From assembly GCF_048403405.1 (NCBI RefSeq), contig NZ_CP183129.1: a stretch of 64,000 nucleotides of DNA, one strand, 5' to 3'. The notes below the pieces were generated by a model. That model ran no database searches. It was given only the letters and a program-made list of their open reading frames with translations, and was not told where the DNA came from. The DNA comes from Escherichia coli (GTDB taxonomy: Bacteria > Pseudomonadota > Gammaproteobacteria > Enterobacterales > Enterobacteriaceae). This document shows, in pieces, positions 1 to 64,000 of this stretch. Positions within the stretch are counted from its first letter, which is position 1. Each line of letters opens with the position of its first letter. A program made the translations under genes and the position numbers.

Positions 1-615
1 CTGTATGACACGCCGCTTTCCGGGGTTAACCGCCTGCTAAAACGTGCGGAAGATATTGTGCTGGCGACGCTTATTCTGCTGCTGATCTCCCCGGTGCTGT
101 GCTGTATTGCGCTGGCGGTAAAACTCAGTTCACCAGGACCGGTTATTTTCCGCCAGACTCGCTATGGCATGGATGGCAAACCGATCAAAGTGTGGAAGTT
201 CCGTTCCATGAAAGTGATGGAGAACGACAAAGTGGTGACTCAGGCGACGCAGAACGATCCGCGCGTCACCAAAGTGGGGAACTTTCTGCGCCGCACCTCG
301 CTGGATGAATTGCCGCAGTTTATCAATGTGCTGACCGGGGGGATGTCGATTGTCGGTCCACGTCCGCACGCTGTAGCGCATAACGAACAGTATCGCCAGC
401 TCATTGAAGGCTACATGCTGCGCCATAAGGTGAAACCGGGCATTACCGGGTGGGCGCAGATTAACGGCTGGCGCGGCGAAACCGACACACTGGAGAAAAT
501 GGAAAAACGCGTCGAGTTCGACCTTGAGTACATCCGCGAATGGAGCGTCTGGTTCGATATCAAAATCGTTTTCCTGACGGTATTCAAAGGCTTCGTTAAC
601 AAAGCGGCATATTGA
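1..615 (+). CDS. wcaJ: Undecaprenyl-phosphate glucose phosphotransferase WcaJ, C-terminal part (5' end outside window)
   Basis: Frame of ORF 58..615 is open to window start; bacterial sugar-transferase C-terminal domain (PRPHAV, GWAQINGWRGET); followed by wzxC as in the colanic-acid cluster. Confidence 0.85.
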   Translation: MYDTPLSGVNRLLKRAEDIVLATLILLLISPVLCCIALAVKLSSPGPVIFRQTRYGMDGKPIKVWKFRSMKVMENDKVVTQATQNDPRVTKVGNFLRRTSLDELPQFINVLTGGMSIVGPRPHAVAHNEQYRQLIEGYMLRHKVKPGITGWAQINGWRGETDTLEKMEKRVEFDLEYIREWSVWFDIKIVFLTVFKGFVNKAAY

Positions 616-616
616 T

Positions 617-2095
617 ATGAGCTTACGTGAAAAAACCATCAGCGGCGCGAAGTGGTCGGCGATTGCTACGGTGATCATCATCGGCCTCGGGCTGGTGCAG
701 ATGACCGTGCTGGCGCGCATTATCGACAACCACCAGTTCGGTTTGCTTACCGTGTCGCTGGTGATCATCGCGCTGGCAGATACGCTTTCTGACTTCGGTA
801 TCGCTAACTCGATTATTCAGCGAAAAGAAATCAGCCACCTGGAACTCACCACGCTGTACTGGCTGAACGTCGGGCTGGGGCTTGTGGTGTGCGTGGCGGT
901 GTTTTTGTTGAGTGATGCCATTGGCGACGTGCTGAATAACCCGGACCTGGCACCGTTGATTAAAACATTGTCGCTGGCGTTTGTGGTGATCCCCCACGGG
1001 CAACAGTTCCGCGCGTTGATGCAGAAGGAGCTGGAGTTCAACAAAATCGGCATGATCGAAACCAGCGCGGTGCTGGCGGGCTTCACTTTTACAGTGGTTA
1101 GCGCCCATTTCTGGCCGCTGGCGATGACCGCGATCCTCGGTTATCTGGTCAATAGTGCGGTGAGAACGCTGCTATTTGGCTACTTTGGCCGGAAAATTTA
1201 TCGCCCCGGTCTGCATTTCTCGCTGGCGTCTGTTGCGCCGAACTTACGCTTTGGTGCCTGGCTGACGGCGGACAGCATCATCAACTATCTCAATACCAAC
1301 CTTTCAACGCTGGTGCTGGCGCGTATTCTCGGCGCGGGCGTGGCAGGGGGATACAACCTGGCGTACAACGTGGCCGTTGTGCCGCCGATGAAGCTGAACC
1401 CGATCATCACCCGTGTGTTGTTTCCGGCATTCGCCAAAATTCAGGACGATACCGAAAAGCTGCGCGTCAACTTCTACAAGCTGCTGTCGGTGGTGGGGAT
1501 TATCAACTTTCCGGCGCTGCTCGGGCTGATGGTGGTGTCAAATAACTTTGTACCGCTGGTATTTGGCGAAAAGTGGAACAGCATTATTCCGGTGCTGCAA
1601 TTGCTGTGTGTGGTGGGTCTGCTGCGCTCCGTAGGTAACCCGATTGGTTCGCTGCTGATGGCGAAAGCGCGGGTCGATATCAGCTTTAAATTCAACGTAT
1701 TCAAAACATTTCTGTTTATTCCGGCGATTGTTATTGGTGGGCAGATGGCGGGCGCAATCGGCGTCACGCTCGGTTTCCTGCTGGTGCAGATTATCAACAC
1801 CATTCTGAGTTACTTCGTGATGATTAAACCGGTTCTTGGTTCCAGTTATCGCCAGTACATCCTGAGTTTGTGGCTGCCGTTTTATCTCTCGCTGCCGACG
1901 CTGGTGGTCAGTTATGCACTGGGCATTGTGCTGAAAGGGCAACTGGCGCTGGGGATGCTGCTGGCGGTGCAAATAGCCGCGGGCGTGCTGGCGTTTGTGG
2001 TGATGATTGTGCTGTCGCGCCATTCGTTGGTGGTGGAAGTGAAGCGTCAGTTTTGTCGCAGCGAAAAAATGAAAATGCTTTTACGGGCGGGGTGA
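617..2095 (+). CDS. wzxC: Colanic acid repeat-unit flippase (Wzx family)
   Basis: 492-aa polytopic membrane protein; position between wcaJ and wcaK; recalled WzxC sequence. Confidence 0.85.
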   Translation: MSLREKTISGAKWSAIATVIIIGLGLVQMTVLARIIDNHQFGLLTVSLVIIALADTLSDFGIANSIIQRKEISHLELTTLYWLNVGLGLVVCVAVFLLSDAIGDVLNNPDLAPLIKTLSLAFVVIPHGQQFRALMQKELEFNKIGMIETSAVLAGFTFTVVSAHFWPLAMTAILGYLVNSAVRTLLFGYFGRKIYRPGLHFSLASVAPNLRFGAWLTADSIINYLNTNLSTLVLARILGAGVAGGYNLAYNVAVVPPMKLNPIITRVLFPAFAKIQDDTEKLRVNFYKLLSVVGIINFPALLGLMVVSNNFVPLVFGEKWNSIIPVLQLLCVVGLLRSVGNPIGSLLMAKARVDISFKFNVFKTFLFIPAIVIGGQMAGAIGVTLGFLLVQIINTILSYFVMIKPVLGSSYRQYILSLWLPFYLSLPTLVVSYALGIVLKGQLALGMLLAVQIAAGVLAFVVMIVLSRHSLVVEVKRQFCRSEKMKMLLRAG

Positions 2096-2166
2096 ATGGT
2101 TGTTTTAGGCTCCGGCAATAAAAACAACAACATAACCTCACCTGGCACCAAATTTATGAGGAAAAA

Positions 2167-3447
2167 ATGAAATTACTTATTCTGGGCAACCACACTTGCG
2201 GCAATCGTGGCGACAGCGCCATCTTGCGCGGCTTACTTGATGCCATCAACATCCTCAATCCACATGCCGAAGTGGACGTGATGAGCCGCTATCCGGTCAG
2301 TTCTTCCTGGCTGCTCAACCGCCCGGTAATGGGCGATCCGCTGTTCCTGCAAATGAAACAACACAACAGCGCGGCGGGCGTTGTCGGGCGCGTTAAAAAA
2401 GTCCTCCGTCGCCGCTATCAGCACCAGGTATTGCTCTCACGCGTCACCGACACTGGCAAGCTGCGTAATATCGCCATCGCCCAGGGATTCACCGACTTCG
2501 TGCGCCTGCTGTCAGGTTACGACGCCATTATTCAGGTCGGCGGATCGTTTTTTGTCGATCTCTATGGCGTTCCGCAGTTTGAACATGCGCTTTGCACTTT
2601 CATGGCGAAAAAGCCGCTGTTTATGATTGGTCACAGCGTCGGCCCGTTCCAGGATGAGCAATTTAACCAACTGGCGAACTACGTTTTTGGTCACTGTGAC
2701 GCGCTGATCCTGCGCGAATCGGTCAGCCTTGATTTGATGAAACGCAGCAATATCACCACCGCAAAAGTGGAACATGGCGTCGATACCGCGTGGCTGGTCG
2801 ATCACCACACAGAAGACTTCACCGCCAGCTATGCCGTTCAACATTGGCTGGACGTTGCCGCACAACAGAAAACGGTGGCAATTACCCTGCGCGAACTGGC
2901 ACCGTTCGACAAACGTCTCGGCACCACTCAACAAGCGTATGAAAAAGCCTTTGCCGGGGTGGTCAATCGCATTCTCGACGAAGGCTATCAGGTTATTGCG
3001 CTCTCCACCTGTACGGGCATCGACAGCTATAACAAAGACGACCGCATGGTGGCGCTCAACCTGCGCCAGCACATCAGCGATCCTGCCCGTTACCACGTGG
3101 TGATGGATGAACTCAACGATCTGGAAATGGGCAAAATTCTCGGTGCCTGTGAACTCACCGTCGGTACGCGCCTGCACTCAGCCATTATCTCAATGAACTT
3201 TGCTACTCCGGCGATTGCCATCAACTATGAACATAAATCCGCCGGGATTATGCAACAACTGGGGCTACCAGAGATGGCAATTGATATCCGTCATTTACTG
3301 GACGGCAGCCTGCAAGCGATGGTTGCGGATACCTTAGGCCAGCTTCCGGCGCTGAACGCACGACTTAACGAAGCTGTCAGTCGTGAGCGTCATACAGGAA
3401 TGCAGATGGTGCAATCTGTGCTTGAACGCATCGGGGAGGTGAAATGA
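2167..3447 (+). CDS. wcaK: Colanic acid pyruvyl transferase
   Basis: 426 aa; recalled WcaK sequence and gene order. Confidence 0.85.
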   Translation: MKLLILGNHTCGNRGDSAILRGLLDAINILNPHAEVDVMSRYPVSSSWLLNRPVMGDPLFLQMKQHNSAAGVVGRVKKVLRRRYQHQVLLSRVTDTGKLRNIAIAQGFTDFVRLLSGYDAIIQVGGSFFVDLYGVPQFEHALCTFMAKKPLFMIGHSVGPFQDEQFNQLANYVFGHCDALILRESVSLDLMKRSNITTAKVEHGVDTAWLVDHHTEDFTASYAVQHWLDVAAQQKTVAITLRELAPFDKRLGTTQQAYEKAFAGVVNRILDEGYQVIALSTCTGIDSYNKDDRMVALNLRQHISDPARYHVVMDELNDLEMGKILGACELTVGTRLHSAIISMNFATPAIAINYEHKSAGIMQQLGLPEMAIDIRHLLDGSLQAMVADTLGQLPALNARLNEAVSRERHTGMQMVQSVLERIGEVK

Positions 3448-4664
3448 AGGTCGGCTTCTTTTTACTGAAATTTCCGCTGTCGTCGGAAACCTTCGTCCTC
3501 AATCAAATTACCGCGTTTATTGATATGGGCTTTGAGGTGGAGATTGTCGCGCTGCAAAAAGGCGACACCCAGAACACCCACGCGGCATGGACGAAATACA
3601 ACCTTGCTGCCAGAACCCGCTGGTTACAGGACGAACCTACGGGCAAAGTGGCGAAACTGCGCCACCGCGCCAGCCAGACGTTACGCGGCATTCATCGTAA
3701 AAATACCTGGCAGGCGCTCAACCTCAAACGCTATGGCGCCGAGTCGCGGAACCTGATTTTGTCTGCCATTTGTGGTCAGGTCGCAACACCGTTTCGCGCC
3801 GATGTGTTCATCGCTCATTTTGGCCCTGCGGGGGTAACCGCAGCAAAACTACGCGAACTGGGTGTCATTCGCGGCAAAATTGCCACTATCTTCCACGGTA
3901 TTGATATCTCCAGTCGGGACGTGCTCAACCACTACACTCCCGAATATCAACAACTGTTTCGCCGTGGCGACCTGATGTTACCGATAAGCGATTTGTGGGC
4001 CGGAAGGCTGCAAAAAATGGGCTGTCCGAGGGAAAAAATCGCCGTATCGCGTATGGGCGTGGACATGACGCGCTTTAGCCCGCGTCCGGTGAAAGCGCCC
4101 GCAACGCCGCTGGAAATCATCTCCGTCGCACGCTTAACCGAGAAAAAAGGCCTGCATGTGGCGATCGAAGCCTGCCGGCAGTTGAAAGAGCAGGGCGTGG
4201 CATTTCGCTATCGCATCCTCGGCATTGGCCCGTGGGAACGACGCCTGCGCACGCTCATCGAACAATATCAACTGGAAGATGTGGTAGAGATGCCGGGCTT
4301 TAAACCGAGCCATGAAGTGAAAGCGATGCTCGACGACGCGGATGTCTTCCTGTTGCCATCGATAACGGGTGCGGATGGCGATATGGAAGGTATTCCGGTG
4401 GCGCTAATGGAAGCGATGGCGGTCGGCATTCCGGTTGTTTCAACTCTGCATAGCGGAATACCAGAACTGGTGGAGGCCGATAAATCCGGCTGGCTGGTGC
4501 CTGAGAACGATGCTCGCGCACTGGCGCAACGACTGGCGGCGTTTAGCCAACTGAACACCGACGAACTGGCTCCGGTCGTCAAACGTGCGCGCGAAAAAGT
4601 CGAACACGATTTTAACCAGCAGGTGATTAATCGAGAACTCGCCAGCTTGCTGCAGGCTTTATAG
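3444..4664 (+). CDS. wcaL: Colanic acid glycosyltransferase (GT4 family)
   Basis: 406 aa; 4-bp overlap with wcaK; GT4 EX7E-like region ([20 protein letters not shown]). Confidence 0.85.
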
Positions 4665-4674
4665 AGGAGAACGT

Positions 4675-6069
4675 ATGCCATTTAAAAAACTCTCCCGACG
4701 CACCTTCCTGACGGCAAGCTCCGCGCTTGCCTTCCTCCATACCCCTTTCGCCCGTGCACTTCCCGCCCGACAAAGCGTTAACATTAACGACTACAACCCA
4801 CACGACTGGATCGCCTCATTTAAACAAGCCTTCGGCGAAGGGCAAACGGTCGTCGTGCCTGCCGGATTGGTTTGCGACAATATCAACACCGGCATCTTCA
4901 TTCCTGCAGGTAAAACGTTACACATCCTTGGAAGCCTGCGCGGCAACGGCAGAGGGCGATTTGTCTTACAGGACAGCAGCCAGGTGACAGGGGAGGAGGG
5001 TGGCAGTATGCATAACATCACCCTGGATGTGCGTGGCTCTGACTGCACCATCAAAGGGCTGACGATGAGCGGCTTTGGTCCGGTAACGCAGATTTATATC
5101 GGCGGCAAAAACAAACGAGTAATGCGTAACCTCTCCATCGATAACCTGACCGTTAGCCACGCTAATTACGCCATCTTACGCCAGGGATTTCATAACCAGA
5201 TTATCGGTGCCAACATCACCAACTGTAAATTTAGTGATTTACAGGGCGACGCCATTGAATGGAACGTGGCGATTAACGACCGTGATATTTTGATATCTGA
5301 CCATGTCATCGAGCGCATCAACTGTACCAACGGCAAAATCAACTGGGGTATCGGCATAGGCCTTGCGGGAAGTACCTACGATAATAACTACCCGGAAGAC
5401 CAGGCAGTGAAAAACTTTGTCGTGGCGAATATCACGGGATCGGATTGTCGGCAGTTGATCCATGTTGAAAATGGTAAACATTTTGTTATTCGTAATATCA
5501 AAGCCCGCAATATCACGCCGGATTTCAGCAAGAAAGCAGGCATTGATAACGCGACAGTTGCTATTTACGGTTGTGACAATTTCGTGATTGATAATATTGA
5601 AATGATTAATAGCGCTGGGATGTTAATCGGCTATGGGGTAATTAAAGGCAAATATCTCTCAATACCGCAAAATTTCCGAGTGAATAATATTCAAATGGAT
5701 AACACCCATCTTGCTTATAAATTGCGCGGTATCCAAATCTCTGCCGGGAATGCTGTCTCCTTTGTGGCGCTGACTAACATTGAGATGAAGCGTGCGTCGC
5801 TGGAGTTACACAACAAACCGCAACATCTTTTTATGCGAAATATCAAGGTGATGCAGGAATCCTCAGTTGGACCCGCATTGAGCATGAACTTCGACATGCG
5901 CAAAGACGTTCGCGGCGTCTTTATGGCGAAAAAAGAAACACTGCTGTCACTTGCAAATGTTCATGCGGTGAATGAAAAAGGGCAAAGCTCCGTCGATATC
6001 GACAGAGTTAATCACCACATTGTTAATGTGGAAAAGATTAACTTTAGATTGCCAGAACGGAGGGAGTAG
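4675..6069 (+). CDS. wcaM: Colanic acid biosynthesis protein WcaM (signal peptide, beta-helix-like)
   Basis: 464 aa; N-terminal Tat-like signal ([13 protein letters not shown]); last gene of wca cluster by synteny. Confidence 0.8.
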
Positions 6070-6226
6070 ATTTGCGACCATTCATAAACTTACTGGATAT
6101 AATGTTCTAAAAGATTATAATCCTCACACTAACTGTTAAAGCTGGGGCTGGGCAGCATTGACTACTCAGGGAAGGTACTCATCTTTATCTTGTGTTTCTT
6201 ACGTAACAACCAGACTAAAGTGATTT

Positions 6227-7222
6227 ATGAACGATAACGTTTTGCTCATAGGAGCTTCCGGATTCGTAGGAACCCGACTACTTGAAACGGCAATTGCTGA
6301 CTTTAATATCAAGAACCTGGACAAACAGCAGAGCCACTTTTATCCAGAAATCACACAGATTGGCGATGTTCGTGATCAACAGGCACTCGACCAGGCGTTA
6401 GCCGGTTTTGACACTGTTGTACTACTGGCAGCGGAACACCGCGATGACGTCAGCCCTACTTCTCTCTATTATGATGTCAACGTTCAGGGTACCCGCAATG
6501 TGCTGGCGGCCATGGAAAAAAATGGCGTTAAAAATATCATCTTTACCAGTTCCGTTGCTGTTTATGGTTTGAACAAACACAACCCTGACGAAAACCATCC
6601 ACACGATCCTTTCAACCACTACGGCAAAAGTAAGTGGCAGGCAGAGGAAGTGCTGCGTGAATGGTATAACAAAGCACCAACAGAACGTTCATTAACTATC
6701 ATCCGTCCTACCGTTATCTTCGGTGAACGCAACCGCGGTAACGTCTATAACTTGCTGAAACAGATCGCTGGCGGCAAGTTTATGATGGTGGGCGCAGGGA
6801 CTAACTATAAGTCCATGGCTTATGTTGGAAACATTGTTGAGTTTATCAAGTACAAACTGAAGAATGTTGCCGCAGGTTATGAGGTTTATAACTACGTTGA
6901 TAAGCCAGACCTGAACATGAACCAGTTGGTTGCTGAAGTTGAACAAAGCCTGAACAAAAAGATCCCTTCTATGCACTTGCCTTACCCACTAGGAATGCTG
7001 GGTGGATATTGCTTTGATATCCTGAGCAAAATTACGGGCAAAAAATACGCTGTCAGCTCAGTGCGCGTGAAAAAATTCTGCGCAACAACACAGTTTGACG
7101 CAACGAAAGTGCATTCTTCAGGTTTTGTGGCACCGTATACGCTGTCGCAAGGTCTGGATCGAACACTGCAGTATGAATTCGTTCATGCCAAAAAAGACGA
7201 CATAACGTTTGTTTCTGAGTAA
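6227..7222 (+). CDS. gne: UDP-N-acetylglucosamine 4-epimerase (SDR family)
   Basis: 331 aa; Rossmann GASGFVG and catalytic YGKSK motifs; sits between wcaM and galF as gne does in O157/O55-type loci. Confidence 0.75.
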   Translation: MNDNVLLIGASGFVGTRLLETAIADFNIKNLDKQQSHFYPEITQIGDVRDQQALDQALAGFDTVVLLAAEHRDDVSPTSLYYDVNVQGTRNVLAAMEKNGVKNIIFTSSVAVYGLNKHNPDENHPHDPFNHYGKSKWQAEEVLREWYNKAPTERSLTIIRPTVIFGERNRGNVYNLLKQIAGGKFMMVGAGTNYKSMAYVGNIVEFIKYKLKNVAAGYEVYNYVDKPDLNMNQLVAEVEQSLNKKIPSMHLPYPLGMLGGYCFDILSKITGKKYAVSSVRVKKFCATTQFDATKVHSSGFVAPYTLSQGLDRTLQYEFVHAKKDDITFVSE

Positions 7223-7464
7223 TGCAGACGAGTCAGAGAAATAAGGACCAGGTTGGACTACGATTATTCGGAAAGAGGTACTGATTAAATTATCAGTATG
7301 CGGAATTCCGAGTAATCCGAGTAACCCAGATGCTGATGGTGTGTAGTGTTATTCTAAGGTTTAAGCAAAGTTATGCGGAACTAAGCTTTGGTATATAGCC
7401 ATAACGTTTGGCTAACCTATGGCAATAATTTACGCACTATCAGCCACTTAGAGGTAGGAAAAGA

Positions 7465-8358
7465 ATGACGAATTTAAAAGCAGTTATACCGGTAGCAGGT
7501 CTTGGGATGCATATGTTGCCTGCCACTAAGGCGATTCCCAAAGAGATGCTACCGATCGTCGACAAGCCAATGATTCAGTACATTGTTGACGAGATTGTGG
7601 CTGCAGGGATCAAAGAAATCCTCCTGGTAACTCACGCGTCCAAGAACGCAGTCGAAAACCACTTCGACACCTCTTATGAATTAGAATCTCTCCTTGAACA
7701 GCGCGTGAAGCGTCAACTGCTGGCGGAAGTACAGTCTATCTGTCCGCCGGGCGTGACCATTATGAACGTGCGTCAGGGCGAACCTTTAGGTTTAGGCCAC
7801 TCCATTTTGTGTGCACGACCCGCCATTGGTGACAACCCATTTGTCGTGGTATTGCCGGACGTTGTGATCGACGACGCCAGTGCCGACCCGCTGCGCTACA
7901 ACCTTGCTGCCATGATTGCACGTTTCAACGAAACGGGCCGCAGCCAGGTGCTGGCAAAACGTATGCCGGGTGACCTCTCTGAATACTCCGTCATTCAGAC
8001 TAAAGAGCCGCTGGATCGTGAAGGTAAAGTCAGCCGTATTGTTGAATTCATAGAAAAGCCGGATCAGCCGCAGACGCTGGACTCAGACATCATGGCCGTT
8101 GGTCGATATGTGCTTTCTGCCGATATTTGGCCGGAACTTGAACGCACTCAGCCTGGTGCATGGGGGCGTATTCAGCTGACTGATGCCATTGCCGAACTGG
8201 CGAAAAAACAGTCCGTTGATGCCATGCTGATGACTGGTGACAGCTATGACTGCGGTAAAAAAATGGGTTATATGCAGGCGTTTGTGAAGTATGGACTGCG
8301 CAACCTCAAAGAAGGGGCGAAGTTCCGCAAAGGCATTGAGAAACTGTTAAGCGAATAA
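7465..8358 (+). CDS. galF: UTP-glucose-1-phosphate uridylyltransferase subunit GalF
   Basis: 297 aa; recalled GalF sequence ([34 protein letters not shown]); 5' flank of O-antigen cluster. Confidence 0.9.
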
Positions 8359-8618
8359 TGAAAATCTGACCGAATGTGACGGTTGGCAAGGAAACTATAA
8401 CAGCAGTGAAGATTCGTGGCGAAAGTAATTTGTTGCGAATATTCCTGCCGTTATTTTGTATAAACAATCAGAATAACAAATAGTTAGCAATAGGCTTTTC
8501 GTCAAAGTTTTCCTGGATTTTCCTTGTTTCCAGAACGGATTGGTAAGACAATTAGCGTTTGAGTTTCGAGGGAGATGCAGCAATGTCTCTCAGTAACAGT
8601 ACGCAATATCAATGAGTT

Positions 8619-8657
8619 CAGTGCACTGGTAGCTGTTAAGCCAGGGGCGGTAGCGTG
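8619..8657 (+). promoter_or_regulatory. JUMPstart element with ops site (GGCGGTAGC), RfaH-dependent antitermination signal
   Basis: Sequence cagtgcactggtagctgttaagccaggggcggtagcgtg between galF and first O-antigen gene; ops core GGCGGTAGC visible. Confidence 0.6.
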
Positions 8658-8667
8658 GATTGATGGA

Positions 8668-9489
8668 ATGAAAAATAAGTGCCCACGAATTGCAGTAATA
8701 ATGTCGGTTTATATTAATGATAAATTTAATGAGTTTAAAGAGGCTTTTGACAGTATTATTAATCAAACATACTCTAACTTTGTTTTCTTTATTTATGCCG
8801 ATGGCAAGATAAATCCAGATATTGAAAGTTTTTTGCAAAATTATAATTCGCAACATGTGATTTTCATTAGAAGTGAAAAAAATAAGGGATTAGCTTATGC
8901 TTTGAATAAATTAATATCAGTGGCGCTAGTTAATAATGAATTTGATTTTATTGCCAGAATGGATGCTGATGATATAAGTTTAGAAGATAGATTTCAACGA
9001 CAAATAGATTTTTTTATGGCTAACCCTGAGTTAGATGTTGTTGGTGGGTTGTGTCAAGAGTTTGGTGGTGAGTCAGCAAGAGAAAAATGCAAGATCTATT
9101 TTACAGATGAAGCCATTAAAAACAATGCCTTTAAAAAATGTCCTTTCGTTCATCCAACCGTGATGTTTAAATCGTCTGTATTTAATAACGGGATGCGATA
9201 CCCTGAAAATCAGCCACTGACAGAAGATATGTGCTTATGGCTCGAGTTAATATCCGCGAATAAAAAGTTTGCAAATATTGACTCCGTTCTTCTAAAGTAC
9301 AGAATTAATGAGCAGACGCTAAAAAGAAGAAGAGGTTTGAATAAGGCTGTAACCGAATTATCCACAAGATTGTATTACGCCAAGAAACTTAAAATGCTTA
9401 GCGTACGGAATTTGTTATATATATTAATCCATTTTGGTGTCAGAGTCCTTTCTTCAAATATATTTAAACTTGTACATAAGTTAAATTAA
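8668..9489 (+). CDS. Glycosyltransferase family 2 (O-antigen cluster)
   Basis: ORF 8575..9489 trimmed to first ATG after JUMPstart; GT2-like N-terminus (IAVIMSVYIN, DxD-like MDADD); low GC. Confidence 0.6.
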   Translation: MKNKCPRIAVIMSVYINDKFNEFKEAFDSIINQTYSNFVFFIYADGKINPDIESFLQNYNSQHVIFIRSEKNKGLAYALNKLISVALVNNEFDFIARMDADDISLEDRFQRQIDFFMANPELDVVGGLCQEFGGESAREKCKIYFTDEAIKNNAFKKCPFVHPTVMFKSSVFNNGMRYPENQPLTEDMCLWLELISANKKFANIDSVLLKYRINEQTLKRRRGLNKAVTELSTRLYYAKKLKMLSVRNLLYILIHFGVRVLSSNIFKLVHKLN

Positions 9490-9490
9490 A

Positions 9491-11257
9491 ATGAATAAAA
9501 CTGTTTATACATATGATGTATGGGATACTATTTTAAAACGTCATTGTTTACCATCATATACGTTAGAGGTTTCGTTGTACTGGCTACTTTTGTATCTTGG
9601 AAAACCTGAGAAACATAAGGATGTGTATAAAAAAGTAAAAGCACTGGAGAGTGATTTTTTTAATCGAAAAGAAGAATATTTTATTGAAGAGCTTATTGTT
9701 GGGATATTAATTGAAAATAATTTAATGAATGGATTTTGCAATAACTCTGTGACTGCTGCTTGGGAACAAATATATTATTTCGTAGAGAGAAATTGTACAT
9801 ATAAAAATAAAGAGGTTATAGAGTTAATTGGGAGTGACTATGGGGACAAATTATTTATTTCTGATTTTTATACTGACTCCAGTTTCATAAAGAAATTGCT
9901 ACACCACCACCAAGTATCGGTTTTAGATGGTGTGACGTCAGCTGAGTATGGCGTCAGTAAGCATATGGGTTCATTGTATGAAAAAATAGAACTATTGAAG
10001 CAAAGGAAATGGATCCATACTGGAGATAATGAATTAGCTGATATAAAAATGGCAAAGCGTGCAGGTGCCCAAGTTAGACTTATAAAATCCAAAAAGAAGA
10101 AAATAAATAAGTTAAAAATAAAAAATGACTATGAGCGGTTAGCATTTATTATTTTGTCCTTTAGCCTGTTTATATTAAAAACTTCCAGAAAGAAAAAGTG
10201 CAATAAGATCTACTTTTTTACAAGGGAGGGGGTTTTTTTCAAAAAAAACTTTGATCTTCTACTAAACCAAATACCTAACATATTCCCATCTATAACTACG
10301 GAAATATTGCCAATCAGTCGAGTAGCCAGCTTAGCATTGAAGTTTAATGAGTCTGATGAATTTTTAGGATTTAATGATGCATTAACCCAGTATGGCTATG
10401 GAGTGTCTACGTTTCTTAGTTTCTTTCATCTTGATGATTGTTACTCCGAGCTCACAACAAAGTATCATGATGTAAATGATTTATTATCTCACAGAAATGA
10501 TCCTTTGGTAAAACAACTAATAAAAAGTATAGAGGATAAAAAAAAACGAACAGAAAATTTTCTTACATCCATTGAGTTCGATTCTGAGCCAAGTATCATC
10601 GTGGATATTGGTTGGCGGGGTAGCATCCAAGATAATTTAATGTCGCGGAAAAATAATTATATTCAACATGGATGTTATCTCGGATTGTTTGATTTTTACC
10701 CAGGCCAGTCAGGTCAGAATAAATCATCTGTAATTTTTGATAACAACAGATTTAGACAAAAATGGACCATGAAAGGTGTAGCTTTTATGGAGACGGTTTT
10801 CAATGCTTTGGACGGAAGTGTTGTCGATTATGTAAACAATAAACCGAAAAGAAAAGAAAATTACGCTGAGATAGAAAATTCAAAACATTTAATAGTTATG
10901 CAAGATGCTATCATTGAGGAATTTATGAATCTATCTATTATGTTAAAAGAGGGAAAGTTAAATATCAATGATATTGAAAGATTAGCTATTGAAAGTTACA
11001 AAAAAATAGTAACTAACCCATCTAAAGAAATAGCTGATTTTTATGTTGGCAGTATCCAAAATGAAAGCTTCGGTTTGAATGATTTTATCGACAAAGAATT
11101 TAACATTAGCGCAGTAGATGTTTTCCGAAGTTTTTTTTCTAAAAGTAAAAGAAATGAAATAAGAATAAAATTGCATAGAAATGGATGGCGTGAGTCGATA
11201 CTTAAATCCTCTAAAGTATCGCTGAGCGCAAAATTATGTTCACTTTTAATTAGATAA
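9491..11257 (+). CDS. Hypothetical 588-aa O-antigen cluster protein with possible HAD-like N-terminal domain
   Basis: Long low-GC ORF tightly packed between two GT2 genes; tentative HAD motifs (YDVWDTIL, HTGDNELAD); no confident family assignment. Confidence 0.45.
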   Translation: MNKTVYTYDVWDTILKRHCLPSYTLEVSLYWLLLYLGKPEKHKDVYKKVKALESDFFNRKEEYFIEELIVGILIENNLMNGFCNNSVTAAWEQIYYFVERNCTYKNKEVIELIGSDYGDKLFISDFYTDSSFIKKLLHHHQVSVLDGVTSAEYGVSKHMGSLYEKIELLKQRKWIHTGDNELADIKMAKRAGAQVRLIKSKKKKINKLKIKNDYERLAFIILSFSLFILKTSRKKKCNKIYFFTREGVFFKKNFDLLLNQIPNIFPSITTEILPISRVASLALKFNESDEFLGFNDALTQYGYGVSTFLSFFHLDDCYSELTTKYHDVNDLLSHRNDPLVKQLIKSIEDKKKRTENFLTSIEFDSEPSIIVDIGWRGSIQDNLMSRKNNYIQHGCYLGLFDFYPGQSGQNKSSVIFDNNRFRQKWTMKGVAFMETVFNALDGSVVDYVNNKPKRKENYAEIENSKHLIVMQDAIIEEFMNLSIMLKEGKLNINDIERLAIESYKKIVTNPSKEIADFYVGSIQNESFGLNDFIDKEFNISAVDVFRSFFSKSKRNEIRIKLHRNGWRESILKSSKVSLSAKLCSLLIR

Positions 11258-11260
11258 AAT

Positions 11261-27218: not shown

Positions 27219-28118
27219 TCACTCCATCATCTTCTCAATCGGCAGGACCAGGATTGAACTGGCACCCAGCGCTTTCAGTTTTTCCATGGTTTCCCAGAAC
27301 AGGGTTTCGCTGCTGACCATGTGCATCGCTACGCGCTGTTGATCACCCGCCAGCGGCAGAATAGTTGGGCGTTCGGCACCTGGCAGCAGGGCGATGACTT
27401 CATCCAGACGTTCGGTCGGTGCGTGCATCATGATGTATTTTGATTCGCGCGCCTGGATCACACCCTGAATACGGGTCAGCAGTTTGTCGATCAGTTGCTG
27501 TTTGGATTCTTCCATTTCGCCATCGCGTTGGATCAGGCAAGCTTTCGAGCGGTAGATAACTTCGACTTCGCGCAGGCCGTTTGCTTCCAGCGTGGCACCG
27601 GTGGAAACCAGATCGCAAATCGCATCCGCCAGTCCGGCACGCGGGGCGACTTCAACAGAACCGTTCAGTAAGCAGGATTTAAAAGAGATGCCTTTCTGGT
27701 CGAGATAACGCTTGAGCAGGTGAGGATAAGAGGTGGCGATACGTTTACCGTTTAAGGAGAGCGGGCCGTCCCAGGCTTCATCAACCGGCGTTGCCAGTGA
27801 AAGTCGGCAGCCGCCAAAATCCAGACGACGCAGGGTAAAGTAGCGCGGATCTTCACCCTGGGCGCGGCGGTTAAGCAGCTCTTCTTCCAGCACGTTTTCG
27901 CCGATAATCCCAAGGTCTACCACGCCATCCATTACCAGACCGGGAATGTCGTCGTCACGCACGCGCAGAATATCAATCGGCATGTTTTCTGCCATCGCGA
28001 TCAGGCGCTGGGTGTGAAGATTGATTTTAATGCCACAGCGCGCCAGCAATTCGCGTGAATCATCACTTAAACGGCCGGATTTCTGCATAGCTATGCGTAA
28101 ACGAGTGTTGTCTGTCAT
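27219..28118 (-). CDS. hisG: ATP phosphoribosyltransferase
   Basis: 299 aa from [17 protein letters not shown]; first structural gene of his operon. Confidence 0.95.
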
Positions 28119-28165
28119 TTTGTTATTCCTCTTTAAACCTGTCTGAACCGTTATCAACCGCGCAA

Positions 28166-28210
28166 TAAAAAAGCCCCCGGAAGGTGATCTTCCGGGGGCT
28201 TTCTCATGCG
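28166..28210 (-). terminator. his attenuator terminator hairpin
   Basis: Minus-strand hairpin agcccccggaagatcaccttccgggggc followed by T-run, between hisL and hisG. Confidence 0.65.
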
Positions 28211-28263
28211 TTCATGCACCACTGGAAGATCTGAATGTCTTCCAGCACACATCGCCTGAAAGA

Positions 28264-28314
28264 CTAGTCAGGATGATGGTGATGATGGTGGTGTTTAAAT
28301 TGAACGCGTGTCAT
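28264..28314 (-). CDS. hisL: his operon leader peptide (MTRVQFKHHHHHHHPD)
   Basis: 16-codon ORF with seven consecutive His codons upstream of attenuator hairpin. Confidence 0.85.
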   Translation of the reverse strand: MTRVQFKHHHHHHHPD

Positions 28315-28535
28315 AAAAGTCTCTGTGAATGTTTATTCAACTGATGTCTTTTAACCTAAACCACTTTCACGTTAGAAAGCAAGGGCTTTTTTATATATTT
28401 TATGGCAATGGATTTGTTTAATGAATGAGCGGGGAAAGGAGGGGGCCTGGAGTGACTACGTTAGAAAAGAAATCGTGAAAATATGTCTTTAAAACCCTCA
28501 AGAACATTGTGTTCTGTAACTAAAGTGGGCTTTGT

Positions 28536-28640
28536 TCCTGCCGGATGCGGCGTGAATGCCTTATCTGGTCTACAAATGTTGCGTAAATTCAATATATTGA
28601 TGTTTTTGTAGGACTGATAAGCGGAGCGCATCAGGCAATG
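28536..28640. repeat. REP/BIME-type palindromic elements
   Basis: gcctgccggatgcggcgtgaatgccttatctggtctaca and gtaggactgataagcggagcgcatcaggca in hisL-yeeZ intergenic region. Confidence 0.5.
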
Positions 28641-28740
28641 GTATATTTGCTAACCGTTTCGATTTCATTCATAGAATGAATTGTCAGTTTTGATACGCTA
28701 GCGTAGCCTTATAGATCTTAGGTGTATCAGGAGATAACGG

Positions 28741-29565
28741 ATGAAAAAGGTCGCAATTGTCGGGTTAGGGTGGTTAGGCATGCCGCTGGCGATGTCACTT
28801 TCAGCGCGAGGCTGGCAAGTCACCGGGAGTAAAACCACACAAGATGGTGTCGAAGCGGCCCGAATGAGTGGCATTGATAGCTATCTGCTTCGCATGGAGC
28901 CTGAGTTAGTTTGCGATTCTGACGATCTGGATGCCCTGATGGATGCCGATGCGCTGGTCATTACGCTTCCGGCACGTCGTAGCGGCCCCGGCGATGAGTT
29001 CTATTTACAAGCGGTACAAGAGTTAGTGGATAGCGCGCTGGCTCATCGTATTCCCCGCATTATTTTCACCAGCTCAACGTCTGTCTATGGCGACGCGCAA
29101 GGCACGGTGAAAGAAACTACCCCGCGTAATCCGGTAACCAACAGTGGAAGAGTATTAGAAGAACTCGAAGACTGGCTGCACAATTTACCCGGTACTTCGG
29201 TCGATATTCTGCGTCTTGCGGGCCTTGTCGGACCGGGACGTCATCCCGGACGCTTCTTTGCCGGAAAAACCGCGCCTGATGGTGAACATGGTGTTAATTT
29301 AGTCCATTTAGAAGATGTTATTGGCGCTATCACTCTGTTGTTACAGGCACCTAAAGGCGGACACATCTATAATATATGTGCGCCAGCTCACCCTGCGCGT
29401 AATGTTTTCTATCCGCAGATGGCCCGTTTACTGGGGCTGGAACCTCCGCAGTTCAGAAATAGTCTGGACAGCGGCAAAGGTAAGATTATTGATGGCAGTC
29501 GGATTTGTAATGAACTGGGGTTTGAATACCAGTATCCCGATCCGCTGGTAATGCCGCTGGAGTAA
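28741..29565 (+). CDS. yeeZ: NAD-dependent epimerase/dehydratase family protein YeeZ
   Basis: 274 aa; Rossmann N-terminus (KVAIVGLGWLG); synteny. Confidence 0.85.
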   Translation: MKKVAIVGLGWLGMPLAMSLSARGWQVTGSKTTQDGVEAARMSGIDSYLLRMEPELVCDSDDLDALMDADALVITLPARRSGPGDEFYLQAVQELVDSALAHRIPRIIFTSSTSVYGDAQGTVKETTPRNPVTNSGRVLEELEDWLHNLPGTSVDILRLAGLVGPGRHPGRFFAGKTAPDGEHGVNLVHLEDVIGAITLLLQAPKGGHIYNICAPAHPARNVFYPQMARLLGLEPPQFRNSLDSGKGKIIDGSRICNELGFEYQYPDPLVMPLE

Positions 29566-29610
29566 ACGATCACGCCAGCAGGACGCCGCATGCACTGCAA
29601 GGGGGCGTGT

Positions 29611-30465
29611 ATGAAACCACTGCTGGATGTGTTGATGATCCTCGATGCCTTAGAAAAAGAAGGCAGTTTTGCGGCGGCGTCGGCCAAACTCTACAAGACG
29701 CCGTCCGCTCTGAGTTACACCGTTCACAAGCTGGAAAGCGACCTTAATATTCAATTGCTTGATCGTAGCGGTCACCGCGCTAAATTCACCCGCACCGGAA
29801 AAATGTTATTAGAGAAAGGGCGGGAAGTTCTGCATACCGTGCGGGAACTGGAAAAGCAGGCGATCAAACTGCATGAAGGCTGGGAAAACGAGCTGGTGAT
29901 TGGCGTGGACGACACGTTTCCTTTTTCTCTGCTTGCGCCACTGATTGAAGCTTTTTATCAACATCATAGCGTGACGCGCCTGAAGTTTATCAATGGCGTA
30001 CTCGGTGGTTCCTGGGATGCCCTGACTCAGGGGCGAGCGGATATTATTGTTGGCGCGATGCATGAGCCACCATCTTCCAGTGAATTTGGTTTCTCGCGGT
30101 TGGGCGATCTGGAACAAGTCTTTGCGGTCGCGCCTCATCATCCGTTAGCCCAGGAAGAAGAGCCGTTAAACCGTCGTATCATTAAGCGATATCGGGCGAT
30201 TGTGGTGGGGGACACTGCGCAGGCAGGCGCTTCTACGGCCTCACAACTTCTCGACGAACAAGAAGCCATTACCGTTTTCGATTTTAAAACCAAGCTGGAG
30301 CTGCAAATTAGCGGCCTCGGCTGCGGCTATTTACCCCGTTATCTGGCGCAACGTTTTCTCGATAGTGGCGCGTTAATCGAGAAGAAAGTGGTCGCCCAAA
30401 CTCTCTTTGAACCCGTCTGGATTGGCTGGAATGAACAGACCGCAGGGCTTGCCAGCGGCTGGTGA
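29611..30465 (+). CDS. yeeY: LysR-family transcriptional regulator YeeY (possibly C-terminally shortened)
   Basis: ORF 29590..30465 trimmed to MKPLLDVLMILDALEKEGSFAAA; HTH then LysR substrate domain; frame continues 24 codons after a TGA. Confidence 0.8.
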   Translation: MKPLLDVLMILDALEKEGSFAAASAKLYKTPSALSYTVHKLESDLNIQLLDRSGHRAKFTRTGKMLLEKGREVLHTVRELEKQAIKLHEGWENELVIGVDDTFPFSLLAPLIEAFYQHHSVTRLKFINGVLGGSWDALTQGRADIIVGAMHEPPSSSEFGFSRLGDLEQVFAVAPHHPLAQEEEPLNRRIIKRYRAIVVGDTAQAGASTASQLLDEQEAITVFDFKTKLELQISGLGCGYLPRYLAQRFLDSGALIEKKVVAQTLFEPVWIGWNEQTAGLASGW

Positions 30466-30806
30466 CGGGATGAAATTTTAGCAAATAGTGCGATCGCCGG
30501 TGTTTATGCAAAATCTGATGACGGAAAATCAGCCATTTAAAGAAAAATTATTATGACAAGCCTCTCATTCTCTTGTCATTTCCCCCCCATTTAGGCACAA
30601 TGCGCCGCTGTCAAAAAATGACTAAAAACCGACGTTTCATCAGCGTCGGTTATTTTTTGCTTCAAACCAATCATTCATACCAAGAGGCCGGGCTTCGTAC
30701 CGGATAGATATTTACTAAAAATCGACAGTTGTTGTCGCTGAGGAATCCAAAAAAATGGGGCAATTTTTTGCTTACGCGACGGTTATCACCGTAAAGGAGA
30801 ATGACC

Positions 30807-32165
30807 ATGTCGCATAACGTTACTCCAAACACCTCTCGCGTGGAATTGCGTAAAACGCTTACGTTAGTTCCGGTTGTAATGATGGGTCTTGCCTATATGC
30901 AGCCGATGACGCTGTTTGATACTTTTGGTATCGTTTCAGGCCTCACGGATGGTCATGTGCCGACAGCCTATGCGTTCGCATTGATTGCGATCCTGTTTAC
31001 GGCTCTGAGCTACGGGAAGCTGGTCCGCCGCTATCCTTCTGCTGGCTCTGCATACACTTACGCCCAGAAATCCATTAGCCCGACTGTCGGCTTTATGGTG
31101 GGTTGGTCTTCTCTGCTCGACTATCTGTTCGCGCCGATGATCAACATTCTGCTGGCGAAAATCTATTTTGAAGCTCTGGTGCCTTCCATTCCATCGTGGA
31201 TGTTTGTGGTGGCGCTGGTGGCCTTTATGACCGCCTTTAACCTGCGTAGTCTGAAATCCGTAGCGAACTTCAACACTGTAATCGTCGTGTTGCAGGTAGT
31301 GCTGATCGCGGTGATCCTGGGCATGGTTGTTTATGGCGTATTTGAAGGTGAAGGAGCGGGTACGCTGGCGAGCACTCGTCCGTTCTGGTCTGGCGATGCG
31401 CATGTTATCCCGATGATTACCGGGGCGACAATCCTGTGCTTCTCCTTTACCGGCTTTGACGGCATCAGCAACCTGTCGGAAGAAACCAAAGATGCAGAGC
31501 GCGTGATCCCGCGTGCGATTTTCCTGACCGCGCTGATTGGCGGCATGATCTTCATCTTTGCAACTTACTTCCTGCAGCTGTACTTCCCGGATATCTCTCG
31601 CTTTAAAGATCCGGATGCGTCACAGCCTGAAATCATGCTGTACGTTGCGGGTAAAGCGTTCCAGGTTGGCGCGCTGATCTTCTCCACCATTACCGTACTG
31701 GCGTCCGGTATGGCGGCGCACGCAGGCGTTGCGCGTCTGATGTACGTAATGGGTCGTGACGGCGTGTTCCCGAAAAGCTTCTTCGGTTATGTACACCCGA
31801 AATGGCGTACTCCGGCGATGAATATCATCCTGGTTGGCGCGATTGCCCTGCTGGCAATCAACTTTGACCTGGTAATGGCAACGGCGCTGATTAACTTTGG
31901 TGCGTTGGTGGCGTTCACCTTCGTTAACCTGTCGGTCATCTCGCAGTTCTGGATCCGTGAGAAGCGTAACAAGACGCTGAAAGATCACTTCCAGTATCTG
32001 TTCCTGCCGATGTGTGGTGCGCTGACCGTTGGTGCGCTGTGGGTTAACCTGGAAGAAAGCTCAATGGTTCTGGGTCTGATCTGGGCTGCTATCGGCCTGA
32101 TTTACCTGGCATGCGTAACCAAGAGCTTCCGTAACCCGGTTCCGCAGTACGAAGACGTAGCATAA
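30807..32165 (+). CDS. plaP: Putrescine importer PlaP (APC family)
   Basis: 452 aa from [16 protein letters not shown]; 12-TM amino acid/polyamine transporter. Confidence 0.85.
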
Positions 32166-32184
32166 TCATCTTTTCTAATAATCA

Positions 32185-32221
32185 ACCGGAGTCGAATGAA
32201 TATTTGGCTCCGGTTTTTTTA
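32185..32221 (+). terminator. Rho-independent terminator after plaP
   Basis: ccggagtcgaatgaatatttggctccgg followed by T7. Confidence 0.45.
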
Positions 32222-32343
32222 TTCTTTTTTATCGAAATCCTCATTAATAACCATTTGTTCTAATTTAGAGAATTTGGTTATTGGTCTGCATTCCACCAGT
32301 CATGAATAATTTCCTTATTAACATTCATCTGGTTAATTAATTT

Positions 32344-33402
32344 ATGTTTTCAATGATATTAAGCGGGCTAATTTGTGGTGCTCTGCTGGGATTTGTCATG
32401 CAGCGTGGGCGTTTTTGCCTGACAGGTGGTTTTCGCGATATGTATGTCGCGAAAAATAATCGCATGTTTTACGCCTTGCTGATTGCAATTTCGGTACAAA
32501 GCGTGGGGGTTTTTGCGTTAATTCAGGCGGGCCTACTGACTTACGAAGCCGGGGCGTTCCCGTGGCTTGGTACTGTTATAGGTGGGTATCTTTTCGGGCT
32601 GGGAATTGTTCTGGCGGGTGGATGTGCCACCGGGACCTGGTATCGCGCGGGTGAGGGATTGATCGGCAGTTGGATCGCGCTTTTCACTTATATGGTGATG
32701 AGTGCGGTGATGCGTTCTCCACACGCCAGTGGTTTAAATCAAACCTTGCAGCACTACACTACTGAACATAACTCTATTGCTGATACTTTTAATTTGTCTG
32801 TGTGGCCGTTGGTTGCCGTTTTGCTGGTGATAACGCTCTGGGTGGTGATGAAAGAGTTGAAGAAGCCAAAACTCAAAGTCGCGACCTTACCGCCGCGCCG
32901 AACCGGGATCGCTCATATTCTGTTTGAAAAACGCTGGCATCCCTTTGTCACAGCTGTACTCATCGGTTTGATTGCGCTTTTAGCCTGGCCCCTGAGTGAA
33001 GCAACCGGACGTATGTTTGGGTTAGGCATCACTTCCCCAACGGCCAATATTCTGCAATTTCTGGTCGCGGGTGACGTGAAATACATTAACTGGGGCGTTT
33101 TCCTGGTGTTAGGGAGCTTCGTGGGGTCATTTATTGCCGCCAAAGCGAGCCGTGAGTTCCGCGTTCGCGCTGCTGATGCACAAACAACATTACGTAGCGG
33201 GTTAGGTGGTGTACTGATGGGCTTCGGTGCCAGCATTGCAGGTGGTTGCTCTATCGGTAATGGACTGGTCATGACTGCAATGATGACCTGGCAGGGCTGG
33301 ATTGGCCTTGTATTTATGATTCTCGGAGTCTGGACTGCGTCCTGGCTTGTGTATGTTCGACCGCAGCGTAAGGCGCGACTGGCAACTGCTGCGGCAAATT
33401 AA
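32344..33402 (+). CDS. yeeE: YeeE/YedE-family thiosulfate transporter
   Basis: 352-aa membrane protein with repeated GxxxCxxG-like segments; synteny with yeeD. Confidence 0.85.
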   Translation: MFSMILSGLICGALLGFVMQRGRFCLTGGFRDMYVAKNNRMFYALLIAISVQSVGVFALIQAGLLTYEAGAFPWLGTVIGGYLFGLGIVLAGGCATGTWYRAGEGLIGSWIALFTYMVMSAVMRSPHASGLNQTLQHYTTEHNSIADTFNLSVWPLVAVLLVITLWVVMKELKKPKLKVATLPPRRTGIAHILFEKRWHPFVTAVLIGLIALLAWPLSEATGRMFGLGITSPTANILQFLVAGDVKYINWGVFLVLGSFVGSFIAAKASREFRVRAADAQTTLRSGLGGVLMGFGASIAGGCSIGNGLVMTAMMTWQGWIGLVFMILGVWTASWLVYVRPQRKARLATAAAN

Positions 33403-33415
33403 GTAAGGTGTAAAG

Positions 33416-33643
33416 ATGGCGATTAAAAAGCTGGATGTGGTGACGCAGGTCTGTCCGTTTCCACTCATAGAAGCAAAAGCAGCACTGGCAGAAATGGCCA
33501 GCGGCGATGAGTTGGTAATTGAGTTTGATTGCACCCAGGCAACTGAAGCAATCCCACAGTGGGCGGCAGAAGAAGGACATGCCATCACCGATTATCAGCA
33601 GATTGGCGATGCAGCGTGGAGCATCACCGTTCAAAAAGCCTGA
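33416..33643 (+). CDS. yeeD: TusA-like sulfurtransferase YeeD
   Basis: 75 aa; TusA CPxP motif (QVCPFPLIEAK). Confidence 0.85.
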   Translation: MAIKKLDVVTQVCPFPLIEAKAALAEMASGDELVIEFDCTQATEAIPQWAAEEGHAITDYQQIGDAAWSITVQKA

Positions 33644-33651
33644 CTCAAAAT

Positions 33652-33681
33652 TGTCCTCCGCCGTACCAGCGGCGGAGGCTT
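33652..33681. terminator. Bidirectional hairpin between convergent yeeD and sbcB
   Basis: cctccgccg...cggcggagg palindrome. Confidence 0.45.
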
Positions 33682-33685
33682 CACA

Positions 33686-35113
33686 TTAGACAATCTCTTC
33701 CGCGTACTGCCAAAGCGCTTTTAACAGCGCCACTTTTTCTTTATCGTCGGCATACAGCTGCGCCAGCATCTGAATCTCTTCTGCATAGCCTTGTAAAAAC
33801 TCGGGTGTGAAGACCTGGCGGCGGTGCTCAAGCCAGCGTTGCTGCTCGTTGTCATCTAACGTGCCGGGGAAGTTGCGGGCGCGGTAGTTGAACAGGAGTT
33901 TCTCGATACGCTTATCAACAAAGGTGATATCCAGAGCCGGTAAATTACGCGGTTCAGTCTCCAGCACGATTTTCATTGCTGCACGATCGGCGTCGCTAAA
34001 AAAGCCATTATAAAGCTGTGCATCTACATTATCTGATGGTGTAAACGGTTCAGCTTCTGCAAAAATTGCCACAACTTTGTCGCGTACTTGCGGGTTTTCG
34101 CGCAACACTTTCAGGTTATCCAGGCAGTGTTGACGAGCAATCCCTAAACGCTCAGCGTCTTCCGGGCGTAGCGTATTCGCCTGGGCCAGTACCGGACATT
34201 TATTGATATGCACCAGCTTAACCGGAACGGCGGCGTTATCGCCAAGATCGGCTTTTGCGGTATATAAACGCTCGCGCAATGTGTCGCTATCCAGCTCCAG
34301 TAATGGTGAAATGTCTCCTGCCAAATCCACCATAATTACGGCATTGCGATTTTCAGGATGCCACGCCAGCGGTGCCACCCAGCTGGTATTGCCACGCCAT
34401 GCCCCAAACATTCCGGAAACGTGAACCAGGGGTTTCATCTGCGGAACATCAATCAACGCCATCAGTTTGTGTTTATTACGATGGGTAAAGAGATAATCAA
34501 ACAGGCGTGGCTGACGCGTTTTTACCAGTTTCGCCATCGCAATAGTGGCGTACACATCAGCCATCGCATCGTGGGCGTTGCTATGTTCAATACCATTCGC
34601 TTTGGTTAAATGCTCAAGGCGAAAGCTCGGTAGACCGTCATCATTTTCAGGCCAGTTTATTCCTTCCGGGCGCAGGGCATAACAGGCACGCATAACATCC
34701 AGTAAATCCCAGCGCGAGTTATCATGCTGCCAGCTCCAGGCGTAAGGATCGTAGAAATTACGATAAAAAACGTTGCGTGTGACTTCATCGTCGAAACGCA
34801 CATTGTTGTAGCCCAGAATACAGGTCTTCGGTACGGTAAAAAGCGAGTGAATACGGGCGGCAAACGCGGCTTCGTTTTCTCCTTTCGCCCGTGCTTCCTG
34901 CGGGGTAATACCGGTAATTAATACTGCTCCAGGCTGGGGTAAATAGTCATCCGCGGGCTTGCAGTAAAAGACTTCGGGTTCGCCGATGACATTGAATTCG
35001 TTATCAGTGCGAATGGCTGCGAACTGTGCAGGGCGATCTAACGCGGGGTGCGTTCCAAAGGTTTCGTAATCGTGAAACAAAAAGGTAGATTGTTGCTTAC
35101 CGTCATTCATCAT
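33686..35113 (-). CDS. sbcB: Exodeoxyribonuclease I
   Basis: 475 aa from MMNDGKQQSTFLFHDYETFG (DEDDh exonuclease motif). Confidence 0.9.
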   Translation of the reverse strand: MMNDGKQQSTFLFHDYETFGTHPALDRPAQFAAIRTDNEFNVIGEPEVFYCKPADDYLPQPGAVLITGITPQEARAKGENEAAFAARIHSLFTVPKTCILGYNNVRFDDEVTRNVFYRNFYDPYAWSWQHDNSRWDLLDVMRACYALRPEGINWPENDDGLPSFRLEHLTKANGIEHSNAHDAMADVYATIAMAKLVKTRQPRLFDYLFTHRNKHKLMALIDVPQMKPLVHVSGMFGAWRGNTSWVAPLAWHPENRNAVIMVDLAGDISPLLELDSDTLRERLYTAKADLGDNAAVPVKLVHINKCPVLAQANTLRPEDAERLGIARQHCLDNLKVLRENPQVRDKVVAIFAEAEPFTPSDNVDAQLYNGFFSDADRAAMKIVLETEPRNLPALDITFVDKRIEKLLFNYRARNFPGTLDDNEQQRWLEHRRQVFTPEFLQGYAEEIQMLAQLYADDKEKVALLKALWQYAEEIV

Positions 35114-35315
35114 TAGGTTAAATCCGTTATTTCTGCTGTCTGCCAGAGTATCAAATATCACCGTGCTAATCAGCTTTAGCGCGACAATTTGGCAGCGAGT
35201 GGCAACAGATCATGTCAGATAAAAATGAGATAGTAGTCACATTTTCTTGCACTTTATTCCAGCCAGTTCATAAGTATTTCCGTAAAAAGAACAGCTATTT
35301 GAAACACCTGAGGGT

Positions 35316-36488
35316 TTGCTGTTGAAACGCCGTCTTATTATTGCTGCTTCTTTGTTCGTTTTTAATTTATCGTCTGGTTTTGCGGCGGAAAACATTCCTT
35401 TTTCACCTCAGCCTCCAGAGATTCATGCCGGGTCCTGGGTATTGATGGATTACACCACCGGTCAGATTCTCACCGCGGGTAATGAGCATCAACAGCGCAA
35501 TCCCGCCAGCCTGACAAAGCTGATGACGGGCTATGTCGTGGATCGTGCTATCGATAGTCATCGCATTACGCCAGACGATATTGTCACCGTGGGGCGTGAT
35601 GCGTGGGCGAAAGATAATCCGGTGTTTGTCGGTTCTTCACTGATGTTTTTGAAAGAGGGCGATCGCGTATCGGTACGTGATTTAAGCCGTGGTTTAATTG
35701 TGGATTCCGGAAATGACGCTTGTGTTGCACTGGCTGACTATATTGCCGGTGGGCAACGGCAGTTTGTTGAAATGATGAACAACTATGCCGAGAAGCTGCA
35801 TCTCAAGGATACGCATTTTGAAACAGTGCATGGTCTGGATGCACCTGGCCAGCATAGCTCGGCTTATGATTTAGCTGTGCTTTCTCGCGCTATCATCCAC
35901 GGCGAGCCCGAGTTTTATCATATGTACAGTGAGAAAAGCCTCACCTGGAACGGTATCACCCAGCAAAACCGTAACGGGTTATTGTGGGATAAAACCATGA
36001 ATGTTGACGGCCTGAAAACGGGTCATACTTCTGGTGCCGGGTTTAATCTCATTGCTTCGGCTGTAGATGGGCAGCGTCGTCTCATTGCAGTGGTAATGGG
36101 GGCTGACAGCGCAAAAGGTCGTGAGGAAGAGGCAAGAAAATTACTGCGTTGGGGTCAACAAAACTTTACTACGGTGCAAATTTTGCACCGTGGGAAAAAG
36201 GTTGGTACGGAACGCATCTGGTATGGCGATAAAGAAAATATCGCCCTGGGAACGGAACAAGAGTTCTGGATGGTGCTACCGAAAGCCGAAATTCCACATA
36301 TCAAAGCCAAATATACCCTTGATGGTAAAGAACTCACCGCGCCAATTAGCGCCCATCAGCGGGTAGGGGAAATTGAACTTTACGACCGTGATAAACAGGT
36401 GGCGCACTGGCCGCTGGTTACCCTGGAATCTGTCGGGGAAGGCAGCATGTTTTCCCGGCTGAGTGATTATTTCCACCATAAGGCCTGA
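35316..36488 (+). CDS. dacD: D-alanyl-D-alanine carboxypeptidase DacD (PBP6b)
   Basis: Signal peptide; SxxK active site (NPASLTKLMT), SGN and KTG motifs. Confidence 0.9.
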   Translation: MLLKRRLIIAASLFVFNLSSGFAAENIPFSPQPPEIHAGSWVLMDYTTGQILTAGNEHQQRNPASLTKLMTGYVVDRAIDSHRITPDDIVTVGRDAWAKDNPVFVGSSLMFLKEGDRVSVRDLSRGLIVDSGNDACVALADYIAGGQRQFVEMMNNYAEKLHLKDTHFETVHGLDAPGQHSSAYDLAVLSRAIIHGEPEFYHMYSEKSLTWNGITQQNRNGLLWDKTMNVDGLKTGHTSGAGFNLIASAVDGQRRLIAVVMGADSAKGREEEARKLLRWGQQNFTTVQILHRGKKVGTERIWYGDKENIALGTEQEFWMVLPKAEIPHIKAKYTLDGKELTAPISAHQRVGEIELYDRDKQVAHWPLVTLESVGEGSMFSRLSDYFHHKA

Positions 36489-36606
36489 CCTTTCTTTTGC
36501 AGCAGACTGGCAGGAGTGCGAGTCTGCTCGCATAATCAACACTCATTCCTTGTGGTTTTAATATTGCAACTATACTGTATATAAAAACAGTATTAATGGG
36601 GGCGTC

Positions 36607-37080
36607 ATGAACTACGAGATTAAGCAGGAAGATAAACGTACCGTTGCAGGTTTCCATCTCGTTGGCCCGTGGGAACAGACGGTAAAGAAAGGCTTTGAGC
36701 AGTTGATGATGTGGATAGATAGCAAAAATATTGTGCCGAAGGAGTGGGTTGCTGTCTATTACGACAATCCAGATGAAACACCCGCCGAAAAATTACGCTG
36801 CGACACCGTCGTGACGGTGCCGAATAACTTTACGCTCCCCGAAAACAGTGAGGGCGTCATTCTGACAGAAATTTCAGGTGGTCAGTATGCGGTGGCGGTG
36901 GCTCGTGTAGTCGGTGATGATTTTGCTAAACCCTGGTATCAGTTCTTTAATAGCCTCTTGCAGGACAGTGCCTATGAAATGTTACCAAAGCCCTGCTTCG
37001 AGGTTTACTTGAACAATGGCGCGGAAGATGGGTACTGGGATATCGAAATGTATGTTGCGGTGCAGCCAAAACATCACTAA
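36607..37080 (+). CDS. sbmC: DNA gyrase inhibitor SbmC (GyrI)
   Basis: 157 aa; recalled SbmC sequence ([25 protein letters not shown]). Confidence 0.9.
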
Positions 37081-37277
37081 TTCATCTCAGGGCGGTGTGT
37101 TGACGCGAAGACCACTCTTTTTTTGAAAGCGAAAAGAGTAAGATGCGCCTTTCAAATTTTTCGCTCCTGCCGGGAAATTACACTGTTCCCGGTATGTCCG
37201 TCGGATAACTCAGAGGCGCGCCTTCTGGCCGACAGATGTGTTATGAGCGCTTTTAATCTTCATTACGGAGTTTCTGC

Positions 37278-38336
37278 GTGCGTGCCGATAAGTCATTAAG
37301 CCCGTTTGAAATCCGGGTATACCGCCATTACCGCATTGTGCATGGTACTCGGGTCGCGCTGGCATTCCTGCTCACTTTTCTCATTATCCGCCTGTTTACT
37401 ATCCCGGAAAGCACCTGGCCGCTGGTCACCATGGTGGTGATTATGGGGCCAATCTCGTTCTGGGGGAACGTTGTCCCTCGTGCCTTCGAACGTATTGGCG
37501 GTACGGTGTTGGGTTCGATTTTAGGTCTTATCGCTCTGCAACTGGAGTTAATTTCGTTACCGCTGATGTTAGTCTGGTGCGCGGCGGCGATGTTTCTTTG
37601 CGGTTGGCTGGCGCTGGGCAAGAAACCGTATCAAGGATTATTGATTGGGGTGACGCTGGCAATTGTTGTGGGTTCCCCGACAGGTGAAATTGATACGGCG
37701 TTATGGCGAAGCGGCGATGTGATCCTCGGCTCTTTACTGGCAATGTTGTTTACCGGTATCTGGCCACAACGGGCGTTCATCCACTGGCGCATTCAACTGG
37801 CGAAAAGTCTGACCGAGTATAATCGGGTCTATCAATCTGCATTCTCACCGAACTTACTCGAACGCCCACGTCTGGAAAGCCATCTACAAAAACTGCTGAC
37901 CGATGCCGTGAAAATGCGTGGGCTGATTGCGCCCGCCAGCAAAGAAACCCGTATTCCAAAATCGATATATGAAGGTATCCAGACCATTAACCGCAATCTG
38001 GTTTGTATGCTGGAGTTGCAAATCAATGCATACTGGGCCACGCGCCCCAGCCATTTCGTGTTATTGAACGCGCAAAAACTTCGTGATACCCAGCACATGA
38101 TGCAGCAAATACTGCTGAGCCTTGTTCATGCGCTGTACGAAGGTAATCCGCAGCCGGTTTTTGCCAATACGGAAAAATTGAACGATGCTGTGGAAGAGCT
38201 GCGTCTGTTGCTTAATAACCACCATGACCTGAAGGTTGTGGAAACACCAATCTATGGTTATGTGTGGCTGAACATGGAAACGGCGCATCAGCTTGAGTTG
38301 CTATCGAATCTGATTTGCCGGGCCTTGCGCAAATAA
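37278..38336 (+). CDS. yeeA: FUSC-family inner membrane protein YeeA
   Basis: 352 aa; N-terminal TM helices; synteny. Confidence 0.85.
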   Translation: MRADKSLSPFEIRVYRHYRIVHGTRVALAFLLTFLIIRLFTIPESTWPLVTMVVIMGPISFWGNVVPRAFERIGGTVLGSILGLIALQLELISLPLMLVWCAAAMFLCGWLALGKKPYQGLLIGVTLAIVVGSPTGEIDTALWRSGDVILGSLLAMLFTGIWPQRAFIHWRIQLAKSLTEYNRVYQSAFSPNLLERPRLESHLQKLLTDAVKMRGLIAPASKETRIPKSIYEGIQTINRNLVCMLELQINAYWATRPSHFVLLNAQKLRDTQHMMQQILLSLVHALYEGNPQPVFANTEKLNDAVEELRLLLNNHHDLKVVETPIYGYVWLNMETAHQLELLSNLICRALRK

Positions 38337-38507
38337 TTCCTGAACTTCAGAATCATCTTGCTGCTGCTTCGATTCAGCAAGGATAAAGGGTATGATAGTG
38401 AAAAGGGATAAAAGCATTGTCATCTGCGGCAGCTATGAGTAATGTTGGCCCTATCGAATAGCGGTTGCTTAAACGAATCCGACTCTCACATTATCAGGGG
38501 TATAAAA

Positions 38508-38837
38508 ATGGAAACTACCAAGCCTTCATTCCAGGACGTACTGGAATTTGTTCGTCTGTTCCGTCGTAAGAACAAACTGCAACGTGAAATTCAGGACGTT
38601 GAGAAAAAGATCCGTGACAACCAGAAGCGCGTCCTGTTGCTGGACAACCTGAGCGATTACATCAAGCCAGGGATGAGCGTTGAAGCAATCCAGGGCATCA
38701 TCGCCAGCATGAAAGGTGACTATGAAGATCGCGTTGACGATTACATCATCAAAAATGCCGAGCTCTCCAAAGAACGCCGCGATATCTCCAAAAAGCTGAA
38801 AGCTATGGGCGAAATGAAAAACGGCGAAGCGAAGTAA
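38508..38837 (+). CDS. yeeX: UPF0265 protein YeeX (DUF496)
   Basis: 109 aa from [33 protein letters not shown] track N-extension trimmed. Confidence 0.85.
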
Positions 38838-38850
38838 TTCCTGTTTTATT

Positions 38851-38880
38851 CAATGAGGGTTGCCCGGCAACCCTCATTGC
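38851..38880 (+). terminator. Rho-independent terminator after yeeX
   Basis: aatgagggttgcccggcaaccctcattg palindrome. Confidence 0.45.
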
Positions 38881-38937
38881 TCATTGATTCTTATCTGTGT
38901 ATCACCGTCATCATTCTCATCTGAGAACCTATCGAAA

Positions 38938-39150
38938 TTAGCGGCAGCCTTCTTCTGTATGCAGCAAGGCAAAAAGTTCTGTAACTCCATTGTTATTAAC
39001 CGCACTGGTTACTAACACGTTGTGCGCTCCAGCTTCCCGTAACCAACATTTCACCAAAGATATTTGTTCCATGCTGGCTAAATCTGCTTTGGTTACTACT
39101 CCAATGACCGGGTGATTCATGGCCCGGTAGGGCGTTTTTACCTCTAATTC
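38938..39150 (-). pseudogene. yoeF: YoeF-like C-terminal fragment of an EutP/PduV-family GTPase
   Basis: C-terminal about 70 aa of ORF 38938..39294 (VIGVVTKADL ... GVTELFALL); upstream part of that ORF is antisense to an IS66-like remnant. Confidence 0.4.
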
Positions 39151-39158
39151 CTGCTTCA

Positions 39159-39320
39159 GCGCTGAGATTCCTGCTTGTTGCCGGAAAAGCAGGCACCTGC
39201 CGTCTGAACGGTATCGATCCGGAAGCGTATCTGCGCCATATTCTGAGCATACTGCCGGAATGGCCCTCCAACCGTGTTGACGAACTCCTGCCATGGAACG
39301 TAGTTCTCACCAATAAATAA
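39159..39320 (+). mobile_element. IS66-family transposase C-terminal remnant
   Basis: Plus-strand translation GTCRLNGIDPEAYLRHILSILPEWPSNRVDELLPWNVVLTNK* resembles IS66 TnpC C-terminus; no intact element. Confidence 0.4.
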
Positions 39321-39734
39321 GCGTCAATATGGTGCTCCGTTGACGCTTACTTTAATCCGTTTTCTGAGCTTAGATTTTTCTGTTCCTACCCAGACCGTGG
39401 ATTTGGAATTCATTTTTTGTCAGGTCAATGCTAATCGTTAAAACGGCCATAACGCACCTCCACTGGAAGGTTTATCAGTAATATCCTACCGTTGCTTCAT
39501 GGTCGGGGCGTCCATTCCATTATTATCGGTTTTCCTTTCTGTTTATAAATGAAAACGCCAGCTGTATTCAGGCTGGCGTCAGGGGAAATGAAGCCTGTTG
39601 AGTGAGATTCACCGGTTCTGGTGCAGAAGCTGCAGATGGCGCAGGGTAAGGACATCTTCTCTTGCCTGCTTAATACAGGACAACAGTGCTGTTTCTGTGG
39701 TTAATGGCACTATACCCTGCATCACTGCATTGTC

Positions 39735-39929
39735 TTACAGCAACTGGTGAGGGCTGGCATAAGTTGCCGGTGTTTCGGTAGAGTCACGGTCATCCACCAC
39801 GCGGAGTGAATAACCGTTTTCAGCGGCCTTATTAATCAGTTCAGTGATATTAACACCATCAATGTCAACGACAATGTGCCCCATATCCAGCGCCTGTACG
39901 TTAACGCTGTCGGCTTCCAGTGTCATCAT
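39735..39929 (-). CDS. yeeW: Prophage protein YeeW
   Basis: 64 aa; start overlaps the cbtA reading-frame end (ATGA); CP4-44 synteny. Confidence 0.65.
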   Translation of the reverse strand: MMTLEADSVNVQALDMGHIVVDIDGVNITELINKAAENGYSLRVVDDRDSTETPATYASPHQLL

Positions 39930-40299
39930 TTCGCCTCCGGATACTTACCCAGGGTAATGTTATTTACCGTTCTGTAATTGTCGCGGGTCATCAGGCCGGT
40001 CGCCCTGCGAGCCCGGAGGATATCGATGCTGTTTATTAACTGAGAGCGGGTACAGGCGCTGAATCCCGGCTGGTCGGTAGCACCAGCGCGTATTTTTCCA
40101 CGAGAAAGTTCACCGCATCACACAGTGAAATGCCTGCCTCAATATGCTGCTCAATCACACGTTCATCGGCAAAAGGTGTGTCATTCTGTGTGAGGCCATA
40201 GTGCTGGTCCAGCAGTCGGGACAGCAGTATCTGCCAGATTTCAACAGGAGACGGGCGAGAACTGGCCGCCTGCCCGGGTAATACAGGTAATGTTTTCAT
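39926..40299 (-). pseudogene. cbtA: CbtA (YeeV) toxin gene, frameshifted
   Basis: N-terminal 72 aa match CbtA; intact ORF ends after 87 aa, while the remainder of the toxin is readable in another frame down to the yeeW start. Confidence 0.65.
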
Positions 40300-40387
40300 A
40301 CTGAAGATTTTCCTGATATGCAGATATAAAAATGGAAAAGTGGCGTGGTGAAAACACCAGGCCGTAGCAGAAGGCTATTCTGGAGAG

Positions 40388-40756
40388 TTAATTTTTCATT
40401 TCGGGCGTCGGATAAACAGCCAGATAAACGTAACCACAACTGCTGAGGGTATCGGCTTTGCAGGTCAGCCCTTTTGCATACAGCGTGACGGTATGCTGAT
40501 GGCGGGGATTCAGTTCACCGCTGGTGAGCATGAGTTCCAGTTGTTTCATCAGCAGCGGAAAGGCCTGGTCCAGGTGGTACGCATCTGCATCGCTGAACAG
40601 GCCTCTGATACCGGCGCGGTCGGCAAGGTAATGCAGGCGGTTACCCTCCTGCACCAGACGTGCCCCGAAACAGGGCGTCACGGTGCAGGGCAGCCCCCAC
40701 CAGGGGCGGTCGTGATTGTCGTCGGGAAGTGTTGTCCCGGGGAGTGTGTCTGACAC
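40388..40756 (-). CDS. cbeA: CbeA (YeeU) antitoxin
   Basis: 122 aa; recalled CbeA sequence; directly upstream of cbtA. Confidence 0.85.
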   Translation of the reverse strand: MSDTLPGTTLPDDNHDRPWWGLPCTVTPCFGARLVQEGNRLHYLADRAGIRGLFSDADAYHLDQAFPLLMKQLELMLTSGELNPRHQHTVTLYAKGLTCKADTLSSCGYVYLAVYPTPEMKN

Positions 40757-40829
40757 GATAAAATCCTTACAGAAAATCGGCTAAGAATGGTCCGGTAGTG
40801 GCGATAATTCTGCTCATCAGAATTCCCAC

Positions 40830-41051
40830 TCAGTTCAGGGTGACGCTCATCAGCCGGACATACGGACCAAAACTGTCCTTACGGCGTTCGGCAAACACGG
40901 CCAGCACACCGGGAATATCCTGCACTTCACGACCGGTATAAACCTCAGCACTGCCGTGCCAGCGGTATTTGCCGGTACAGAACGAAAAAAGACGGGATGC
41001 CGGATGCTGACGGTGAATACGCATGGCTTCGCCACGGGTGATAATTTTCAT
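40830..41051 (-). CDS. yeeT: Prophage protein YeeT (DUF987)
   Basis: 73 aa; conserved position between radC-like gene and cbeA. Confidence 0.75.
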   Translation of the reverse strand: MKIITRGEAMRIHRQHPASRLFSFCTGKYRWHGSAEVYTGREVQDIPGVLAVFAERRKDSFGPYVRLMSVTLN

Positions 41052-41113
41052 AATGGGATACCTCTGAAGACAGAAGATAAAAGTGAAAACAGGTGTGATG
41101 TGGTTGTGACGGG

Positions 41114-41605
41114 TTAAAGCAGACCATGTTCGGCAAAGGAGAAAACCTGGTTGCCACCGACTATCAGATGGTCCGGCACCCGGATATCCACCAGGCCCAG
41201 TGCCTGTACCAGACGTTCCGTGATAAGGCAGTCTGCCTTGCTGGGTGTGACTTCACCGGACGGGTGATTGTGTGCCAGCACCACGGCAGCGGCATTGTGA
41301 TACAGGGCGCGTTTAATCACTTCCCGGGGATGGACTTCCGTGCGGTTGATGGTGCCGGTGAAGAGGGTTTCACCGGCAATCAGCTGATTCTGGTTATTCA
41401 GATACAGCACCCGGAATTCTTCACGCTCCAGTCCCGCCATGTTCAGAATCAGCCATTCCCGTGCCGCACGGGTGGAGGTGAAGGGCACGCCGGGTTCATG
41501 AAGATGGCGGTCCAGGGTTTTCAGGGCCCGCAGAATGAGGCTGCGCTCGCCGGGCGTCATCTCTCCTGGCAGAAAGGAAAGTTGTTGCATTGTGCTTCTC
41601 TCCAT
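41114..41605 (-). CDS. yeeS: RadC-like JAB-domain protein (YeeS/YfjY family)
   Basis: JAMM motif region (HNHPSGEVTPSKADCLIT); likely true start at MQQLSFLPGE. Confidence 0.8.
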   Translation of the reverse strand: MERSTMQQLSFLPGEMTPGERSLILRALKTLDRHLHEPGVPFTSTRAAREWLILNMAGLEREEFRVLYLNNQNQLIAGETLFTGTINRTEVHPREVIKRALYHNAAAVVLAHNHPSGEVTPSKADCLITERLVQALGLVDIRVPDHLIVGGNQVFSFAEHGLL

Positions 41606-42085
41606 TCAGTCGATGATGCGCATAATGGCGCTGCATTCCGGATGCTGCAGGGCGTAATCCCGCAGCCGGTAATAATGGACCGTCATGGCATAACACTCTG
41701 TACGACAGGCATGATGACTGTACGTCATCAGACAGGCAGCAATGCCGGCGGCTTCCGGGCTCATTTCAGCGCGGTTACCGTTCATGACATTGAACAGTAC
41801 CCATGTTTCGTCATCATCGTCATCCGGTTCGGGTACCATAAATGCCCCGCCGTTGTTCAGGGTGTACAGATTCCAGATACCACCGCAGTAGTCTTCGCAC
41901 AGACGGTCCATCCAGCCGAAGACACGGGGCTCCAGGGTCACCCACTGTGGAATGAGGCCAAAATGCTGCGGCCAGAAGCTGATGCGCTGTTCATCAGGGA
42001 CGAGGCTGGCAACCAACTGAGGCGGATTATTCTCTGGTGTTGTAGCTGAATAAATTGTGGGGGTATTCTGAGAAACGGTTTTCAT
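41606..42085 (-). CDS. Antirestriction protein (YfjX/YafX, KlcA/ArdB-like)
   Basis: 159 aa; acidic DDDDDE stretch; conserved prophage position upstream of radC-like gene. Confidence 0.7.
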   Translation of the reverse strand: MKTVSQNTPTIYSATTPENNPPQLVASLVPDEQRISFWPQHFGLIPQWVTLEPRVFGWMDRLCEDYCGGIWNLYTLNNGGAFMVPEPDDDDDETWVLFNVMNGNRAEMSPEAAGIAACLMTYSHHACRTECYAMTVHYYRLRDYALQHPECSAIMRIID

Positions 42086-42166
42086 GAGATAACTCCTTAA
42101 ATAACAAATAAATGTGTGTTTTTCAGGAACGAAAGCTGAATGATTCCCTCACTCAGGGAAACGGCA

Positions 42167-42988
42167 TCAGCGCAGGCTCTCCAGCATCGTTTCTGCCATC
42201 ACCCACAATGCGCGATTGAGCTTAATGTCGGTATCAATGCTGTGAATGGCCCGGGTATGGATACGTTTTCCTCTGGCACTGCGACCGGAAATCCCGCCTT
42301 TCAGCATATTCTCCTGGATGGTCTGATATGCGCTCCACAGGTCCTTACCGTAATCCTCCCGGCGTCGCGGCGTCAGAATGTCGGCGGTGGTGACGGGCTG
42401 ATGTTCGTCACCATAACGGTAAGTCAGTGCCGCCTGTGCCAGCGCCTGGCGTGCCGGTGGCGGCAGGACCAGCGACTGCATGGCATCACGCTTCTCCTCT
42501 ATCCGGTCAAACACGCCCACCACCTCGTAAGCCCCTTCGATAACTTTCTCCACTACATTTCCCCGGTGTGGAACACGCACTTCCCCCAGAGACTGGCCAC
42601 AGACGCACCCGTTCTGGCAGACGAACCTGAAGTAACCCGGCAGCATCTGGTAGCTGGAGGTACCGTCATGAGAGTTGAGCAGAATAATTTCAGGGACATG
42701 TTCTCCGTTTATCTCTCCGGCCCGCCGCAGACGCAGCATGTGTTTTGTGTATCCCCGGCGGCCCGGGTCGCGCACACGGGTCTGGCAGGCGAAGAACGGC
42801 TGAAAGCCTTCCCGCTGCAGATTTTCCAGGACGGTAATGGTGGGAATGTACGCATACCGTTCACTGCGGGAGATGTGCCGGTCTTCCCCAAAAATACTGG
42901 GTACATGGCGTATCAGTTCTTCATGTGTCAGCGGACGGTCACGGCGTATCTGGTTTGCAGCATAACCAAAACGACTGGCTAATCGCAT
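42167..42988 (-). CDS. DUF932-family prophage protein (YfjQ/YafZ-like)
   Basis: 273 aa; recalled family and conserved position in CP4-type elements. Confidence 0.6.
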   Translation of the reverse strand: MRLASRFGYAANQIRRDRPLTHEELIRHVPSIFGEDRHISRSERYAYIPTITVLENLQREGFQPFFACQTRVRDPGRRGYTKHMLRLRRAGEINGEHVPEIILLNSHDGTSSYQMLPGYFRFVCQNGCVCGQSLGEVRVPHRGNVVEKVIEGAYEVVGVFDRIEEKRDAMQSLVLPPPARQALAQAALTYRYGDEHQPVTTADILTPRRREDYGKDLWSAYQTIQENMLKGGISGRSARGKRIHTRAIHSIDTDIKLNRALWVMAETMLESLR

Positions 42989-43043
42989 ACTTTGCTCCTT
43001 ATCGGTGGTTAAGATTTACTGGTGCAATAAATGAAAAAAGCCG

Positions 43044-43076
43044 CGTCTCCCGGAGAAGACGCGGCCTGACGGGTGA
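43044..43076 (-). terminator. Rho-independent terminator closing the cargo module
   Basis: Minus-strand hairpin gccgcgtcttctccgggagacgcggc followed by TTTTTTCATTT. Confidence 0.5.
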
Positions 43077-43208
43077 AATGAATAAGGTTTATTGTCTGAG
43101 AGGCCTTTCACTGGCGAGCCACGCATTAAGCGGCTTTCCGGTAACAATGGCTGGGGCTGTATTTACCTTTGATATTAATAATGTGCAGAGAAACGCATGG
43201 TTTACTCC

Positions 43209-43619
43209 TTAGATTTTAAGTTTGTCCTGGGCTACAACGACAGGTTTTCCGGATGTGTCGATGACTCCTACCGTCGGTACGCCATTTTTGATTTCGAAGA
43301 ACGGTTTGTTGCTACCTGAGCACAGTTGATTGTCCCCGTATTCAATCATTTGTGCTTTCCCGGTTTTCAGGTTAACTACCGAGACAGTGTAGTCGTAGCA
43401 CCAGGCACCACCACGCTCAAGCACGAAAACATAGCTGTTATCTTTATAGTTGAACTGATTCTTTGTCTGGCAATTCATACCGTCAATTTCGGTACAGGAA
43501 AACGCTTCTGTAGTATTAACGTATTTGATGTTATTTGGCAGTTTTACTTGTTTCGCAGTAGCGAAGACAGAGAACAGAATAGTTACAGCAACGAGTAAAG
43601 TTTTGATAAAAGTTTTCAT
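43209..43619 (-). CDS. Small secreted protein, 4 Cys, unknown function
   Basis: 136 aa; signal peptide MKTFIKTLLVAVTILFSVFATA; low GC. Confidence 0.55.
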   Translation of the reverse strand: MKTFIKTLLVAVTILFSVFATAKQVKLPNNIKYVNTTEAFSCTEIDGMNCQTKNQFNYKDNSYVFVLERGGAWCYDYTVSVVNLKTGKAQMIEYGDNQLCSGSNKPFFEIKNGVPTVGVIDTSGKPVVVAQDKLKI

Positions 43620-43634
43620 GATAGACTCCTTAAA

Positions 43635-44123
43635 TTAGTTAACCGCAGCTACGTAGTTTTTCACCAGATACGCGAATTCATGCACGCCAATTTCACCGAA
43701 CCAAACCAGGTAGGCCGGGTCATCTAAACCAAAGTAACGGTAGCCAACAACTTCATGGGTTTTTGGGTTATAGAGTGTTACGATAAAGTCCCAGCCGCAG
43801 GTATTGGCTTTGCAACCGTCGCCCTGGAACCAGACTGTACCGTTAATGTTTACTGGCGTGATACCTCCACCAGGGCCATCCATATAGCCGCCTTTACCGA
43901 ACATGCCGCTCAGTCCGACCGGTTTTAATGCTTTGTCGATAGCGGCTTTGTAGGTAGCGTCACCTTCGTACAACTCGTACGTTGATGGACACGCTCCAGG
44001 TTGTTCAGCCCAGGCTTCCGGGTTACAACTAAGAGCTTGTTTTACGGTAGCCGCTTCTGCGTTAAAGTTAAAGCCCGTGAACAGAACCGCCAGAAATAAC
44101 ATAAGGGTATGTAAACGTTTCAT
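43635..44123 (-). CDS. Secreted protein, possible Ivy-like lysozyme inhibitor (variant CKxxxCG motif)
   Basis: Start chosen at MKRLHTLMLFLAVLFTGFNFNAEA signal peptide; ORF is open in frame up to 44426 with a second signal-like segment; GDGCKANTCGWDFIV resembles Ivy CKPHDCG region. Confidence 0.5.
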   Translation of the reverse strand: MKRLHTLMLFLAVLFTGFNFNAEAATVKQALSCNPEAWAEQPGACPSTYELYEGDATYKAAIDKALKPVGLSGMFGKGGYMDGPGGGITPVNINGTVWFQGDGCKANTCGWDFIVTLYNPKTHEVVGYRYFGLDDPAYLVWFGEIGVHEFAYLVKNYVAAVN

Positions 44124-44453
44124 TGTAAATATTCTTCCGTTGTAAATGGCGCTGGAAAATTTCTCATCAGTGAAACCTTCCGGAAGTTTCCCCCCCTTGT
44201 ATGATGTATATCGCCAGTATTTTATTTCATCCCGGCTGTAATTTTTATATTCCCCGGCACGTGCAATAACGCTGACCAGAGATATAAGGCTCATTAATAA
44301 CTTTACAGGTAATTTCATAATTAAATTTCCAGTGAGTGAATTGACAGGTGAGGGGTAAAACTTTCTCTCAGGTAATATATATCTGAAAATATTTTCAATA
44401 ACACCAGACAGGAAAAACACCACCACAGGCGGTGGCGTTTCTTTGGGGCGTCT

Positions 44454-45524
44454 TTATTTAATCCGGGCCATCGCGTTTCTCAGTGCCAAATCTGCCTCTT
44501 CCGTTATATCCAGGCTTTTCTGCAATACCGCCTCTGACCGGGTCAGTGCCTGACGTGCTGCCAGCGGTTTCCGGATATGCTCCATCGCCAGCATCGTGTC
44601 TTCATAGCCCTGCTGACGCCAGGCGTCGGTATGTGCCGATGTAAAACTGAGCAGACCGCCGCTGTTGCCACCATCACCTGCATATTTCAGCCTTTTCCGG
44701 GGACGGATCTCAAGGATTGTGGTGTCCGGAAAAGCCTGGCGATCCCATAAAGAACCGTCACTCAGATGCGTCACAATCACCATATTGCATCCGGCATCGA
44801 CCAGAGGCGTCACAGGGGTATTTCCCTGCATATTTCGCCATCCTCCCATACCACCATCACCGAACATTGTCCCCTGAACCTCACGGGGACGGAACAGCAG
44901 GGGCAGCGCGGCTGACGCAAGCAGAGCCTCTTTCTGCTGTCCGCGGGGCAGGCTCTGGATATGCTGAAAAACGGCGTTTTTCGTGGTTCCGACACCCAGT
45001 TCAGCACGAATGCAGTCAATAATATCCTGCATGCCCCCTTCTGTGGGGTACAGCGACACATACAGCGGTAGCCCGTCTGCCAGAGCATCAGTATCAAGAT
45101 AATGATCCATCAGCGCTGTCAGGGGCTCATCTGACAACAACGGCTGAGCCATCAGATTGTCAAACCCGTTGATTGTCGATATATGGCGAAGAAGCGTCGT
45201 AAGCAGTGCTCCTGCACGTCCGGGGATCTGGCAGAGGTTCATTGCCTGGAACAATTTTTTCAGCAATGAAAAGTAAACCAATCTGTTTACCGACAGCACC
45301 TGATTATTCCCCAGATGATCCCAGAGCGCCTCCAGGCGTACGGCAGCTTCTGACAGATCGGTAGAGGCCGCGATAATGGCACCATTGAATGCGCCAATGC
45401 TGGCCCCTGAAACCATGCTGATCTGTGTACCACACTCTGCCAGTGCCTTAACCACTCCCGCCTGATAAGCGCCCACCGCCCCGCCACCGGACAGCACCAG
45501 CCCCGTTTTCATTTCTGTACTCAT
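44454..45524 (-). CDS. Patatin-like phospholipase
   Basis: 356 aa; oxyanion GGGAVGAYQAG, nucleophile GxSxG (GASIG), catalytic DGG (FGDGGMGG); start ATG overlaps upstream stop (ATGA). Confidence 0.8.
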   Translation of the reverse strand: MSTEMKTGLVLSGGGAVGAYQAGVVKALAECGTQISMVSGASIGAFNGAIIAASTDLSEAAVRLEALWDHLGNNQVLSVNRLVYFSLLKKLFQAMNLCQIPGRAGALLTTLLRHISTINGFDNLMAQPLLSDEPLTALMDHYLDTDALADGLPLYVSLYPTEGGMQDIIDCIRAELGVGTTKNAVFQHIQSLPRGQQKEALLASAALPLLFRPREVQGTMFGDGGMGGWRNMQGNTPVTPLVDAGCNMVIVTHLSDGSLWDRQAFPDTTILEIRPRKRLKYAGDGGNSGGLLSFTSAHTDAWRQQGYEDTMLAMEHIRKPLAARQALTRSEAVLQKSLDITEEADLALRNAMARIK

Positions 45525-46426
45525 GCAGCCCCCTTCTGAAATATTTCATCGACCATACTTTCAGAGAGGCGTTCTGCAGAGCAGAGGCGAGGCATGCGAA
45601 CCGGTAAGTGTTCTGCAGCCTGCGTGGTTGACCAGATCACCGGATGCTGCTCTTCACTGCACCAGTCTCCCAGCCAGTTAATCGCGTCATGCCACTCGTT
45701 ATCTGCCTGCTCCCGGCCCTGACCACCAAGCCAGTCCAGAGTGTTCAGACGCACGGTTGCACTACCGCCACTCTCCTGTGCCATCTGCGTTAATGCTTTA
45801 TGTCTGAGAATATCCAGTAGCTGGTTAACCTGGCCTGTTTCGCTCTGACGTATCACATCACCAAACGCGCCCCAGCGAAGCTCTTCAAGTGCCACATAAC
45901 AACGTCCGGCAGGGGAAAATGACGCATATCGCCCGGCGCTCCACCATGAGAATATCTGCTCAAGATGTAACTGCGCCCGCTGAACCTGGTCAACACGGTG
46001 GAGTTTTTCTTCAAGATGATTCAGTTTATGGTGAACCTGATCGGCCAGGGTGAGTAACTGCTCCCGCGTATCTGCGGAATAATGCGCCAGCCTGGCTGTA
46101 TCACTGACCAGTGAACTGACCCTGTCGTTTACCCGGGTAATCGCGTAGTTTGTGGTGGCAAGTGACGTTGTCATCTCCGTCAGCCAGCGCAGGGACGCCT
46201 CAACGCCCTGTGCAAGCGACGCATTGATGGCATTCTGCCGTGCAGCGCCTTCGCCGGTCAGCCCCTCTTTTAAACGCCGGAAGAACGTGCGCTCTCCGGC
46301 CGTGCGGATATGCTCCTGTGCAACATCGATTCCGTTTGCGAAATCAACCACAAATTTTTCAGGAAGACAGGTGAGTACCTGACATACCCGGTTATCAGCA
46401 ATTTGTTGAATAAATGGTGAAGTCAC
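45521..46426 (-). CDS. Hypothetical 301-aa alpha-helical protein coupled between the GTPase and the phospholipase
   Basis: GTG start overlaps stop of upstream gene, own stop overlaps patatin ATG; no recognised motif. Confidence 0.55.
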   Translation of the reverse strand: MTSPFIQQIADNRVCQVLTCLPEKFVVDFANGIDVAQEHIRTAGERTFFRRLKEGLTGEGAARQNAINASLAQGVEASLRWLTEMTTSLATTNYAITRVNDRVSSLVSDTARLAHYSADTREQLLTLADQVHHKLNHLEEKLHRVDQVQRAQLHLEQIFSWWSAGRYASFSPAGRCYVALEELRWGAFGDVIRQSETGQVNQLLDILRHKALTQMAQESGGSATVRLNTLDWLGGQGREQADNEWHDAINWLGDWCSEEQHPVIWSTTQAAEHLPVRMPRLCSAERLSESMVDEIFQKGAA

Positions 46427-48819
46427 AGCATTGTCTCCAGCTCTTCCCTCAGCGCCTTACTGTCAGTAATGAGCTCAGGAACCCTTTCATTTAATGCCTG
46501 AAGTCGCCCGGTAAGCCGTTCCTGCGCCTGCTGATCGCGTTTATGATCTTCAGAGCTCTGAATCAGCGTGTTACGCAGTTGTTCAACTTTCTCCCTGAAT
46601 GCGCAGAAAAAGGCATCGATTTCCTGGCGGACGGGCTGGTTAATATCCTGCTCAATGGATGCCTGCAGCTCCCCGAAATATGCCCGGGTCAGTGACATAA
46701 CTTCCTCTCTGACCTTGTTGATATTGATCACGCTGCGACTCACATCCTCGTCATAGTTTTCCCAGCCCAGGTCACTGGTGCCAAACCATCGACAAACGGT
46801 TCCCCATACGCCACTCTGCCGACGGCGACGGGTGACGGTCTCCGTTCTTTCCTCCATAAGCGCACTCAGATTTATTTTTACCGCGAGCCGGGTCTGTAAC
46901 TGGCTGACTGCCGGAAAACTGATTTTTACGGTAAAGCCCTCATCCTCCAGGCGGGCATTGATGCGACCGGCAATGTTTTCTGTGGCGTACAGGGCCGTGC
47001 CACGAAAACCTGTTTCAATCCCGCTGACGATTTTCTCCAGCTCAGGCCGGAACTGTGCTTCAGCCTCACGGTGCAGGCTGGTCACGGTCGATTCGATTTG
47101 CGTCATCAGTTCAAGGGCTTCCCTGCGATCACTGAATTTTATTTCGGGGCTGTCCGGGGCAAAATCTCGTTTCCTGTAATCCTCCCGGCCCTGGTTGTTG
47201 ATACCGGACCATTGAGAAATTTTCCCCCATAATCCGGACTGAGACCTTCGTTGTTCTGCGTCTTCTTCCTCCAGCATTTGCTGTTCTTTGCGTTTACCGC
47301 TTCTGAAATAGTCATTCAGCTCCTCTTCCAGTGAGGTGCAGACCCCCGTCAGTAATTCCCGGGTTTTAGTATCGATCTCCTCCATGGCCATTCTGACATC
47401 AGTGGTCATCTGCTCCTGACAGTCCGCGATTTCCCGGATATCCGCAAGCAGGCTGGTGATATGCGACTGCAGTGACTGAATGCTTTGCTGTAGCCCCTGA
47501 TGGCGTAACAACAGGTATTCACTGATATTTTCTGCATTCTGCATCAGTTTTGCGGCGGCAGAGTCAACCGCCAGTGCCGCAGCTCTGGAATGTGAGCTCT
47601 GTATGACTTCCGTTATCAGTTGATCGATAAGTGAGCCTTCCCACAGGTCTGTCGCCCCTTCAGTTGCCAGTTCACTGTCTTTACAGACGTATTCTTTTTT
47701 CATGCAACCGAAGGCACCTCTGATAAAATCATCGACCCAGGCTTCATCAACAGGAAGGGTTCCGTTTTTCCGTAACTCATGAAGCGCACGGTTAGCCAGG
47801 TATGCCTGGCGTGAGGATCCGGGATAAACGCGGGAGGCGGGCAGCACATCGCTGTTCAGCATTGCCGGAACTTTCTGGCGTACGGCATCTGCCCCATCGC
47901 CATTGCGGTCTTTCTCATCAAATTTATTGACCAGTACAAACAGGCGGCCGGCTGATACGTCAGCAATGGCATTAAGCTCTTTACGGACGTCTTCATCCGC
48001 TTTTGAGTTCATCTGGGTGTAATCCATCACAGCCAGAACCGCAGAGGCTTTCTGCAGTTGATCCCGCATCATCACTTCCATCTGCGGTTGTCCGGCCTCA
48101 TTAGGGCCGGGGGTATCCAGCAGTGTGAGTGTTCCCTGGCATGCATCCATCCCCACCAGATGGCTGAATTCCACGTCGATCACCGGCAGTTTCTGCACTT
48201 CTGCGTATTCATCAAAAGGAAATTCAGTCCCCATTGCCGCAGCAAGACGAACCAGATCGTTTAACGATGCCAGTCCGGTAAAGATTTCCTCCTCCCCGTG
48301 GTATTCATTTTTGAGCCAGCCATCATCCGTCAGAATATCCAGCAGTTCGCGGGTATCCCCGGTTTGCTGCAGGGTCTGTGCGACCTGCTGTCCTGCCGGG
48401 GTGGCGAGTTTTTCCTGCAGTGTGATTAATAAATTGCGGACAGGCTGAATATGTTCCAGATGGAGAACCGGCTCAGTTTTTCCGGGAACGTGGCGGATGA
48501 GCGTCGGTACAGAGGTCATGGGGCGGTTACGGTTAGGCAGAATTTCCTGCCCCACAATGGCGTTGATGGTGGTTGATTTGCCTGCTTTCATCGTGCCGAC
48601 AACAGCCAGCACCATCTCCCTGCGGGCGGTTTTGATTTGTTCGCCCTCCAGCTCCTCAATTCTTTTCAGTGCTTTCTGTTTATCAAAAAGCAGTCTGTTT
48701 TCGTTCTTACTGTCAGATAACACATCTGGCTCCTCAACCATTTGCCGGAGCAGATTAATGTTCAGTTGCAAAAGTCGGTCGGCTTCATCACAAAGCAGGG
48801 CGATGTTCTTTTCGTGCAT
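46423..48819 (-). CDS. Dynamin-like large GTPase (bacterial DLP)
   Basis: 798 aa; P-loop GTMKAGKST, DTPG, NKFD in the first 300 aa, then about 500 aa helical/coiled-coil-like region; RBS GGAAGG upstream of ATG. Confidence 0.75.
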   Translation of the reverse strand: MHEKNIALLCDEADRLLQLNINLLRQMVEEPDVLSDSKNENRLLFDKQKALKRIEELEGEQIKTARREMVLAVVGTMKAGKSTTINAIVGQEILPNRNRPMTSVPTLIRHVPGKTEPVLHLEHIQPVRNLLITLQEKLATPAGQQVAQTLQQTGDTRELLDILTDDGWLKNEYHGEEEIFTGLASLNDLVRLAAAMGTEFPFDEYAEVQKLPVIDVEFSHLVGMDACQGTLTLLDTPGPNEAGQPQMEVMMRDQLQKASAVLAVMDYTQMNSKADEDVRKELNAIADVSAGRLFVLVNKFDEKDRNGDGADAVRQKVPAMLNSDVLPASRVYPGSSRQAYLANRALHELRKNGTLPVDEAWVDDFIRGAFGCMKKEYVCKDSELATEGATDLWEGSLIDQLITEVIQSSHSRAAALAVDSAAAKLMQNAENISEYLLLRHQGLQQSIQSLQSHITSLLADIREIADCQEQMTTDVRMAMEEIDTKTRELLTGVCTSLEEELNDYFRSGKRKEQQMLEEEDAEQRRSQSGLWGKISQWSGINNQGREDYRKRDFAPDSPEIKFSDRREALELMTQIESTVTSLHREAEAQFRPELEKIVSGIETGFRGTALYATENIAGRINARLEDEGFTVKISFPAVSQLQTRLAVKINLSALMEERTETVTRRRRQSGVWGTVCRWFGTSDLGWENYDEDVSRSVININKVREEVMSLTRAYFGELQASIEQDINQPVRQEIDAFFCAFREKVEQLRNTLIQSSEDHKRDQQAQERLTGRLQALNERVPELITDSKALREELETML

Positions 48820-48880
48820 TATTTAACCTTCCTAAGACGCATTTTCATGACAACCACGGAGGAGGTCATTTACTACAAAC

Positions 48881-48949
48881 GATCGTTTATAACGATCGAT
48901 ATGATAGTAACGATCGATGTATTCTATTAACTTGAGAAACACAACGCAA
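48881..48949 (-). promoter_or_regulatory. Sigma70-like promoter (TTGCGT-N17-TAGAAT) followed by three GATC sites in AACGATCG repeats; candidate Dam/OxyR phase-variation switch
   Basis: Minus strand: TTGCGT, 17-nt spacer, TAGAAT, then CGATCG x3 within about 35 bp, about 60 bp upstream of the GTPase ATG. Confidence 0.5.
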
Positions 48950-49036
48950 GGGGACAACCCGGGTATGGCTGCGTTTGCATAGTGTTTTCATGGAGTTAAA
49001 AATCTGTAACAACAGCCTGGTACATCACCACCGGGT

Positions 49037-49909
49037 TCAGAAGAAAATCCAGTTCCATACCGCGCGGGCAACAGAGACCACCGAGTCACGGACGGCACGC
49101 AGAACCGTGCGTGCAACAGAGGCAATACAGGCGCTCTCCGCCGTGTCAAATATCCGGTCCACCGCACCGGTAAACTGTTCACGGGCCTGAGCGCGGACAG
49201 ATTCCGTGCGCAGCTCGTCCTGCAGGCGGGTCATCAGGGGACTGGCGGCATGGTCGGGAAGTGCTGTCATGAGCGCACTGACCAGCGTATCCAGTTCCCA
49301 GCCGGTGCGGGCCGATACGGCAACAACCCGATGTACGGGCCGGAACAGACGGAATACCGCCTCCGTTTTTTCGCGAATGTTCTGTGCCTGTGCGGGAGAA
49401 GGCTGAATACCGGCCATATCCCATTCATGGCAGGGCTCCGTTTTATCGGCCTGCATCACCACAAACAGTACCCGCTGATGTCCCCGGTGCAGGATGTGTC
49501 GCCAGAAATACTCATCCACAGACAGGGCACGGTCATCGGCTTTAATCAGCCACAGTACCAGGTCCAGTTCGGGCAGAATGTCACGGTACAGGGCTTCATA
49601 CTCTGCATCCCTGTCCCGGCTCTCGCCCACCCCGGGCAGGTCAGTGATAACCATGCTGTGACCATGGCCATTCAGACGGAAGCGCTGCACTTCCCGGGTG
49701 CCGGCGTGAACATCACTGACCGGGGTGATCTCCCCCTGAAACAGCGCATTACAGAGTGAGGATTTACCGGCCCCGCTTTTACCCATAATGCCAGGCACGG
49801 GTTCGTGACTGGTGAGTTTGCGCAGATGTTCCAGGATGTGACGGGAAAGTGAGTAAGGCAGGGAGGAGAGCGGTTTTTCAATTGCCTCAATGGCATCAGA
49901 CGGATTCAT
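49037..49909 (-). CDS. yeeP: YeeP/YfjP/YkfA-family prophage GTPase
   Basis: Start chosen at MNPSD; P-loop GIMGKSGAGKSS, DLPG, MQADK; conserved CP4-type backbone gene. Confidence 0.7.
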   Translation of the reverse strand: MNPSDAIEAIEKPLSSLPYSLSRHILEHLRKLTSHEPVPGIMGKSGAGKSSLCNALFQGEITPVSDVHAGTREVQRFRLNGHGHSMVITDLPGVGESRDRDAEYEALYRDILPELDLVLWLIKADDRALSVDEYFWRHILHRGHQRVLFVVMQADKTEPCHEWDMAGIQPSPAQAQNIREKTEAVFRLFRPVHRVVAVSARTGWELDTLVSALMTALPDHAASPLMTRLQDELRTESVRAQAREQFTGAVDRIFDTAESACIASVARTVLRAVRDSVVSVARAVWNWIFF

Positions 49910-49992
49910 ACATGTATTCCCGGTGAAAAAAGACAAAACCCCGCGCACCGGAAAGGTGGCGGGGGATTCACGGAAATAATATCTGTCTGAAA

Positions 49993-51156
49993 TTATCTGG
50001 AATCGATTTGGCTGTTCTGCCTGGTTGCCACCAAATCATGGTACGCCTGCTCAATCATTTCATTCAGCAGTTTTTTTGGGAGGACACCACGACTTCGGGC
50101 AATACTTTCAAGCTGTTTGTGGATTTTTCCGGACAGTTTCAGAGGGACGGAACCATCAGCACGTTCATCACGCCTTTTTTGTTGCTCCCGGGCACTTTTC
50201 AGCTCATCAAGAAGAATCGCTTTATGCTGAATCCTGGGGGCCTGGAAGGAGACCTGCGTAAACTTCGCTCTGTTCCGTCTGGGATTACTTTCCAGTAAAA
50301 ACTGTACCTGTTGCTCATTCCAGCCCTCCCAGTTATCAAACGTGGCGCAGGCAAACCAGTATTTCTGCTCCGGGGTAAGGGGATTCAGCGGGGTTCCCAC
50401 ACACCGGATCTGCATGGCGTTCCATAACCAGTCACACTGTTCACTGTCCCTGCTGTCCACCCACGAAAAGGGGGAGGGGTAATCATTGTTTATGCTGGCC
50501 CATTCAGAGAATACTGAGTTGATAATCGTCCTCGTAGCCTCTGGTCCGGATTTCAGCAGGTAACTGGAGCAGAACCATATAATTTCACGGTAGATTTTAT
50601 CCGGATGCACGGTGCGCATCGGCTTTTCTCTGGGACCGGCAATCTTCGGTTGCGATGGAAACCCCGTGGCAAACCGCAGATGTTCCGGGGGCATTCCTGA
50701 ACGTTTTTCAGGAATGGGTGTGAGTCCTGCGTTTCTGGTCTTTTCCGCTTGTCCGGTATTGCCTCCGGCCGGAGTGTTGTCGGGAGTATCTTCCGGAGGC
50801 GAGGTGTTTTCATTAGTTGGGGGAACAACAGCAGAACTGTCCATCTCCGGAATGGGTTGAGGGGCATAATCACTGTGGTAGCCAGGGGAAAGCGTTAAGT
50901 CCCGAAGGGTGACATCAGGTTCCGGGCAGTGAGTGCCACCGGGAGTGAACGGGAGTTGTTGCTTTTGGGAGAAAAATGTATTGTGAATGCGGGTATACAG
51001 CTGGAACAGAAAAAAATAAGATGCCCGTGGTTCTTTTTTTAACCACTGTGTATATTCCTCTATGGCACCGAGCTGTTGTTTGTGCCGTTTTACAGTATCG
51101 ATATACGGACAGCTGGTGCAGATATCATCCAGTTCCTTTCCCACAATACACCTCAC
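49993..51156 (-). CDS. Hypothetical prophage protein with Pro-rich linker
   Basis: 387-aa ORF directly upstream of the yeeP-like gene; no confident family assignment; true start uncertain. Confidence 0.45.
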   Translation of the reverse strand: MRCIVGKELDDICTSCPYIDTVKRHKQQLGAIEEYTQWLKKEPRASYFFLFQLYTRIHNTFFSQKQQLPFTPGGTHCPEPDVTLRDLTLSPGYHSDYAPQPIPEMDSSAVVPPTNENTSPPEDTPDNTPAGGNTGQAEKTRNAGLTPIPEKRSGMPPEHLRFATGFPSQPKIAGPREKPMRTVHPDKIYREIIWFCSSYLLKSGPEATRTIINSVFSEWASINNDYPSPFSWVDSRDSEQCDWLWNAMQIRCVGTPLNPLTPEQKYWFACATFDNWEGWNEQQVQFLLESNPRRNRAKFTQVSFQAPRIQHKAILLDELKSAREQQKRRDERADGSVPLKLSGKIHKQLESIARSRGVLPKKLLNEMIEQAYHDLVATRQNSQIDSR

Positions 51157-53071
51157 CTGCTTTTCTCACATTTGCAGATTTTAAAAAAGCAAACAAAAAC
51201 CTCCGTACATGATGTACAGAACAATCTACCAGGTAGTGGCGTCAGAAAACCTCCGGGCCGCCTGCACTTTCCGGAATGCGCCGGTTATGAAAAACCGGAA
51301 ATTCAGTCTCTGTTGTAAGATGTACCCTCTGATACTACGTTTTCTCTGTGTATTTAACTCACTGTATTTATTGTCTTTTTAAGCTTGACTGATATTCTCC
51401 GGTCATAGTGTGCCGGATATACATCCCGTAAACTTCTCATTTTTATATAAAAATACCTGCACTCTCTTCAGCGCATCTGTCTCCTTTAAGTAAAAAATGT
51501 TTTCACGTATTGCTGTAAATTCATTTTAAATCAGTATATTACCTTGATATTGCTGTCTCCTGGTTTGATGCGTAATCGTTCTGCCTTTCTGGATGATTCT
51601 GGTGCTTCCGGGTGCATTCTCCTCTGCACATGCAACAGTTCGTCATCGCCACGCTCCCAAAAAGCATATAAAAACGAATCGAATTTGATATTTTTTTCAA
51701 TCGTTTTTCATAGGAATTTCGTAGGGTATTCTCCGCTATAACCTCCATATTTGCTGTCTTTTTCTTCATAAATCGTATGCAATGTAGCCTGTCTGTCAAG
51801 ACCTCTTCTCTGCTGTTGAGGAGACGATCTCATTTTTGGTCTTTTCCGGGAGAGAGGCTGTCAGATGAGCGAGCCGGATTTACTGTCAGAGGTACACCCC
51901 GTAGCAGACCTGTGCTCCCATTTCCGCGATCCGGAACCAACAACACCCTACGGTTAATACCATTTGAAGCGTCAGGTACTGCAGGAAGTTCCCCCCTGCG
52001 CGGACATCGGTTCCTGCCGACATCTCACAATACGGCCAGACTGTCATGCAGTAACACCCGCATGCGGTCTGCGGTTTTAAGCGCACTCTCCCGTTTTCAG
52101 TGCACCGATAATGCGTCATAGTAAGTCTGGGGGAAGTTACGGAATGCCTGTTAAGTGGTGCCGTGGGTGGAGACAGCTTACTTTTCTACAGCAACTGCAG
52201 TCATTCAGGATGATCAGGAGATATTCTGTCAATGTCACGATCCTGCCATTTTCGTACCCGCTAAGATACTTCCGTTACTGATGCTGTCCGCTTTTCACCA
52301 TTTCATCCTCACTGACAGGCGTTGCGTTTTGGGTCATCACCACAGCTTTACGTTTCTCTTTTAACCGGTAACGCTCTCCTTTGATATTCAGCGTGGTTGA
52401 GTGATGCAGCAGTCAATCCAGGAGCGCTGTTGTCCGGCAACCACCATATCAACTTCTTCCCGGGTGTGGCGGAGAGGTGGTATCCTGGCTGAGTTTCGAA
52501 GCGAACCGTTCTTTTTGACGGGCGCATTTTACGTCCGGGCTGAATGTAGTAACGCGGCATGGAACGTCGGCCCGTATACCATTGCCTTAATCTCCGCAAA
52601 GATAACCTCGTCATTCCGGACATTCTCTGCCAGGCATATGTCGATGTAATCCATAAACGATTTCAGCTTACCCCTTTTGTGGCCAGTCTTTCTGGCTGGC
52701 GGTTCAGGGGATGTTTTCTGGTTATCGTGTACCACAAAGCAGGGATATTGCCCCGATAGTCACATTTCAGATTGATCGCGGTCTGAAGATGTGGCACTGA
52801 GGTAACGTGCTGGTGTCACTGGTATTGCTGAAGTTATGGTTTTTCGGGGTCAGGTGAGCCTGTTGTGTGTATGCTTTTTGTTCAGGTCAGAGGGGGACTG
52901 TGTGGACAGCGGCTTTTGTCTCCGGGCATTCACGCCTGAACGATGAATGCGATTTTCAGCAATATTTGTCTTTGTGACACTCTCTGGTTGAGAAGCTAAT
53001 GCGCGCCCCTGTTTCCACAGAGAATGTACTGCACCCATTTTGTTGGACGATGAAATGGAATAGCCCCTGAT

Positions 53072-53593
53072 ATGTCAAAGCCAAAATACCCTTTTGAAAA
53101 GCGCCTTGAAGTCGTGAATCACTACTTCACTACTGATGATGGTTACAGGATCATCTCGGCACGTTTTGGTGTCCCCCGAACCCAGGTCAGGACATGGGTT
53201 GCCCTCTATGAAAAACATGGAGAAAAAGGTTTAATTCCCAAACCTAAAGGTGTTAGTGCTGATCCAGAGTTGCGTATTAAGGTCGTGAAAGCTGTGATCG
53301 AGCAGCACATGTCCCTTAATCAGGCTGCTGCTCACTTTATGCTTGCTGGTAGTGGTTCTGTAGCCAGGTGGCTGAAGGTTTATGAAGAGCGCGGAGAAGC
53401 TGGTTTACGCGCGCTCAAGATTGGCACCAAAAGAAACATTGCAATATCAGTTGATCCAGAAAAAGCGGCATCAGCATTGGAGCTGTCAAAAGACCGACGT
53501 ATTGAGGATCTTGAAAGGCAAGTTCGATTTCTTGAAACGCGGCTTATGTATCTAAAAAAGCTGAAAGCCTTAGCTCATCCCACGAAAAAGTGA
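53072..53593 (+). CDS. insJ: IS150 OrfA
   Basis: 173 aa; recalled InsJ sequence (MSKPKYPFEKRLEVVNHYFTTDDGYRII). Confidence 0.9.
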   Translation: MSKPKYPFEKRLEVVNHYFTTDDGYRIISARFGVPRTQVRTWVALYEKHGEKGLIPKPKGVSADPELRIKVVKAVIEQHMSLNQAAAHFMLAGSGSVARWLKVYEERGEAGLRALKIGTKRNIAISVDPEKAASALELSKDRRIEDLERQVRFLETRLMYLKKLKALAHPTKK

Positions 53594-54441
53594 AAGTACT
53601 CAACGAGCTAAGGCAGTTTTATCCTCTTGATGAGCTTCTCAGGGCTGCGGAGATACCGCGCAGTACGTTTTATTACCATCTAAAGGCTCTCAGCAAGCCT
53701 GACAAGTATGCGGACGTTAAAAAGCGTATTGGTGAGATTTATCACGAGAATAGAGGCCGATACGGATACCGTAGGGTAACGCTGTCTCTTCATCGAGAAG
53801 GGAAACAGATTAACCATAAAGCTGTTCAGCGCCTGATGGGAACCCTCTCACTTAAAGCAGCGATTAAGGTCAAGCGATACCGCTCTTACAGAGGAGAGGT
53901 AGGGCAAACCGCCCCTAATGTTCTCCAAAGAGATTTCAAGGCTACGCGGCCAAACGAGAAGTGGGTTACCGATGTTACTGAATTTGCAGTCAATGGGCGC
54001 AAGCTGTATTTGTCTCCAGTAATAGATCTCTTCAACAACGAAGTTATTTCTTACAGCCTTTCGGAAAGACCAGTGATGAACATGGTTGAGAATATGCTCG
54101 ATCAGGCATTCAAAAAGCTTAATCCTCACGAGCATCCTGTTCTGCACTCTGACCAGGGATGGCAGTATCGTATGAGAAAATATCAAAATATTCTTAAAGA
54201 ACATGGTATTAAACAAAGCATGTCCAGAAAAGGCAATTGTCTGGATAATGCTGTGGTGGAGTGTTTCTTTGGAACCTTAAAGTCGGAGTGTTTTTATCTT
54301 GATGAGTTCAGTAATATAAGCGAACTGAAGGATGCTGTTACGGAATATATTGAATACTACAACAGCAGAAGAATTAGCCTGAAATTAAAAAGTCTGACTC
54401 CAATTGAATATCGGAATCAGACCTATATGCCTCGTGTTTAA
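53590..54441 (+). CDS. insK: IS150 OrfB transposase (DDE)
   Basis: 283 aa; recalled InsK sequence; overlaps insJ stop. Confidence 0.9.
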
Positions 54442-54983
54442 CTGTCCAACTTTTTGGGGTCAGTACAGAATGAGGCTTGCCATCAGCCGAAACATCAGTA
54501 TTCCACGCCATACAGACGGCGCCTGACCATGTGCTGATGCAGGTAAAATGTTTCACTACAACTGTTCGGGTTGCTATGCAACGAAACAGCGATTCTCACG
54601 ATCTTTAACTGCAACGTTTTTCCGCCTGAAAGCTGACTGCCTCCTGCTGAGGTGGGAGGCTATGATTCAGTGCGTTTATAGTCTCCGGGGTATGCATGTA
54701 CCGGAGCATACCATTTCTGGTGGATAACAAGCCGGCACATTCAGACTGCAGTGAAGATGGAGGCACCTGGTTGTGAAGAACGTTTCTGCACGTGGCTGCT
54801 TCGCATCATCAATGGTATTCATACCCGCTCAGAAATGACCGGGTGCTGAAGCCCTCCGTTATCGCGCAGTATAATGACGTATATGATCTGTGGACGAGTG
54901 AGCGGCGTGCCTGATGTACGCCGCTATTACTGTATTTTACCACAGGGCTGGTTTTCTGCTGCCAGCCCTGTGGTTCTCAGACA

Positions 54984-55601
54984 TCAACTGTGAGCGGCAT
55001 CAACCGATGTACGGTATGCCATAAGCACGTACTGATCCATCAGATTTGTCAGTGGTTCACTCTGACCCTGACGTGCAATGATCCATTGCTCCAGATCTTT
55101 TTCTGATTTGTGTTTCAGGTTTTTCGTCCAGTCGTCAAGGCTGTTTCCGGTCATTAAGTCAAGCCAGCAGAGCCAGACCAGTTTGAGACGTAACTCCGTG
55201 CCGCCAAACTGACGGAAGAGGCTGATCAGTTTGTTTGCCAGAGAATGTTGCTTCAGGCGCTCACATTCAGACAGCAGGATCCCTTCCAGCATCGGATGAT
55301 GAACCAGCAGGTGTTCGCTGGTGCATAAATTCACCACCAGATCATCATCCAGGGACGGGGAGCTCCGTTTGTCCGGACCATAAATCAGCCGGTGCAGACT
55401 CTGGGGAACGATGGCAATCTCCGGTTTTTCGCCATTGAATGACACCCACCCGGGCGTCAGATTATGGAAATAGTAGATATTCGGATGACACACGCCCCAT
55501 GATACGGCGTGCCGGGTGAAGCCGGTCAGCCATTTCTGGTAGTTTTCATGGAGCAGCTCGTAACGGGTCTGATACTGTTGTTTCATTTTCATATTCCTCA
55601 C
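54984..55601 (-). CDS. Hypothetical prophage protein
   Basis: 205-aa ORF downstream of the alpA-like gene on the same strand; no family assigned. Confidence 0.4.
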   Translation of the reverse strand: MRNMKMKQQYQTRYELLHENYQKWLTGFTRHAVSWGVCHPNIYYFHNLTPGWVSFNGEKPEIAIVPQSLHRLIYGPDKRSSPSLDDDLVVNLCTSEHLLVHHPMLEGILLSECERLKQHSLANKLISLFRQFGGTELRLKLVWLCWLDLMTGNSLDDWTKNLKHKSEKDLEQWIIARQGQSEPLTNLMDQYVLMAYRTSVDAAHS

Positions 55602-55679
55602 GGGGGATAACAGGCAGCAGAGCGCCGCCGGCAGGCCGGAGATTGCGTCTGCTGTGGGCGAAGGGTTAGTGGTTAAAAA

Positions 55680-55886
55680 TTACGGACGGGACTGTGCAAT
55701 ACGCGCCTGCAGCCAGGCTTCCACTTCACTTTTCAGCCAGCGGGAGCTGCGCCCCATTTTGATGGGCGCAGGAAAGCCCCCATCTTTGATGAGTTTGTCA
55801 AACCACTTATCGGTTAGGCCGGTCAGTTGAGTGATAAACGCCATGTCGACCATCTGGTCATCCATCAGCGAAACTGGGGTAGCCAT
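55680..55886 (-). CDS. alpA: AlpA-family prophage transcriptional regulator
   Basis: C-terminal HTH region (FITQLTGLTDKWFDKLIKDGGFPAPIKMGRSSRWLKSEVEAWL) typical of Phage_AlpA; start trimmed to MATPV. Confidence 0.6.
   Translation of the reverse strand: MATPVSLMDDQMVDMAFITQLTGLTDKWFDKLIKDGGFPAPIKMGRSSRWLKSEVEAWLQARIAQSRP

Positions 55887-64000: not shown

What the first reader, a model, noticed from the sequence alone, without database searches (positions are those of the whole stretch)
9491..11257. Orphan 588-aa protein inside the O-antigen cluster with tentative HAD-like N-terminus
This is the largest gene of the cluster and is neither a glycosyltransferase nor a Wzx/Wzy by visible motifs. 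The N-terminal about 200 aa contain HAD-like elements (DVWDT near the N-terminus, GDNELAD). It could add a non-sugar substituent such as a phosphate-linked group to the O-unit.
Basis: inference. Interest (0 to 1): 0.4.

Follow-up and report, generated by a model that had tools for sequence, protein, structure and literature searches.

The report
O153 O-antigen ribofuranose transferase gene
The "orphan" gene encodes a two-domain enzyme predicted to add the sugar ribofuranose to the E. coli O153 surface antigen from the metabolite PRPP and then remove the leftover phosphate; this enzyme type was first described in 2022, so the gene is an ordinary but still unannotated member of a known family.

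The parts
9491..11257 (+). Complete ORF, 588 aa: predicted bipartite PRPP-dependent beta-ribofuranosyltransferase (PRP-gPRT) of the O153 O-antigen cluster
9491..10090 (+). N-terminal HAD-type phosphoribose phosphatase (PRP) domain, residues ~1-200
9515..9529 (+). HAD motif I, D9-V-W-D12-T13. D9 is the predicted nucleophile. The spacing is DxxDT, as in 7SHG and Bcs3 (DIFDT), not the canonical DxDxT.
   Evidence: D9 in 53/54, D12 in 53/54, T13 in 54/54 homologues. Aligned to FDIFDT of 7SHG and Bcs3. An invariable Asp is required for dephosphorylation in the family (PMC11294581).
9860..9865 (+). HAD motif II, S124-D125
   Evidence: Invariant in 54/54. Aligned to VSDFY of 7SHG.
9959..9961 (+). HAD motif III, K157
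   Evidence: Invariant in 54/54.
10022..10042 (+). HAD motif IV, G178-D-N-E-L-A-D184
   Evidence: G178, D179 and D184 invariant, N180 in 53/54. Aligned to GDNEISD of 7SHG.
10118..11254 (+). C-terminal glycan phosphoribosyltransferase (gPRT / CriT-like) domain with helical bundles, residues ~210-588
   Evidence: Aligned to the gPRT half of 7SHG and to CriT of Bcs3. A profile of this domain alone finds 9,691 representative proteins at E<=1e-3. No Pfam or NCBIfam model covers it.
10220..10231 (+). T244-R245-E246-G247, equivalent to Bcs3 CriT S678-R679-D680 (pyrophosphate pocket and ribose-positioning acid)
   Evidence: R245 in 54/54, E246 in 51/54 with D in 2. Profile alignment YFfTREG versus Bcs3 YFISRDG. 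Residue roles from PMC10299916.
10316..10321 (+). S276-R277, equivalent to Bcs3 CriT S707-R708 (phosphate binding and ribose positioning)
   Evidence: Invariant in 54/54. Alignment. Roles.
10601..10636 (+). V371-D-I-G-W-R-G-S-I-Q-D-N382, the family's most conserved motif. D372 is equivalent to Bcs3 E818, and the following loop corresponds to the 5-phosphate-binding loop 821-825.
   Evidence: V371, D372, G374 and W375 invariant. Aligned to DVGWKGTIQDNL of 7SHG and VEFWGRGYTQD of Bcs3. Roles.
10814..10819 (+). G442-S443, equivalent to Bcs3 CriT S884 (pyrophosphate pocket)
   Evidence: S443 in 52/54 with T in 2. Alignment nGSv versus Bcs3 YDSI. Role.
6227..7222 (+). gnu (GlcNAc-PP-Und 4-epimerase), context: makes GalNAc the first sugar of the O-unit
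   Evidence: Epimerase Pfam hits. RefSeq product name in SMS-3-5.
8575..9489 (+). GT2 glycosyltransferase, context: a partner in O-unit assembly
   Evidence: PF00535 E=2.9e-17.
11261..12133 (+). GT2 glycosyltransferase, context
   Evidence: PF00535 E=3.7e-20.
12133..13310 (+). wzy (O-antigen polymerase), split here into two ORFs by a 1-nt deletion
   Evidence: TIGR04370 hits on both halves. Single 392-aa ORF in SMS-3-5. Deletion mapped.
13261..14286 (+). GT4 (retaining) glycosyltransferase, context
   Evidence: PF00534 E=5.6e-27.
14267..15445 (+). wzx flippase. It carries exact matches to published O153 wzx primers at 14531-14551 and 15252-15271.
   Evidence: PF01943. Primer matches giving the expected 741-bp amplicon.

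Best explanation
The gene encodes the ribofuranosyltransferase of the E. coli O153 O-antigen, a bipartite PRP-gPRT enzyme. Inferred from characterised homologues: in the cytoplasm the C-terminal gPRT domain binds PRPP (5-phospho-alpha-D-ribosyl-1-diphosphate) with Mg2+ and transfers ribose-5-phosphate, with inversion, to the non-reducing sugar of the undecaprenyl-diphosphate-linked O-unit built by WecA/Gnu, the two GT2 enzymes and the GT4 enzyme. The N-terminal HAD phosphatase, with D9 as nucleophile, then removes the 5-phosphate and leaves a beta-D-ribofuranose residue. Wzx flips the completed unit and Wzy polymerises it. This explains two things: why no NDP-ribose pathway gene is present, and why the O153 cluster appears to have one glycosyltransferase too few. 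Shown here: the ORF, the fold, the full-length homology, the conserved catalytic residues, the genomic context and the O153 typing. Inferred: the donor, the two-step chemistry, and the acceptor. From my memory of the published O153 structure the linkage is probably beta-Ribf-(1->4)-beta-Gal. I could not check that structure with these tools.
Against: There is no biochemical or genetic test of this protein. Identity to the solved prototype is only about 21-22%, and all characterised members come from ABC-transporter-dependent O-antigens or capsules, not from Wzx/Wzy O-unit assembly. Two different clusters have been called O153 in the literature: Iguchi's equals O178, and DebRoy's KJ755551 is distinct. 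It is therefore not certain that the 'one GT fewer' statement of the review refers to this cluster. I could not retrieve the O153 repeat-unit structure, so the acceptor assignment rests on memory. HAD motif I is DxxDT rather than the canonical DxDxT, although the characterised homologues share this spacing.
Confidence: 0.88

Rival explanations
1. One reading: a HAD-based enzyme that decorates the O-unit with a non-sugar, phosphate-linked substituent (for example glycerol phosphate or phosphoethanolamine), with a C-terminal domain of unknown role.
For: The HAD fold and motifs are real. Relatives of this cluster do carry a phosphoglycerol-transferase-like gene, so phosphate-linked decoration may occur in this lineage.
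Against: The whole protein, including the 380-residue C-terminal domain, is homologous to ribofuranosyltransferases. The PRPP-site residues are conserved. In characterised members the HAD domain removes a phosphate rather than installing one. The cluster has no CDP-glycerol or similar donor gene. The OpgB-like gene is a separate ORF.
Confidence: 0.02
2. It is a family member with a different product: a processive or dual-linkage Ribf polymerase like Salmonella STM0726, or an enzyme whose Ribf-5-phosphate is retained in the mature antigen.
For: STM0726 has the same two-domain architecture and adds several Ribf residues. Acceptor specificity cannot be read from sequence.
Against: The cluster is a Wzx/Wzy repeat-unit system with its own polymerase, and STM0726 needs a partner protein and an ABC-transporter pathway. 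All HAD catalytic motifs are intact, which argues for dephosphorylation. The gene count (three GTs plus this enzyme plus WecA) fits one Ribf per five-sugar unit, in line with 'one GT fewer'.
Confidence: 0.05
3. The domain is gPRT-like but uses another donor, or the protein is a decaying, non-functional remnant in this lineage.
For: Identity to characterised enzymes is low (21-25%). This window's cluster carries other lesions: a wzy frameshift and an IS1-truncated downstream gene. One genome (TBE6) has this gene itself broken.
Against: The ORF is intact and >=99.7% identical in 77 genomes from diverse hosts. Every catalytic or ligand-binding position tested is conserved. The predicted structure is highly confident. 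Synteny is conserved across Escherichia and Salmonella.
Confidence: 0.05

Closest known systems
Polysaccharide ribofuranosyltransferase of Thermobacillus composti (PDB 7SHG; Kelly et al. 2022, Nat Chem Biol 18:530, cited in PMC11127046)
   Different: Only about 21-22% identical. The E. coli protein is about 50 residues shorter. It comes from a Gram-negative Wzx/Wzy O-antigen locus, not a Firmicute.
Klebsiella pneumoniae O4 ORF5 and O7 ORF7 ribofuranosyltransferases (biochemical prototypes; PMC11231755)
   Same: Same family as described in the literature. They are PRPP-dependent, add a single beta-Ribf per repeat unit of an O-antigen, and the 5-phosphate is removed by the fused PRP.
   Different: They work in ABC-transporter-dependent pathways, where the whole polymer is made in the cytoplasm. 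The E. coli enzyme would complete a single lipid-linked O-unit before Wzx flipping. I did not compare the sequences directly.
[quoted passage not shown]
   Different: Bcs3 is a 1,215-residue multi-enzyme with extra CroT and SH3b domains, and its acceptor is ribitol phosphate. Bcs3 R712 has no equivalent here (L281).
Salmonella STM0726 (T1 antigen Ribf polymerase) and Campylobacter jejuni Cj1432 middle and C-terminal domains
   Same: Same PRP+gPRT chemistry shown in vitro with PRPP. Mutating the PRP catalytic Asp traps the Ribf-5-P product.
   Different: STM0726 is processive and needs the partner STM0725. Cj1432 is fused to a GT4 domain. Both act in transporter-dependent systems.
Three-component undP-Ribf system (Citrobacter youngae ORF15 PRP-PPPRS, MATE flippase, GT-C; PMC11127046)
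   Same: It also draws ribose from PRPP and uses a HAD-type PRP domain.
   Different: That system makes undecaprenyl-phosphate-Ribf with a UbiA-type membrane enzyme and adds alpha-Ribf in the periplasm. This window has no UbiA-like, MATE or GT-C gene in the cluster, and the C-terminal domain is soluble and gPRT-type.
Type I phosphoribosyltransferases of nucleotide metabolism (HGPRT, OPRT, UPRT)
   Same: According to the Bcs3 study, the CriT catalytic core resembles their alpha/beta PRPP-binding fold and places two acidic residues like their DD motif.
   Different: They form N-glycosidic bonds to bases. No such structure appeared among the top fold matches here. This is a resemblance reported in the literature, not membership.

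Membership tests
Bipartite PRPP-dependent glycan ribofuranosyltransferases (PRP-gPRT; prototype 7SHG / K. pneumoniae O4, O7) | [quoted passage not shown] | tested here: met
   HAD fold for residues ~1-200. D9 aligns with the first Asp of FDIFDT in 7SHG and Bcs3 and is present in 53/54 homologues. Motifs II-IV are invariant.
Bipartite PRPP-dependent glycan ribofuranosyltransferases (PRP-gPRT; prototype 7SHG / K. pneumoniae O4, O7) | C-terminal gPRT domain with the family-specific fold, on the same polypeptide | tested here: met
Bipartite PRPP-dependent glycan ribofuranosyltransferases (PRP-gPRT; prototype 7SHG / K. pneumoniae O4, O7) | Conserved PRPP-binding and catalytic residues of the transferase domain, as defined in Bcs3 CriT | tested here: met
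   T244-R245-E246, S276-R277, D372 with the GWRGS loop, and S443 correspond to S678-R679-D680, S707-R708, E818 with loop 821-825, and S884. Bcs3 R712 is not conserved, here or in 7SHG.
Bipartite PRPP-dependent glycan ribofuranosyltransferases (PRP-gPRT; prototype 7SHG / K. pneumoniae O4, O7) | Encoded in a locus for a glycan that contains beta-linked ribofuranose | tested here: met
   The cluster is typed O153 by exact primer matches. O153 is listed among Ribf-containing serogroups with a missing GT. The anomeric configuration and linkage are not retrievable here. The ambiguity over two 'O153' clusters is noted.
Bipartite PRPP-dependent glycan ribofuranosyltransferases (PRP-gPRT; prototype 7SHG / K. 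pneumoniae O4, O7) | Uses PRPP as donor and yields Ribf-5-P, then Ribf | not testable with these tools
   Needs an enzyme assay. It is inferred from homologues.
HAD superfamily phosphatases (Pfam PF00702 / PF13419) | Rossmann-like HAD core with motifs I-IV | tested here: met
   The fold matches many HAD structures, and homologues carry PF00702/PF13419. This sequence itself is below Pfam detection, and motif I is DxxDT rather than DxDxT.
Leloir glycosyltransferases (GT-A / GT-B folds) | GT-A or GT-B Rossmann fold with nucleotide-sugar binding motifs | tested here: not met
   No GT Pfam or NCBIfam hit. No GT-A or GT-B structure among the listed fold matches.
Three-component undP-Ribf pathway (PRP-PPPRS / MATE / GT-C) | UbiA-type membrane PPPRS domain fused to PRP, plus a MATE flippase and a GT-C transferase | tested here: not met
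   The C-terminal domain is gPRT-type, not UbiA. No MATE or GT-C gene is found among the cluster ORFs. System description.

The most novel reading that the evidence does not exclude
This protein and its 588-602-aa enterobacterial relatives (Salmonella, Proteus, Xenorhabdus; 40-87% identical to each other, about 24% to the main ~640-aa clade) may form an uncharacterised subclade of the Ribf-transferase family. It would be adapted to Wzx/Wzy O-unit assembly, acting on a membrane-anchored Und-PP-oligosaccharide and producing the terminal Ribf that Wzy then uses as the polymerisation site. On this reading the gene has never been explicitly assigned, so it would close the 'missing glycosyltransferase' noted for O153 and, by extension, for other Ribf-containing Wzy-dependent serogroups. 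I could not read the 2022 founding paper, whose survey may already list it.
Probability: 0.4. Interest if true: 0.35.

Novelty: new member of a known kind. Interest (0 to 1): 0.25.

Why it matters
It turns a "hypothetical protein" present in every O153-type E. coli genome into a specific, testable enzyme. It also supplies the missing transferase and the missing sugar donor (PRPP) that a 2019 review of E. coli O-antigen genetics flagged as unexplained for O153. More generally, the gPRT domain has no Pfam or NCBIfam model even though about 9,700 representative proteins carry it. Ribofuranose in a glycan therefore cannot be predicted by standard annotation, and a domain model would improve structure prediction from O-antigen and capsule loci. 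The enzyme could also serve as a part for glyco-engineering. None of this changes how the family is understood to work.

Tried and rejected
Pfam and NCBIfam scans of the protein gave nothing significant. The only Pfam hit was DUF6642 (E=0.0028, 17.8 bits against a cut-off of 27), which I discarded.

Distant blastn against 5,426 E. coli genomes found only the same 77 O153-type copies. I therefore could not test whether the other Ribf-containing serogroups (O5, O20, O54, O105, O114, O178, O183, O185) carry homologues.

The founding paper (Kelly et al. 2022) and Senchenkova et al. 2005 (wbaM of S. boydii 10 / E. coli O183) are not held. I could not check whether this protein is already listed, or how WbaM relates to it.

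O178 and O19 wzx primers do not match the window. That rejects my first guess of an O178-type cluster and the historical O19 label of strain SMS-3-5.

I could not retrieve the O153 repeat-unit structure from the held library. Searches linking Salmonella O52 to O153 found nothing useful.

A 582-aa no-Pfam ORF in the second polysaccharide module of metagenome contig L003 is unrelated to this protein.

Full report
**Observation**

The window is an E. coli chromosomal segment running from the colanic-acid genes (wcaJ to wcaM) through gnu and galF, then a low-GC block (about 30-35% GC against 50-55% in the flanks), IS1, gnd, ugd, wzz and his. The ORF at 9491..11257 (+) is real, 588 codons long, and starts two bases after the stop of the upstream GT2 gene. 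It is the largest gene of the cluster. The same gene, at >=99.7% DNA identity, occurs once in 77 of 5,426 complete E. coli genomes, including SMS-3-5. In all of them it is annotated "hypothetical protein".

**Which O-antigen**

Published O153 wzx primers (Ludwig et al. 2020, supplementary Table 1F, expected amplicon 741 bp) match the window exactly at 14531-14551 and 15252-15271. That is 741 bp apart, inside the wzx ORF. O178 and O19 wzx primers do not match. One matching genome is named CE-O153H30.

One caveat applies. Two different clusters have been deposited as "O153". Iguchi's is 99.9% identical to O178. DebRoy's KJ755551 is distinct and was PCR-validated on clinical O153 isolates.

**What the protein is**

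Pfam and NCBIfam give nothing significant. A plain phmmer search of PDB sequences gives a single hit, 7SHG "ribofuranosyl transferase", at E=4.3e-14, aligned over query residues 7-534.

A database search returned 113 homologues. Close ones (40-87% identity, 588-602 aa) come from Escherichia-like metagenome contigs, Salmonella enterica, Proteus mirabilis and Xenorhabdus. A large set at about 24% identity is about 640 aa long, and many of these carry the HAD Pfam domains PF00702 and PF13419 at the N-terminus.

A profile of 54 of these proteins hits 7SHG at E=7e-111 over its full length. It hits residues 381-995 of H. influenzae Bcs3 (the CrpP phosphatase plus the CriT ribofuranosyltransferase) at E=8e-48, followed by ordinary HAD phosphatases for the N-terminal 200 positions only.

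An AlphaFold2 model built on that alignment is confident (mean pLDDT 92.9, pTM 0.92). Its best structural matches are:

No GT-A or GT-B structure appears among the listed matches.

**Residues**

In the HAD half, D9, D12, T13 (motif I), S124-D125 (motif II), K157 (motif III) and G178-D179...D184 (motif IV) are invariant or nearly invariant in the 54-sequence alignment. Motif I is DxxDT, with W or F at +2, rather than DxDxT. 7SHG and Bcs3 (DIFDT) share this spacing.

In the transferase half the conserved positions are T244-R245-E246-G247, S276-R277, V371-D-I-G-W-R-G-S-I-Q-D-N382 and G442-S443. Through the profile alignment they correspond to Bcs3 S678-R679-D680, S707-R708, E818 plus the 821-825 loop, and S884. 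In the Bcs3 crystal structure these residues hold the two phosphate groups and the ribose ring of PRPP, and the D680A and E818A replacements clearly reduced Bcs3 activity.

**How it most likely works**

The mechanism is inferred from characterised homologues. The literature held here describes the family as two-step, non-Leloir glycosyltransferases. A gPRT domain transfers beta-linked ribofuranose-5-phosphate from PRPP to a sugar acceptor, and a HAD-family PRP domain then removes the 5-phosphate. This was shown in vitro for K. pneumoniae O4 ORF5 and O7 ORF7, Salmonella STM0726 (where a D14A PRP mutant traps the Ribf-5-P product), Bcs3 and C. jejuni Cj1432.

Applied to this locus, the steps would be:
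1. WecA and Gnu make Und-PP-GalNAc.
2. The two inverting GT2 enzymes and the retaining GT4 enzyme add three hexoses.
3. This enzyme caps the unit with beta-Ribf from PRPP.
4. Wzx flips the unit and Wzy polymerises it.

From memory, the O153 repeat (Ratnayake et al. 1994) is ->2)-beta-D-Ribf-(1->4)-beta-D-Galp-(1->4)-alpha-D-GlcpNAc-(1->4)-beta-D-Galp-(1->3)-alpha-D-GalpNAc-(1->. That would fit two inverting GTs, one retaining GT, a GalNAc start and a beta-Ribf cap exactly. I could not retrieve this structure with the tools, so the acceptor assignment is a lead and not a result.

**Fit with what was unexplained**

The 2019 review of E. coli O-antigens lists O153 among the nine Ribf-containing serogroups. 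It states that no nucleotide-activated Ribf or synthesis gene is known. It lists O153 (with O5 and O178) among clusters with "one less glycosyltransferase than expected" and "no obvious explanation". A PRPP-dependent transferase that escapes GT-A/GT-B detection accounts for both points.

**Conservation of context**

Relatives at 87%, 65% and 62% protein identity sit in the same gene order, GT2-this gene-GT2-wzy-GT4-wzx. They are found in metagenome contigs and in a Salmonella enterica galF-gnd O-antigen locus. One member of the Salmonella protein cluster is from serovar 52:z:z39. The Proteus homologue was deposited as "Gt4" of an O-antigen cluster, and four Proteus O-antigens are reported to contain Ribf.

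**Size of the family**

A profile of the gPRT domain alone finds 9,691 representative proteins (50%-identity clusters) at E<=1e-3 and 1,946 at E<=1e-30. Among the best 150 listed, most are 640-690 aa with the domain starting near residue 220-260 (HAD+gPRT). There are also stand-alone forms of 390-470 aa and multidomain proteins of up to 2,240 aa. No Pfam or NCBIfam model hit this domain in the query, and the Pfam domains precomputed for its homologues are HAD families or GT2 families.

The HAD call is correct. The proposed function (a non-sugar, phosphate-linked substituent; "not a glycosyltransferase") is not supported. The protein is a glycosyltransferase of the PRPP-dependent kind, and phosphate appears only as a transient intermediate.

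**Novelty**

The enzyme class has been known since 2022 and several members have been characterised. This protein is an unannotated and, as far as I could find, uncharacterised member in a Wzx/Wzy context. All characterised members I could read about come from ABC-transporter-dependent O-antigens or capsules. I could not read the founding paper, whose bioinformatic survey may already include it. I rate it a new member of a known kind, interest 0.25.

**Side observations**

- The window's wzy carries a private 1-nt deletion.
- IS1 truncates an OpgB-like phosphoglycerol-transferase gene at the 3' end of the cluster. The gene is intact in a related cluster.
- One E. coli genome has the Ribf-transferase gene itself broken.

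Noticed in passing
window 12133-13310 (deletion at ~12834): The O-antigen polymerase gene wzy is split into two ORFs (12133..12849 and 12861..13310) by loss of a single T relative to SMS-3-5. All 60 listed E. coli genomes with this cluster (of 79 matching) have the extra base and an intact 392-aa Wzy. This strain is either unable to polymerise its O-antigen (semi-rough) or the base is a sequencing error.
   Followed up: partly
window 15468-16672; L005:7157-9373; L002:11516-13355: An IS1 element (~15904-16672, InsA/InsB) sits right after a 146-aa ORF (15468..15908) that matches only the N-terminal membrane part of phosphoglycerol transferase I (OpgB/MdoB family). A related cluster (87% identical Ribf-transferase) has an intact 738-aa gene there (NF009027, E=5e-154, below the equivalog cut-off). 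About 75 E. coli genomes share the IS1 junction. Ancestral relatives of this O-antigen may therefore have carried a periplasmically added glycerol-phosphate-type decoration that O153-type E. coli has lost.
   Followed up: partly
L002 (E. coli TBE6, NZ_CP154401.1) 6001-7763: In this one genome the Ribf-transferase gene is itself broken into two annotated ORFs (1,763 instead of 1,767 nt). The cluster is further rearranged: IS1 lies upstream of the first GT, gnu is absent, and wzy is annotated as a 671-aa fusion.
   Followed up: no
window 9515-9529 and family alignment A1: HAD motif I in this whole family is D-x-[W/F]-D-T, so the second acidic residue is at +3 instead of the canonical +2 (DxDxT). 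This feature is shared with 7SHG and Bcs3 CrpP. Its mechanistic meaning was not examined.
   Followed up: no
window 14267-15445 versus L001 14778-15479: RefSeq annotates wzx of SMS-3-5 as a partial pseudogene 'missing C-terminus', although its sequence is identical to the intact 392-aa ORF in the window. Pfam Polysacc_synt covers only residues 10-238. The C-terminal third of this Wzx is atypical.
   Followed up: no
L003 (metagenome contig ERZ23499452 scaffold_310) 10819-15448: This contig carries two tandem polysaccharide modules, each headed by a wcaM fragment and a galF-like gene, separated by a transposase remnant. The second module includes a 582-aa ORF without Pfam hits that is unrelated to the Ribf-transferase.
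   Followed up: partly
literature (PMC4732683, PMC7403468) versus window 14531-15271: Two different gene clusters circulate as 'O153'. Iguchi's reference is 99.9% identical to O178. DebRoy's KJ755551 is distinct. The window matches the primers of the DebRoy/Ludwig lineage. Strain SMS-3-5, historically called O19:H34 (my recollection), carries this O153-type cluster and does not match O19 wzx primers.
   Followed up: partly

Follow-up and report, generated by a model that had tools for sequence, protein, structure and literature searches.

Base-for-base identity with K-12 of the hisL leader and attenuator in an Escherichia coli his operon

The leader of the histidine operon has been a textbook case of ribosome-mediated attenuation, together with hairpin-stabilised pausing, since about 1980, and the leader of Salmonella enterica reportedly served as the experimental model in the work of Johnston, Barnes, Chumley, Bossi and Roth of that year. 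The his operon is not known to have a repressor, so that attenuation and the ppGpp control of the promoter constitute its main control. The Salmonella enterica leader is the system used in PMC4046918, where its read-through was found to increase when His-tRNA is limiting. In this leader, which encodes the same peptide as that of E. coli, stop codons or stalls at His4-His6 gave the highest expression and the strongest de-attenuation, and hisG mRNA stayed low when translation was blocked, an effect relieved by deletion of the E:F hairpin (PMC4046918). For the hisL pause, the consensus G-10 Y-1 G+1 and the dependence on a hairpin have been described (PMC9291695), and Yao et al. (2023, mLife) have proposed that attenuation needs DnaA as well as the ribosome (PMC10989985).

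The locus considered here lies in a stretch of E. coli DNA of 64,000 nucleotides, which was analysed as a whole (the window), and comprises the following features of the leader and of the first gene behind it.

28314..28264, minus strand: hisL leader-peptide ORF of 16 codons, MTRVQFKHHHHHHHPD by translation, the TAG stop included
28293..28273, minus strand: seven consecutive His codons, regulatory (CAC CAC CAT CAT CAC CAT CAT)
28266-28264, minus strand: TAG stop of hisL
28288-28165, minus strand: match to the Rfam family RF00514 (His_leader), 131.6 bits against a gathering score of 49, E = 1.4e-21
28118..27219, minus strand: hisG, ATP phosphoribosyltransferase, 299 aa, the first regulated structural gene

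The feature is almost certainly the hisL leader with the attenuator of the E. coli hisLGDCBHAFI operon, governed by ribosome-mediated transcription attenuation, and no result obtained here speaks against this assignment. The original prediction had placed a his leader with seven consecutive His codons at 28166-28314, and this span proved accurate from the start codon to the terminator end, 28314 being the A of the hisL ATG and 28166 the base just past the attenuator U6 tract; exactly seven His codons are read on translation of 28314..28264, and the assignment to a his leader is borne out by the RF00514 match and the identity with K-12. The strand had not been given in that prediction, and the hisL feature is on the minus strand. 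In the whole-window Rfam scan, the covariance model of RF00514 was covered over its full length (positions 1-126 of 126), and every property of RF00514 membership that was tested was found in the leader apart from compensatory change, the both-side changes being few among such close relatives. No other His run longer than three residues occurs in the six-frame translation of the 64-kb window besides that of hisL, the chance expectation for runs of at least seven, calculated from the six-frame His frequency of the window, is about 4e-6, and in 200 windows simulated by a first-order Markov model the longest His run never exceeded five.

The orientation of the his operon, which the leader had been said to confirm, is indeed fixed by it as the minus strand, with hisG at 28118..27219 and, downstream of it on the same strand, hisD, C, B, H, A, F and IE. 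The gap between the U-tract of the attenuator and hisG amounts to 45 nt. In the list of open reading frames hisG appears as a 312-aa ORF started by TTG, within which an internal ATG gives the 299-aa protein, and its accession WP_000131782.1 is identical in the collinear record NZ_OX030728.1 and in K-12. The accession of the hisL protein, WP_001364200.1, is also the same in the annotations of NZ_OX030728.1, strain 720632 and K-12 JM109. Over its full 64 kb, the window and E. coli isolate 68 (NZ_OX030728.1) are collinear, with 99.98% identity; strain 720632, the best intergenic match, was also considered as the collinear genome and was set aside, since it shares the local arrangement only and NZ_OX030728.1 is the truly collinear one.

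The alignment with K-12 hisL, proposed in the original prediction as a check, was performed, and positions 28120-28420 (301 nt), a block which includes the promoter, the leader and the attenuator, are 100% identical to K-12 JM109, in which the locus is annotated as 'hisL: his operon leader peptide' and 'His leader region'. In the pairwise alignment the identity with K-12 is perfect from about 28444 through the promoter, the leader and the attenuator to the start of hisG. The same block matches 5423 of the 5426 complete E. coli genomes, where it is annotated as hisL, and in 3987 of these 5423 genomes the identity over the block is at least 99%. The leader is the K-12 sequence base for base and therefore says nothing new on the mechanism, as the original prediction had anticipated in calling it not novel; the hisL leader element is already known.

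The attenuator is composed of six segments, which may pair in two alternative chains, and of the U-tract that closes the terminator.

28281..28268, minus strand: segment A, with His codons 5-7 and the Pro and Asp codons; partner of B
28264..28246, minus strand: segment B, partner of A in the terminating chain or of C in the antiterminating chain
28245..28237, minus strand: segment C, partner of D or of B
28231..28219, minus strand: segment D, partner of C, or of E in the antiterminator
28202..28186, minus strand: segment E, the 5' arm of the terminator or the 3' arm of the antiterminator
28183..28170, minus strand: segment F, the 3' arm of the terminator hairpin
28172..28164, minus strand: attenuator U-tract UUUUUUAUU; the AAA of segment E is additionally paired with its first three U

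The calculated duplex energies are -12.6 for A:B, -11.8 for B:C, -11.9 for C:D, -13.1 for D:E and -28.1 kcal/mol for E:F, the last being the most stable helix against the range from -11.8 to -13.1 kcal/mol of the others. The stem of E:F, an inverted repeat rich in G+C, is formed by AAAGCCCCCGGAAG and CUUCCGGGGGCUUU in 14 bp with a 5-nt loop (AUCAC) and is followed by UUUUUUAUU, which agrees with the attenuator hairpin that had been named from the sequence; in the D:E antiterminator, GAUCUUCC and GGAAGAUC are perfectly complementary. The 186-nt leader folds with -70.4 kcal/mol against -41.1 +/- 4.1 for dinucleotide shuffles (z = -7.1), none of the 200 shuffles being as stable, and its minimum-energy structure is the terminated form A:B, C:D, E:F, which is also encoded by the Rfam model. 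The attenuator hairpin was missed by the simple terminator pattern scan of the window, where the tail rule demands at least five T in eight bases, probably because the stem was extended into the U-run and the leftover tail then failed the T rule.

The full-length equilibrium folds kept the terminator under every ribosome mask. Such an outcome is to be expected, since no other helix approaches E:F in stability and the choice made in attenuation is a kinetic one; as no switch was seen in them, the full-length folds were replaced by folds of the nascent RNA, ended one base short of F, with the ribosome footprint (assumed to extend from -15 to +13 nt of the A-site) imposed. Without a ribosome, the nascent fold contains A:B and C:D, and E is single-stranded; with the ribosome at the stop codon, C:D is formed and E is free, A:B being largely masked; and with the A-site on His codons 3-7, the fold consists of B:C and D:E, by which the 5' arm of the terminator is sequestered, the antiterminated folds being most stable at His5 and His6 (-33.4 kcal/mol). 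The switch is thus seen only when the co-transcriptional order is imposed, and this dependence on order is what the kinetic mechanism would predict, an argument which itself depends on the model. Within that model, the two pairing chains are thermodynamically feasible and mutually exclusive, and the classical switch is reproduced in silico; the nascent-fold results agree with the Salmonella leader experiments described above.

The leader also carries the pause signal.

28244, minus strand: predicted his pause position, at which the paused RNA would end in U (-1); both +1 and -10 are G

At the level of sequence the known his pause signal is intact: a 5-bp hairpin, CCUGA/UCAGG, stops 11 nt short of this 3' end, and the bases agree with the G-10 Y-1 G+1 consensus and the hairpin dependence of the hisL pause (PMC9291695). 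If transcription starts at 28345, the pause base falls at nt 102, the position of the known his pause.

The mechanism that may be proposed for the locus is the classical one. Transcription would start about 31 nt upstream of the hisL ATG, and once the A:B pause hairpin had been made, RNA polymerase would pause at nt 102, allowing the ribosome to load and to catch up. With charged tRNA-His plentiful, the ribosome would pass the seven His codons and reach the stop codon, where C:D could pair and E would stay free, so that E:F with its U-tract would form a strong intrinsic terminator and transcription would end about 45 nt before hisG; an untranslated leader would be expected to give the same termination outcome by way of A:B and C:D. 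With His-tRNA scarce, the ribosome would stall on the His codons and cover A, upon which B:C and D:E would pair, E would be barred from F, and the polymerase would enter hisG. For the E. coli leader considered here, the response to histidine, the pausing and the coupling would be those of the literature, carried over by the identity of sequence.

The elements of the promoter precede the leader within the block that is 100% identical to K-12.

28382..28377, minus strand: putative -35 hexamer TTGCTT of the his promoter
28358..28353, minus strand: putative -10 hexamer TAGGTT, with an 18-nt spacer and an A/T-rich discriminator after it
28345, minus strand: predicted transcription start +1 (A), about 31 nt upstream of the hisL ATG

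TTGCTT and TAGGTT probably correspond to the -35 and -10 hexamers known from the his promoter of Salmonella and E. coli. The consensus promoter and terminator scan of the window missed the his promoter, probably through the rules of the scan, since the -10 hexamer TAGGTT matches at 3 of the 6 positions only, and the failure of the scan to detect both the promoter and the attenuator is probably a limitation of the tool and not evidence against the feature.

For the start, 28345 was chosen because it places the pause at nt 102 and the sites resembling DnaA boxes at the exact transcript positions of PMC10989985. The only published alternative layer of control is this DnaA-dependent riboswitch, according to which DnaA binds boxes in the HisL RNA and favours A:B, C:D and E:F atop the classical mechanism, and we consider its operation here unlikely. 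With +1 at 28345, the four published boxes (PMC10989985) stand at 46-54, 48-56, 126-134 and 187-195, exactly where they were reported in the transcript, and in the same work dnaA affected the transcription of hisG but not of hisL, and HisL RNA was immunoprecipitated with DnaA in vivo. However, no binding of DnaA to the RNA was obtained in vitro, and the model was termed 'possible' by its authors (PMC10989985). Every one of the boxes has two mismatches to TTWTNCACA, and matches of this kind number 1276 in the window (about 1 per 50 bp) against 1166 in the shuffles, and 7 in the 196-bp leader against 3.9 expected; matches of equal quality being so common in the window, the boxes give no specific support at the level of sequence. 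Such a layer would, moreover, add to ribosome-mediated attenuation and not replace it, and the classical ribosome-mediated reading of the leader is kept in what follows.

Upstream of the his promoter the window departs from K-12, where the toxin-antitoxin pair yefM-yoeB is located between yeeZ and hisL; this pair is absent from the window.

28445-28740: intergenic stretch between yeeZ and the his promoter, in which about 210 bp with two inverted REP-like units replace yefM-yoeB
28540-28575 and 28607-28640: the REP-like units, an inverted pair

From about 28444 on, some 60 bp 5' of the his -35, the sequence is again that of K-12. The REP arrangement without yefM-yoeB is common to 1192 of the 5426 complete E. 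coli genomes (about 22%), and most of the other complete genomes give a two-piece match with yefM-yoeB annotated between the pieces. That the REP/BIME swap, about 60-260 bp upstream of the -35, alters the activity of the his promoter or its transcriptional insulation from yeeZ in this lineage, or that, separately, the DnaA-RNA layer is real, appears improbable to us; if true, the effect of the swap or the DnaA-RNA layer would mean extra regulation on an otherwise textbook attenuator. At the distal end of the his operon, where the 3' end of hisIE faces wzzB across a gap, a further REP-like sequence, GCCGGATGCGGCA, occupies 21044-21056 on the plus strand.

The distribution of the leader was followed with the pattern (CAY)x7-CCN-GAY over 100,044 species genomes, which gave at least 120 loci; the search pattern of (CAY)x7 and CCNGAY confined the sample to close relatives. 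About 70 among the matches listed are short ORFs ending in VQ(F/C)K-H7-PD and a stop codon in genera of Enterobacteriaceae, the leader-bearing genera being Escherichia, Salmonella, Citrobacter, Enterobacter, Kluyvera, Leclercia, Kosakonia, Atlantibacter, Mangrovibacter, Trabulsiella, Raoultella and others. About 50 among the matches listed were rejected as his leaders, being His runs within long ORFs or in unrelated organisms. Two Bacteroidia MAGs (L044 and L061) have short 'MHKHHHHHHHPD...' ORFs that resembled possible distant his leaders; the one in L044 was discarded, as hisG is absent nearby, and its setting is a repeat-rich sequence adjoining a 1257-aa surface-protein gene on the opposite strand.

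Two variants of the coding part were encountered among the Enterobacteriaceae. The strain TbOT1.10 of Trabulsiella odontotermitis (L120:1183-1354) has a hisL with ten consecutive His codons, MSVQFKHHHHHHHHHHPD, which arises by a 9-nt duplication of CACCATCAT and leaves the rest of the leader unchanged; the other T. odontotermitis strain (L114) has the usual seven. An in-frame ATG is located 27 nt upstream in nine his leaders of Enterobacter/Lelliottia (L020, L031, L041, L058, L075, L083, L084, L094, L104), where it would give a putative 25-aa peptide MNKHSSRIYMTRVQFKH7PD.

From the matches listed, 53 distinct Enterobacteriaceae leaders were aligned with the window. Their stems are essentially invariant, and the variation is found in the loops, in the D-E linker and in the sequence after F. 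On average, non-majority residues make up a fraction of 0.033 in the columns paired in either conformation versus 0.217 in those unpaired in both. The paired cells amount to 92.8% for the terminated and 97.6% for the antiterminated structure, and to 37-54% when the partners are slid by 1-3 columns. Changes on both sides of a pair were looked for in the 53 leaders, and one was found in the terminated and none in the antiterminated structure, which does not exceed the shuffle controls; since the stems are invariant, covariation is uninformative at this phylogenetic depth and brings no independent support. Only one substitution is common in the stems, a change of A to G in segment C that 16 of the 53 sequences carry; by it A-U becomes G-U in C:D and U-A becomes U-G in B:C, and the pairing is kept in both conformations.

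This near-invariance across the genera of Enterobacteriaceae exceeds the need of a single hairpin, which is the observation that might suggest the terminated transcript of about 180 nt to be a trans-acting small RNA, or the 16-aa peptide to have a function of its own. We hold this very improbable: no result obtained here points to a role in trans, the invariance is already accounted for by the three overlapping constraints of coding, two alternative pairing chains and the pause signal, and the His codons of Salmonella can be replaced and the leader still reports the speed of translation, which implies that the identity of the peptide is not what matters (PMC4046918). A His run alone is not diagnostic, because the 27-nt pattern of (CAY)x7 and CCNGAY is also found within long ORFs of unrelated organisms (Frankia, Streptomyces, SAR202), but the notion that the run and the hairpin are coincidental, or that a His-rich gene fragment stands beside an ordinary terminator with no regulatory link, has a negligible probability. 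Statistics, context and Rfam score exclude it: chance would give about 4e-6 such runs, the run belongs to an ORF of 16 codons that has a stop of its own and immediately precedes hisG, the full overlapping alternative pairings and the RF00514 match at 131.6 bits speak against coincidence, and the identity with the K-12 locus, which has been characterised by experiment, is 100%. The reading as a hisL leader with its ribosome-mediated attenuator is thus the one retained.

As an anchor for annotation, hisL gives the orientation and the start of the his operon and confirms the window as E. coli chromosome of the cps / O-antigen / gnd / his region. Several other elements of the window were recorded. 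A JUMPstart (ops-containing) element, RF01707, was matched with 62.4 bits at 8619-8657 on the plus strand, where the O-antigen cluster begins shortly after galF, a placement as expected for RfaH-dependent operons. An IS1 is located at about 15450-16660 within the O-antigen cluster between galF (7465-8358) and gnd (17043-18449), and it adjoins an 'oligosaccharide flippase' gene, which is a truncated pseudogene in the annotation of NZ_OX030728.1; if the flippase is truly inactive, the export of the O-antigen could be impaired. An enterobacterial sRNA STnc240 (RF02074) was matched at 30586-30660 on the plus strand with 68.2 bits against a gathering score of 55 and with a terminator-like 3' hairpin, and this match, between yeeY and yoeI/plaP on the same strand, may represent an sRNA or a 5' leader lying ahead of yoeI-plaP. 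In the part from about 38500 to 64000, tmaR is succeeded by a CP4-44-like island, in which yeeW, cbeA with a frameshifted gene for the toxin cbtA, yeeT, yeeS, a DUF932 gene and an antirestriction gene were noted. The next block, at about 43.6-51.2 kb, encodes a patatin-like phospholipase, an RdcB-family protein, a 798-aa dynamin-family protein and a GTPase, and past this dynamin/GTPase/patatin block are located an IS150, an ISL3 pseudogene, and inovirus Gp2-family and zinc-ribbon genes.

Among the known attenuators, trpL, pheL, leuL, thrL and ilvL share with hisL the logic of a short ORF rich in cognate codons, as well as the pause hairpin and the mutually exclusive antiterminator and terminator (PMC1183508, PMC9291695). 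The his leader differs from trpL by seven His against two Trp regulatory codons, and by its chain of six segments (A-F) against the four-segment scheme (1-4) of trp. The Salmonella enterica leader is far closer, with the same 16-aa peptide, seven His codons, A-F architecture and alternative pairings; it differs by few substitutions, mostly in loops and linkers such as the E:F loop, and by U8 in place of the U6AUU of E. coli. The leaders of S. enterica subsp. arizonae and diarizonae have 94-95% identity to the window over 163 nt, and that of subsp. arizonae carries the A to G change of segment C with the pairing preserved in both conformations. With E. coli K-12 the comparison is the simplest, since the promoter, the 5' UTR, the ORF, the segments A-F, the U-tract and the start of hisG are all identical, there is no difference within the leader element, and the only local divergence is in the region upstream of the promoter.

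What the first reader, a model, noticed from the sequence alone, without database searches (positions are those of the whole stretch)
28315..28740. No yefM-yoeB toxin-antitoxin module between hisL and yeeZ
In K-12 (from memory) yefM-yoeB lie between hisL and yeeZ. Here the about 425-bp interval contains only REP-like palindromes and no ORF.
Basis: partly seen in the sequence, partly recalled or inferred. Interest (0 to 1): 0.3.

Follow-up and report, generated by a model that had tools for sequence, protein, structure and literature searches.

The report
TA-free hisL–yeeZ allele with a BIME
This E. coli strain carries the common, already described version of the hisL–yeeZ spacer that has a small repeat element (a BIME) where K-12 has the yefM-yoeB toxin-antitoxin genes; it is an ordinary natural polymorphism.

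Summary
hisL (28264-28314, minus strand) and yeeZ (28741-29565, plus strand) are separated by 426 bp with no yefM or yoeB. K-12 MG1655 has an 867-bp spacer holding both genes.

This is not a simple deletion. The flanks are identical, but about 207-217 bp here (28447/28453-28661/28663) stand in place of a non-homologous cassette of about 650 bp. The local segment carries one BIME-1-like element: a y-type REP, a 34-nt linker and an inverted z1-like REP.

Among 5426 complete E. coli genomes, 1196 (22%) have this TA-free allele, including O157:H7 and SMS-3-5. Another 4212 (78%) have the cassette.

E. albertii and three other Escherichia species representatives carry the TA-free allele. E. whittamii carries the cassette with the same junctions, so both alleles are old. 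Salmonella, Citrobacter and most other Enterobacteriaceae have a spacer of only about 160-200 bp with neither.

The cassette has plasmid relatives at 83-86% identity, from 64 nt upstream of yefM to the yoeB stop codon.

The absence of yefM-yoeB in O157:H7 Sakai, and REPs at this spot, were published in 2011. Verdict: real, ordinary and already known; low interest.

The parts
28165..28288 (-). his operon leader/attenuator RNA (Rfam RF00514)
   Evidence: 131.6 bits against a gathering score of 49, full-length model match
28264..28314 (-). hisL leader peptide gene (MTRVQFKHHHHHHHPD)
   Evidence: sequence; annotated hisL in FDAARGOS_497, identical over 28100-28900
28315..28452 (.). Left part of the spacer, shared by both alleles. 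It should contain the his promoter region. Positions 28447-28452 (CTGGAG) are a variant of the TAAGAG found in TA alleles and in E. albertii.
   Evidence: 100% identical to the TA-bearing strain up to 28446; the promoter position is inferred, not tested
28400..28414 (+). Left copy of an imperfect direct repeat (TTATGGCAATGGATT) bounding the Escherichia-specific extra DNA. The ancestral single copy in Salmonella is TTATAGTATGAATT.
   Evidence: alignment; read by eye, weak
28415..28668 (.). Escherichia-specific extra DNA (about 254 bp) absent from the Salmonella and Citrobacter spacers. Its edges are kept in both alleles.
   Evidence: alignment; 61 of 73 species representatives have a spacer of 150-199 bp
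28453..28661 (.). Allele-specific segment that stands in place of the yefM-yoeB cassette. By strict identity to L001 it spans 28447-28663, 217 bp.
   Evidence: junctions; no significant similarity to the cassette; present in 1196 of 5426 genomes
28540..28573 (+). REP1, y-type REP ending in CTAC
   Evidence: 2 mismatches to a canonical 34-mer, 0 of 100 shuffles match
28574..28607 (.). 34-nt linker between the two REPs. It holds AATTCAATATATTG and an IHF core motif, ATCAATATATTG, at 28590-28601 (-).
   Evidence: the linker core is shared with the cmoB-torZ BIME; motif match, not significant on its own
28608..28636 (-). REP2, short z1-like REP in inverted orientation (GTAG on the + strand at 28608-28611)
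   Evidence: 2 mismatches to a 29-mer, 0 of 100 shuffles match; the pair folds with z = -3.3
28664..28740 (.). Right part of the spacer, shared by both alleles. It includes the conserved GCTAGCGTAGCCTTAT and the yeeZ ribosome-binding site.
28741..29565 (+). yeeZ (SDR-family oxidoreductase / putative epimerase)
   Evidence: protein WP_000754737.1 in both TA-free and TA-bearing genomes

Best explanation
The window carries the TA-free allele of a two-allele site in the spacer between the divergently transcribed his operon and yeeZ. Between identical flanks, this allele has about 207-217 bp of non-coding DNA with a single BIME-1-like element (y REP, long linker, inverted z1-like REP). The other allele has an unrelated cassette of about 650 bp: 86 nt of unknown origin, then the yefM promoter/operator, yefM and yoeB, ending 3-5 nt after the yoeB stop codon.

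Shown: both alleles are common in E. coli, and both occur in other Escherichia species with the same junctions.

Inferred: a single ancient replacement event created the dimorphism. The allele state has since been passed on vertically and swapped by homologous recombination through the conserved flanks, next to the recombination-prone O-antigen/his region. I judge the BIME allele the older state in Escherichia (about 60%), with a plasmid-type yefM-yoeB unit later replacing its core.

Inferred consequences for this strain: no YoeB mRNA interferase and no YefM repressor from this locus; yeeZ is not read through from the yefM promoter; the BIME, a possible IHF or gyrase site, sits between the two divergent promoters.
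For: Flanks and breakpoints.

Frequencies: 1193-1196 of 5426 genomes are TA-free and 4212 of 5426 have the cassette.

Known strains: O157:H7 is TA-free (H42-H45) and so is SMS-3-5. K-12 has the cassette.

Other Escherichia: E. albertii, E69, MOD1-EC7003 and E1V33 have the 424-426-bp TA-free allele. Their allele-specific segment is 87.5-96.8% identical to the window, in line with flank divergence. E. whittamii has the cassette with the same junctions, and its 867-column spacer differs from E. coli at 30 positions.

Virgin site: Salmonella and Citrobacter spacers are about 160-180 bp with neither filling, and 61 of 73 species representatives have 150-199 bp.

Mobile origin of the cassette: plasmid homologues at 83-86% nt identity cover cassette positions 87-654 only. 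This fits the published view that a transferable TA unit is promoter/operator plus ORFs without a terminator (PMC5120126).

Prior reports: Sakai lacks yoeB/yefM and has REPs at yeeZ-hisL (PMC3158064). REPs also occupy the ccdO157 insertion site in some strains (PMC7167474).
Against: The polarity is not settled. The TA allele also keeps both edges of the Escherichia-specific extra DNA, so 'TA first, later replaced by a BIME-bearing segment' fits the anatomy equally well.

Only one representative per non-coli species was seen, and E. fergusonii, E. marmotae and E. ruysiae were not identified among the loci.

No phylogeny-aware reconstruction was done. The 22% figure is inflated by the many O157:H7 genomes in RefSeq.

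The functional consequences (yeeZ transcription, IHF binding) are untested.
Confidence: 0.9

Rival explanations
1. A recent, strain-specific deletion removed yefM-yoeB from a K-12-like ancestor.
For: The genes are absent and the flanks are 100% identical to a TA-bearing strain.
Against: The TA-free allele contains about 207-217 bp that the TA allele lacks, so it cannot arise by deletion alone. The same allele is in 1196 genomes and in four other Escherichia species representatives, with species-level divergence. No cassette remnant is present.
Confidence: 0.02
2. The TA-free allele is a heavily eroded relic of an ancient yefM-yoeB insertion. On this reading its 'unique' DNA descends from the yefM promoter and the yoeB 5' end, later overwritten by a BIME.
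For: Strain HH97 has a 650-bp spacer that aligns by eye to both alleles and seems to bridge them. There are short collinear resemblances, such as CTTATCTGGTCT against CTAATCTGGTCT and CTGATAAGCGGA against CAGATAAGCGAA.
Against: Direct similarity between the window segment and the cassette is no better than shuffled controls: 130-306 of 500 shuffles score at least as well for the whole segment, and 514-928 of 1000 for the upstream part. The REP-linker-REP block is a bona fide BIME, about 81% identical to the one between cmoB and torZ, so it cannot descend from yoeB. HH97 is a singleton among 5426 genomes. It shows fine-scale interleaving of 7-13-mers from the two alleles, the pattern expected from a chimeric consensus of mixed reads.
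Confidence: 0.05
3. The yefM-yoeB cassette was the first filling of the Escherichia-specific insertion, and the BIME-bearing segment replaced it later (opposite polarity to the best explanation).
For: Both alleles share the 54-nt left edge and the roughly 20-nt right edge of the Escherichia-specific DNA. REPs and BIMEs are mobile and are known to occupy TA insertion sites (PMC7167474; PMC3333891). The cassette is the majority allele in E. coli and is present in E. whittamii.
Against: Four of five non-coli Escherichia representatives, including E. albertii, have the BIME allele with divergence that tracks the flanks. The plasmid homologues share only cassette positions 87-654, not the shared edges.
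Confidence: 0.35
4. The TA module is not missing but has moved elsewhere in this genome.
For: Only 64 kb of the genome can be inspected. Plasmid-borne yefM-yoeB homologues exist in Enterobacteriaceae.
Against: There is none in the window. In E. coli complete genomes the cassette is essentially single-copy and at this locus: 4225 places in 4218 genomes, none on plasmids of that collection.
Confidence: 0.05

Closest known systems
yeeZ-hisL region of E. coli O157:H7 Sakai (Iguchi et al. 2011, PLoS One, PMC3158064)
   Same: Same locus and same allele. [quoted passage not shown] O157:H7 genomes match the window's allele-specific segment at 96.3%.
   Different: The window is not O157. Its O-antigen cluster and its hisD, hisG, yeeZ and yeeY proteins match the SMS-3-5 / FDAARGOS_497 type. 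Its sub-allele (at least 99% identity) is in only 90 genomes.
yefM-yoeB type II toxin-antitoxin locus of E. coli K-12 (b2017/b4539)
   Same: Same chromosomal site and identical flanking sequence.
   Different: The window has no yefM, no yoeB and no TGTACA operator repeats. About 210 bp of unrelated DNA with a BIME stands in their place.
ccdO157 at the folA-apaH spacer (Mine et al. 2009; reviewed by Fraikin et al. 2020, PMC7167474)
   Same: A chromosomal type II TA cassette that is present or absent among E. coli strains at a fixed intergenic site, where REP sequences are found instead in some strains.
   Different: Different TA family and different locus. Decay of the toxin gene was documented for ccdO157, whereas no convincing decayed yefM-yoeB was found here, apart from the doubtful HH97 record.
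BIME-1 elements of E. coli (y REP, L linker, z1 REP; Bachellier et al., summarised in PMC3333891)
   Same: Single copy, two inverted REPs with GTAG/CTAC feet, a long linker whose core AATTCAAT.TATTG is shared with another BIME, and an IHF core motif.
   Different: Both REPs deviate from consensus in their feet (CTGGTC for CCGGCC, CAGTCC for CAGGCC). The y and z1 typing rests on consensus sequences recalled from memory. IHF binding is untested.

Membership tests
yefM-yoeB (Phd/YefM antitoxin with YoeB/Txe toxin) type II TA locus | an ORF encoding a YefM-like antitoxin | tested here: not met
   tblastn of K-12-type YefM against the whole window: best E = 0.11, inside hisD
yefM-yoeB (Phd/YefM antitoxin with YoeB/Txe toxin) type II TA locus | an overlapping downstream ORF encoding a YoeB-like toxin | tested here: not met
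   tblastn of YoeB: best E = 0.14 and not in the spacer; no DNA remnant of the cassette
yefM-yoeB (Phd/YefM antitoxin with YoeB/Txe toxin) type II TA locus | paired operator palindromes (TGTACA repeats) upstream of yefM | tested here: not met
   The K-12-type 'cattgtacaatgaactgtacaaaag' is absent from 28315-28740
BIME-1 (bacterial interspersed mosaic element, type 1) | two REPs in inverted orientation, each with a GTAG/CTAC tetranucleotide at its foot | tested here: met
   REP1 at 28540-28573 (+) ends in CTAC. REP2 at 28608-28636 (-) gives GTAG on the + strand. Each has 2 mismatches to its consensus and 0 of 100 shuffles match.
BIME-1 (bacterial interspersed mosaic element, type 1) | a single copy with a long, conserved L linker that often carries an IHF site (PMC3333891) | tested here: inconclusive
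   The element is single-copy with a 34-nt linker. The core AATTCAAT.TATTG is shared with the cmoB-torZ BIME, about 81% identical overall. The IHF core motif at 28590-28601 is not significant alone: 7 matches found against 6.4 expected. IHF binding cannot be tested here.
BIME-1 (bacterial interspersed mosaic element, type 1) | composition of one y REP and one z1 REP | tested here: inconclusive
   The typing uses consensus sequences I recalled, not a curated library. The lengths (34 and 29 nt) and sequences fit y and z1.
His operon leader (Rfam RF00514), which identifies the left flank | covariance-model score above the gathering threshold | tested here: met
   131.6 bits against 49, full length
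TA-or-REP alternative occupancy of a fixed intergenic site (as described for ccdO157) | same flanks, with a TA cassette in some strains and REP-containing DNA in others | tested here: met
   the literature parallel is

The most novel reading that the evidence does not exclude
The BIME-bearing and yefM-yoeB-bearing fillings are an ancient trans-species dimorphism of one insertion hot spot. The same few bases upstream of '…ATGAATTGTCAG' also took an ERIC-like repeat in Kosakonia. On this reading the TA cassette entered by a REP/BIME-directed or microhomology-directed mechanism (TAAGAG…GACT on the left, GA-TTCATTC on the right) rather than at random. Together with ccdO157 at folA-apaH, this locus would then be a tractable natural example of how naked chromosomal TA cassettes integrate, which reviews state is still unknown (PMC7167474).
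Probability: 0.15. Interest if true: 0.4.

Novelty: already known. Interest (0 to 1): 0.12.

Why it matters
It matters little. It tells an annotator that this strain, like O157:H7 and SMS-3-5, lacks the chromosomal YoeB/YefM pair, so K-12-based statements about YoeB-dependent mRNA cleavage or about read-through into yeeZ do not apply.

The modest added value is in four points. The exact junctions are now defined. The two fillings are non-homologous. Both alleles exist in other Escherichia species. The pre-insertion state survives in Salmonella and Citrobacter. These make the locus a clean case for studying TA-cassette gain or loss next to a REP element.

Tried and rejected
1. Simple deletion. 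Rejected because the TA-free allele has its own 207-217 bp.

2. Homology between the window's allele-specific DNA and the cassette, including the idea that the window keeps a decayed yefM promoter. Smith-Waterman scores under three scoring schemes were no better than shuffles. A canonical BIME also shows no similarity to the cassette.

3. HH97 as an evolutionary intermediate. By eye it bridges the two alleles. However, it is a singleton and shows fine-scale k-mer interleaving, so I treat it as a probable chimeric consensus and do not use it.

4. Small ORFs in the spacer. They are not annotated and the longest is not conserved.

5. Other RNA families in 27000-30000. Only the His leader passes; all other hits are far below gathering scores.

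6. Promoter and terminator scan of the spacer. It found 2 promoter-like sites against 1.6 expected and no terminator, which is uninformative.

7. Fiedoruk 2015 and Ramisetty & Santhosh 2016, the papers most likely to tabulate yefM-yoeB by phylogroup, are not held in the library. The phylogroup distribution was therefore not quantified.

Full report
**Observation**

The sequence shows hisL on the minus strand at 28264-28314, encoding MTRVQFKHHHHHHHPD. The his attenuator is recognised by Rfam at 28165-28288 with 131.6 bits against a gathering score of 49. hisG lies at 27219-28119 (minus strand) and yeeZ at 28741-29565 (plus strand).

Neither YefM nor YoeB is encoded anywhere in the 64-kb window, and no DNA remnant of the cassette is present.

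Mechanical ORFs of 23-56 aa exist in the spacer. RefSeq annotates no gene in this spacer in FDAARGOS_497, which is identical over 28100-28900, or in SMS-3-5. The longest ORF is interrupted in three of the four other Escherichia species that share the allele.

K-12 MG1655 has yeeZ-yoeB-yefM-hisL with an 867-bp spacer. A paper gives the same figures: 282 bp from hisL to yefM and 82 bp from yoeB to yeeZ (PMC5120126).

**Anatomy of the difference**

I aligned the window with a TA-bearing E. coli (L001). The flanks are identical up to 28446 on the left and from 28664 on the right. Between them are 217 bp in the window and 656 bp in L001.

Other alleles refine the junctions. TAAGAG (CTGGAG in the window, 28447-28452) is part of the shared left flank, and GA precedes TTCATTCATAG on the right. 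The truly allele-specific parts are therefore about 28453-28661 here and about 648 bp in the TA allele.

The two fillings are not homologous. Local alignment scores are matched or beaten by 130-306 of 500 shuffles for the whole segment, and by 514-928 of 1000 for the part upstream of yefM. This is a replacement, not a deletion.

**What fills the gap here**

The segment has three parts:
- About 85 nt of unique sequence.
- A REP at 28540-28573 (+) and an inverted, shorter REP at 28608-28636 (-). Each is 2 mismatches from a canonical REP, and none of 100 shuffles gives a match.
- A 34-nt linker between the REPs.

The strand folds better than shuffles, with z = -3.3. The whole REP-linker-REP block is about 81% identical to the BIME between cmoB and torZ, including the linker core AATTCAAT.TATTG. 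The linker holds an IHF core motif at 28590-28601, though that short motif is not significant by itself.

A single copy with a y REP, a long conserved linker and a z1 REP is the published description of BIME-1 (PMC3333891). I file the element as BIME-1-like. The y and z1 typing rests on consensus sequences I recalled, and IHF binding is untested.

**What fills the gap in K-12-type strains**

The cassette has three parts:
- 86 nt of unknown origin, which begins with a short hairpin (GAGGAC-T-GTCCTC).
- The yefM promoter/operator.
- yefM and yoeB, with the cassette ending 3-5 nt after the yoeB stop codon.

Plasmid homologues were found on a Salmonella IncFII plasmid, a Citrobacter plasmid and E. 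marmotae pEM148. They are 83-86% identical and cover cassette positions 87-654 only, from 64 nt upstream of yefM to the stop codon. This matches the published view that a transferable TA unit is promoter/operator plus ORFs without a terminator, and that yeeZ is probably co-transcribed with it (PMC5120126).

**Distribution in E. coli**

| State of the hisL-yeeZ spacer | Complete E. coli genomes (of 5426) | Source |
|---|---|---|
| TA-free allele (at least 80% of the 217-bp segment) | 1196 | |
| Contiguous TA-free arrangement | 1193 | |
| yefM-yoeB cassette | 4212, essentially single-copy and always chromosomal | |
| Something else | about 18 | by subtraction |

TA-free genomes include O157:H7 (96.3% identity) and SMS-3-5. 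TA-bearing genomes include K-12, O103:H2, NU14 and an ST131 strain.

The window's own sub-allele (at least 99% identity) occurs in 90 genomes. Its O-antigen cluster and flanking proteins are those of SMS-3-5 / FDAARGOS_497. The 22% figure is inflated by the many O157:H7 genomes.

**Beyond E. coli**

A scan for hisL in one genome per species returned 75 loci. hisL and yeeZ are divergent neighbours throughout the Enterobacteriaceae. In 61 of 73 usable genomes the spacer is only 150-199 bp.

Salmonella and Citrobacter show the virgin site: …GCTTTTTTCA-TTTCGTATTTATAGTATGAATT-GTCAG….

| Escherichia representative | Spacer length | Allele | Identity to reference |
|---|---|---|---|
| E. albertii | 425 bp | TA-free | 87.5% (allele-specific segment, vs window) |
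| E69 | 426 bp | TA-free | 96.8% (allele-specific segment, vs window) |
| MOD1-EC7003 | 424 bp | TA-free | 92.1% (allele-specific segment, vs window) |
| E1V33 | 425 bp | TA-free | 96.8% (allele-specific segment, vs window) |
| E. whittamii | 866 bp | yefM-yoeB cassette, same junctions as E. coli | 96.8% (cassette, vs L001) |

These divergences are comparable to those of the flanks: 92-95% in yeeZ and 95-98% in hisG.

Both alleles keep the same edges of about 254 bp of Escherichia-specific DNA. That DNA is bounded by an imperfect direct repeat of the ancestral TTATAGTATGAATT, at 28400-28414 and 28669-28682. This repeat was read by eye and is weak evidence.

In Kosakonia oryziphila an ERIC-like repeat sits at the same point, so the site seems prone to small insertions.

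**Most likely history and mechanism**

Shown: there are two old, non-homologous fillings with one pair of junctions in at least two species each, and the cassette has plasmid relatives.

Inferred:
- One ancient replacement event created the dimorphism.
- It persists by vertical descent and by homologous recombination through the conserved flanks, in a region next to the O-antigen cluster that is known for recombination.
- The BIME allele is the older state in Escherichia (about 60% against 35% for the reverse). It is in four of five non-coli representatives with flank-like divergence, and the cassette looks imported.
- For the strain, the consequence is simply the lack of this YoeB/YefM pair and of read-through into yeeZ from the yefM promoter.

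**A false lead**

E. coli HH97 has a 650-bp spacer that seems to bridge the two alleles. This suggested that the TA-free allele might be an eroded TA. I rejected the idea for three reasons:
- HH97 is unique among 5426 genomes.
- It is a fine-scale, collinear interleaving of short words from both alleles, plus noise.
- The direct similarity tests fail.

A chimeric consensus of mixed reads is the likelier explanation, and only the raw reads can settle it.

**Comparison with what is known**

Iguchi et al. 2011 already reported that O157:H7 Sakai lacks yoeB and yefM between yeeZ and hisL, and that REPs lie in this spacer (PMC3158064).

Variable TA content among E. coli strains is textbook knowledge (PMC2654758; PMC7167474). 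The same review notes REPs at the ccdO157 insertion site and states that the integration mechanism of TA cassettes is unknown.

**Verdict**

The finding is real, correctly interpreted, ordinary and already known. The interest score is 0.12.

The most novel reading not excluded is a REP-linked or microhomology-linked integration hot spot carrying a trans-species dimorphism. I give it a probability of about 0.15.

Noticed in passing
L083 2325-2973 (E. coli HH97, NZ_CP116409.1): A singleton 650-bp hisL-yeeZ spacer that looks like a fine-scale blend of the yefM-yoeB cassette and the BIME allele, with many small indels and no annotated genes. It is probably a chimeric consensus of mixed reads, or possibly a real mosaic allele.
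   Followed up: partly
L003 (E. coli MEI4BO-21, NZ_CM149565.1), locus 2068-5855: The his-yeeZ segment looks foreign: the leader is 90% identical and YeeZ only 82% identical at the protein level. The spacer is a short 178 bp of the Salmonella type, and yeeY is missing, so plaP follows yeeZ.
   Followed up: no
L054 (Kosakonia oryziphila), hisL-yeeZ spacer of 450 bp: An ERIC/IRU-like repeat (…AGTAATCCCCGGGAGCTTACATAAGTCCGTGACTGGGGTGAGCG…) is inserted at the same point of the spacer where Escherichia has its extra DNA. This suggests an insertion hot spot between the divergent his and yeeZ promoters.
   Followed up: partly
window 28696-28711: GCTAGCGTAGCCTTAT, about 30-45 nt upstream of the yeeZ start, is nearly invariant in Escherichia, Salmonella and Citrobacter while the DNA around it varies. 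It may be a regulatory site for yeeZ.
   Followed up: no
window 15930-16700: An IS1 copy (InsA-like ORF at 15959-16234, InsB-like ORF at 16153-16656) sits between the last O-antigen gene and gnd (17043-18449). The preceding 146-aa membrane-protein ORF (15468-15908) may be truncated by it.
   Followed up: partly
window 8400-17000: The O-antigen gene cluster is 99.9-100% identical to that of SMS-3-5 and about 75 other complete genomes from humans, cattle, dogs and water. The window therefore comes from an SMS-3-5-like O-type background.
   Followed up: partly
L001 1848-1933 (TA-bearing E. coli): The first 86 nt of the yefM-yoeB cassette are not shared with the plasmid homologues or with the BIME allele. 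They start with a perfect 6-bp hairpin (GAGGAC-T-GTCCTC). Their origin is unknown.
   Followed up: no

What the first reader, a model, noticed from the sequence alone, without database searches (positions are those of the whole stretch)
38938..39320. IS66-like transposase remnant overlapping a yoeF-like GTPase fragment at the island/core junction
A plus-strand translation ending …LNGIDPEAYLRHILSILPEWPSNRVDELLPWNVVLTNK resembles an IS66 transposase C-terminus, while the minus strand encodes an EutP/PduV-like GTPase C-terminus. The overlapping 5' part of the minus ORF is probably spurious. This marks layered decay at the prophage boundary next to yeeX.
Basis: partly seen in the sequence, partly recalled or inferred. 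Interest (0 to 1): 0.3.

Follow-up and report, generated by a model that had tools for sequence, protein, structure and literature searches.

The report
Gene debris at CP4-44 island edge
This stretch is a dead scar at the edge of a well-known E. coli genomic island. It joins the tail of a lost propanediol-utilisation gene, a scrap of an island gene and stubs of two insertion sequences, and it is already annotated in E. coli K-12 as yoeF and yoeD, so it is ordinary.

Summary
The plus strand at 39192-39320 encodes the last 42 codons of an IS66-family transposase (Pfam PF13817, E 1e-15). It is followed by that element's 30-bp terminal inverted repeat (39321-39350). The minus strand at 38938-39120 encodes the last 60 codons of an EutP/PduV GTPase (PF10662, E 2e-12).

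The tools add three points:
- **Origin of the GTPase piece.** It is not an island gene. It is the remnant of pduV, the last gene of the pdu operon, which still sits intact next to tmaR/yeeX in about 12% of complete E. coli genomes.
- **No real overlap.** The two homologous pieces are separated by 71 bp (39121-39191) from the 5' part of the island's DUF4942 gene.
- **A fourth layer.** The IS66 stub lies inside the stub of an IS110-family element (39351-39520).

The 118-codon minus ORF (UniProt YoeF) is therefore a chimera of antisense IS66, DUF4942' and 'PduV. The true core/island joint is 39120|39121, the same base where K-12's CP4-44 annotation ends. The same scar occurs in 3153 of 5426 complete E. 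coli genomes, and in K-12 it carries the names yoeD and yoeF.

Verdict: a real, non-functional and already annotated decay scar. Interest is low.

The parts
38508..38837 (+). tmaR (yeeX), an intact core gene convergent on the scar. Given for context.
   Evidence: Annotated in identical genomes. The ORF is listed.
38851..38879 (.). Perfect 13-bp hairpin between the convergent tmaR and pduV' genes. It is probably the shared transcription terminator.
   Evidence: Fold energy -22.9 kcal/mol, z-score -6. It is conserved in all strains aligned. The simple terminator scan did not call it.
38938..39120 (-). pduV': the last 60 codons plus stop of the EutP/PduV GTPase gene, equal to residues 88-147 of the 147-aa protein. 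This is the core-side remnant of the pdu operon.
   Evidence: Pfam PF10662, E 1.7e-12. It is 180/183 nt and 59/60 aa identical to the intact pduV of strain A36, which lies at the same place next to tmaR. PGAP annotates exactly this interval.
39121..39191 (-). DUF4942': 71 bp from the 5' part (about codons 40-62) of the island's DUF4942 gene, fused in frame to pduV'. The core/island joint is 39120|39121.
   Evidence: The stretch is 70/71 identical to ES11-type genomes, where it continues up to the DUF4942 start codon. The ES11 stretch matches an intact DUF4942 5' end at 75.7% nt identity, E 5e-30, and matches its protein N-terminus MSDITIS.... The K-12 CP4-44 feature ends at this same base.
39192..39320 (+). 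IS66-family tnpC': the last 42 codons plus stop. This is yoeD in K-12.
   Evidence: Pfam PF13817, E 1.1e-15. It aligns to positions 2374-2532 of an intact 2532-bp ISEc23. The K-12 yoeD pseudogene has the same coordinates.
39321..39350 (+). Right terminal inverted repeat of the IS66-family element, ending ...GACGCTTAC.
   Evidence: The intact ISEc23 copy begins GTAAGCGT and ends ACGCTTAC at the aligned position. The repeat forms a hairpin with z-score -4.4.
39351..39520 (-). Transposase-proximal end of an IS110-family element. It comprises about 70 bp upstream of the gene plus the first 33 codons (MAVLTISIDLTKNEFQIHG..., ATG at 39450), and already carries an internal stop. The outer boundary is good to about 3 bp.
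   Evidence: The stretch is 156/157 identical to the full-length (1369 bp, degenerate) element in strains ES11, UID2404240040 and UK_Dog. The full copy hits PF02371 at 5e-10 and PF01548 at 7e-6. The insertion point at the DUF4942 start codon was defined against strain B1.
38938..39294 (-). The 118-codon ORF annotated as YoeF. It is a chimera: residues 1-34 are antisense IS66, residues 35-58 are DUF4942', and residues 59-118 are 'PduV.
   Evidence: ORF listed. The sequence is exactly UniProt YOEF_ECO57 'Uncharacterized protein YoeF', and it is the K-12 yoeF CDS.
39609..39701 (-). DUF957' fragment, the first island gene remnant beyond the IS110 stub. It is followed by yeeW, cbtA (frameshifted) and cbeA. 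Given for context.
   Evidence: PGAP annotation of identical genomes. Paralogous island copies carry intact DUF957 and DUF4942 genes.

Best explanation
The interval is a non-functional composite scar at the junction between the E. coli chromosome backbone and the CP4-44-type genomic island. It records four successive events.

1. The ancestral locus carried the cbi-pdu cluster, with pduV as its last gene, convergent on tmaR. A deletion joined codon 88 of pduV to about codon 62 of DUF4942, the island's terminal gene. This made an in-frame DUF4942'-'pduV fusion and removed the rest of pdu on this side.
2. An IS110-family element inserted at the DUF4942 start codon and later decayed.
3. An IS66-family element (ISEc23/ISEc47-like) inserted into codon 34 of the IS110 transposase gene.
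4. A blunt illegitimate deletion removed the first 2373 bp or so of the IS66 element, most of the IS110 element and DUF4942 codons 1 to about 39. It left 71 bp of DUF4942', 159 bp of IS66 and 170 bp of IS110.

Nothing in the interval retains a complete coding capacity. The PduV piece lacks the P-loop and the DxxG motif. The IS66 piece is a single end without tnpA, tnpB or the catalytic part of tnpC. The 118-codon YoeF ORF is an accidental read-through of three unrelated pieces.

Shown: the identity and boundaries of each piece, the existence of the step-2 state in living strains, and positional orthology with an intact pdu operon. Inferred: the order of steps 3 and 4, the in-situ IS66 insertion, and the mechanism of the two deletions.
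For: - **Domain hits:**
- **Intact ancestral state:** an intact pduP-Q-S-T-U-V operon ends 100 bp from tmaR in strain A36, with 180/183 nt identity to the remnant. Intact pduTUV occurs in 644 of 5426 genomes.
- **Core origin of pduV':** pduV remnants with other breakpoints occur in island-free strains, for example directly beside cobU in strain 2015C-3905.
- **Precursor state:** pduV'-DUF4942'-full IS110-DUF957'-yeeW is found in ES11, UID2404240040 and UK_Dog, about 639 genomes.
- **DUF4942 homology:**
- **Exact joints:** the IS66 inverted repeat abuts IS110 sequence cleanly, and there is no microhomology at 39191|39192.
- **IS66 reference:** an intact 2532-bp ISEc23 defines the inverted repeats.
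- **Spread:** the same scar is in 3153 of 5426 genomes at 98.5% identity or more, including K-12, B, O157:H7 and SMS-3-5.
- **Existing annotation:** K-12 annotates yoeD, yoeF and the CP4-44 end at the same bases.
- **Bracketing:** the island is bracketed on its far side by a cbiP' fragment plus cobU.
- **Relaxed constraint:** in the remnants, nonsynonymous changes outnumber synonymous ones in most non-window-type copies, by 2:1 to 6:1, while the window's own copy shows 1 nonsynonymous and 2 synonymous.
Against: - No genome among 5426 keeps the predicted intermediate, a full IS66 at the window's insertion point. Steps 3 and 4 are therefore inferred from the clean inverted-repeat junction only.
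- The 118-codon ORF is open and nearly invariant in thousands of genomes, and K-12 lists it as a CDS. Expression has not been excluded here.
- The homology of 39121-39191 to DUF4942 rests on a 76%-identical paralogue and on the longer ES11-type sequence, not on a near-identical intact copy.
- The counts behind the relaxed-constraint argument are small.
Confidence: 0.9

Rival explanations
1. YoeF (the 118-aa ORF, or the 60-aa PGAP version) is a real, expressed small protein, for example a domesticated PduV C-terminal fragment or a de novo chimeric gene.
For: The ORF is open and conserved in 3153 genomes. It is annotated as a CDS in K-12 and named in UniProt. It is listed among uncharacterised y-ome genes (PMC11551758).
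Against: It is assembled from three unrelated pieces, one of them the antisense of a transposase gene. It lacks the G1 P-loop and G3 motifs that the intact PduV has at residues 8-15 and 42-45. No promoter-like site was found upstream on the minus strand inside 39295-39520. Its conservation is no better than that of the flanking non-coding DNA. Amino-acid changes accumulate in sister lineages. ORF length varies between strains, with versions of 118, 121, 60 and 44 aa.
Confidence: 0.04
2. The EutP/PduV-like fragment is cargo of the CP4-44 island, as gene-level labels for yoeF suggest, and the core/island boundary lies between it and tmaR.
For: yoeF is grouped with CP4-44 prophage genes in the literature (PMC11551758). 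It lies directly beside island and IS sequences.
Against: In 644 genomes the same sequence is the 3' end of an intact pduV that closes a full pdu operon at this chromosomal position. The fragment is present in strains with no island, directly next to cobU. The tmaR-pduV' spacer is identical in island-bearing and pdu-bearing strains. K-12's own CP4-44 feature stops at the pduV' edge.
Confidence: 0.03
3. The IS66 stub did not arise by insertion and deletion in place. It was imported already truncated, for example by recombination with another island copy that carried the IS110'/IS66' junction.
For: No genome holds the full-length intermediate. Paralogous islands and IS66 copies are plentiful in each genome, with up to 43 places. 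A paralogous island in strain B1 also carries an IS110-family fragment near its end.
Against: Both flanks of the stub (DUF4942' and IS110') are collinear with the ES11-type locus at 98.6-99.4% identity, 70/71 and 156/157 nt. The inverted repeat ends precisely on IS110 sequence, as a transposition product would. Other strains show fresh full-length IS66-family insertions with 8-bp duplications in this same stretch, so in-situ insertion is clearly possible here.
Confidence: 0.05

Closest known systems
yoeD and yoeF of E. coli K-12 MG1655 (b4642, b4538) at the right end of cryptic prophage CP4-44
   Same: The sequence and arrangement are the same. yoeD corresponds to window 39192-39320 and yoeF to window 38938-39294. 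The CP4-44 feature ends at the base equivalent to 39121. The window's 118-aa product is identical to UniProt YOEF_ECO57.
   Different: Nothing structural differs. The K-12 copy has a few substitutions, such as C to S and R to C in the PduV part. K-12 annotates yoeF as an ordinary CDS and does not annotate the DUF4942' and IS110' pieces.
pduV, the EutP/PduV-family small GTPase that is the last gene of the E. coli pdu operon (e.g. strain A36, WP_001189428.1)
   Same: The window's fragment sits at the same position, 100 bp from tmaR and convergent on it. Residues 88-147 are 59/60 identical.
   Different: The N-terminal 87 residues are gone, including the P-loop GPSQCGKT and the DTPG motif. So are all upstream pdu genes. 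Only the TKAD (G4) region and the C-terminus remain.
IS66-family insertion sequences ISEc23 and ISEc47 (2532 bp; tnpA, tnpB, tnpC; ends GTAAGCG.../...CGCTTAC)
   Same: The last 159 bp are 96-99% identical. This covers the TnpC C-terminal domain and the right inverted repeat.
   Different: About 94% of the element is missing, including the left inverted repeat, tnpA, tnpB and the catalytic part of tnpC. It cannot transpose.
IS110-family element, full-length but degenerate, at the same locus in strains ES11, UID2404240040 and UK_Dog_Liverpool
   Same: Window 39351-39520 is its transposase-proximal end, 156/157 identical over the 157 bp compared, 39351-39507.
   Different: About 1200 of 1369 bp are deleted in the window. 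Even the full copies are frameshifted with internal stops.

Membership tests
IS66-family insertion sequence | TnpC transposase C-terminal domain (Pfam PF13817) | tested here: met
   E 1.1e-15, 57.9 bits against a cut-off of 30, profile positions 4-39 of 39.
IS66-family insertion sequence | Terminal inverted repeats beginning GTAAGCG and ending CGCTTAC | tested here: met
   The right repeat is present at 39321-39350 and aligns to the end of an intact ISEc23, whose left end is GTAAGCGT. The left repeat is absent from the window.
IS66-family insertion sequence | Complete element with tnpA, tnpB, full tnpC and both ends | tested here: not met
   Only positions 2374-2532 of 2532 are present. This is a remnant, not a member capable of transposition.
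IS66-family insertion sequence | 8-bp target-site duplication | not testable with these tools
   The left end and its flank are deleted. Neighbouring full-length IS66-family insertions in other strains do show 8-bp duplications.
EutP/PduV small GTPase family | Match to Pfam PF10662 | tested here: met
   E 1.7e-12, but only profile positions 86-142 of 143.
EutP/PduV small GTPase family | P-loop (G1) and DxxG (G3) nucleotide-binding motifs | tested here: not met
   The intact PduV has GPSQCGKT at residues 8-15 and DTPG at 42-45. The fragment starts at residue 88 and keeps only TKAD.
EutP/PduV small GTPase family | Position within a microcompartment (pdu) operon | tested here: met
   Positional orthology to the last gene of the pdu operon in strain A36 and 644 genomes. 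The operon itself is absent from the window.
IS110-family insertion sequence | DEDD N-terminal domain (PF01548) and Transposase_20 domain (PF02371) | tested here: inconclusive
   The full-length degenerate copy in ES11 hits PF02371 at 5e-10, which is above the cut-off. It hits PF01548 at 7e-6, 26.3 bits, just under the cut-off of 29. The window keeps only the first 33 codons, including the ISIDL motif region.
DUF4942 island gene | Pfam PF13708 domain | tested here: not met
   The domain covers residues 87-275 of the intact protein. The window keeps only about residues 40-62 upstream of it. Assignment rests on nucleotide and protein homology of the N-terminal region.
CP4-44 cryptic prophage / island right boundary | Same junction as annotated in K-12 MG1655 | tested here: met
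   The K-12 feature ends at 2078748, which maps to window 39121.

The most novel reading that the evidence does not exclude
The short decayed stretch just inside the island edge (IS110' to DUF957', about 420 bp) may be a preferred landing site for IS66-family elements. Five independent insertions occur in different lineages: the window's remnant, one in C288, two in 23CRST007 and one in TW10590. All five have the same orientation. The three whose two flanks are both preserved show distinct 8-bp duplications, the window's is inferred from one end, and TW10590's cannot be read because its left end is missing. This would point to an unrecognised target or orientation preference of IS66-family transposition. 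The alternative is simply that insertions are tolerated in junk DNA.
Probability: 0.12. Interest if true: 0.35.

Novelty: already known. Interest (0 to 1): 0.12.

Why it matters
It matters little biologically, because this is a fossil. It has three modest practical uses:
- It shows that YoeF, still carried as an uncharacterised protein in K-12, UniProt and y-ome lists, is an accidental chimera of three unrelated fragments and should be treated as a pseudogene.
- It fixes the CP4-44 boundary to one base and shows that the island sits exactly where the cbi-pdu cluster was, bracketed by pduV' and cbiP'. This ties the loss of propanediol utilisation in most E. coli to this island.
- The nested states (intact pdu; pduV' with a full IS110 element; pduV' with an IS66 stub; other breakpoints) give a ready-made set of rare genomic changes for ordering E. 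coli lineages.

Tried and rejected
- **39121-39191 as one end of the IS110-family element.** I first held this reading, because the stretch is contiguous with that element in UK_Dog and ES11. A local BLAST and a protein alignment showed it is the 5' part of DUF4942, and that the IS110 element starts only at the DUF4942 start codon. Rejected.
- **IS110 outer end at 39507.** I first took this. That point is only where IS30 sits in UK_Dog. Comparison with strains B1 and TW10590 moved the end to about 39520.
- **Full-length IS66 intermediate.** I searched for it at the window's insertion point with a synthetic junction query. None was found in 5426 genomes. The search instead revealed independent IS66-family insertions nearby.
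- **Rfam scan of the ES11 locus for an IS110-associated non-coding RNA.** Nothing credible was found.
- **Promoter and terminator scan.** It found nothing informative for the ORF and missed the obvious tmaR/pduV' hairpin.
- **Literature searches** for yoeF, yoeD, CP4-44 with pdu, and pduV with remnant. These returned only gene lists and no paper describing the pduV origin or the chimeric make-up.
- **Not done.** Scans of the large metagenome and genome collections, structure prediction and the homologue searches were not used, because the local E. coli collection already answered the question.

Full report
**Where the window lies.** The window is E. coli chromosome. It is 100% identical over more than 25 kb to several complete genomes, for example NZ_AP022098.1. 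The finding lies downstream of dacD, sbmC, yeeA and tmaR (=yeeX, 38508-38837), at the edge of a CP4-44-type island. That island continues with DUF957', yeeW, cbtA (frameshifted), cbeA, yeeT and yeeS.

**Checking the observation.** It matches Pfam DDE_Tnp_IS66_C at E 1.1e-15. The minus-strand ORF 38938-39294 (118 aa) matches Pfam PduV-EutP at E 1.7e-12. That match covers only its C-terminal half, profile positions 86-142 of 143. Both matches are real and the coordinates are accurate.

**The IS66 piece.** Megablast against 5426 complete E. coli genomes shows that window 39192-39350 is the multi-copy part. It is 153-157/159 identical to the 3' ends of ISEc23, ISEc47 and an unnamed IS66-family copy.
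- An intact ISEc23 on plasmid pAVS0051-A is 2532 bp long. It starts GTAAGCGT and ends ACGCTTAC.
- The window holds its positions 2374-2532. That is 42 codons plus the stop of tnpC (39192-39320) and the 30-bp right inverted repeat (39321-39350). The repeat also forms a hairpin.
- The left end, tnpA, tnpB and the catalytic part of tnpC are gone.

**The GTPase piece is a pduV remnant, not island cargo.** Genomes differ in where their similarity to the window stops.
- In strain A36 the similarity stops at 39120. The sequence there is the 3' end of an intact 147-aa pduV gene that closes a full pduP-Q-S-T-U-V operon, 100 bp from tmaR and convergent on it.
- The window is 180/183 nt and 59/60 aa identical to that gene's last 60 codons, and the spacer towards tmaR is identical.
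- Intact pduT-U-V is present at this position in 644 of 5426 genomes.
- Island-free strains keep pduV remnants with other breakpoints. In strain 2015C-3905 a 44-aa remnant lies directly beside cobU.
- The fragment starts at PduV residue 88. It therefore lacks the P-loop (residues 8-15) and DTPG (residues 42-45) and keeps only the TKAD region.
- In most non-window-type remnant copies, amino-acid-changing substitutions outnumber silent ones by 2:1 to 6:1. The window's own copy shows 1 and 2. This fits relaxed constraint, though the numbers are small.

**The 71 bp between the two pieces.** Window 39121-39191 is neither pduV nor IS66.
- It is shared at 70/71 nt with ES11-type genomes. There it continues for another 112 bp to an ATG, giving a 121-aa ORF that PGAP calls EutP/PduV family.
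- I first read this stretch as an end of the neighbouring IS110-family element. A local BLAST corrected that. It matches the 5' end of an intact DUF4942 gene of a paralogous island in strain B1 at 75.7% over 181 nt, E 5e-30.
- The protein N-termini also align, both starting MSDITIS.
- So the island's terminal gene DUF4942, cut at about codon 62, is fused in frame to pduV cut at codon 88. The core/island joint is 39120|39121.
- K-12's curated CP4-44 feature ends at exactly the equivalent base, 2078748.

**The IS110 layer.** To the right of the IS66 repeat, window 39351-39520 is 156/157 identical (over the 157 bp compared, 39351-39507) to the transposase-proximal end of a 1369-bp IS110-family element.
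- In ES11, UID2404240040 and UK_Dog_Liverpool that element lies full-length but degenerate between the DUF4942 start codon and DUF957'.
- Its conceptual translation hits Transposase_20 at 5e-10 and DEDD_Tnp_IS110 at 7e-6.
- The window keeps about 70 bp upstream of the gene and the first 33 codons, with the ATG at 39450 on the minus strand.
- About 639 genomes have the full-length state. 3153 have the window state.

**Reconstruction.**
1. A deletion fused DUF4942' to 'pduV and removed pdu on this side. The far side of the island is bracketed by a cbiP' fragment and cobU, so the island occupies the place of the cbi-pdu cluster.
2. The IS110-family element inserted at the DUF4942 start codon. This state is seen in living strains.
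3. An IS66-family element inserted in codon 34 of the IS110 transposase gene. Its repeat abuts IS110 sequence cleanly at 39350|39351.
4. A deletion with no microhomology at 39191|39192 removed about 2373 bp of IS66, about 1200 bp of IS110 and DUF4942 codons 1 to about 39.

Steps 3 and 4 are inferred. No genome keeps the full IS66 at that site. Other strains, however, show fresh full-length IS66-family insertions with 8-bp duplications within the same 420 bp.

**Consequence for the ORF.** The 118-aa ORF has three parts. Residues 1-34 are antisense IS66, residues 35-58 are DUF4942', and residues 59-118 are 'PduV. The sequence is exactly UniProt YOEF_ECO57, 'Uncharacterized protein YoeF'. In K-12 it is the yoeF CDS, and the IS66 stub is the yoeD pseudogene. 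The literature I could search only lists yoeF among uncharacterised or CP4-44 genes. pdu is known to be variably present in E. coli and enriched in adherent-invasive strains (PMC4509574).

**Comparison with known things and verdict.** Every component belongs to a known family, and the locus itself is already annotated in the reference genome. The small additions here are the DUF4942' and IS110' layers, the chimeric nature of YoeF, and the pduV orthology that puts the GTPase fragment on the core side of the junction. This is a real but ordinary, non-functional decay scar. Novelty is 'already known' and interest is low. The only mildly unusual side observation is the cluster of same-orientation IS66-family insertions in this stretch in different lineages. 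Tolerance of insertions in junk DNA probably explains it.

Noticed in passing
L015 6088-8619; L016 2547-5000 and 5425-7935; L013 1610-3004; window 39192-39350: Five independent IS66-family insertions (ISEc23, ISEc22-like and the window's older remnant) fall within about 420 bp of the IS110'/DUF957' stretch in different strains. All have the same orientation. The three whose two flanks are both preserved have distinct 8-bp duplications (GACATTAT, TACAAATC, GCAGATGG); the window's (TTTAATCC) is inferred from one end, and TW10590's is not determinable because its left end is missing. This could be a hotspot, or simply tolerated insertions in junk DNA.
   Followed up: partly
L010 5860-6225, L002 5239-5604, L011 5860-6225 (minus strand): In ES11/UK_Dog-type genomes the DUF4942 start codon and first 61 codons are fused in frame to the last 60 codons of pduV. 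This gives a 121-aa ORF that PGAP names 'EutP/PduV family microcompartment system protein'. It retains whatever promoter drove DUF4942.
   Followed up: partly
window 39926-40299 (cbtA) and 40388-40756 (cbeA): The CbtA toxin gene is frameshifted in this window and in identical genomes, while the CbeA antitoxin gene is intact.
   Followed up: no
window 39121 to beyond 64000; NZ_AP022098.1 1941689-2018993 (L006, L017): The island in this genome is a mosaic of about 77 kb lying exactly between pduV' and a cbiP' fragment plus cobU. It contains further IS66 debris, IS150, ISL3, a dynamin/patatin/RdcB module, paralogous dgo and aspA/dcu genes, and fragments of clbP and a thioesterase (pks-island debris).
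   Followed up: partly
window 38851-38879: A perfect 13-bp hairpin lies between the convergent tmaR and pduV' genes (-22.9 kcal/mol, z-score -6). It is conserved in pdu-bearing and island-bearing strains and is probably a shared terminator. The consensus terminator scan did not report it.
   Followed up: partly
window 39183-39191: PGAP's 'transposase domain-containing protein' pseudogene starts at 39183, 9 nt upstream of the true IS66 homology start at 39192. Those 9 nt belong to DUF4942'.
   Followed up: yes
window 38442-38507: The mechanical ORF for tmaR starts at ATG 38442 (131 aa), but the annotated gene starts at 38508 (109 aa). K-12 annotates a tiny gene, yoeJ, just upstream of tmaR.
   Followed up: no
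L014 1648-1830: A paralogous island next to kpsF in strain B1 also ends with an IS110-family transposase fragment just beyond its intact DUF4942 gene. IS110-family elements may be recurrent residents of the ends of this island family.
   Followed up: no

Follow-up and report, generated by a model that had tools for sequence, protein, structure and literature searches.

A widespread codon-74 deletion in the type IV toxin gene cbtA of Escherichia coli, beside an intact cbeA antitoxin gene

CbtA and CbeA (YeeV and YeeU) form a type IV toxin-antitoxin module, and the work done on this pair rests on E. coli K-12, where it is carried by the CP4-44 island. The toxin is a dual inhibitor of the bacterial cytoskeleton that acts on FtsZ and on MreB. 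Substitutions of R15 and F65 separately abolish the binding of MreB and FtsZ, respectively (PMC5624674), and a docking model places contacts with MreB at L88, I89, N113 and K119 (PMC8828653). The K-12 antitoxin acts on the targets and not on the toxin, by stabilizing and bundling the assemblies of FtsZ and MreB (literature quoted in PMC5624674), and other FtsZ inhibitors are also counteracted by CbeA (PMC5624674). CbeA, YafW and YfjZ each neutralize all three K-12 toxins, and the loss of all three antitoxins leaves growth unaffected (PMC5371832).

The locus considered here lies in a stretch of 64,000 nucleotides of E. coli DNA, which is called the window below. It is a CbtA/CbeA type IV module of the K-12 type, complete in its architecture except for the toxin allele, which is probably null or crippled. 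The window is collinear with the genome of E. coli SMS-3-5 (99.7-99.98% identity). It runs from the end of the colanic-acid cluster through the O-antigen cluster, gnd, ugd, wzzB, the his operon, yeeZ, yeeY, plaP, tsuAB, sbcB, dacD, sbmC, yeeA and tmaR, and then enters a CP4-44-type island that is decayed and rich in IS elements and pseudogenes. The distance from cbtA to wzzB and the O-antigen cluster is about 19 kb. Within the island, cbeA precedes cbtA on the same strand, 88 nt upstream, and the two genes are embedded in the string of genes and gene remnants listed in Table 1, where the coordinates of the island debris are those of the SMS-3-5 annotation shifted by 29999. All 13 orthologous loci that were retrieved from complete genomes by DNA similarity contain the DUF957, IS66 and EutP remnants. 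In each of the nine carriers of the deletion that were opened, the order was EutP/PduV fragment, IS66-type fragment, DUF957 fragment, yeeW, cbtA, cbeA, yeeT and yeeS.

Table 1. Features of the cbtA/cbeA locus (positions in the window)
Feature	Position	Strand	Remarks
EutP/PduV fragment	38938..39120	-	island-end debris downstream of yeeW
IS66-type transposase fragment	39183..39320	+	island-end debris downstream of yeeW
DUF957 fragment	39609..39701	-	island-end debris downstream of yeeW
yeeW (DUF5983), 64 aa, intact	39735..39929	-	ATG overlaps original cbtA stop (ATGA); own GGAGG Shine-Dalgarno
Out-of-frame cbtA remainder, T75 to K124 and stop	39926..40078	-	not translated from the cbtA start now
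Truncated cbtA frame	40036..40299	-	73 native CbtA residues (L38Q), 14 out-of-frame residues and TAA; 87 aa
1-nt deletion site	between 40079 and 40080	+	C absent on this strand; alignments with K-12, Nissle, BE311, C41, SK1144 and others
cbeA (yeeU) antitoxin, 122 aa, intact	40388..40756	-	Pfam PF06154
yeeT (DUF987)	40830..41051	-	upstream, same gene string; phrog_14887
yeeS (RadC/JAB domain)	41114..41590	-	upstream, same gene string; SMS-3-5 annotation and ORF
Antirestriction-protein gene	41606..42085	-	upstream island gene, usual predecessor of the toxin-antitoxin module
DUF932 gene	42167..42988	-	upstream island gene, usual predecessor of the toxin-antitoxin module

Several other features of the window were recorded in passing. 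On the minus strand, at about 44454-48819, genes of the dynamin and RdcB families and a patatin-like phospholipase gene are adjacent, with a gene of a GTPase family further upstream. Decay is heavy at about 52275-61320, where a copy of IS150, an ISL3 transposase with an internal stop and fragments of an AAA-ATPase and of a gamma-glutamyltransferase are found, and where an IS66 fragment closes the far end of the decayed island. At the other side, at about 14270-16660, the O-antigen cluster of SMS-3-5 has an oligosaccharide flippase gene annotated without its C-terminus, with IS1A about 1 kb downstream, and the window aligns to SMS-3-5 there without large gaps. Finally, a paralogous locus of O157:H7 has a DUF5983 protein of 163 aa with a full DUF957 gene next to it, where the window has the 64-aa yeeW and a DUF957 remnant. 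A programmed frameshift and a family mis-flagged as 'spurious' have been suggested for this region downstream of cbtA (yeeW/DUF957; PMC13294457, 2026).

The cbtA gene itself occupies positions 40299 to 39926 of the minus strand, of which the list of open reading frames gives an 87-aa frame at 40299..40036. From M1 to V73 its product is in register with K-12 CbtA and identical to it except for L38Q. The window was aligned with K-12, Nissle 1917, BE311, C41, SK1144 and eight orthologous loci fetched later. The base that is absent is the G at cbtA nucleotide 221, in the middle of codon R74 (CGT), and the plus strand accordingly reads ggtagcac in the window and ggtaCgcac in K-12. Because of this loss, the native part of the product comprises 73 residues and is extended by 14 out-of-frame residues, up to a TAA stop at 40036-40038. 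Apart from the deletion, the nucleotide change T113A, which leads to L38Q, is the sole difference from K-12 cbtA. Instead of a full-length family profile in an uninterrupted reading frame of about 124 aa, we found a match of Pfam PF06755 (CbtA_toxin) to residues 1-73 of an 87-aa ORF, corresponding to positions 1-73 of the 112 of the model. The frame is broken relative to intact orthologues of the same locus, and its 3' part remains readable in another frame (40078..39926), ending in the ATGA overlap with the yeeW start. When the missing base was restored in silico, a 124-aa protein identical to a public CbtA sequence was obtained. NCBIfam gave no matches for any of the proteins tested here.

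An earlier, sequence-only reading of this DNA had proposed that cbtA is frameshifted by a single-base deletion near 40078 (gtgcTACCGACC versus gtgcGTACCGACC), that unrelated residues follow the native part and that the remainder of the toxin can be read in another frame down to the yeeW start. The alignment with K-12 and 12 other orthologous loci bears this out and fixes the site at the junction given in Table 1. The same reading had the frame end after 87 aa, which is right, and had only the first 72 residues match CbtA, where in fact 73 do. One further consequence concerns yeeW. Ribosomes that translate the intact allele terminate on the yeeW start (ATGA), and those on the frameshifted allele stop 107 nt upstream of it, so that any translational coupling between cbtA and yeeW would be lost.

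The antitoxin gene had been described as intact in the earlier reading, and this holds for all 122 residues. CbeA matches Pfam PF06154 nearly over its full length (positions 1-100 of 101, E = 5e-53) and departs from K-12 CbeA at a single residue, with G for D at position 108. Wherever cbeA varies, the window has the nucleotides of SMS-3-5, whose protein is WP_001285585.1. The very same CbeA protein is also found beside an intact toxin, in strains BE311 and C41.

The deletion is not confined to this record. An exact 60-mer spanning it is present in 1503 of 5426 complete E. coli genomes (~28%), and the intact 61-mer, in which the base is restored, in 1940 of them (~36%); about four in ten strains having the CP4-44-type cbtA locus thus have a broken toxin. 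At least 40 complete genomes have the 374-nt segment of the window at 100% identity, among them the type strain ATCC 11775, APEC O1 and SMS-3-5, and the deletion is also carried by O157:H7, O145:H28, O111:H8 and the ETEC strain TW10598. The exact 87-aa protein of the window occurs on at least 1000 public contigs (e.g., ABJ01408.1, ACB17009.1), as does each of the three main 87-aa protein haplotypes, and such products usually bear the public name 'toxin of the YeeV-YeeU toxin-antitoxin system'. In seven carrier genomes the gene is labelled 'cbtA, pseudo, frameshifted' by PGAP/RefSeq. Public annotation already flags the lesion, there are thousands of deposits of the truncated ORF, and our description of it carries little weight as a discovery. 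The deletion is a species-wide polymorphism found in several pathotypes and reference strains, and not a private, recent lesion.

Some of the history of this allele can be read from its variants. The allele carried by O157 and O145 differs from K-12 cbtA by the deletion alone, and R74 is invariant across 42 CbtA homologues, which makes a deletion from an intact gene the parsimonious direction of the change. The carriers comprise three haplotypes (K-12-like, L38Q and A12T), and intact 124-aa versions with L38Q or with A12T are also found at the same locus. For the deletion and A12T, and likewise for the deletion and L38Q, all four combinations have been seen. This implies either recombination within about 100-190 nt or recurrent mutation, the latter being the formal alternative. 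Several intact alleles have synonymous differences clustered at nucleotides 201 to 300, in a mosaic pattern. The locus is frameshifted in APEC O1 and intact in UTI89 (NC_007946.1, 2217424-2217798), two strains that we take to be both ST95; they differ in island content upstream of cbtA. In 2009 Touchon et al. reportedly identified the rfb region as one of two in the E. coli chromosome where recombination is most intense. We read the frameshift allele as having a single origin and as having been spread by recombination, and the cbtA deletion would then be best viewed as an old, recombining polymorphism near the O-antigen cluster.

Two ideas about this polymorphism were set aside. In the first 14 loci, a SNP located 15 nt past the yeeW stop showed complete linkage with the deletion, as if there were one clean deletion haplotype; the linkage was broken by further loci, which ruled out this picture. 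In addition, a weak 6-bp inverted repeat (GCTGGT...ACCAGC), followed by a T-rich run, is present at window positions 40069-40087 of the plus strand, with the deletion in its loop; a terminator scan picked it up as terminator-like on the antisense strand of cbtA. A mutational hot spot at this hairpin was considered and dropped, the folding energy being no better than that of shuffled sequence for either allele.

Could cbtA be functional in spite of its interrupted frame? The earlier reading had pointed out that the missing base might be an assembly error, and as a general possibility a sequencing or assembly error always exists. It deserves practically no credence here: the site of the lesion is not homopolymeric, and the identical 60-mer stands in 1503 complete-genome records from many laboratories, among them the early references APEC O1 and SMS-3-5 and the type strain. 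The occurrence of the same allele in about 1500 independently sequenced complete genomes puts the deletion far beyond chance or error. It is scarcely less improbable, by a narrow step, that the full-length toxin is still made through programmed ribosomal frameshifting or transcriptional slippage. Most of the C-terminus would be regained by a -1 shift at any of the 14 codons that separate the lesion from the TAA, and an A5 run, at nucleotides 203-207, lies 14 nt upstream of the deletion site. However, that run, the longest in cbtA, is far below the lengths known for useful slippage, and the stretch where the frame changes has no in-frame X XXY YYZ heptamer, the sole XXXYYYZ string being at gene nucleotide 22. 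There is no match to an Rfam element, and the local hairpin is no better than in shuffled sequence. Nor is there a usable downstream start in the frame of the C-terminal part of cbtA, where the sole start codon, an ATG at nucleotide 309, would yield a peptide of 21 aa.

A more serious question is whether the 87-aa product retains part of the activity. It is unlikely, though conceivable, that this product is a stable and partly active toxin that binds FtsZ and blocks division, with its action on MreB lost or weakened; the locus would then be a modified pair, hence the preservation of cbeA. R15 and F65, the determinants of MreB and FtsZ binding (PMC5624674), are both in the truncated product. 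Moreover, the kept part covers the residues predicted with confidence: in the AlphaFold model of full-length CbtA (mean pLDDT 62.9), only residues ~12-72 are confident, forming three helices with pLDDT 74-89, and residues 79-124 are below 50; a search for a solved structure of CbtA found none. The allele is also very common, and no further disruption was met in the nine carriers examined. C-terminal deletions of YeeV are said to have still elongated cells in the hands of Tan, Awano and Inouye in 2011. Against these points, half of the invariant residues of the family are gone, 20 of its 40 invariant columns (42 homologues, 66-94% identity) falling within residues 74-124; among them are R74, D76, G79 and the run from S91 to R98 (SIDILRARR). 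The MreB contacts of the docking model (PMC8828653) lie in the lost part as well. The loss of 41% of a small protein and the addition of a 14-residue tail would probably make the product unstable. Besides, conserved or functional positions have changed among the carriers. In the nine examined, the further changes in cbtA were two non-synonymous ones (A12T and L38Q) and no synonymous one; L38Q affects a position that is at least 90% conserved. Public 87-aa variants have R15H, at the MreB determinant, D40N, at the invariant D40, and R47C. Taken together, and small as the numbers are, L38Q, A12T, D40N, R15H and R47C look like relaxed constraint. Intact alleles were fetched by exact protein identity, so that their synonymous excess is partly an artefact of ascertainment and was not used as a test of selection. 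One carrier, XJ5.2, has lost cbeA (W20*) with no other visible change in the region examined, which also speaks against a modified pair. Still less probable is the more elaborate proposal that the 87-aa fragment is an expressed, FtsZ-only division inhibitor and that the intact and truncated alleles (~36% and ~28%) form an on/off polymorphism that is maintained in balance and reshuffled by recombination next to the O-antigen hot spot, with CbeA kept as the partner. The allele frequency of about 28% fits neutrality combined with recombination and biased sampling, which is no proof of neutrality. On the whole, the sequence comparisons argue that the 87-aa product is probably non-functional as a dual inhibitor of FtsZ and MreB.

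Two published data sets touch on the phenotypes of cbtA. A filamentation screen in UTI89 (PMC6206680) was considered as a test of the truncated allele and proved uninformative: the UTI89 allele is intact, and the hit of the screen is a different paralogue. In a genome-wide association study on microcin J25 in E. coli, one cbtA sequence variant, which the text leaves unspecified, was the gene-content feature most strongly associated with resistance (PMC10926693).

The earlier reading had taken an inactivated toxin next to a retained antitoxin as a sign that the pair is decaying. As a general statement this is fair, in view of the RefSeq pseudogene flag and of strain XJ5.2, where W20* (nucleotide 59) in cbeA occurs together with the toxin frameshift. 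The death of the toxin with retention of the antitoxin is not the sole route, however. In GCA_019282935.1, cbeA carries Q64* (nucleotide 190) beside an intact L38Q toxin, and in GCA_974492455.1 the toxin is intact and cbeA is absent, with unrelated genes in its place. The existence of several routes of decay at this locus points to a weak constraint on either gene, which makes it a sufficient explanation that the retained CbeA may merely not have decayed yet. Alternatively, it may protect against paralogous toxins. Genomes have a median of 2 copies of this gene family and up to 11, with 4 in SMS-3-5, the closest relative of the window, and the cross-neutralization of toxins by antitoxins of the paralogous families (PMC5371832) is a possible reason for an orphan CbeA to persist. 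A case in point is a second locus of O157:H7, in strain NE 1169-1 (NZ_CP038324.1, 133906-136966; positions 1377-2005 of this segment), which has an intact 124-aa toxin (WP_000854712.1) and an antitoxin of the YeeU family truncated by ISEc31. It mirrors the CP4-44 locus of O157:H7, where the toxin is frameshifted and CbeA intact; in O157:H7, the one lineage checked in this respect, the arrangement would fit cross-protection.

The explanation that we favour, and which seems likely as a whole, is that a CP4-44-type cbtA (yeeV) was inactivated by a real, inherited deletion in codon 74. Arising in a K-12-like intact cbtA, the deletion would have removed residues 74-124 from the toxin, and with them, most likely, the full dual activity, that is, the inhibition of FtsZ plus that of MreB. 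Descent and short-tract recombination would then have carried the allele, located next to the O-antigen cluster, through the species, and it is now one of the two common states of the cbtA locus. The antitoxin gene could have been kept for either of two reasons, or for both: it probably costs nothing, because CbeA acts through the bundling of FtsZ and MreB and not by binding to the toxin, and it may still guard against paralogous toxins of the CbtA family encoded elsewhere in the genome.

The toxin studied in K-12 is broken in O157:H7 and in the E. coli type strain. Since the broken allele is common, phenotypes ascribed to 'cbtA' need not transfer to the strains that carry it. The locus also offers a modest illustration of how a chromosomal type IV module decays, which may be by the toxin first, by the antitoxin first or by complementary losses between paralogous loci, and the pattern of decay gives no sign of addiction. 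Should the truncated product turn out to be active, it would be a naturally occurring separation-of-function form of this dual inhibitor of the cytoskeleton.

Among described systems, the closest is the CP4-44 module of K-12, which is orthologous to that of the window, nearly identical in DNA and similarly endowed with a full-length CbeA and with R15 and F65. Its neighbours are also those of the window: yeeS, yeeT, cbeA, cbtA, yeeW, the DUF957, IS66 and EutP remnants, tmaR (yeeX), yeeA and sbmC. The window differs in lacking the base of codon 74, with a product of 73 + 14 aa instead of 124 aa, and in L38Q. The wider island also differs from that of K-12: it contains the genes of the dynamin and RdcB families and the patatin-like gene, and the annotation of the stretch examined does not include flu. 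YkfI/YafW of CP4-6, YpjF/YfjZ of CP4-57 and the second locus of O157:H7 belong to the same toxin and antitoxin families as CbtA/CbeA, but lie in chromosomal islands different from that of the window module. A laboratory analogue of CbtA without its C-terminal part is provided by the YeeV truncations attributed to Tan, Awano and Inouye; these constructs were reportedly over-expressed and, unlike the 87-aa product, did not end in 14 out-of-frame residues. The allele of the window is shared by the genomes flagged in RefSeq, ATCC 11775, APEC O1, SMS-3-5, O157:H7, O145:H28, O111:H8 and TW10598, which have the same deletion. The O157 and O145 carriers are without L38Q, and those of O111, TW10598 and XJ5.2 have A12T instead; otherwise, nothing substantial separates them from the window.

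What the first reader, a model, noticed from the sequence alone, without database searches (positions are those of the whole stretch)
42989..49036. About 6 kb cargo at the yeeP-to-DUF932 junction where K-12 carries flu (Ag43)
The backbone order (AlpA-like, YeeP-like GTPase, DUF932, antirestriction, RadC-like, YeeT, CbeA, CbtA, YeeW) matches CP4-type elements, but the slot between the YeeP-like GTPase and the DUF932 gene holds the dynamin/patatin operon plus two secreted proteins instead of flu/yeeR. A strong terminator hairpin at about 43044..43076 closes the module. This looks like a cargo-exchange hotspot.
Basis: inference. Interest (0 to 1): 0.55.

Follow-up and report, generated by a model that had tools for sequence, protein, structure and literature searches.

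The report
Swappable island cargo behind Ag43-type switch
This 6 kb stretch is interchangeable cargo in a common E. coli genomic island: a dynamin-like GTPase, its partner protein, a phospholipase and two secreted proteins sit where strain K-12 carries the adhesin Ag43, and they appear to have kept Ag43's heritable on/off promoter switch, which has not been reported for these genes.

Summary
The window is E. coli, 100% identical to SMS-3-5, and the island sits at the chromosomal site of K-12 CP4-44. Between the YeeP-like GTPase stop (49037) and DUF932 lie a dynamin-like CrfC/RdcA paralog, a YjcZ/RdcB-like gene, a patatin lipase and two signal-peptide proteins.

The cargo is variable. At the same site other genomes carry agn43 plus other genes, truncated versions, or no island; K-12 CP4-57 has an empty 91-nt slot.

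Three corrections:
- The terminator (43038..43067) and 153 nt upstream of DUF932 are conserved backbone, not part of the module. The variable bay is about 43142..49034.
- The triad is not simply an alternative to Ag43. In 635 genomes it lies directly downstream of cah.
- The bay's left end (48881..48949) keeps an Ag43-type promoter and an OxyR site with three Dam GATC sites. It matches the OxyR consensus at 16/20 positions, against 14/20 for K-12 agn43. The same switch precedes different cargo in Citrobacter.

I infer heritable ON/OFF expression of the cargo. This fits published RNA-seq in which a matching five-gene cluster was the strongest difference between two lineages of one strain.

The triad is a mobile three-gene module found in several genera. 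Its function is untested; membrane-acting phage defence is the leading guess.

The parts
49037..49909 (-). YeeP/YfjP-like GTPase gene, the left backbone anchor. Homology to other island variants ends 2 nt past its stop codon.
   Evidence: RefSeq 'GTPase family protein' on the identical SMS-3-5 sequence. 96-97% nt identity to K-12 yeeP and to the GTPase genes of L004, L011 and L012, ending at window 49034/49035.
43142..49034 (-). Variable cargo bay (5.9 kb): switch, triad and small-gene pair.
   Evidence: Breakpoints from blastn against four other island variants. Alternative contents documented.
48921..48949 (-). Ag43-type sigma-70 promoter: -35 TTGCGT (48944..48949), 17-nt spacer, -10 TAGAAT (48921..48926).
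   Evidence: Aligns with the promoter hexamers upstream of cah, agn43 and K-12 flu. Coordinates. Both hexamers are unchanged in six haplotypes.
48882..48918 (-). Predicted OxyR binding site, ATCGATCGTTACTATCATATCGATCGTTATAAACGAT, starting 2 nt after the -10. It contains or abuts three Dam GATC sites at 48912..48915, 48894..48897 and 48881..48884.
   Evidence: 16/20 match to the OxyR consensus, against 14/20 for K-12 agn43 in the same register; 0 of 2000 shuffles reach 16. GATC spacing is 18/13 nt, against 19/13 nt in agn43, cah and Citrobacter. Coordinates.
48822..48880 (-). 59-nt leader with Shine-Dalgarno AGGAAGG (48827..48833). It is unique to this arrangement.
   Evidence: No homology to the agn43/cah leaders or to the cah-dynamin spacer, except for the last ~15 nt. 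No Rfam match.
46423..48819 (-). Dynamin-like GTPase (798 aa), a paralog of chromosomal CrfC/YjdA/RdcA.
   Evidence: NF007368 CrfC model, full length, 556 bits, below the 1146-bit cutoff. 33% identity over 744 aa to K-12-lineage CrfC, 9e-121. G motifs GTMKAGKS75, DTPG235 and NKFD298. Weak match to the Nostoc BDLP structure 2j68.
45521..46426 (-). YjcZ/RdcB-like partner protein (301 aa). Its start overlaps the dynamin stop by 4 nt.
   Evidence: Pfam PF13990, 4.7e-70. 30% identity to RdcB, 2e-37.
44454..45524 (-). Patatin-like phospholipase (356 aa) with intact catalytic motifs. Its start overlaps the RdcB-like stop by 4 nt.
   Evidence: GGGAVG13, GASIG40 and DGG223. Homologs carry PF01734. Weak hits to CBASS lipase and RssA models.
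44418..44434 (-). Weak terminator-like hairpin after the patatin gene (7-bp stem). Probably leaky.
   Evidence: Scanner hit. The published five-gene co-regulation implies read-through.
43635..44123 (-). Secreted Ivy-fold protein (162 aa from MKRLHTL...). It is annotated as the C-terminal part of a 227-aa ORF, 43635..44318.
   Evidence: 12 of 17 aligned family members hit Pfam Ivy PF08816. AF2 model pLDDT 84. The top eight Foldseek PDB hits are all Ivy, TM 0.62-0.73. The 75%-identical homolog is called from this Met. The loop reads CKANTC and lacks the Ivy His.
44124..44318 (-). In-frame 65-codon N-terminal extension with its own signal-peptide-like segment.
   Evidence: Sequence. A separate homolog, P0159, matches residues 1-63 only.
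43209..43619 (-). 136-aa signal-peptide protein, an orphan largely confined to E. coli. It starts 15 nt after the Ivy-like gene.
   Evidence: phrog_8968, 2.6e-45, function unknown. 44 homologs, nearly all named ones E. coli. No Pfam or PDB hit. AF2 pLDDT 64 with no fold match.
43038..43067 (-). Strong intrinsic terminator. Backbone feature that insulates DUF932 from the bay.
   Evidence: Conserved in E2865 and C8 despite different upstream genes. An analogous hairpin lies in the empty yfjP-yfjQ spacer.
42989..43141 (-). Conserved DUF932 leader (backbone).
   Evidence: Homology with L003, L004, L011 and L012 begins at 43141.
42167..42988 (-). DUF932 gene, the right backbone anchor.
   Evidence: RefSeq annotation. 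74% aa identity to the Citrobacter braakii counterpart.

Best explanation
The interval is the cargo bay of a CP4-44/CP4-57-type genomic island.

Boundaries. A ~1 kb conserved GTPase gene bounds the bay on the left. A conserved terminator plus DUF932 leader bounds it on the right. Many paralogous islands, within and between genomes, share these flanks. Homologous recombination in the flanks can therefore swap whatever lies between them. (The variation is shown; the recombination mechanism is inferred.)

Contents here. The bay holds three separable pieces.
1. A diverged copy of the agn43 regulatory cassette: a sigma-70 promoter followed at once by an OxyR site containing three Dam GATC sites.
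2. A translationally coupled triad: a dynamin-like GTPase (CrfC/RdcA paralog), a YjcZ/RdcB-like partner and a patatin phospholipase.
3. A two-gene pair of exported proteins, one Ivy-fold and one 136-aa orphan.

Proposed regulation (inferred by analogy with agn43). When the GATCs are unmethylated, OxyR binds and blocks transcription (OFF). When Dam methylates them, OxyR cannot bind and all five genes are transcribed up to the backbone terminator (ON). Each state is inherited, so a clone contains ON and OFF lineages.

Where the triad lies downstream of cah, I found no promoter or terminator between them. It should then ride on cah's own switch.

Proposed function (inferred, weakest step). The GTPase/partner pair senses or remodels the inner membrane and controls the lipase. 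The most likely role is a phage-defence or abortive-infection type membrane effector.
For: Variability of the bay:
- Searches show at least six different fillings of the bay, including one at the identical chromosomal site.
- Sharp shared breakpoints at 49035 and 43141.
- A median of 3 and up to 15 matching places per genome.

Switch:
- The promoter hexamers and three GATCs align with K-12 flu, agn43 and cah.
- The core is 68% identical, against 38-49% in the flanks.
- The OxyR consensus match is 16/20, better than agn43 itself, and 0 of 2000 shuffles reach it.
- The same motif lies between a GTPase (only 60% aa identity) and a DUF932 gene (74% aa identity) in Citrobacter braakii, with different cargo.
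- In six E. coli haplotypes no substitution hits the -35, the -10, a GATC or a consensus OxyR position.
- No promoter or terminator was found in the cah-dynamin spacer.

Expression:
- In E. coli MP1 a five-gene cluster containing dynamin-family, RdcB-family and phospholipase genes was the most strongly up-regulated set in one strain lineage against the other. This held in both media and did not track prophage induction (PMC12922286).

Triad as an autonomous module:
- The same three overlapping genes occur in Pectobacterium, Pseudomonas, Vibrio, another E. coli context and Klebsiella/Enterobacter plasmids.
- Neighbours include BrxR and SIR2+DUF87.
- The catalytic motifs are intact.

Small-gene pair as a separate module. 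GC content is 41-49%, against 52-55% for the triad.
Against: - There are no methylation, OxyR-binding or single-cell expression data for this locus. The switch is inferred from sequence.
- GATC-I is 1 nt closer to GATC-II than in agn43, and the promoter is 1 nt closer to the site.
- Across genomes the 69-nt core is not more often perfectly conserved than the adjacent 69 nt: 722 against 973 genomes.
- The avoidance of functional positions is only marginal, P about 0.07.
- I could not confirm that the MP1 cluster carries this exact upstream region. Its authors attribute the effect to lysogeny.
- PADLOC gives only weak partial hits, LeoBC at 8.6e-5 and lipase effector at 4e-5.
- No copy was found in 50,697 phage records.
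- The defence role rests on neighbourhood in two loci.
Confidence: 0.6

Rival explanations
1. The promoter and GATC cluster are a non-functional relic left when an Ag43-family gene was lost from the bay. The five genes are then expressed constitutively, by read-through from the GTPase gene, or under some unrelated regulator.
For: - The triad also occurs downstream of cah, so a deletion history is conceivable.
- The core is no better conserved than its flank across genomes.
- No terminator separates the GTPase gene from the bay.
Against: - This is not a simple deletion. The type-A and type-B triads are 95% identical, while the switch cores are only 68% identical and the leader is unique.
- The OxyR match is better than in agn43.
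- The hexamers, GATCs and consensus positions are intact in every haplotype examined.
- They are also intact in Citrobacter, despite deep divergence of the flanking genes.
- The all-or-none lineage difference in MP1 fits a switch.
Confidence: 0.2
2. The triad is not a defence system. It is a horizontally acquired analogue of RdcA/RdcB that feeds into c-di-GMP and biofilm control through DgcE or another MASE1 protein. It would be co-expressed with, or in place of, the aggregation factor Ag43. The lipase would be an accessory membrane-remodelling enzyme.
For: - Full-length homology to CrfC/RdcA (33%) and RdcB (30%) with the same gene order and overlap.
- RdcA/RdcB activate DgcE by direct contact with its MASE1 domain (PMC6510439).
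- The triad is physically linked to Ag43/Cah and to their switch.
Against: - The score is below the equivalog cutoff, 556 against 1146 bits.
- The patatin gene is invariably attached in distant genera where Ag43 is absent.
- Neighbours in Pseudomonas and Vibrio are defence-type genes.
- No diguanylate cyclase lies nearby.
Confidence: 0.2
3. The triad acts like LeoABC of ETEC. On this view it is a dynamin-type machine that promotes outer-membrane-vesicle release or toxin export, which would make it a virulence or fitness factor.
For: - It is a dynamin family protein on a pathogenicity-island-type element.
- There are weak LeoBC and LeoA profile hits in the G domain.
- LeoA is a dynamin-like protein linked to vesicle secretion (PMC4159319 abstract).
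Against: - The LeoBC hit covers only 61 residues at E = 8.6e-5, and LeoA gives no hit for the dynamin-like protein.
- There is no paired second dynamin.
- The partner is YjcZ-like rather than Leo-like.
- The triad is common in commensal and environmental strains.
Confidence: 0.08
4. The five genes are part of the conserved island backbone rather than cargo.
For: They are present in about 35% of complete E. coli genomes with high identity.
Against: Islands with 97%-identical arms at the same chromosomal site carry entirely different genes in the bay. Empty and alternative fillings also exist.
Confidence: 0.01

Closest known systems
agn43 (flu) Dam/OxyR phase-variation switch of E. coli K-12
   Same: - A sigma-70 promoter is followed at once by an OxyR site holding three GATC sites.
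- The register from the CTAT element through GATC-II and GATC-III is identical.
- It sits in the same place, immediately downstream of the YeeP-like GTPase gene of a CP4-type island.
   Different: - It drives a cytoplasmic/membrane GTPase-lipase operon and two small exported proteins instead of an autotransporter adhesin.
- The core is only 61-68% identical.
- GATC-I and the promoter are each shifted by 1 nt.
- The leader is short (59 nt) and unrelated, whereas agn43 has a long one.
- Function is untested.
RdcA (YjdA/CrfC) and RdcB (YjcZ), the chromosomal GTPase pair that activates diguanylate cyclase DgcE
   Same: Full-length homology of both proteins, the same order and the same 4-nt overlap.
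   Different: - 30-33% identity, below the NCBIfam equivalog cutoff.
- A patatin lipase is fused to the operon as a third, translationally coupled gene.
- It is carried on islands and plasmids.
- No evidence of a DgcE link.
Eleos/'Dynamins' (LeoA-LeoBC) anti-phage system and B. subtilis DynA
   Same: A dynamin-superfamily GTPase on mobile elements. Some loci have a defence-island-like neighbourhood.
   Different: - PADLOC Leo models match only marginally.
- There is one dynamin rather than a pair or a two-headed protein.
- It has a YjcZ partner and a lipase.
- No phage data exist.
CBASS type I with patatin effector (CapV)
   Same: A patatin-family lipase with intact catalytic motifs, placed as the last gene of a small mobile operon.
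   Different: There is no CD-NTase or cyclase gene. The lipase matches the CBASS lipase model only at 19.5 bits, against a cutoff of 200.
Ivy (inhibitor of vertebrate lysozyme) family
   Same: The fold matches (Foldseek top hits 4ps6, 1uuz, 1xs0, 1gpq). Relatives carry Pfam Ivy. It has a signal peptide and a disulfide-bounded loop.
   Different: Its own sequence gives no Pfam hit. The loop is CKANTC rather than CKPHDC, so the key His is missing. It is encoded on an island as a pair with a 136-aa orphan.
CP4-44 / CP4-57 / CP4-6 cryptic-prophage-like islands of K-12
   Same: The backbone genes and their order. For CP4-44, the chromosomal site too.
   Different: The contents of the bay differ. 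K-12 CP4-44 has additionally lost DUF932 and the antirestriction gene.

Membership tests
CP4-44/CP4-57-type island backbone | YeeP/YfjP-like GTPase, then DUF932, antirestriction, RadC/JAB, DUF987 (YeeT), CbeA/CbtA and YeeW, in this order. | tested here: met
   RefSeq annotation of the 100%-identical SMS-3-5 region. ORFs. 97.9% identity to K-12 from yeeS into the chromosomal flank. cbtA is frameshifted.
CP4-44/CP4-57-type island backbone | The interval between the GTPase and DUF932 varies among islands that share the flanks. | tested here: met
   Six fillings documented. Breakpoints at 49035 and 43141.
Ag43-type Dam/OxyR phase switch | A sigma-70 promoter with an OxyR binding site directly downstream of, or overlapping, the start region. 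| tested here: met
   TTGCGT-17-TAGAAT, with the OxyR-consensus site (16/20) beginning 2 nt after the -10.
Ag43-type Dam/OxyR phase switch | Three GATC sites inside the OxyR site, with agn43-like spacing. | tested here: met
   Spacing 18/13 nt, against 19/13 nt in agn43, cah and Citrobacter. GATC-II and GATC-III are in identical register.
Ag43-type Dam/OxyR phase switch | OxyR binding blocked by Dam methylation, and GATCs protected from methylation in OFF cells. | not testable with these tools
   Needs EMSA or methylome data. None was found in the literature searched.
Ag43-type Dam/OxyR phase switch | Heritable ON/OFF expression of the downstream genes. | tested here: inconclusive
   There is indirect support only. 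A five-gene dynamin/RdcB/phospholipase cluster was the top difference between two lineages of E. coli MP1 in both media (PMC12922286). The identity of that upstream region was not verified.
RdcA/RdcB (CrfC-YjcZ) system | A protein that meets the curated CrfC equivalog threshold. | tested here: not met
   NF007368 scores 556 bits against a cutoff of 1146. 33% identity. It is a paralog, not an ortholog.
RdcA/RdcB (CrfC-YjcZ) system | A YjcZ-family partner encoded immediately downstream. | tested here: met
   PF13990, 4.7e-70, with a 4-nt overlap with the dynamin stop.
RdcA/RdcB (CrfC-YjcZ) system | Activation of DgcE through its MASE1 domain. | not testable with these tools
   Known for the chromosomal pair only (PMC6510439).
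Eleos / Dynamins (LeoA + LeoBC) defence system | Proteins that match the LeoA and LeoBC profiles. | tested here: not met
   PADLOC gives LeoBC at E = 8.6e-5 over 61 residues only, and no LeoA hit for the dynamin-like protein.
CBASS | A CD-NTase/cyclase gene next to the patatin effector. | tested here: not met
   No such gene in the operon. The CBASS lipase model scores 19.5 bits against a cutoff of 200.
Patatin-like phospholipase | Oxyanion GGGxxG, nucleophile GxSxG and catalytic DGG motifs. | tested here: met
   GGGAVG13, GASIG40 and DGG223. PF01734 on homologs.
Ivy (PF08816) | Ivy fold. | tested here: met
   AF2 pLDDT 84. The eight best PDB matches are all Ivy, probability 1.0.
Ivy (PF08816) | A direct profile match and the CKPHDC inhibitory loop with His. 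| tested here: not met
   No Pfam hit for its own sequence. The loop is CKANTC. 12 of 17 relatives do match Ivy.

The most novel reading that the evidence does not exclude
The Ag43-type Dam/OxyR cassette is not specific to adhesins. It is a portable epigenetic ON/OFF module fixed at the GTPase-proximal end of the cargo bay of CP4-type islands. It imposes heritable bet-hedging on whatever cargo lands there: Ag43/Cah, small secreted proteins in Citrobacter, and here a dynamin-RdcB-patatin system that would be a new, phase-variable membrane-acting anti-phage (abortive-infection) system. That system is present in over a third of complete E. coli genomes (type A in 36%, type B in 12%, overlap not determined).
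Probability: 0.3. Interest if true: 0.75.

Novelty: new variant of a known kind. Interest (0 to 1): 0.55.

Why it matters
- If the switch works, an uncharacterised GTPase-lipase operon is expressed in only a heritable fraction of cells. The type-A junction occurs in 1977 of 5426 complete E. coli genomes and the cah-linked form in 635; the overlap between the two sets was not determined.
- Bulk transcriptomics that compares clones would then report spurious 'regulation'. The published lysogen-versus-non-lysogen difference in strain MP1 may be such a case.
- Phenotypes of the operon (phage sensitivity, membrane integrity, biofilm) would be bimodal.
- It would extend the small set of Dam/OxyR switches (agn43, gtr, opvAB) to a new class of cargo.
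- It would show a regulatory cassette staying in place while the genes behind it are exchanged.
- The triad's conservation across Enterobacterales, Vibrio and Pseudomonas, on islands and plasmids, marks it as a functional unit worth testing.

Tried and rejected
- I tried to build an N-padded chimeric query to join distant anchors in one BLAST place. It was too long to submit. I used long reference queries and individual loci instead, so the catalogue is qualitative, not a census.
- IrmA relationship of the two small proteins: rejected. BLASTP E values were 0.29 and 6.9.
- Pfam, PDB-sequence and NCBIfam searches on the 227-aa and 136-aa proteins found nothing. PHROGs found nothing for the 227-aa protein and gave the 136-aa protein only an unannotated family. 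The Ivy link came only through a homolog alignment and a structure model.
- The structure of the 136-aa protein had low confidence and no fold match.
- Rfam, including IsrC, which covers the K-12 flu leader: no match in 42000..50200.
- Simple deletion of cah as the origin of this arrangement: rejected on divergence of the switch and leader.
- A test for stronger conservation of the switch core than of its flank across genomes was negative or uninformative.
- A GATC/OxyR motif upstream of the Pectobacterium triad: absent. The switch belongs to the island bay, not to the triad.
- Phage-borne copies of the patatin gene: none.
- Literature linking dynamin or patatin with Ag43, OxyR or phase variation: none found.
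- The ST131 methylome supplements had no relevant entries.
- The Wallecha 2002 and Fang 2012 papers are not held.
- The MP1 paper's supplementary tables are not held.

Full report
**1. What is there**

The window is E. coli. The interval is 100% identical to SMS-3-5 and to many other complete genomes. On the minus strand the ORFs are:
- YeeP-like GTPase, 49037..49909.
- A 798-aa dynamin-like protein, 46423..48819.
- A 301-aa YjcZ/RdcB-like protein, 45521..46426.
- A 356-aa patatin-like lipase, 44454..45524.
- An annotated 227-aa ORF, 43635..44318.
- A 136-aa ORF, 43209..43619.
- DUF932, 42167..42988.
- Then antirestriction, RadC/YeeS, YeeT, CbeA, a frameshifted CbtA, and YeeW.

The chromosomal genes to the right (tmaR, yeeA, sbmC, dacD, sbcB) are the ones that flank CP4-44 in K-12. 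K-12 aligns at 97.9% from inside yeeS out through that flank. So this island occupies the CP4-44 site.

It is a 13-bp stem with a T-run at 43038..43067, dG -24.5 kcal/mol, z = -5.4.

**2. Is it cargo?**

Yes. A 17-kb query spanning the island and its flank shows several states of this chromosomal site across 5426 complete genomes:
- the full island with this cargo, in 1741 genomes at 80% coverage or more;
- truncated versions, for example O157:H7, which lacks the dynamin gene;
- islands carrying Ag43-family genes;
- no island at all.

Strain JE86-ST05 has, at the same site, GTPase, agn43, an 838-aa gene, IrmA, DUF905, DUF932 and onward to YeeW. Its arms are 96.9% identical on the left and 97.6% on the right, the latter over 5.3 kb.

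Other fillings are:
- agn43 then DUF905, in ST1193;
- agn43, the 838-aa gene, IrmA and DUF905, in strain C8;
- flu and yeeR in K-12, where DUF932 and the antirestriction gene are also missing;
- an empty 91-nt spacer between yfjP and yfjQ in K-12 CP4-57.

Against all comparators, homology ends at window 49035, 2 nt past the GTPase stop, and resumes at 43141.

**3. The terminator is backbone**

The 153 nt upstream of the DUF932 start, hairpin included, are conserved in E2865 (patatin upstream) and in C8 (DUF905 upstream). The empty CP4-57 slot has its own hairpin plus T-run in front of yfjQ. The terminator therefore insulates DUF932 from whatever occupies the bay. It is not a feature of the dynamin module.

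**4. The triad and Ag43 are not alternatives**

In strain E2865, in an island at serX/ghrA, the order is GTPase, cah, dynamin, RdcB-like, patatin, a DUF905 remnant, then DUF932, with no small secreted-protein genes. This cah-dynamin junction is present in 635 genomes. The GTPase-dynamin junction of the window is present in 1977 genomes. The overlap between the two sets was not determined.

Ag43 homology stops at its stop codon, and dynamin homology starts about 10 nt before its ATG. Modules are therefore joined almost exactly at ORF boundaries.

**5. The retained switch**

Aligning the 215-nt GTPase-dynamin spacer with the regions upstream of K-12 flu, agn43 (C8) and cah (E2865) shows that homology is lost right after the GTPase stop. 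It reappears over the promoter and the three GATC sites, then ends just after the third GATC. Identity is 68% in that core, against 38-49% on either side.

The elements are:
- -35 TTGCGT, 48944..48949.
- A 17-nt spacer.
- -10 TAGAAT, 48921..48926.
- A 37-nt sequence, ATCGATCGTTACTATCATATCGATCGTTATAAACGAT, 48882..48918.
- GATCs at 48912..48915, 48894..48897 and 48881..48884.

The 37-nt sequence matches the OxyR consensus ATAGnTnnnAnCTAT-N7-ATAGnTnnnAnCTAT at 16 of 20 specified positions. The consensus is from my recollection of Toledano et al. 1994; PMC2909390 prints the half-site with a slightly different last block. The experimentally defined K-12 agn43 region scores 14 in the same register. 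None of 2000 shuffles of the spacer reaches 16.

From the CTAT element through GATC-II and GATC-III the register is identical to agn43. GATC-I and the promoter are each 1 nt closer.

In agn43 there is a single OxyR site that acts as a repressor, and methylation of its GATCs abrogates binding and allows expression (PMC2909390).

A pattern scan of one genome per species found the same motif in Citrobacter braakii and C. amalonaticus. In C. braakii it lies between a GTPase gene (60% aa identity) and, two small genes later, a DUF932 gene (74% aa identity). The first gene after the switch encodes a 154-aa signal-peptide protein rather than Ag43 or the triad. Non-coding conservation across that much divergence is the best sequence evidence that the cassette is under selection.

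Within E. coli the evidence is weaker:
- The core is not more often perfectly conserved than the adjacent 69 nt, 722 against 973 genomes.
- In six haplotypes all 14 variable sites avoid the hexamers, the GATCs and the consensus OxyR positions, P about 0.07.

In the cah-dynamin arrangement no promoter or terminator was detected in the 110-nt spacer. There the triad should be co-transcribed with the phase-variable cah.

**6. Independent expression evidence**

A 2026 RNA-seq study of E. coli MP1 (PMC12922286) compared a Kapi1 lysogen strain with a non-lysogen strain, using two colonies of each. A five-gene cluster that includes a dynamin-family protein, an RdcB-family protein and a phospholipase was 'the most strongly up-regulated' in the lysogen strain, in both media. 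Its regulation did not track the lytic-lysogenic decision.

The authors propose phage-dependent induction of a defence system and do not mention phase variation. An inherited ON state in one stock and an OFF state in the other would give the same result. I could not verify that the MP1 upstream region is this one, because the supplements are not held. I therefore count this as suggestive only. It also implies that all five genes form one transcription unit despite the weak hairpin at 44418..44434.

**7. What the cargo genes are**

Dynamin-like protein:
- It aligns end to end with CrfC/YjdA/RdcA, at 33% identity and 9e-121.
- It scores below the equivalog cutoff.
- The G motifs are intact.

RdcB-like protein: a YjcZ-family protein, 30% identical to RdcB.

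The chromosomal pair has no third gene; proP follows. It activates the diguanylate cyclase DgcE (PMC6510439).

Patatin-like lipase: it has GGGAVG, GASIG and DGG motifs.

The three genes overlap by 4 nt each. The same triad occurs in:
- Pectobacterium versatile, where the lipase is 64% identical and the triad sits at a different position of a CP4-like element, with no GATC upstream;
- Pseudomonas fluorescens, next to BrxR and an integrase;
- Vibrio parahaemolyticus, next to SIR2 plus DUF87/HerA;
- another E. coli context, near a phage Q gene;
- Klebsiella, Enterobacter and E. coli plasmids.

It was not found in phage genomes. PADLOC recognises no known defence system. The triad is therefore an autonomous mobile module of unknown function. 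Membrane-directed defence is plausible but rests on neighbourhood only.

**8. The two secreted proteins**

The 227-aa ORF has two signal-peptide-like segments. Homologs are proteins of about 150 aa that start at the second one.
- Twelve of 17 relatives match Pfam Ivy.
- The AF2 model has pLDDT 84.
- Its eight best PDB matches are all Ivy structures.
- The inhibitory loop reads CKANTC, so the His of CKPHDC is absent.

The 136-aa protein is an orphan largely confined to E. coli. It has no usable model.

The pair, with the same 15-nt spacing, occurs without the triad in another E. coli-type context. Its GC content is 41-49%, lower than the triad's 52-55%. It is a separate sub-module.

**9. Verdict**

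- The hotspot reading is supported, with corrections on the terminator, on the relation to Ag43, on the composite nature of the cargo and on K-12.
- The added value is the Ag43-type Dam/OxyR cassette at the fixed end of the bay, now wired to a GTPase-lipase operon. I found no report of this in the searchable literature.
- Confidence is high for the anatomy, moderate (about 0.6) for a working switch, and low to moderate for any specific function of the triad.

Noticed in passing
window 39926..40299 (cbtA) and 40388..40756 (cbeA): The CbtA toxin gene of the island's type IV toxin-antitoxin pair is frameshifted, while the CbeA antitoxin gene is intact. The RefSeq note is on the identical SMS-3-5 sequence; the ORF list shows only an 87-aa fragment.
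   Followed up: no
window 44124..44318: The annotated 227-aa ORF looks like an in-frame fusion. A 65-codon part with its own signal peptide has a separate homolog (P0159). It sits ahead of the Ivy-fold protein, which other genomes call from the internal Met.
   Followed up: partly
window about 48179..48338 (within the dynamin-like gene): 160 nt of the G-domain coding region are 77-78% identical in DNA to chromosomal crfC in essentially every E. coli genome. This is a possible source of read multi-mapping and a recombination substrate.
   Followed up: no
window 46423..48819, protein residues 528 and 669: There are two copies of an SG(L/V)WG...W motif in the stalk region of the dynamin-like protein. 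CrfC aligns with a related stretch at one of them. They may be membrane-insertion elements.
   Followed up: no
window 48880..48898: GATC-II and GATC-III lie in a perfect 19-nt palindrome, CGATCGTTATAAACGATCG. The terminator scanner flags it, but it is part of the predicted OxyR site.
   Followed up: partly
L013 (Citrobacter braakii ATCC 51113) 2500..6300: The same island backbone and the same switch motif, but the bay holds two small genes. The first is a 154-aa secreted protein, 53% identical to the C-terminal domain of long Ivy-like proteins such as P0144.
   Followed up: partly
H41, E. coli O157:H7 strain 3384, same chromosomal site: The island is truncated. Coverage starts inside the RdcB-like gene, and the dynamin gene, the switch and everything to their left are absent.
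   Followed up: no
L009 (E. coli contig) 1..10099: A 63%-identical triad lies near a phage antiterminator Q gene. A DUF3944 gene sits upstream, and an IS110 is inserted between the YjcZ-like and patatin genes.
   Followed up: no
L014 ('Collinsella sp.' MAG contig, 1560 nt): It carries an exact match to the enterobacterial switch pattern. It is probably a mis-binned enterobacterial contig.
   Followed up: no
window 49993..56000: To the left of the GTPase gene the island is also mosaic. Homology with Ag43-type islands covers only about 970 nt, the GTPase gene itself. A 383-aa gene with no family hit is followed by pseudogene fragments and an IS150 (53072..54441). No intact integrase is annotated in the matching SMS-3-5 region.
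   Followed up: no

What the first reader, a model, noticed from the sequence alone, without database searches (positions are those of the whole stretch)
43209..44426. Two adjacent secreted Cys-containing proteins; one with an Ivy-like CKxxxCG motif and tandem signal-peptide-like segments
Both downstream genes are AT-rich and encode small proteins with classical signal peptides and four cysteines each. In the upstream one, KGGYMDGPGGGITPVNINGTVWFQGDGCKANTCGWDFIVTLY resembles the Ivy region around the CKPHDCG loop. Its reading frame is open for 100 codons upstream of the chosen start and contains a second signal-like segment (MKLPVKLLMSLISLVSVIARA), which is unusual in AT-rich DNA and may indicate a fused leader or upstream small gene.
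Basis: partly seen in the sequence, partly recalled or inferred. Interest (0 to 1): 0.6.

Follow-up and report, generated by a model that had tools for sequence, protein, structure and literature searches.

The report
Mobile Ivy-like periplasmic protein gene pair
Two small secreted-protein genes on an E. coli genomic island, shared with giant phages, include a divergent relative of the lysozyme inhibitor Ivy whose odd "double signal peptide" is just the leftover start of a deleted neighbouring gene.

Summary
On the minus strand, 43635-44123 (protein A, 162 aa) and 43209-43619 (protein B, 136 aa) encode signal-peptide proteins with four cysteines each, between two terminator-like hairpins.

Protein A is a divergent Ivy-family member:
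- The eight best PDB fold matches of its model are all Ivy.
- Its family profile aligns with Pfam-Ivy-positive relatives at 99.8%.
- Its loop CKANTC aligns with Ivy's CKPHDC, but the histidine is replaced.
- The window protein itself gets no Pfam Ivy hit.

The 65-codon upstream extension is not a leader. It is the 5' remnant of a separate 180-aa secreted-protein gene, fused in frame by a deletion of about 714 bp. It evolves neutrally, and one allele carries a stop there while A and B stay intact. RefSeq's 227-aa model is probably over-extended.

Protein B has no informative fold match. Its relatives are SPN3US gp084-like jumbo-phage proteins. The A-B pair sits in a conserved array in 107-225 kb viral contigs.

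A 2024 preprint already called this protein Ivy-like and reported that knocking down this locus restores T7 plating. Inhibition of any enzyme is untested. I rate it a new member of a known family, of moderate interest.

The parts
43635..44123 (-). Gene for protein A: 162-aa precursor, mature form about 138 aa, a divergent Ivy-family periplasmic protein. This is the conserved coding unit.
   Evidence: Homologues in other islands and in phage contigs start at MKRL(H/S), just after the stop codon of the preceding gene, behind a GGAG-type Shine-Dalgarno (SD) ribosome-binding site. dN/dS is 0.15-0.22. Fold and profile evidence for Ivy.
44052..44123 (-). Predicted Sec signal peptide of A (MKRLHTLMLFLAVLFTGFNFNAEA, cleavage AEA/AT).
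   Evidence: Hydropathy peak at residues 68-85 of the long form. Basic n-region and AxA site seen directly in the sequence. No SignalP run.
43797..43814 (-). Codons for the loop Cys104-Lys-Ala-Asn-Thr-Cys109, the counterpart of Ivy's inhibitory CKPHDC loop.
   Evidence: HMM alignments put CKANxCG opposite CKPHDCG of 1gpq/1xs0. C104 and C109 are invariant in 27 sequences. In the model the loop lies between strands 96-104 and 112-118.
44124..44318 (-). In-frame 65-codon extension (MKLPVKLLMSLISLVSVIARAGEYK...IFT). It is the 5' remnant of a neighbouring secreted-protein gene ('U') and is probably not part of the functional product.
   Evidence: 49% identity, E 4e-18, to residues 1-63 of the 180-aa protein at L005 5098-5640. 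About 714 bp present in L005 (5280-5993) is absent here. dN/dS is 0.5-2.1. The O146 allele has an in-frame stop here, with A and B intact. RefSeq's annotation pipeline (PGAP) annotates the 227-aa form WP_000775500.1.
44319..44426 (-). Further 36 stop-free codons up to a GTG. Non-coding spacer that contains the patatin terminator.
   Evidence: Probability of 36 stop-free codons by chance is about 0.07. Overlaps the hairpin at 44418-44434.
44134..44138 (-). Weak Shine-Dalgarno-like GGAAG, 10 nt upstream of the A start codon.
   Evidence: Read directly from the sequence. Other alleles have AAGGAAG, GGAG or AAGGAG at this place.
43209..43619 (-). Gene for protein B: 136-aa precursor with a signal peptide (ATA/K), four Cys, predicted all-beta. 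SPN3US gp084 / phrog_8968 family, function unknown.
   Evidence: phrog_8968 E 2.6e-45. 35-37% identity to proteins of SPN3US-like and Erwinia jumbo phages. AF2 model pLDDT 72. No informative fold match.
43620..43634 (-). 15-nt A-B spacer with an AAGGAG Shine-Dalgarno site for B. A and B form one transcription unit.
   Evidence: Reverse complement reads TTTAAGGAGTCTATC. The A-B adjacency is kept in islands and phage contigs.
44418..44434 (-). Terminator-like hairpin plus T-run after the patatin gene. Upstream boundary of the A-B unit.
   Evidence: Consensus scan.
43038..43067 (-). Strong terminator-like hairpin (13-bp stem, 8 GC pairs, T-run) after B. Downstream boundary of the A-B unit.
   Evidence: Consensus scan.
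44235..44254 (+). Exact target of the published CRISPRi guide for 'hypo_04657'. It lies inside the extension, upstream of A and B.
   Evidence: The guide sequence from the preprint's supplement matches the window once, with none expected by chance.

Best explanation
The locus is a two-gene unit, bounded by terminator-like hairpins, that encodes two small periplasmic proteins.

Protein A is translated from the ATG at 44123, exported by the Sec pathway and cleaved after AEA. It folds like Ivy. A Cys104-Cys109 disulfide presents the six-residue loop CKANTC on a beta-hairpin, and a second N-terminal cysteine pair (C33, C45) is typical of a four-Cys Ivy subfamily.

By analogy with Ivy, A most likely binds the active-site cleft of a peptidoglycan glycosidase (a lysozyme or lytic transglycosylase) with this loop. 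The Ivy histidine is replaced by Asn, and this position varies between alleles (N, H, D). Its target is therefore probably not a hen-egg-white-type lysozyme. I infer that the target is an enzyme brought in by phages or competing bacteria.

The pair is cargo of SPN3US-related jumbo phages and was captured by CP4-44-type E. coli islands. There it may reduce phage infection, much as T4 Spackle blocks the tail lysozyme of superinfecting phage.

Protein B is a co-inherited secreted partner of unknown activity.

The 65-codon extension with a second signal-like segment is a pseudogene remnant of the upstream gene, joined in frame by a deletion.

Shown here: homology and predicted fold, gene boundaries, the origin of the extension, and the phage link. 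Inferred: inhibitor activity, the target, and the anti-phage role.
For: Ivy homology:
- Foldseek's top eight PDB hits are all Ivy.
- The A-family profile places Ivy among only four PDB hits, aligned at the loop.
- The extended profile hits only Ivy in the PDB, at E 2.7e-13.
- 22 of the 27 aligned sequences match PF08816.
- hhalign gives 99.8%.
- The His-bearing allele P0014 has PF08816 as its only Pfam hit, at i-E 0.015.

Start site and extension:
- In the other contexts examined (islands of another type, an unassigned 2.8-kb contig and phage contigs), A starts at MKRL, 4-5 codons after the previous gene's stop (phage contigs).
- The extension is homologous to the N-terminus of protein U.
- One allele has a stop in the extension while A and B stay intact.
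- dN/dS is about 1-2 in the extension and 0.15-0.22 in A.

Functional constraint and spread:
- The fused arrangement covers at least 80% of the query in 1902 of 5426 complete E. coli genomes.

Phage link:
- Five viral contigs of 107-225 kb and L009 carry the array YfjT, gp086-like, A, B, gp083-like ... SMC, syntenic with SPN3US gp086-gp080.

Anti-phage hint:
- In the preprint (bioRxiv 10.1101/2024.04.20.590424), a CRISPRi guide at 44235-44254 raised T7 efficiency of plating on E. coli O121 from 0 to about 1.

Mechanistic background:
- Ivy's CKPHDC loop is essential for inhibition (PMC4262234).
- Ivy also inhibits lytic transglycosylases (PMC3660660 and PMC10139938).
Against: - The window protein has no Pfam Ivy hit even at E<=10.
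- Three of the four inner loop residues differ from CKPHDC, including the histidine that is nearly invariant in the Pfam-positive relatives.
- No binding or inhibition data exist.
- The structural model is of moderate confidence (pLDDT 76; loop region about 70).
- The CRISPRi result is polar, because the guide sits upstream of both A and B.
- In the same table many unrelated knockdowns (csgD, rclR, coaE) also give an efficiency of plating near 1, so the phenotype may be unspecific.
- From general knowledge: T7's periplasm-exposed transglycosylase (gp16) is not essential under standard conditions, so blocking it would not explain a billion-fold effect.
- No A homologue was found in 50,697 deposited phage genomes. 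The phage link rests on metagenomic viral contigs.
Confidence: 0.6

Rival explanations
1. A is an ordinary Ivy-type defence against host (vertebrate C-type) lysozyme. That would make it a colonisation or virulence accessory rather than a phage-related factor.
For: A belongs to the Ivy family by fold and profile. Ivy is a potent C-type lysozyme inhibitor (PMC10139938). The gene is common in human and animal E. coli isolates.
Against: The CKPHDC loop reported as essential and strictly conserved in active Ivy proteins is replaced by CKANTC. The cassette is resident in lytic-size jumbo-phage contigs, which gain nothing from resisting animal lysozyme. E. coli already has chromosomal ivy and mliC (general knowledge).
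Confidence: 0.12
2. A is an orphan immunity protein against a muramidase toxin from other bacteria (a T6SS glycoside-hydrolase effector or a pesticin-like bacteriocin), or it tunes the cell's own lytic transglycosylases.
For: A is periplasmic, Ivy-fold, under purifying selection and highly allelic. A and B are 72-94% identical between islands whose flanks are 92-99% identical, as is often seen for immunity genes. Ivy proteins inhibit MltB in vitro.
Against: No toxin, T6SS or bacteriocin gene lies next to it in any context examined. E. coli Ivy is only a weak inhibitor of lytic transglycosylases.
Confidence: 0.13
3. A and B are not enzyme inhibitors. They alter the envelope or mask a receptor, as other small periplasmic or lipoprotein exclusion factors of phages do, and the Ivy fold is only a scaffold.
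For: The catalytic-site-binding histidine is lost. The reported T7 phenotype is as large as that of O-antigen and ECA genes, and the preprint's authors suggested a surface role. A and B sit in phage arrays of many small secreted proteins of unknown function, including YfjT paralogues.
Against: The disulfide loop and its flanking strands are the best-conserved part of the family, which argues that the loop is still the functional site.
Confidence: 0.12
4. The 227-aa form annotated in RefSeq is the real product: a protein with a cleaved or anchoring first signal segment and a second membrane segment.
For: The frame is open in four of the five fused alleles examined, and PGAP calls the long form. 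The upstream ATG also has a weak GGAAA ribosome-binding-like site (read). The preprint modelled the long form.
Against: The extension evolves neutrally, is interrupted by a stop in the O146 allele, and is absent from phage and other island versions. It derives from another gene. With two hydrophobic segments, the Cys-rich Ivy domain would be expected to stay in the cytoplasm (topology inference).
Confidence: 0.07

Closest known systems
Ivy (inhibitor of vertebrate lysozyme; Pfam PF08816; PDB 1gpq, 1xs0, 1uuz, 4ps6)
   Same: Predicted fold, with helices followed by a five-stranded antiparallel sheet. Periplasmic, with a signal peptide. A six-residue disulfide-closed loop C-K-x-x-x-C-G on the same hairpin. 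Homology is demonstrable through intermediate sequences.
   Different: No direct Pfam hit. The loop is CKANTC, not CKPHDC, so the histidine is lost. There is an extra N-terminal cysteine pair. The gene is carried on a mobile island and in jumbo-phage contigs and is paired with a second secreted protein. Activity is untested.
'Hypo_04657' of E. coli O121 (bioRxiv 10.1101/2024.04.20.590424)
   Same: It is the same gene. The published guide RNA matches window 44235-44254 exactly, and the preprint reports the same CKANTC loop and Ivy-like model.
   Different: The preprint treats the 227-aa form as one protein with a helical 'transmembrane domain', and it swaps the N- and C-terminal labels. It does not recognise the extension as a gene remnant, the polar effect on B, or the jumbo-phage origin.
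T4 Spackle (gp61.3)
   Same: A phage-encoded periplasmic protein that inhibits a virion lysozyme and so excludes superinfecting phage (PMC7677548). This is the functional model proposed here for A.
   Different: Spackle is an all-helical bundle that acts allosterically and is evolutionarily unrelated to Ivy-type inhibitors. The analogy is functional only and is untested for A.
SPN3US gp084 / phrog_8968 (for protein B)
   Same: B matches phrog_8968 over its full length (E 2.6e-45) and SPN3US gp084 at 37% identity. Signal peptide, four Cys and length (136 aa) are the same.
   Different: The family has no known function. In SPN3US the slot upstream of gp084 holds gp085, a B-like four-Cys protein, rather than an Ivy-like gene.

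Membership tests
Ivy (PF08816) | Significant match to the Pfam Ivy model | tested here: not met
   The window protein has no Pfam hit at E<=10. The sister allele P0014 has Ivy as its only hit, at i-E 0.015.
Ivy (PF08816) | Homology to bona fide Ivy proteins by profile methods | tested here: met
   The A-family profile retrieves relatives (E 1e-21 to 1e-4); in the 27-sequence alignment holding 24 of them, 22 sequences match PF08816. hhalign gives 99.8%, E 6e-29 over 128 columns. The joint profile hits only Ivy chains in the PDB, at E 2.7e-13.
Ivy (PF08816) | Ivy three-dimensional fold | tested here: met
   The AF2 model (pLDDT 76, pTM 0.73) has eight of eight top Foldseek PDB hits as Ivy: probability 1.0, target TM 0.61-0.67. 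The next hit has E 0.57. This is a prediction, not an experimental structure.
Ivy (PF08816) | Disulfide-closed C-x4-C loop on the beta-hairpin that enters the lysozyme active site | tested here: met
   C104 and C109 are invariant and align with the two Cys of CKPHDC. The disulfide itself is not verified.
Ivy (PF08816) | CKPHDC consensus with the active-site histidine | tested here: not met
   The loop is CKANTC. Alleles carry N, H or D at the His position. His is at least 90% conserved in the Pfam-positive relatives.
Ivy (PF08816) | Periplasmic location via a cleavable signal peptide | tested here: inconclusive
   A basic n-region, a hydrophobic core and an AEA/A site are present. No dedicated predictor or experiment was available.
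Ivy (PF08816) | Inhibition of C-type lysozyme or lytic transglycosylase | not testable with these tools
   Needs purified protein and enzyme assays.
PliC/MliC, PliG, PliI lysozyme inhibitors (considered for protein B) | Fold similarity to a solved inhibitor | tested here: not met
   Foldseek of the B model against the PDB gives no hit with E<=0.001. PliC-St appears only at rank 39 (E 1.4, probability 0.06). AFDB50 returns only uncharacterised E. coli and Salmonella secreted proteins.
phrog_8968 / SPN3US gp084-like (protein B) | Full-length profile match | tested here: met
   E 2.6e-45 over residues 1-131 against profile positions 1-133 of 135. tblastn hits in 40 jumbo-phage records.

The most novel reading that the evidence does not exclude
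A is a phage-derived, Ivy-fold inhibitor of virion-associated peptidoglycan hydrolases: a structurally unrelated analogue of T4 Spackle. Jumbo phages would use it for superinfection exclusion, and E. coli islands would have domesticated it as an anti-phage defence. The variable loop (N/H/D) and the strong allelic divergence of A and B would then reflect an arms race, with B acting as a cofactor or a second inhibitor.
Probability: 0.25. Interest if true: 0.65.

Novelty: new member of a known kind. Interest (0 to 1): 0.42.

Why it matters
Ivy-type inhibitors have been discussed mainly as protection against animal lysozyme or as regulators of the cell's own lytic transglycosylases. Here a divergent Ivy relative sits in about a third of complete E. 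coli genomes, has counterparts in jumbo-phage contigs, and has a reported (if fragile) T7 phenotype. That would extend the family to phage-bacterium and phage-phage conflict. It also gives a concrete, cheap biochemical test.

There are two practical points:
- The RefSeq model WP_000775500.1 (227 aa) probably starts 65 codons too early. Structure predictions and experiments based on it carry a spurious 'transmembrane domain'.
- The published CRISPRi guide cannot separate A from B.

Tried and rejected
- Direct sequence searches of A and B gave nothing useful, apart from phrog_8968 for B. I tried NCBIfam, PADLOC, PHROGs, Pfam and PDB phmmer.
- A single-family profile of A against the PDB gave Ivy only at E 1.4, too weak alone. 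It became convincing only after adding distant relatives and the fold search.
- tblastn of A and of the phage-type allele P0021 against 50,697 deposited phages found nothing.
- Protein B had no informative match in the PDB or AFDB50, so PliC/MliC-type ideas for B were dropped.
- I checked whether the 'internal stop' in the L003 pseudogene lay in the extension. It lies in the Ivy domain (MFG*DG), so it says nothing about the start site.
- An Rfam scan of 42800-44700 found nothing. The promoter scan gave no more sites than shuffled sequence.
- I could not obtain Abergel 2007 or Clarke 2010. Statements about the CKPHDC loop therefore rest on secondary citations.
- The dynamin / RdcB / patatin genes upstream are separated from A by a terminator-like hairpin and are absent from the phage contexts. 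I do not count them as part of this unit.
Full report
**Context.** The window is an E. coli chromosomal segment. The finding lies in a CP4-44-type island. The same 1.4 kb is 100% identical in many complete genomes, for example SMS-3-5. On the minus strand the order is:
- GTPase
- dynamin-family protein (46423-48819)
- RdcB/YjcZ-family protein (45521-46426)
- patatin-like phospholipase (44454-45524)
- protein A
- protein B
- DUF932 (42167-42988), then an antirestriction gene, yeeS, yeeT, cbeA and cbtA

RefSeq annotates A as a 227-aa hypothetical protein (WP_000775500.1) and B as a 136-aa hypothetical protein (WP_000846713.1).

**Observation.**
- The ORF 43635-44426 is open for 263 codons.
- The MKRLHTLM start is at 44123, and the MKLPVKLLM start is at 44318.
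- Both proteins have four cysteines and AxA-type signal peptides.
- A stop-free run of 101 codons has a probability of about 0.0006 at this base composition.
- 'AT-rich' applies to B (41% GC) and to the extension (39% GC). It applies less to A (48.7% GC), against 52-57% in the flanking genes.

**Protein A is a divergent Ivy.** Direct searches fail. A has no match in Pfam, NCBIfam, PADLOC or PHROGs, and no significant PDB match by phmmer.

Its close homologues are almost all from E. coli, at 56-100% identity. A profile of eleven of them already puts Ivy (1gpq, 1xs0) among only four PDB hits. The E-value is a non-significant 1.4, but the alignment falls exactly at CKxxxCG.

Stronger evidence followed:
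- The AlphaFold2 model (pLDDT 76, pTM 0.73) has helices and then five strands.
- Foldseek against the PDB returns Ivy chains as ranks 1-8: E 2.5e-4 to 4e-2, probability 1.0, target TM 0.61-0.67, over 120-135 aligned columns. The next hit drops to E 0.57.
- An exhaustive profile search of 1.8 billion representatives finds 58 proteins. The distant ones carry C-(E/K/Q)-x-H-(N/D)-C-G.
- In the 27-sequence alignment (3 A-family proteins and 24 distant relatives), 22 sequences match Pfam Ivy at E<=0.001.
- A profile that includes these relatives hits only the four Ivy sequences in the PDB, at E 2.7e-13 to 2.7e-9.
- hhalign of the A family against the Pfam-positive set gives 99.8%, E 6e-29.
- The allele P0014, whose loop is CKAHAC, has Ivy as its only Pfam hit, at i-E 0.015.

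Homology to Ivy is therefore secure. A belongs to a four-Cys subfamily in which C33, C45, C104 and C109 are at least 90% conserved.

The loop is CKANTC, encoded at 43797-43814. The histidine is at least 90% conserved in the Pfam-positive relatives. It lies within the CKPHDC loop reported as essential for lysozyme inhibition (PMC4262234). In A it is replaced by Asn. Other alleles carry N, H or D at this position.

**The 'tandem signal peptide'.**
- In an island of another type (L005, L007), in a Seoulvirus-like phage scaffold (L009) and in an unassigned 2.8-kb contig (L012), A starts at MKRL. That start lies 4-5 codons after the stop codon of a preceding 128-131-aa gene, behind a GGAG-type ribosome-binding site. 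The IMG/VR viral contigs L021-L025 show the same adjacency.
- The 65-codon extension is 49% identical (E 4e-18) to residues 1-63 of a separate 180-aa secreted protein ('U'). U is intact just after patatin in L005.
- Relative to L005, about 714 bp (L005 5280-5993) is missing in the window. That stretch holds the rest of U and the remnant of the 128-aa gene. The deletion joins U's first 63-65 codons in frame to A.
- Among fused alleles the extension has dN/dS of 0.5-2.1 with dS of 0.03-0.08. The A domain has dN/dS of 0.15-0.22 with dS of 0.23-0.88.
- In the O146 allele (L015, L016) the extension carries an in-frame stop (KY*RY) and an Arg inside the hydrophobic core. A (161 aa) and B remain intact.

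The extension is thus a decaying gene fragment, and the functional product is the 162-aa precursor.

If the long form were translated, its two hydrophobic segments would be expected to leave the Cys-rich domain in the cytoplasm. This is a topology inference.

**Protein B.** B follows A after 15 nt that contain an AAGGAG site.
- It matches phrog_8968 (E 2.6e-45).
- It matches gp084-like proteins of SPN3US, related Salmonella and Escherichia jumbo phages, and Erwinia jumbo phages at 35-37% identity.
- Its model is all-beta (pLDDT 72).
- It has no significant PDB match. PliC appears only at rank 39.
- AFDB50 returns only uncharacterised secreted proteins of E. coli and Salmonella.

Its function remains unknown.

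**Phage link.**
- A metagenomic scaffold (L009) and five IMG/VR viral contigs of 107-225 kb (L021-L025) carry one array. Its order is: a 193-aa protein, YfjT-family protein(s), a gp086-like protein, A, B, gp083-like, gp082-like, gp081-like and an SMC-domain protein.
- The array is syntenic with SPN3US gp086-gp080, with SMC 58% identical.
- In SPN3US itself the slot of A holds gp085, a B-like four-Cys protein.
- Phage A is 59-75% identical to the window protein, and 93% over the 61 residues of a truncated copy. Phage B is 63-76% identical.
- Islands such as L005 and L017 retain a degraded gp086-like fragment in front of A. This points to transfer from phage to island.
- No A homologue is present in the 50,697 deposited phage genomes.

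**Population picture.**
- The fused arrangement is found with at least 80% coverage in 1902 of 5426 complete E. coli genomes.
- A and B are a divergence hot spot. They are 72-94% identical at the DNA level between islands whose flanks are 92-99% identical.
- A is sometimes inactivated, by an IS21-family insertion in L004 and by a stop codon in L003.

**Prior knowledge.** A 2024 preprint (bioRxiv 10.1101/2024.04.20.590424) describes 'Hypo_04657' of E. coli O121.
- It reports an Ivy-like domain with loop CKANTC plus a helical 'transmembrane domain', and proposes that the protein inhibits (phage) lysozyme.
- Its validation guide, GCTGTAATTTTTATATTCCC, matches window 44235-44254 exactly, inside the extension. 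The gene is therefore the same one, and the knockdown is polar on both A and B.
- T7 efficiency of plating rose from 0 to 1.0-1.5. Many unrelated knockdowns in that table behave alike, so the result needs replication.

**Mechanism.** The best-supported reading is a periplasmic Ivy-fold protein that uses its disulfide loop to bind a peptidoglycan glycosidase. Ivy proteins inhibit C-type lysozyme and, more weakly, lytic transglycosylases. Three things make a phage-related target plausible: the histidine is lost, the gene resides in jumbo phages, and the CRISPRi hint exists. The model would be T4 Spackle, which is structurally unrelated. This step is inference.

**Verdict.** The feature is a divergent, mobile member of a known family, and a preprint has already noticed it. 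What this analysis adds:
- proof of homology to Ivy;
- the true gene start;
- the deletion-fusion origin of the second signal-like segment;
- the A-B operon structure;
- the jumbo-phage origin.

Noticed in passing
window 44454-48819 (-), and 49037-49948 (-): Upstream of the pair lies an operon-like set: a dynamin-family protein (798 aa), an RdcB/YjcZ-family protein (301 aa) and a patatin-like phospholipase (356 aa), preceded by a GTPase gene. PADLOC gives only weak hits: LeoBC at 8.6e-5 for the dynamin and a phospholipase effector at 4e-5 for the patatin. It might be a membrane-acting defence module. It is separated from A by a terminator-like hairpin.
   Followed up: partly
window 43209-44123 compared with L002, L003, L015, L016: A and B are much more diverged between islands (72-94% DNA identity, dS up to 0.88) than the flanking extension, patatin, RdcB and intergenic DNA (92-99%, dS 0.03-0.08). 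The boundary falls at the A start codon. This suggests cassette exchange by recombination or long-lived alleles.
   Followed up: partly
L009 4598-7309; L021-L024 about 5100-7310: SPN3US-related jumbo-phage contigs carry an array of small secreted, Cys-containing proteins. These include one or two YfjT-family (PF27224) genes, a family otherwise known from the E. coli CP4-57 prophage. Jumbo phages and CP4-type islands appear to share a pool of periplasmic cargo genes.
   Followed up: partly
proteins P0120, P0088, P0089, P0124: Distant four-Cys Ivy-like domains occur fused to other modules. P0120 has a caspase-like Peptidase_C14 domain. P0088, P0089 and P0124 share a Cys-rich C-terminal domain of about 150 aa. 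Ivy-like domains may serve as targeting or regulatory modules in larger proteins.
   Followed up: no
L004 4001-7264 (NZ_CP013658); L003 4001-4678 (NZ_CP074849): In some strains protein A is inactivated. An IS21-family ISEc12 element splits the gene in a urinary isolate, and a premature stop (MFG*DG) occurs in a bovine isolate. In L005-type islands B is deleted while A is kept.
   Followed up: partly
L005 5098-5640; L017 913-1470: The intact 'U' gene, whose 5' end became the extension, encodes a 180-185-aa secreted protein with several cysteines and no Pfam match. It is another uncharacterised periplasmic cargo protein of these islands.
   Followed up: no
bioRxiv 10.1101/2024.04.20.590424, Figure 5B text: The preprint places the Ivy-like part in the 'N-terminal half' and the helical transmembrane part at the 'C-terminus'. 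In the sequence the order is the reverse, and the helical part is the gene-remnant extension.
   Followed up: yes
window 8500-16000: A low-GC stretch (30-35% GC) sits between ORFs laid out like galF and gnd, followed by a block laid out like the his operon (about 21-28 kb). This is consistent with the O-antigen gene cluster. It was not typed or checked against any database.
   Followed up: no
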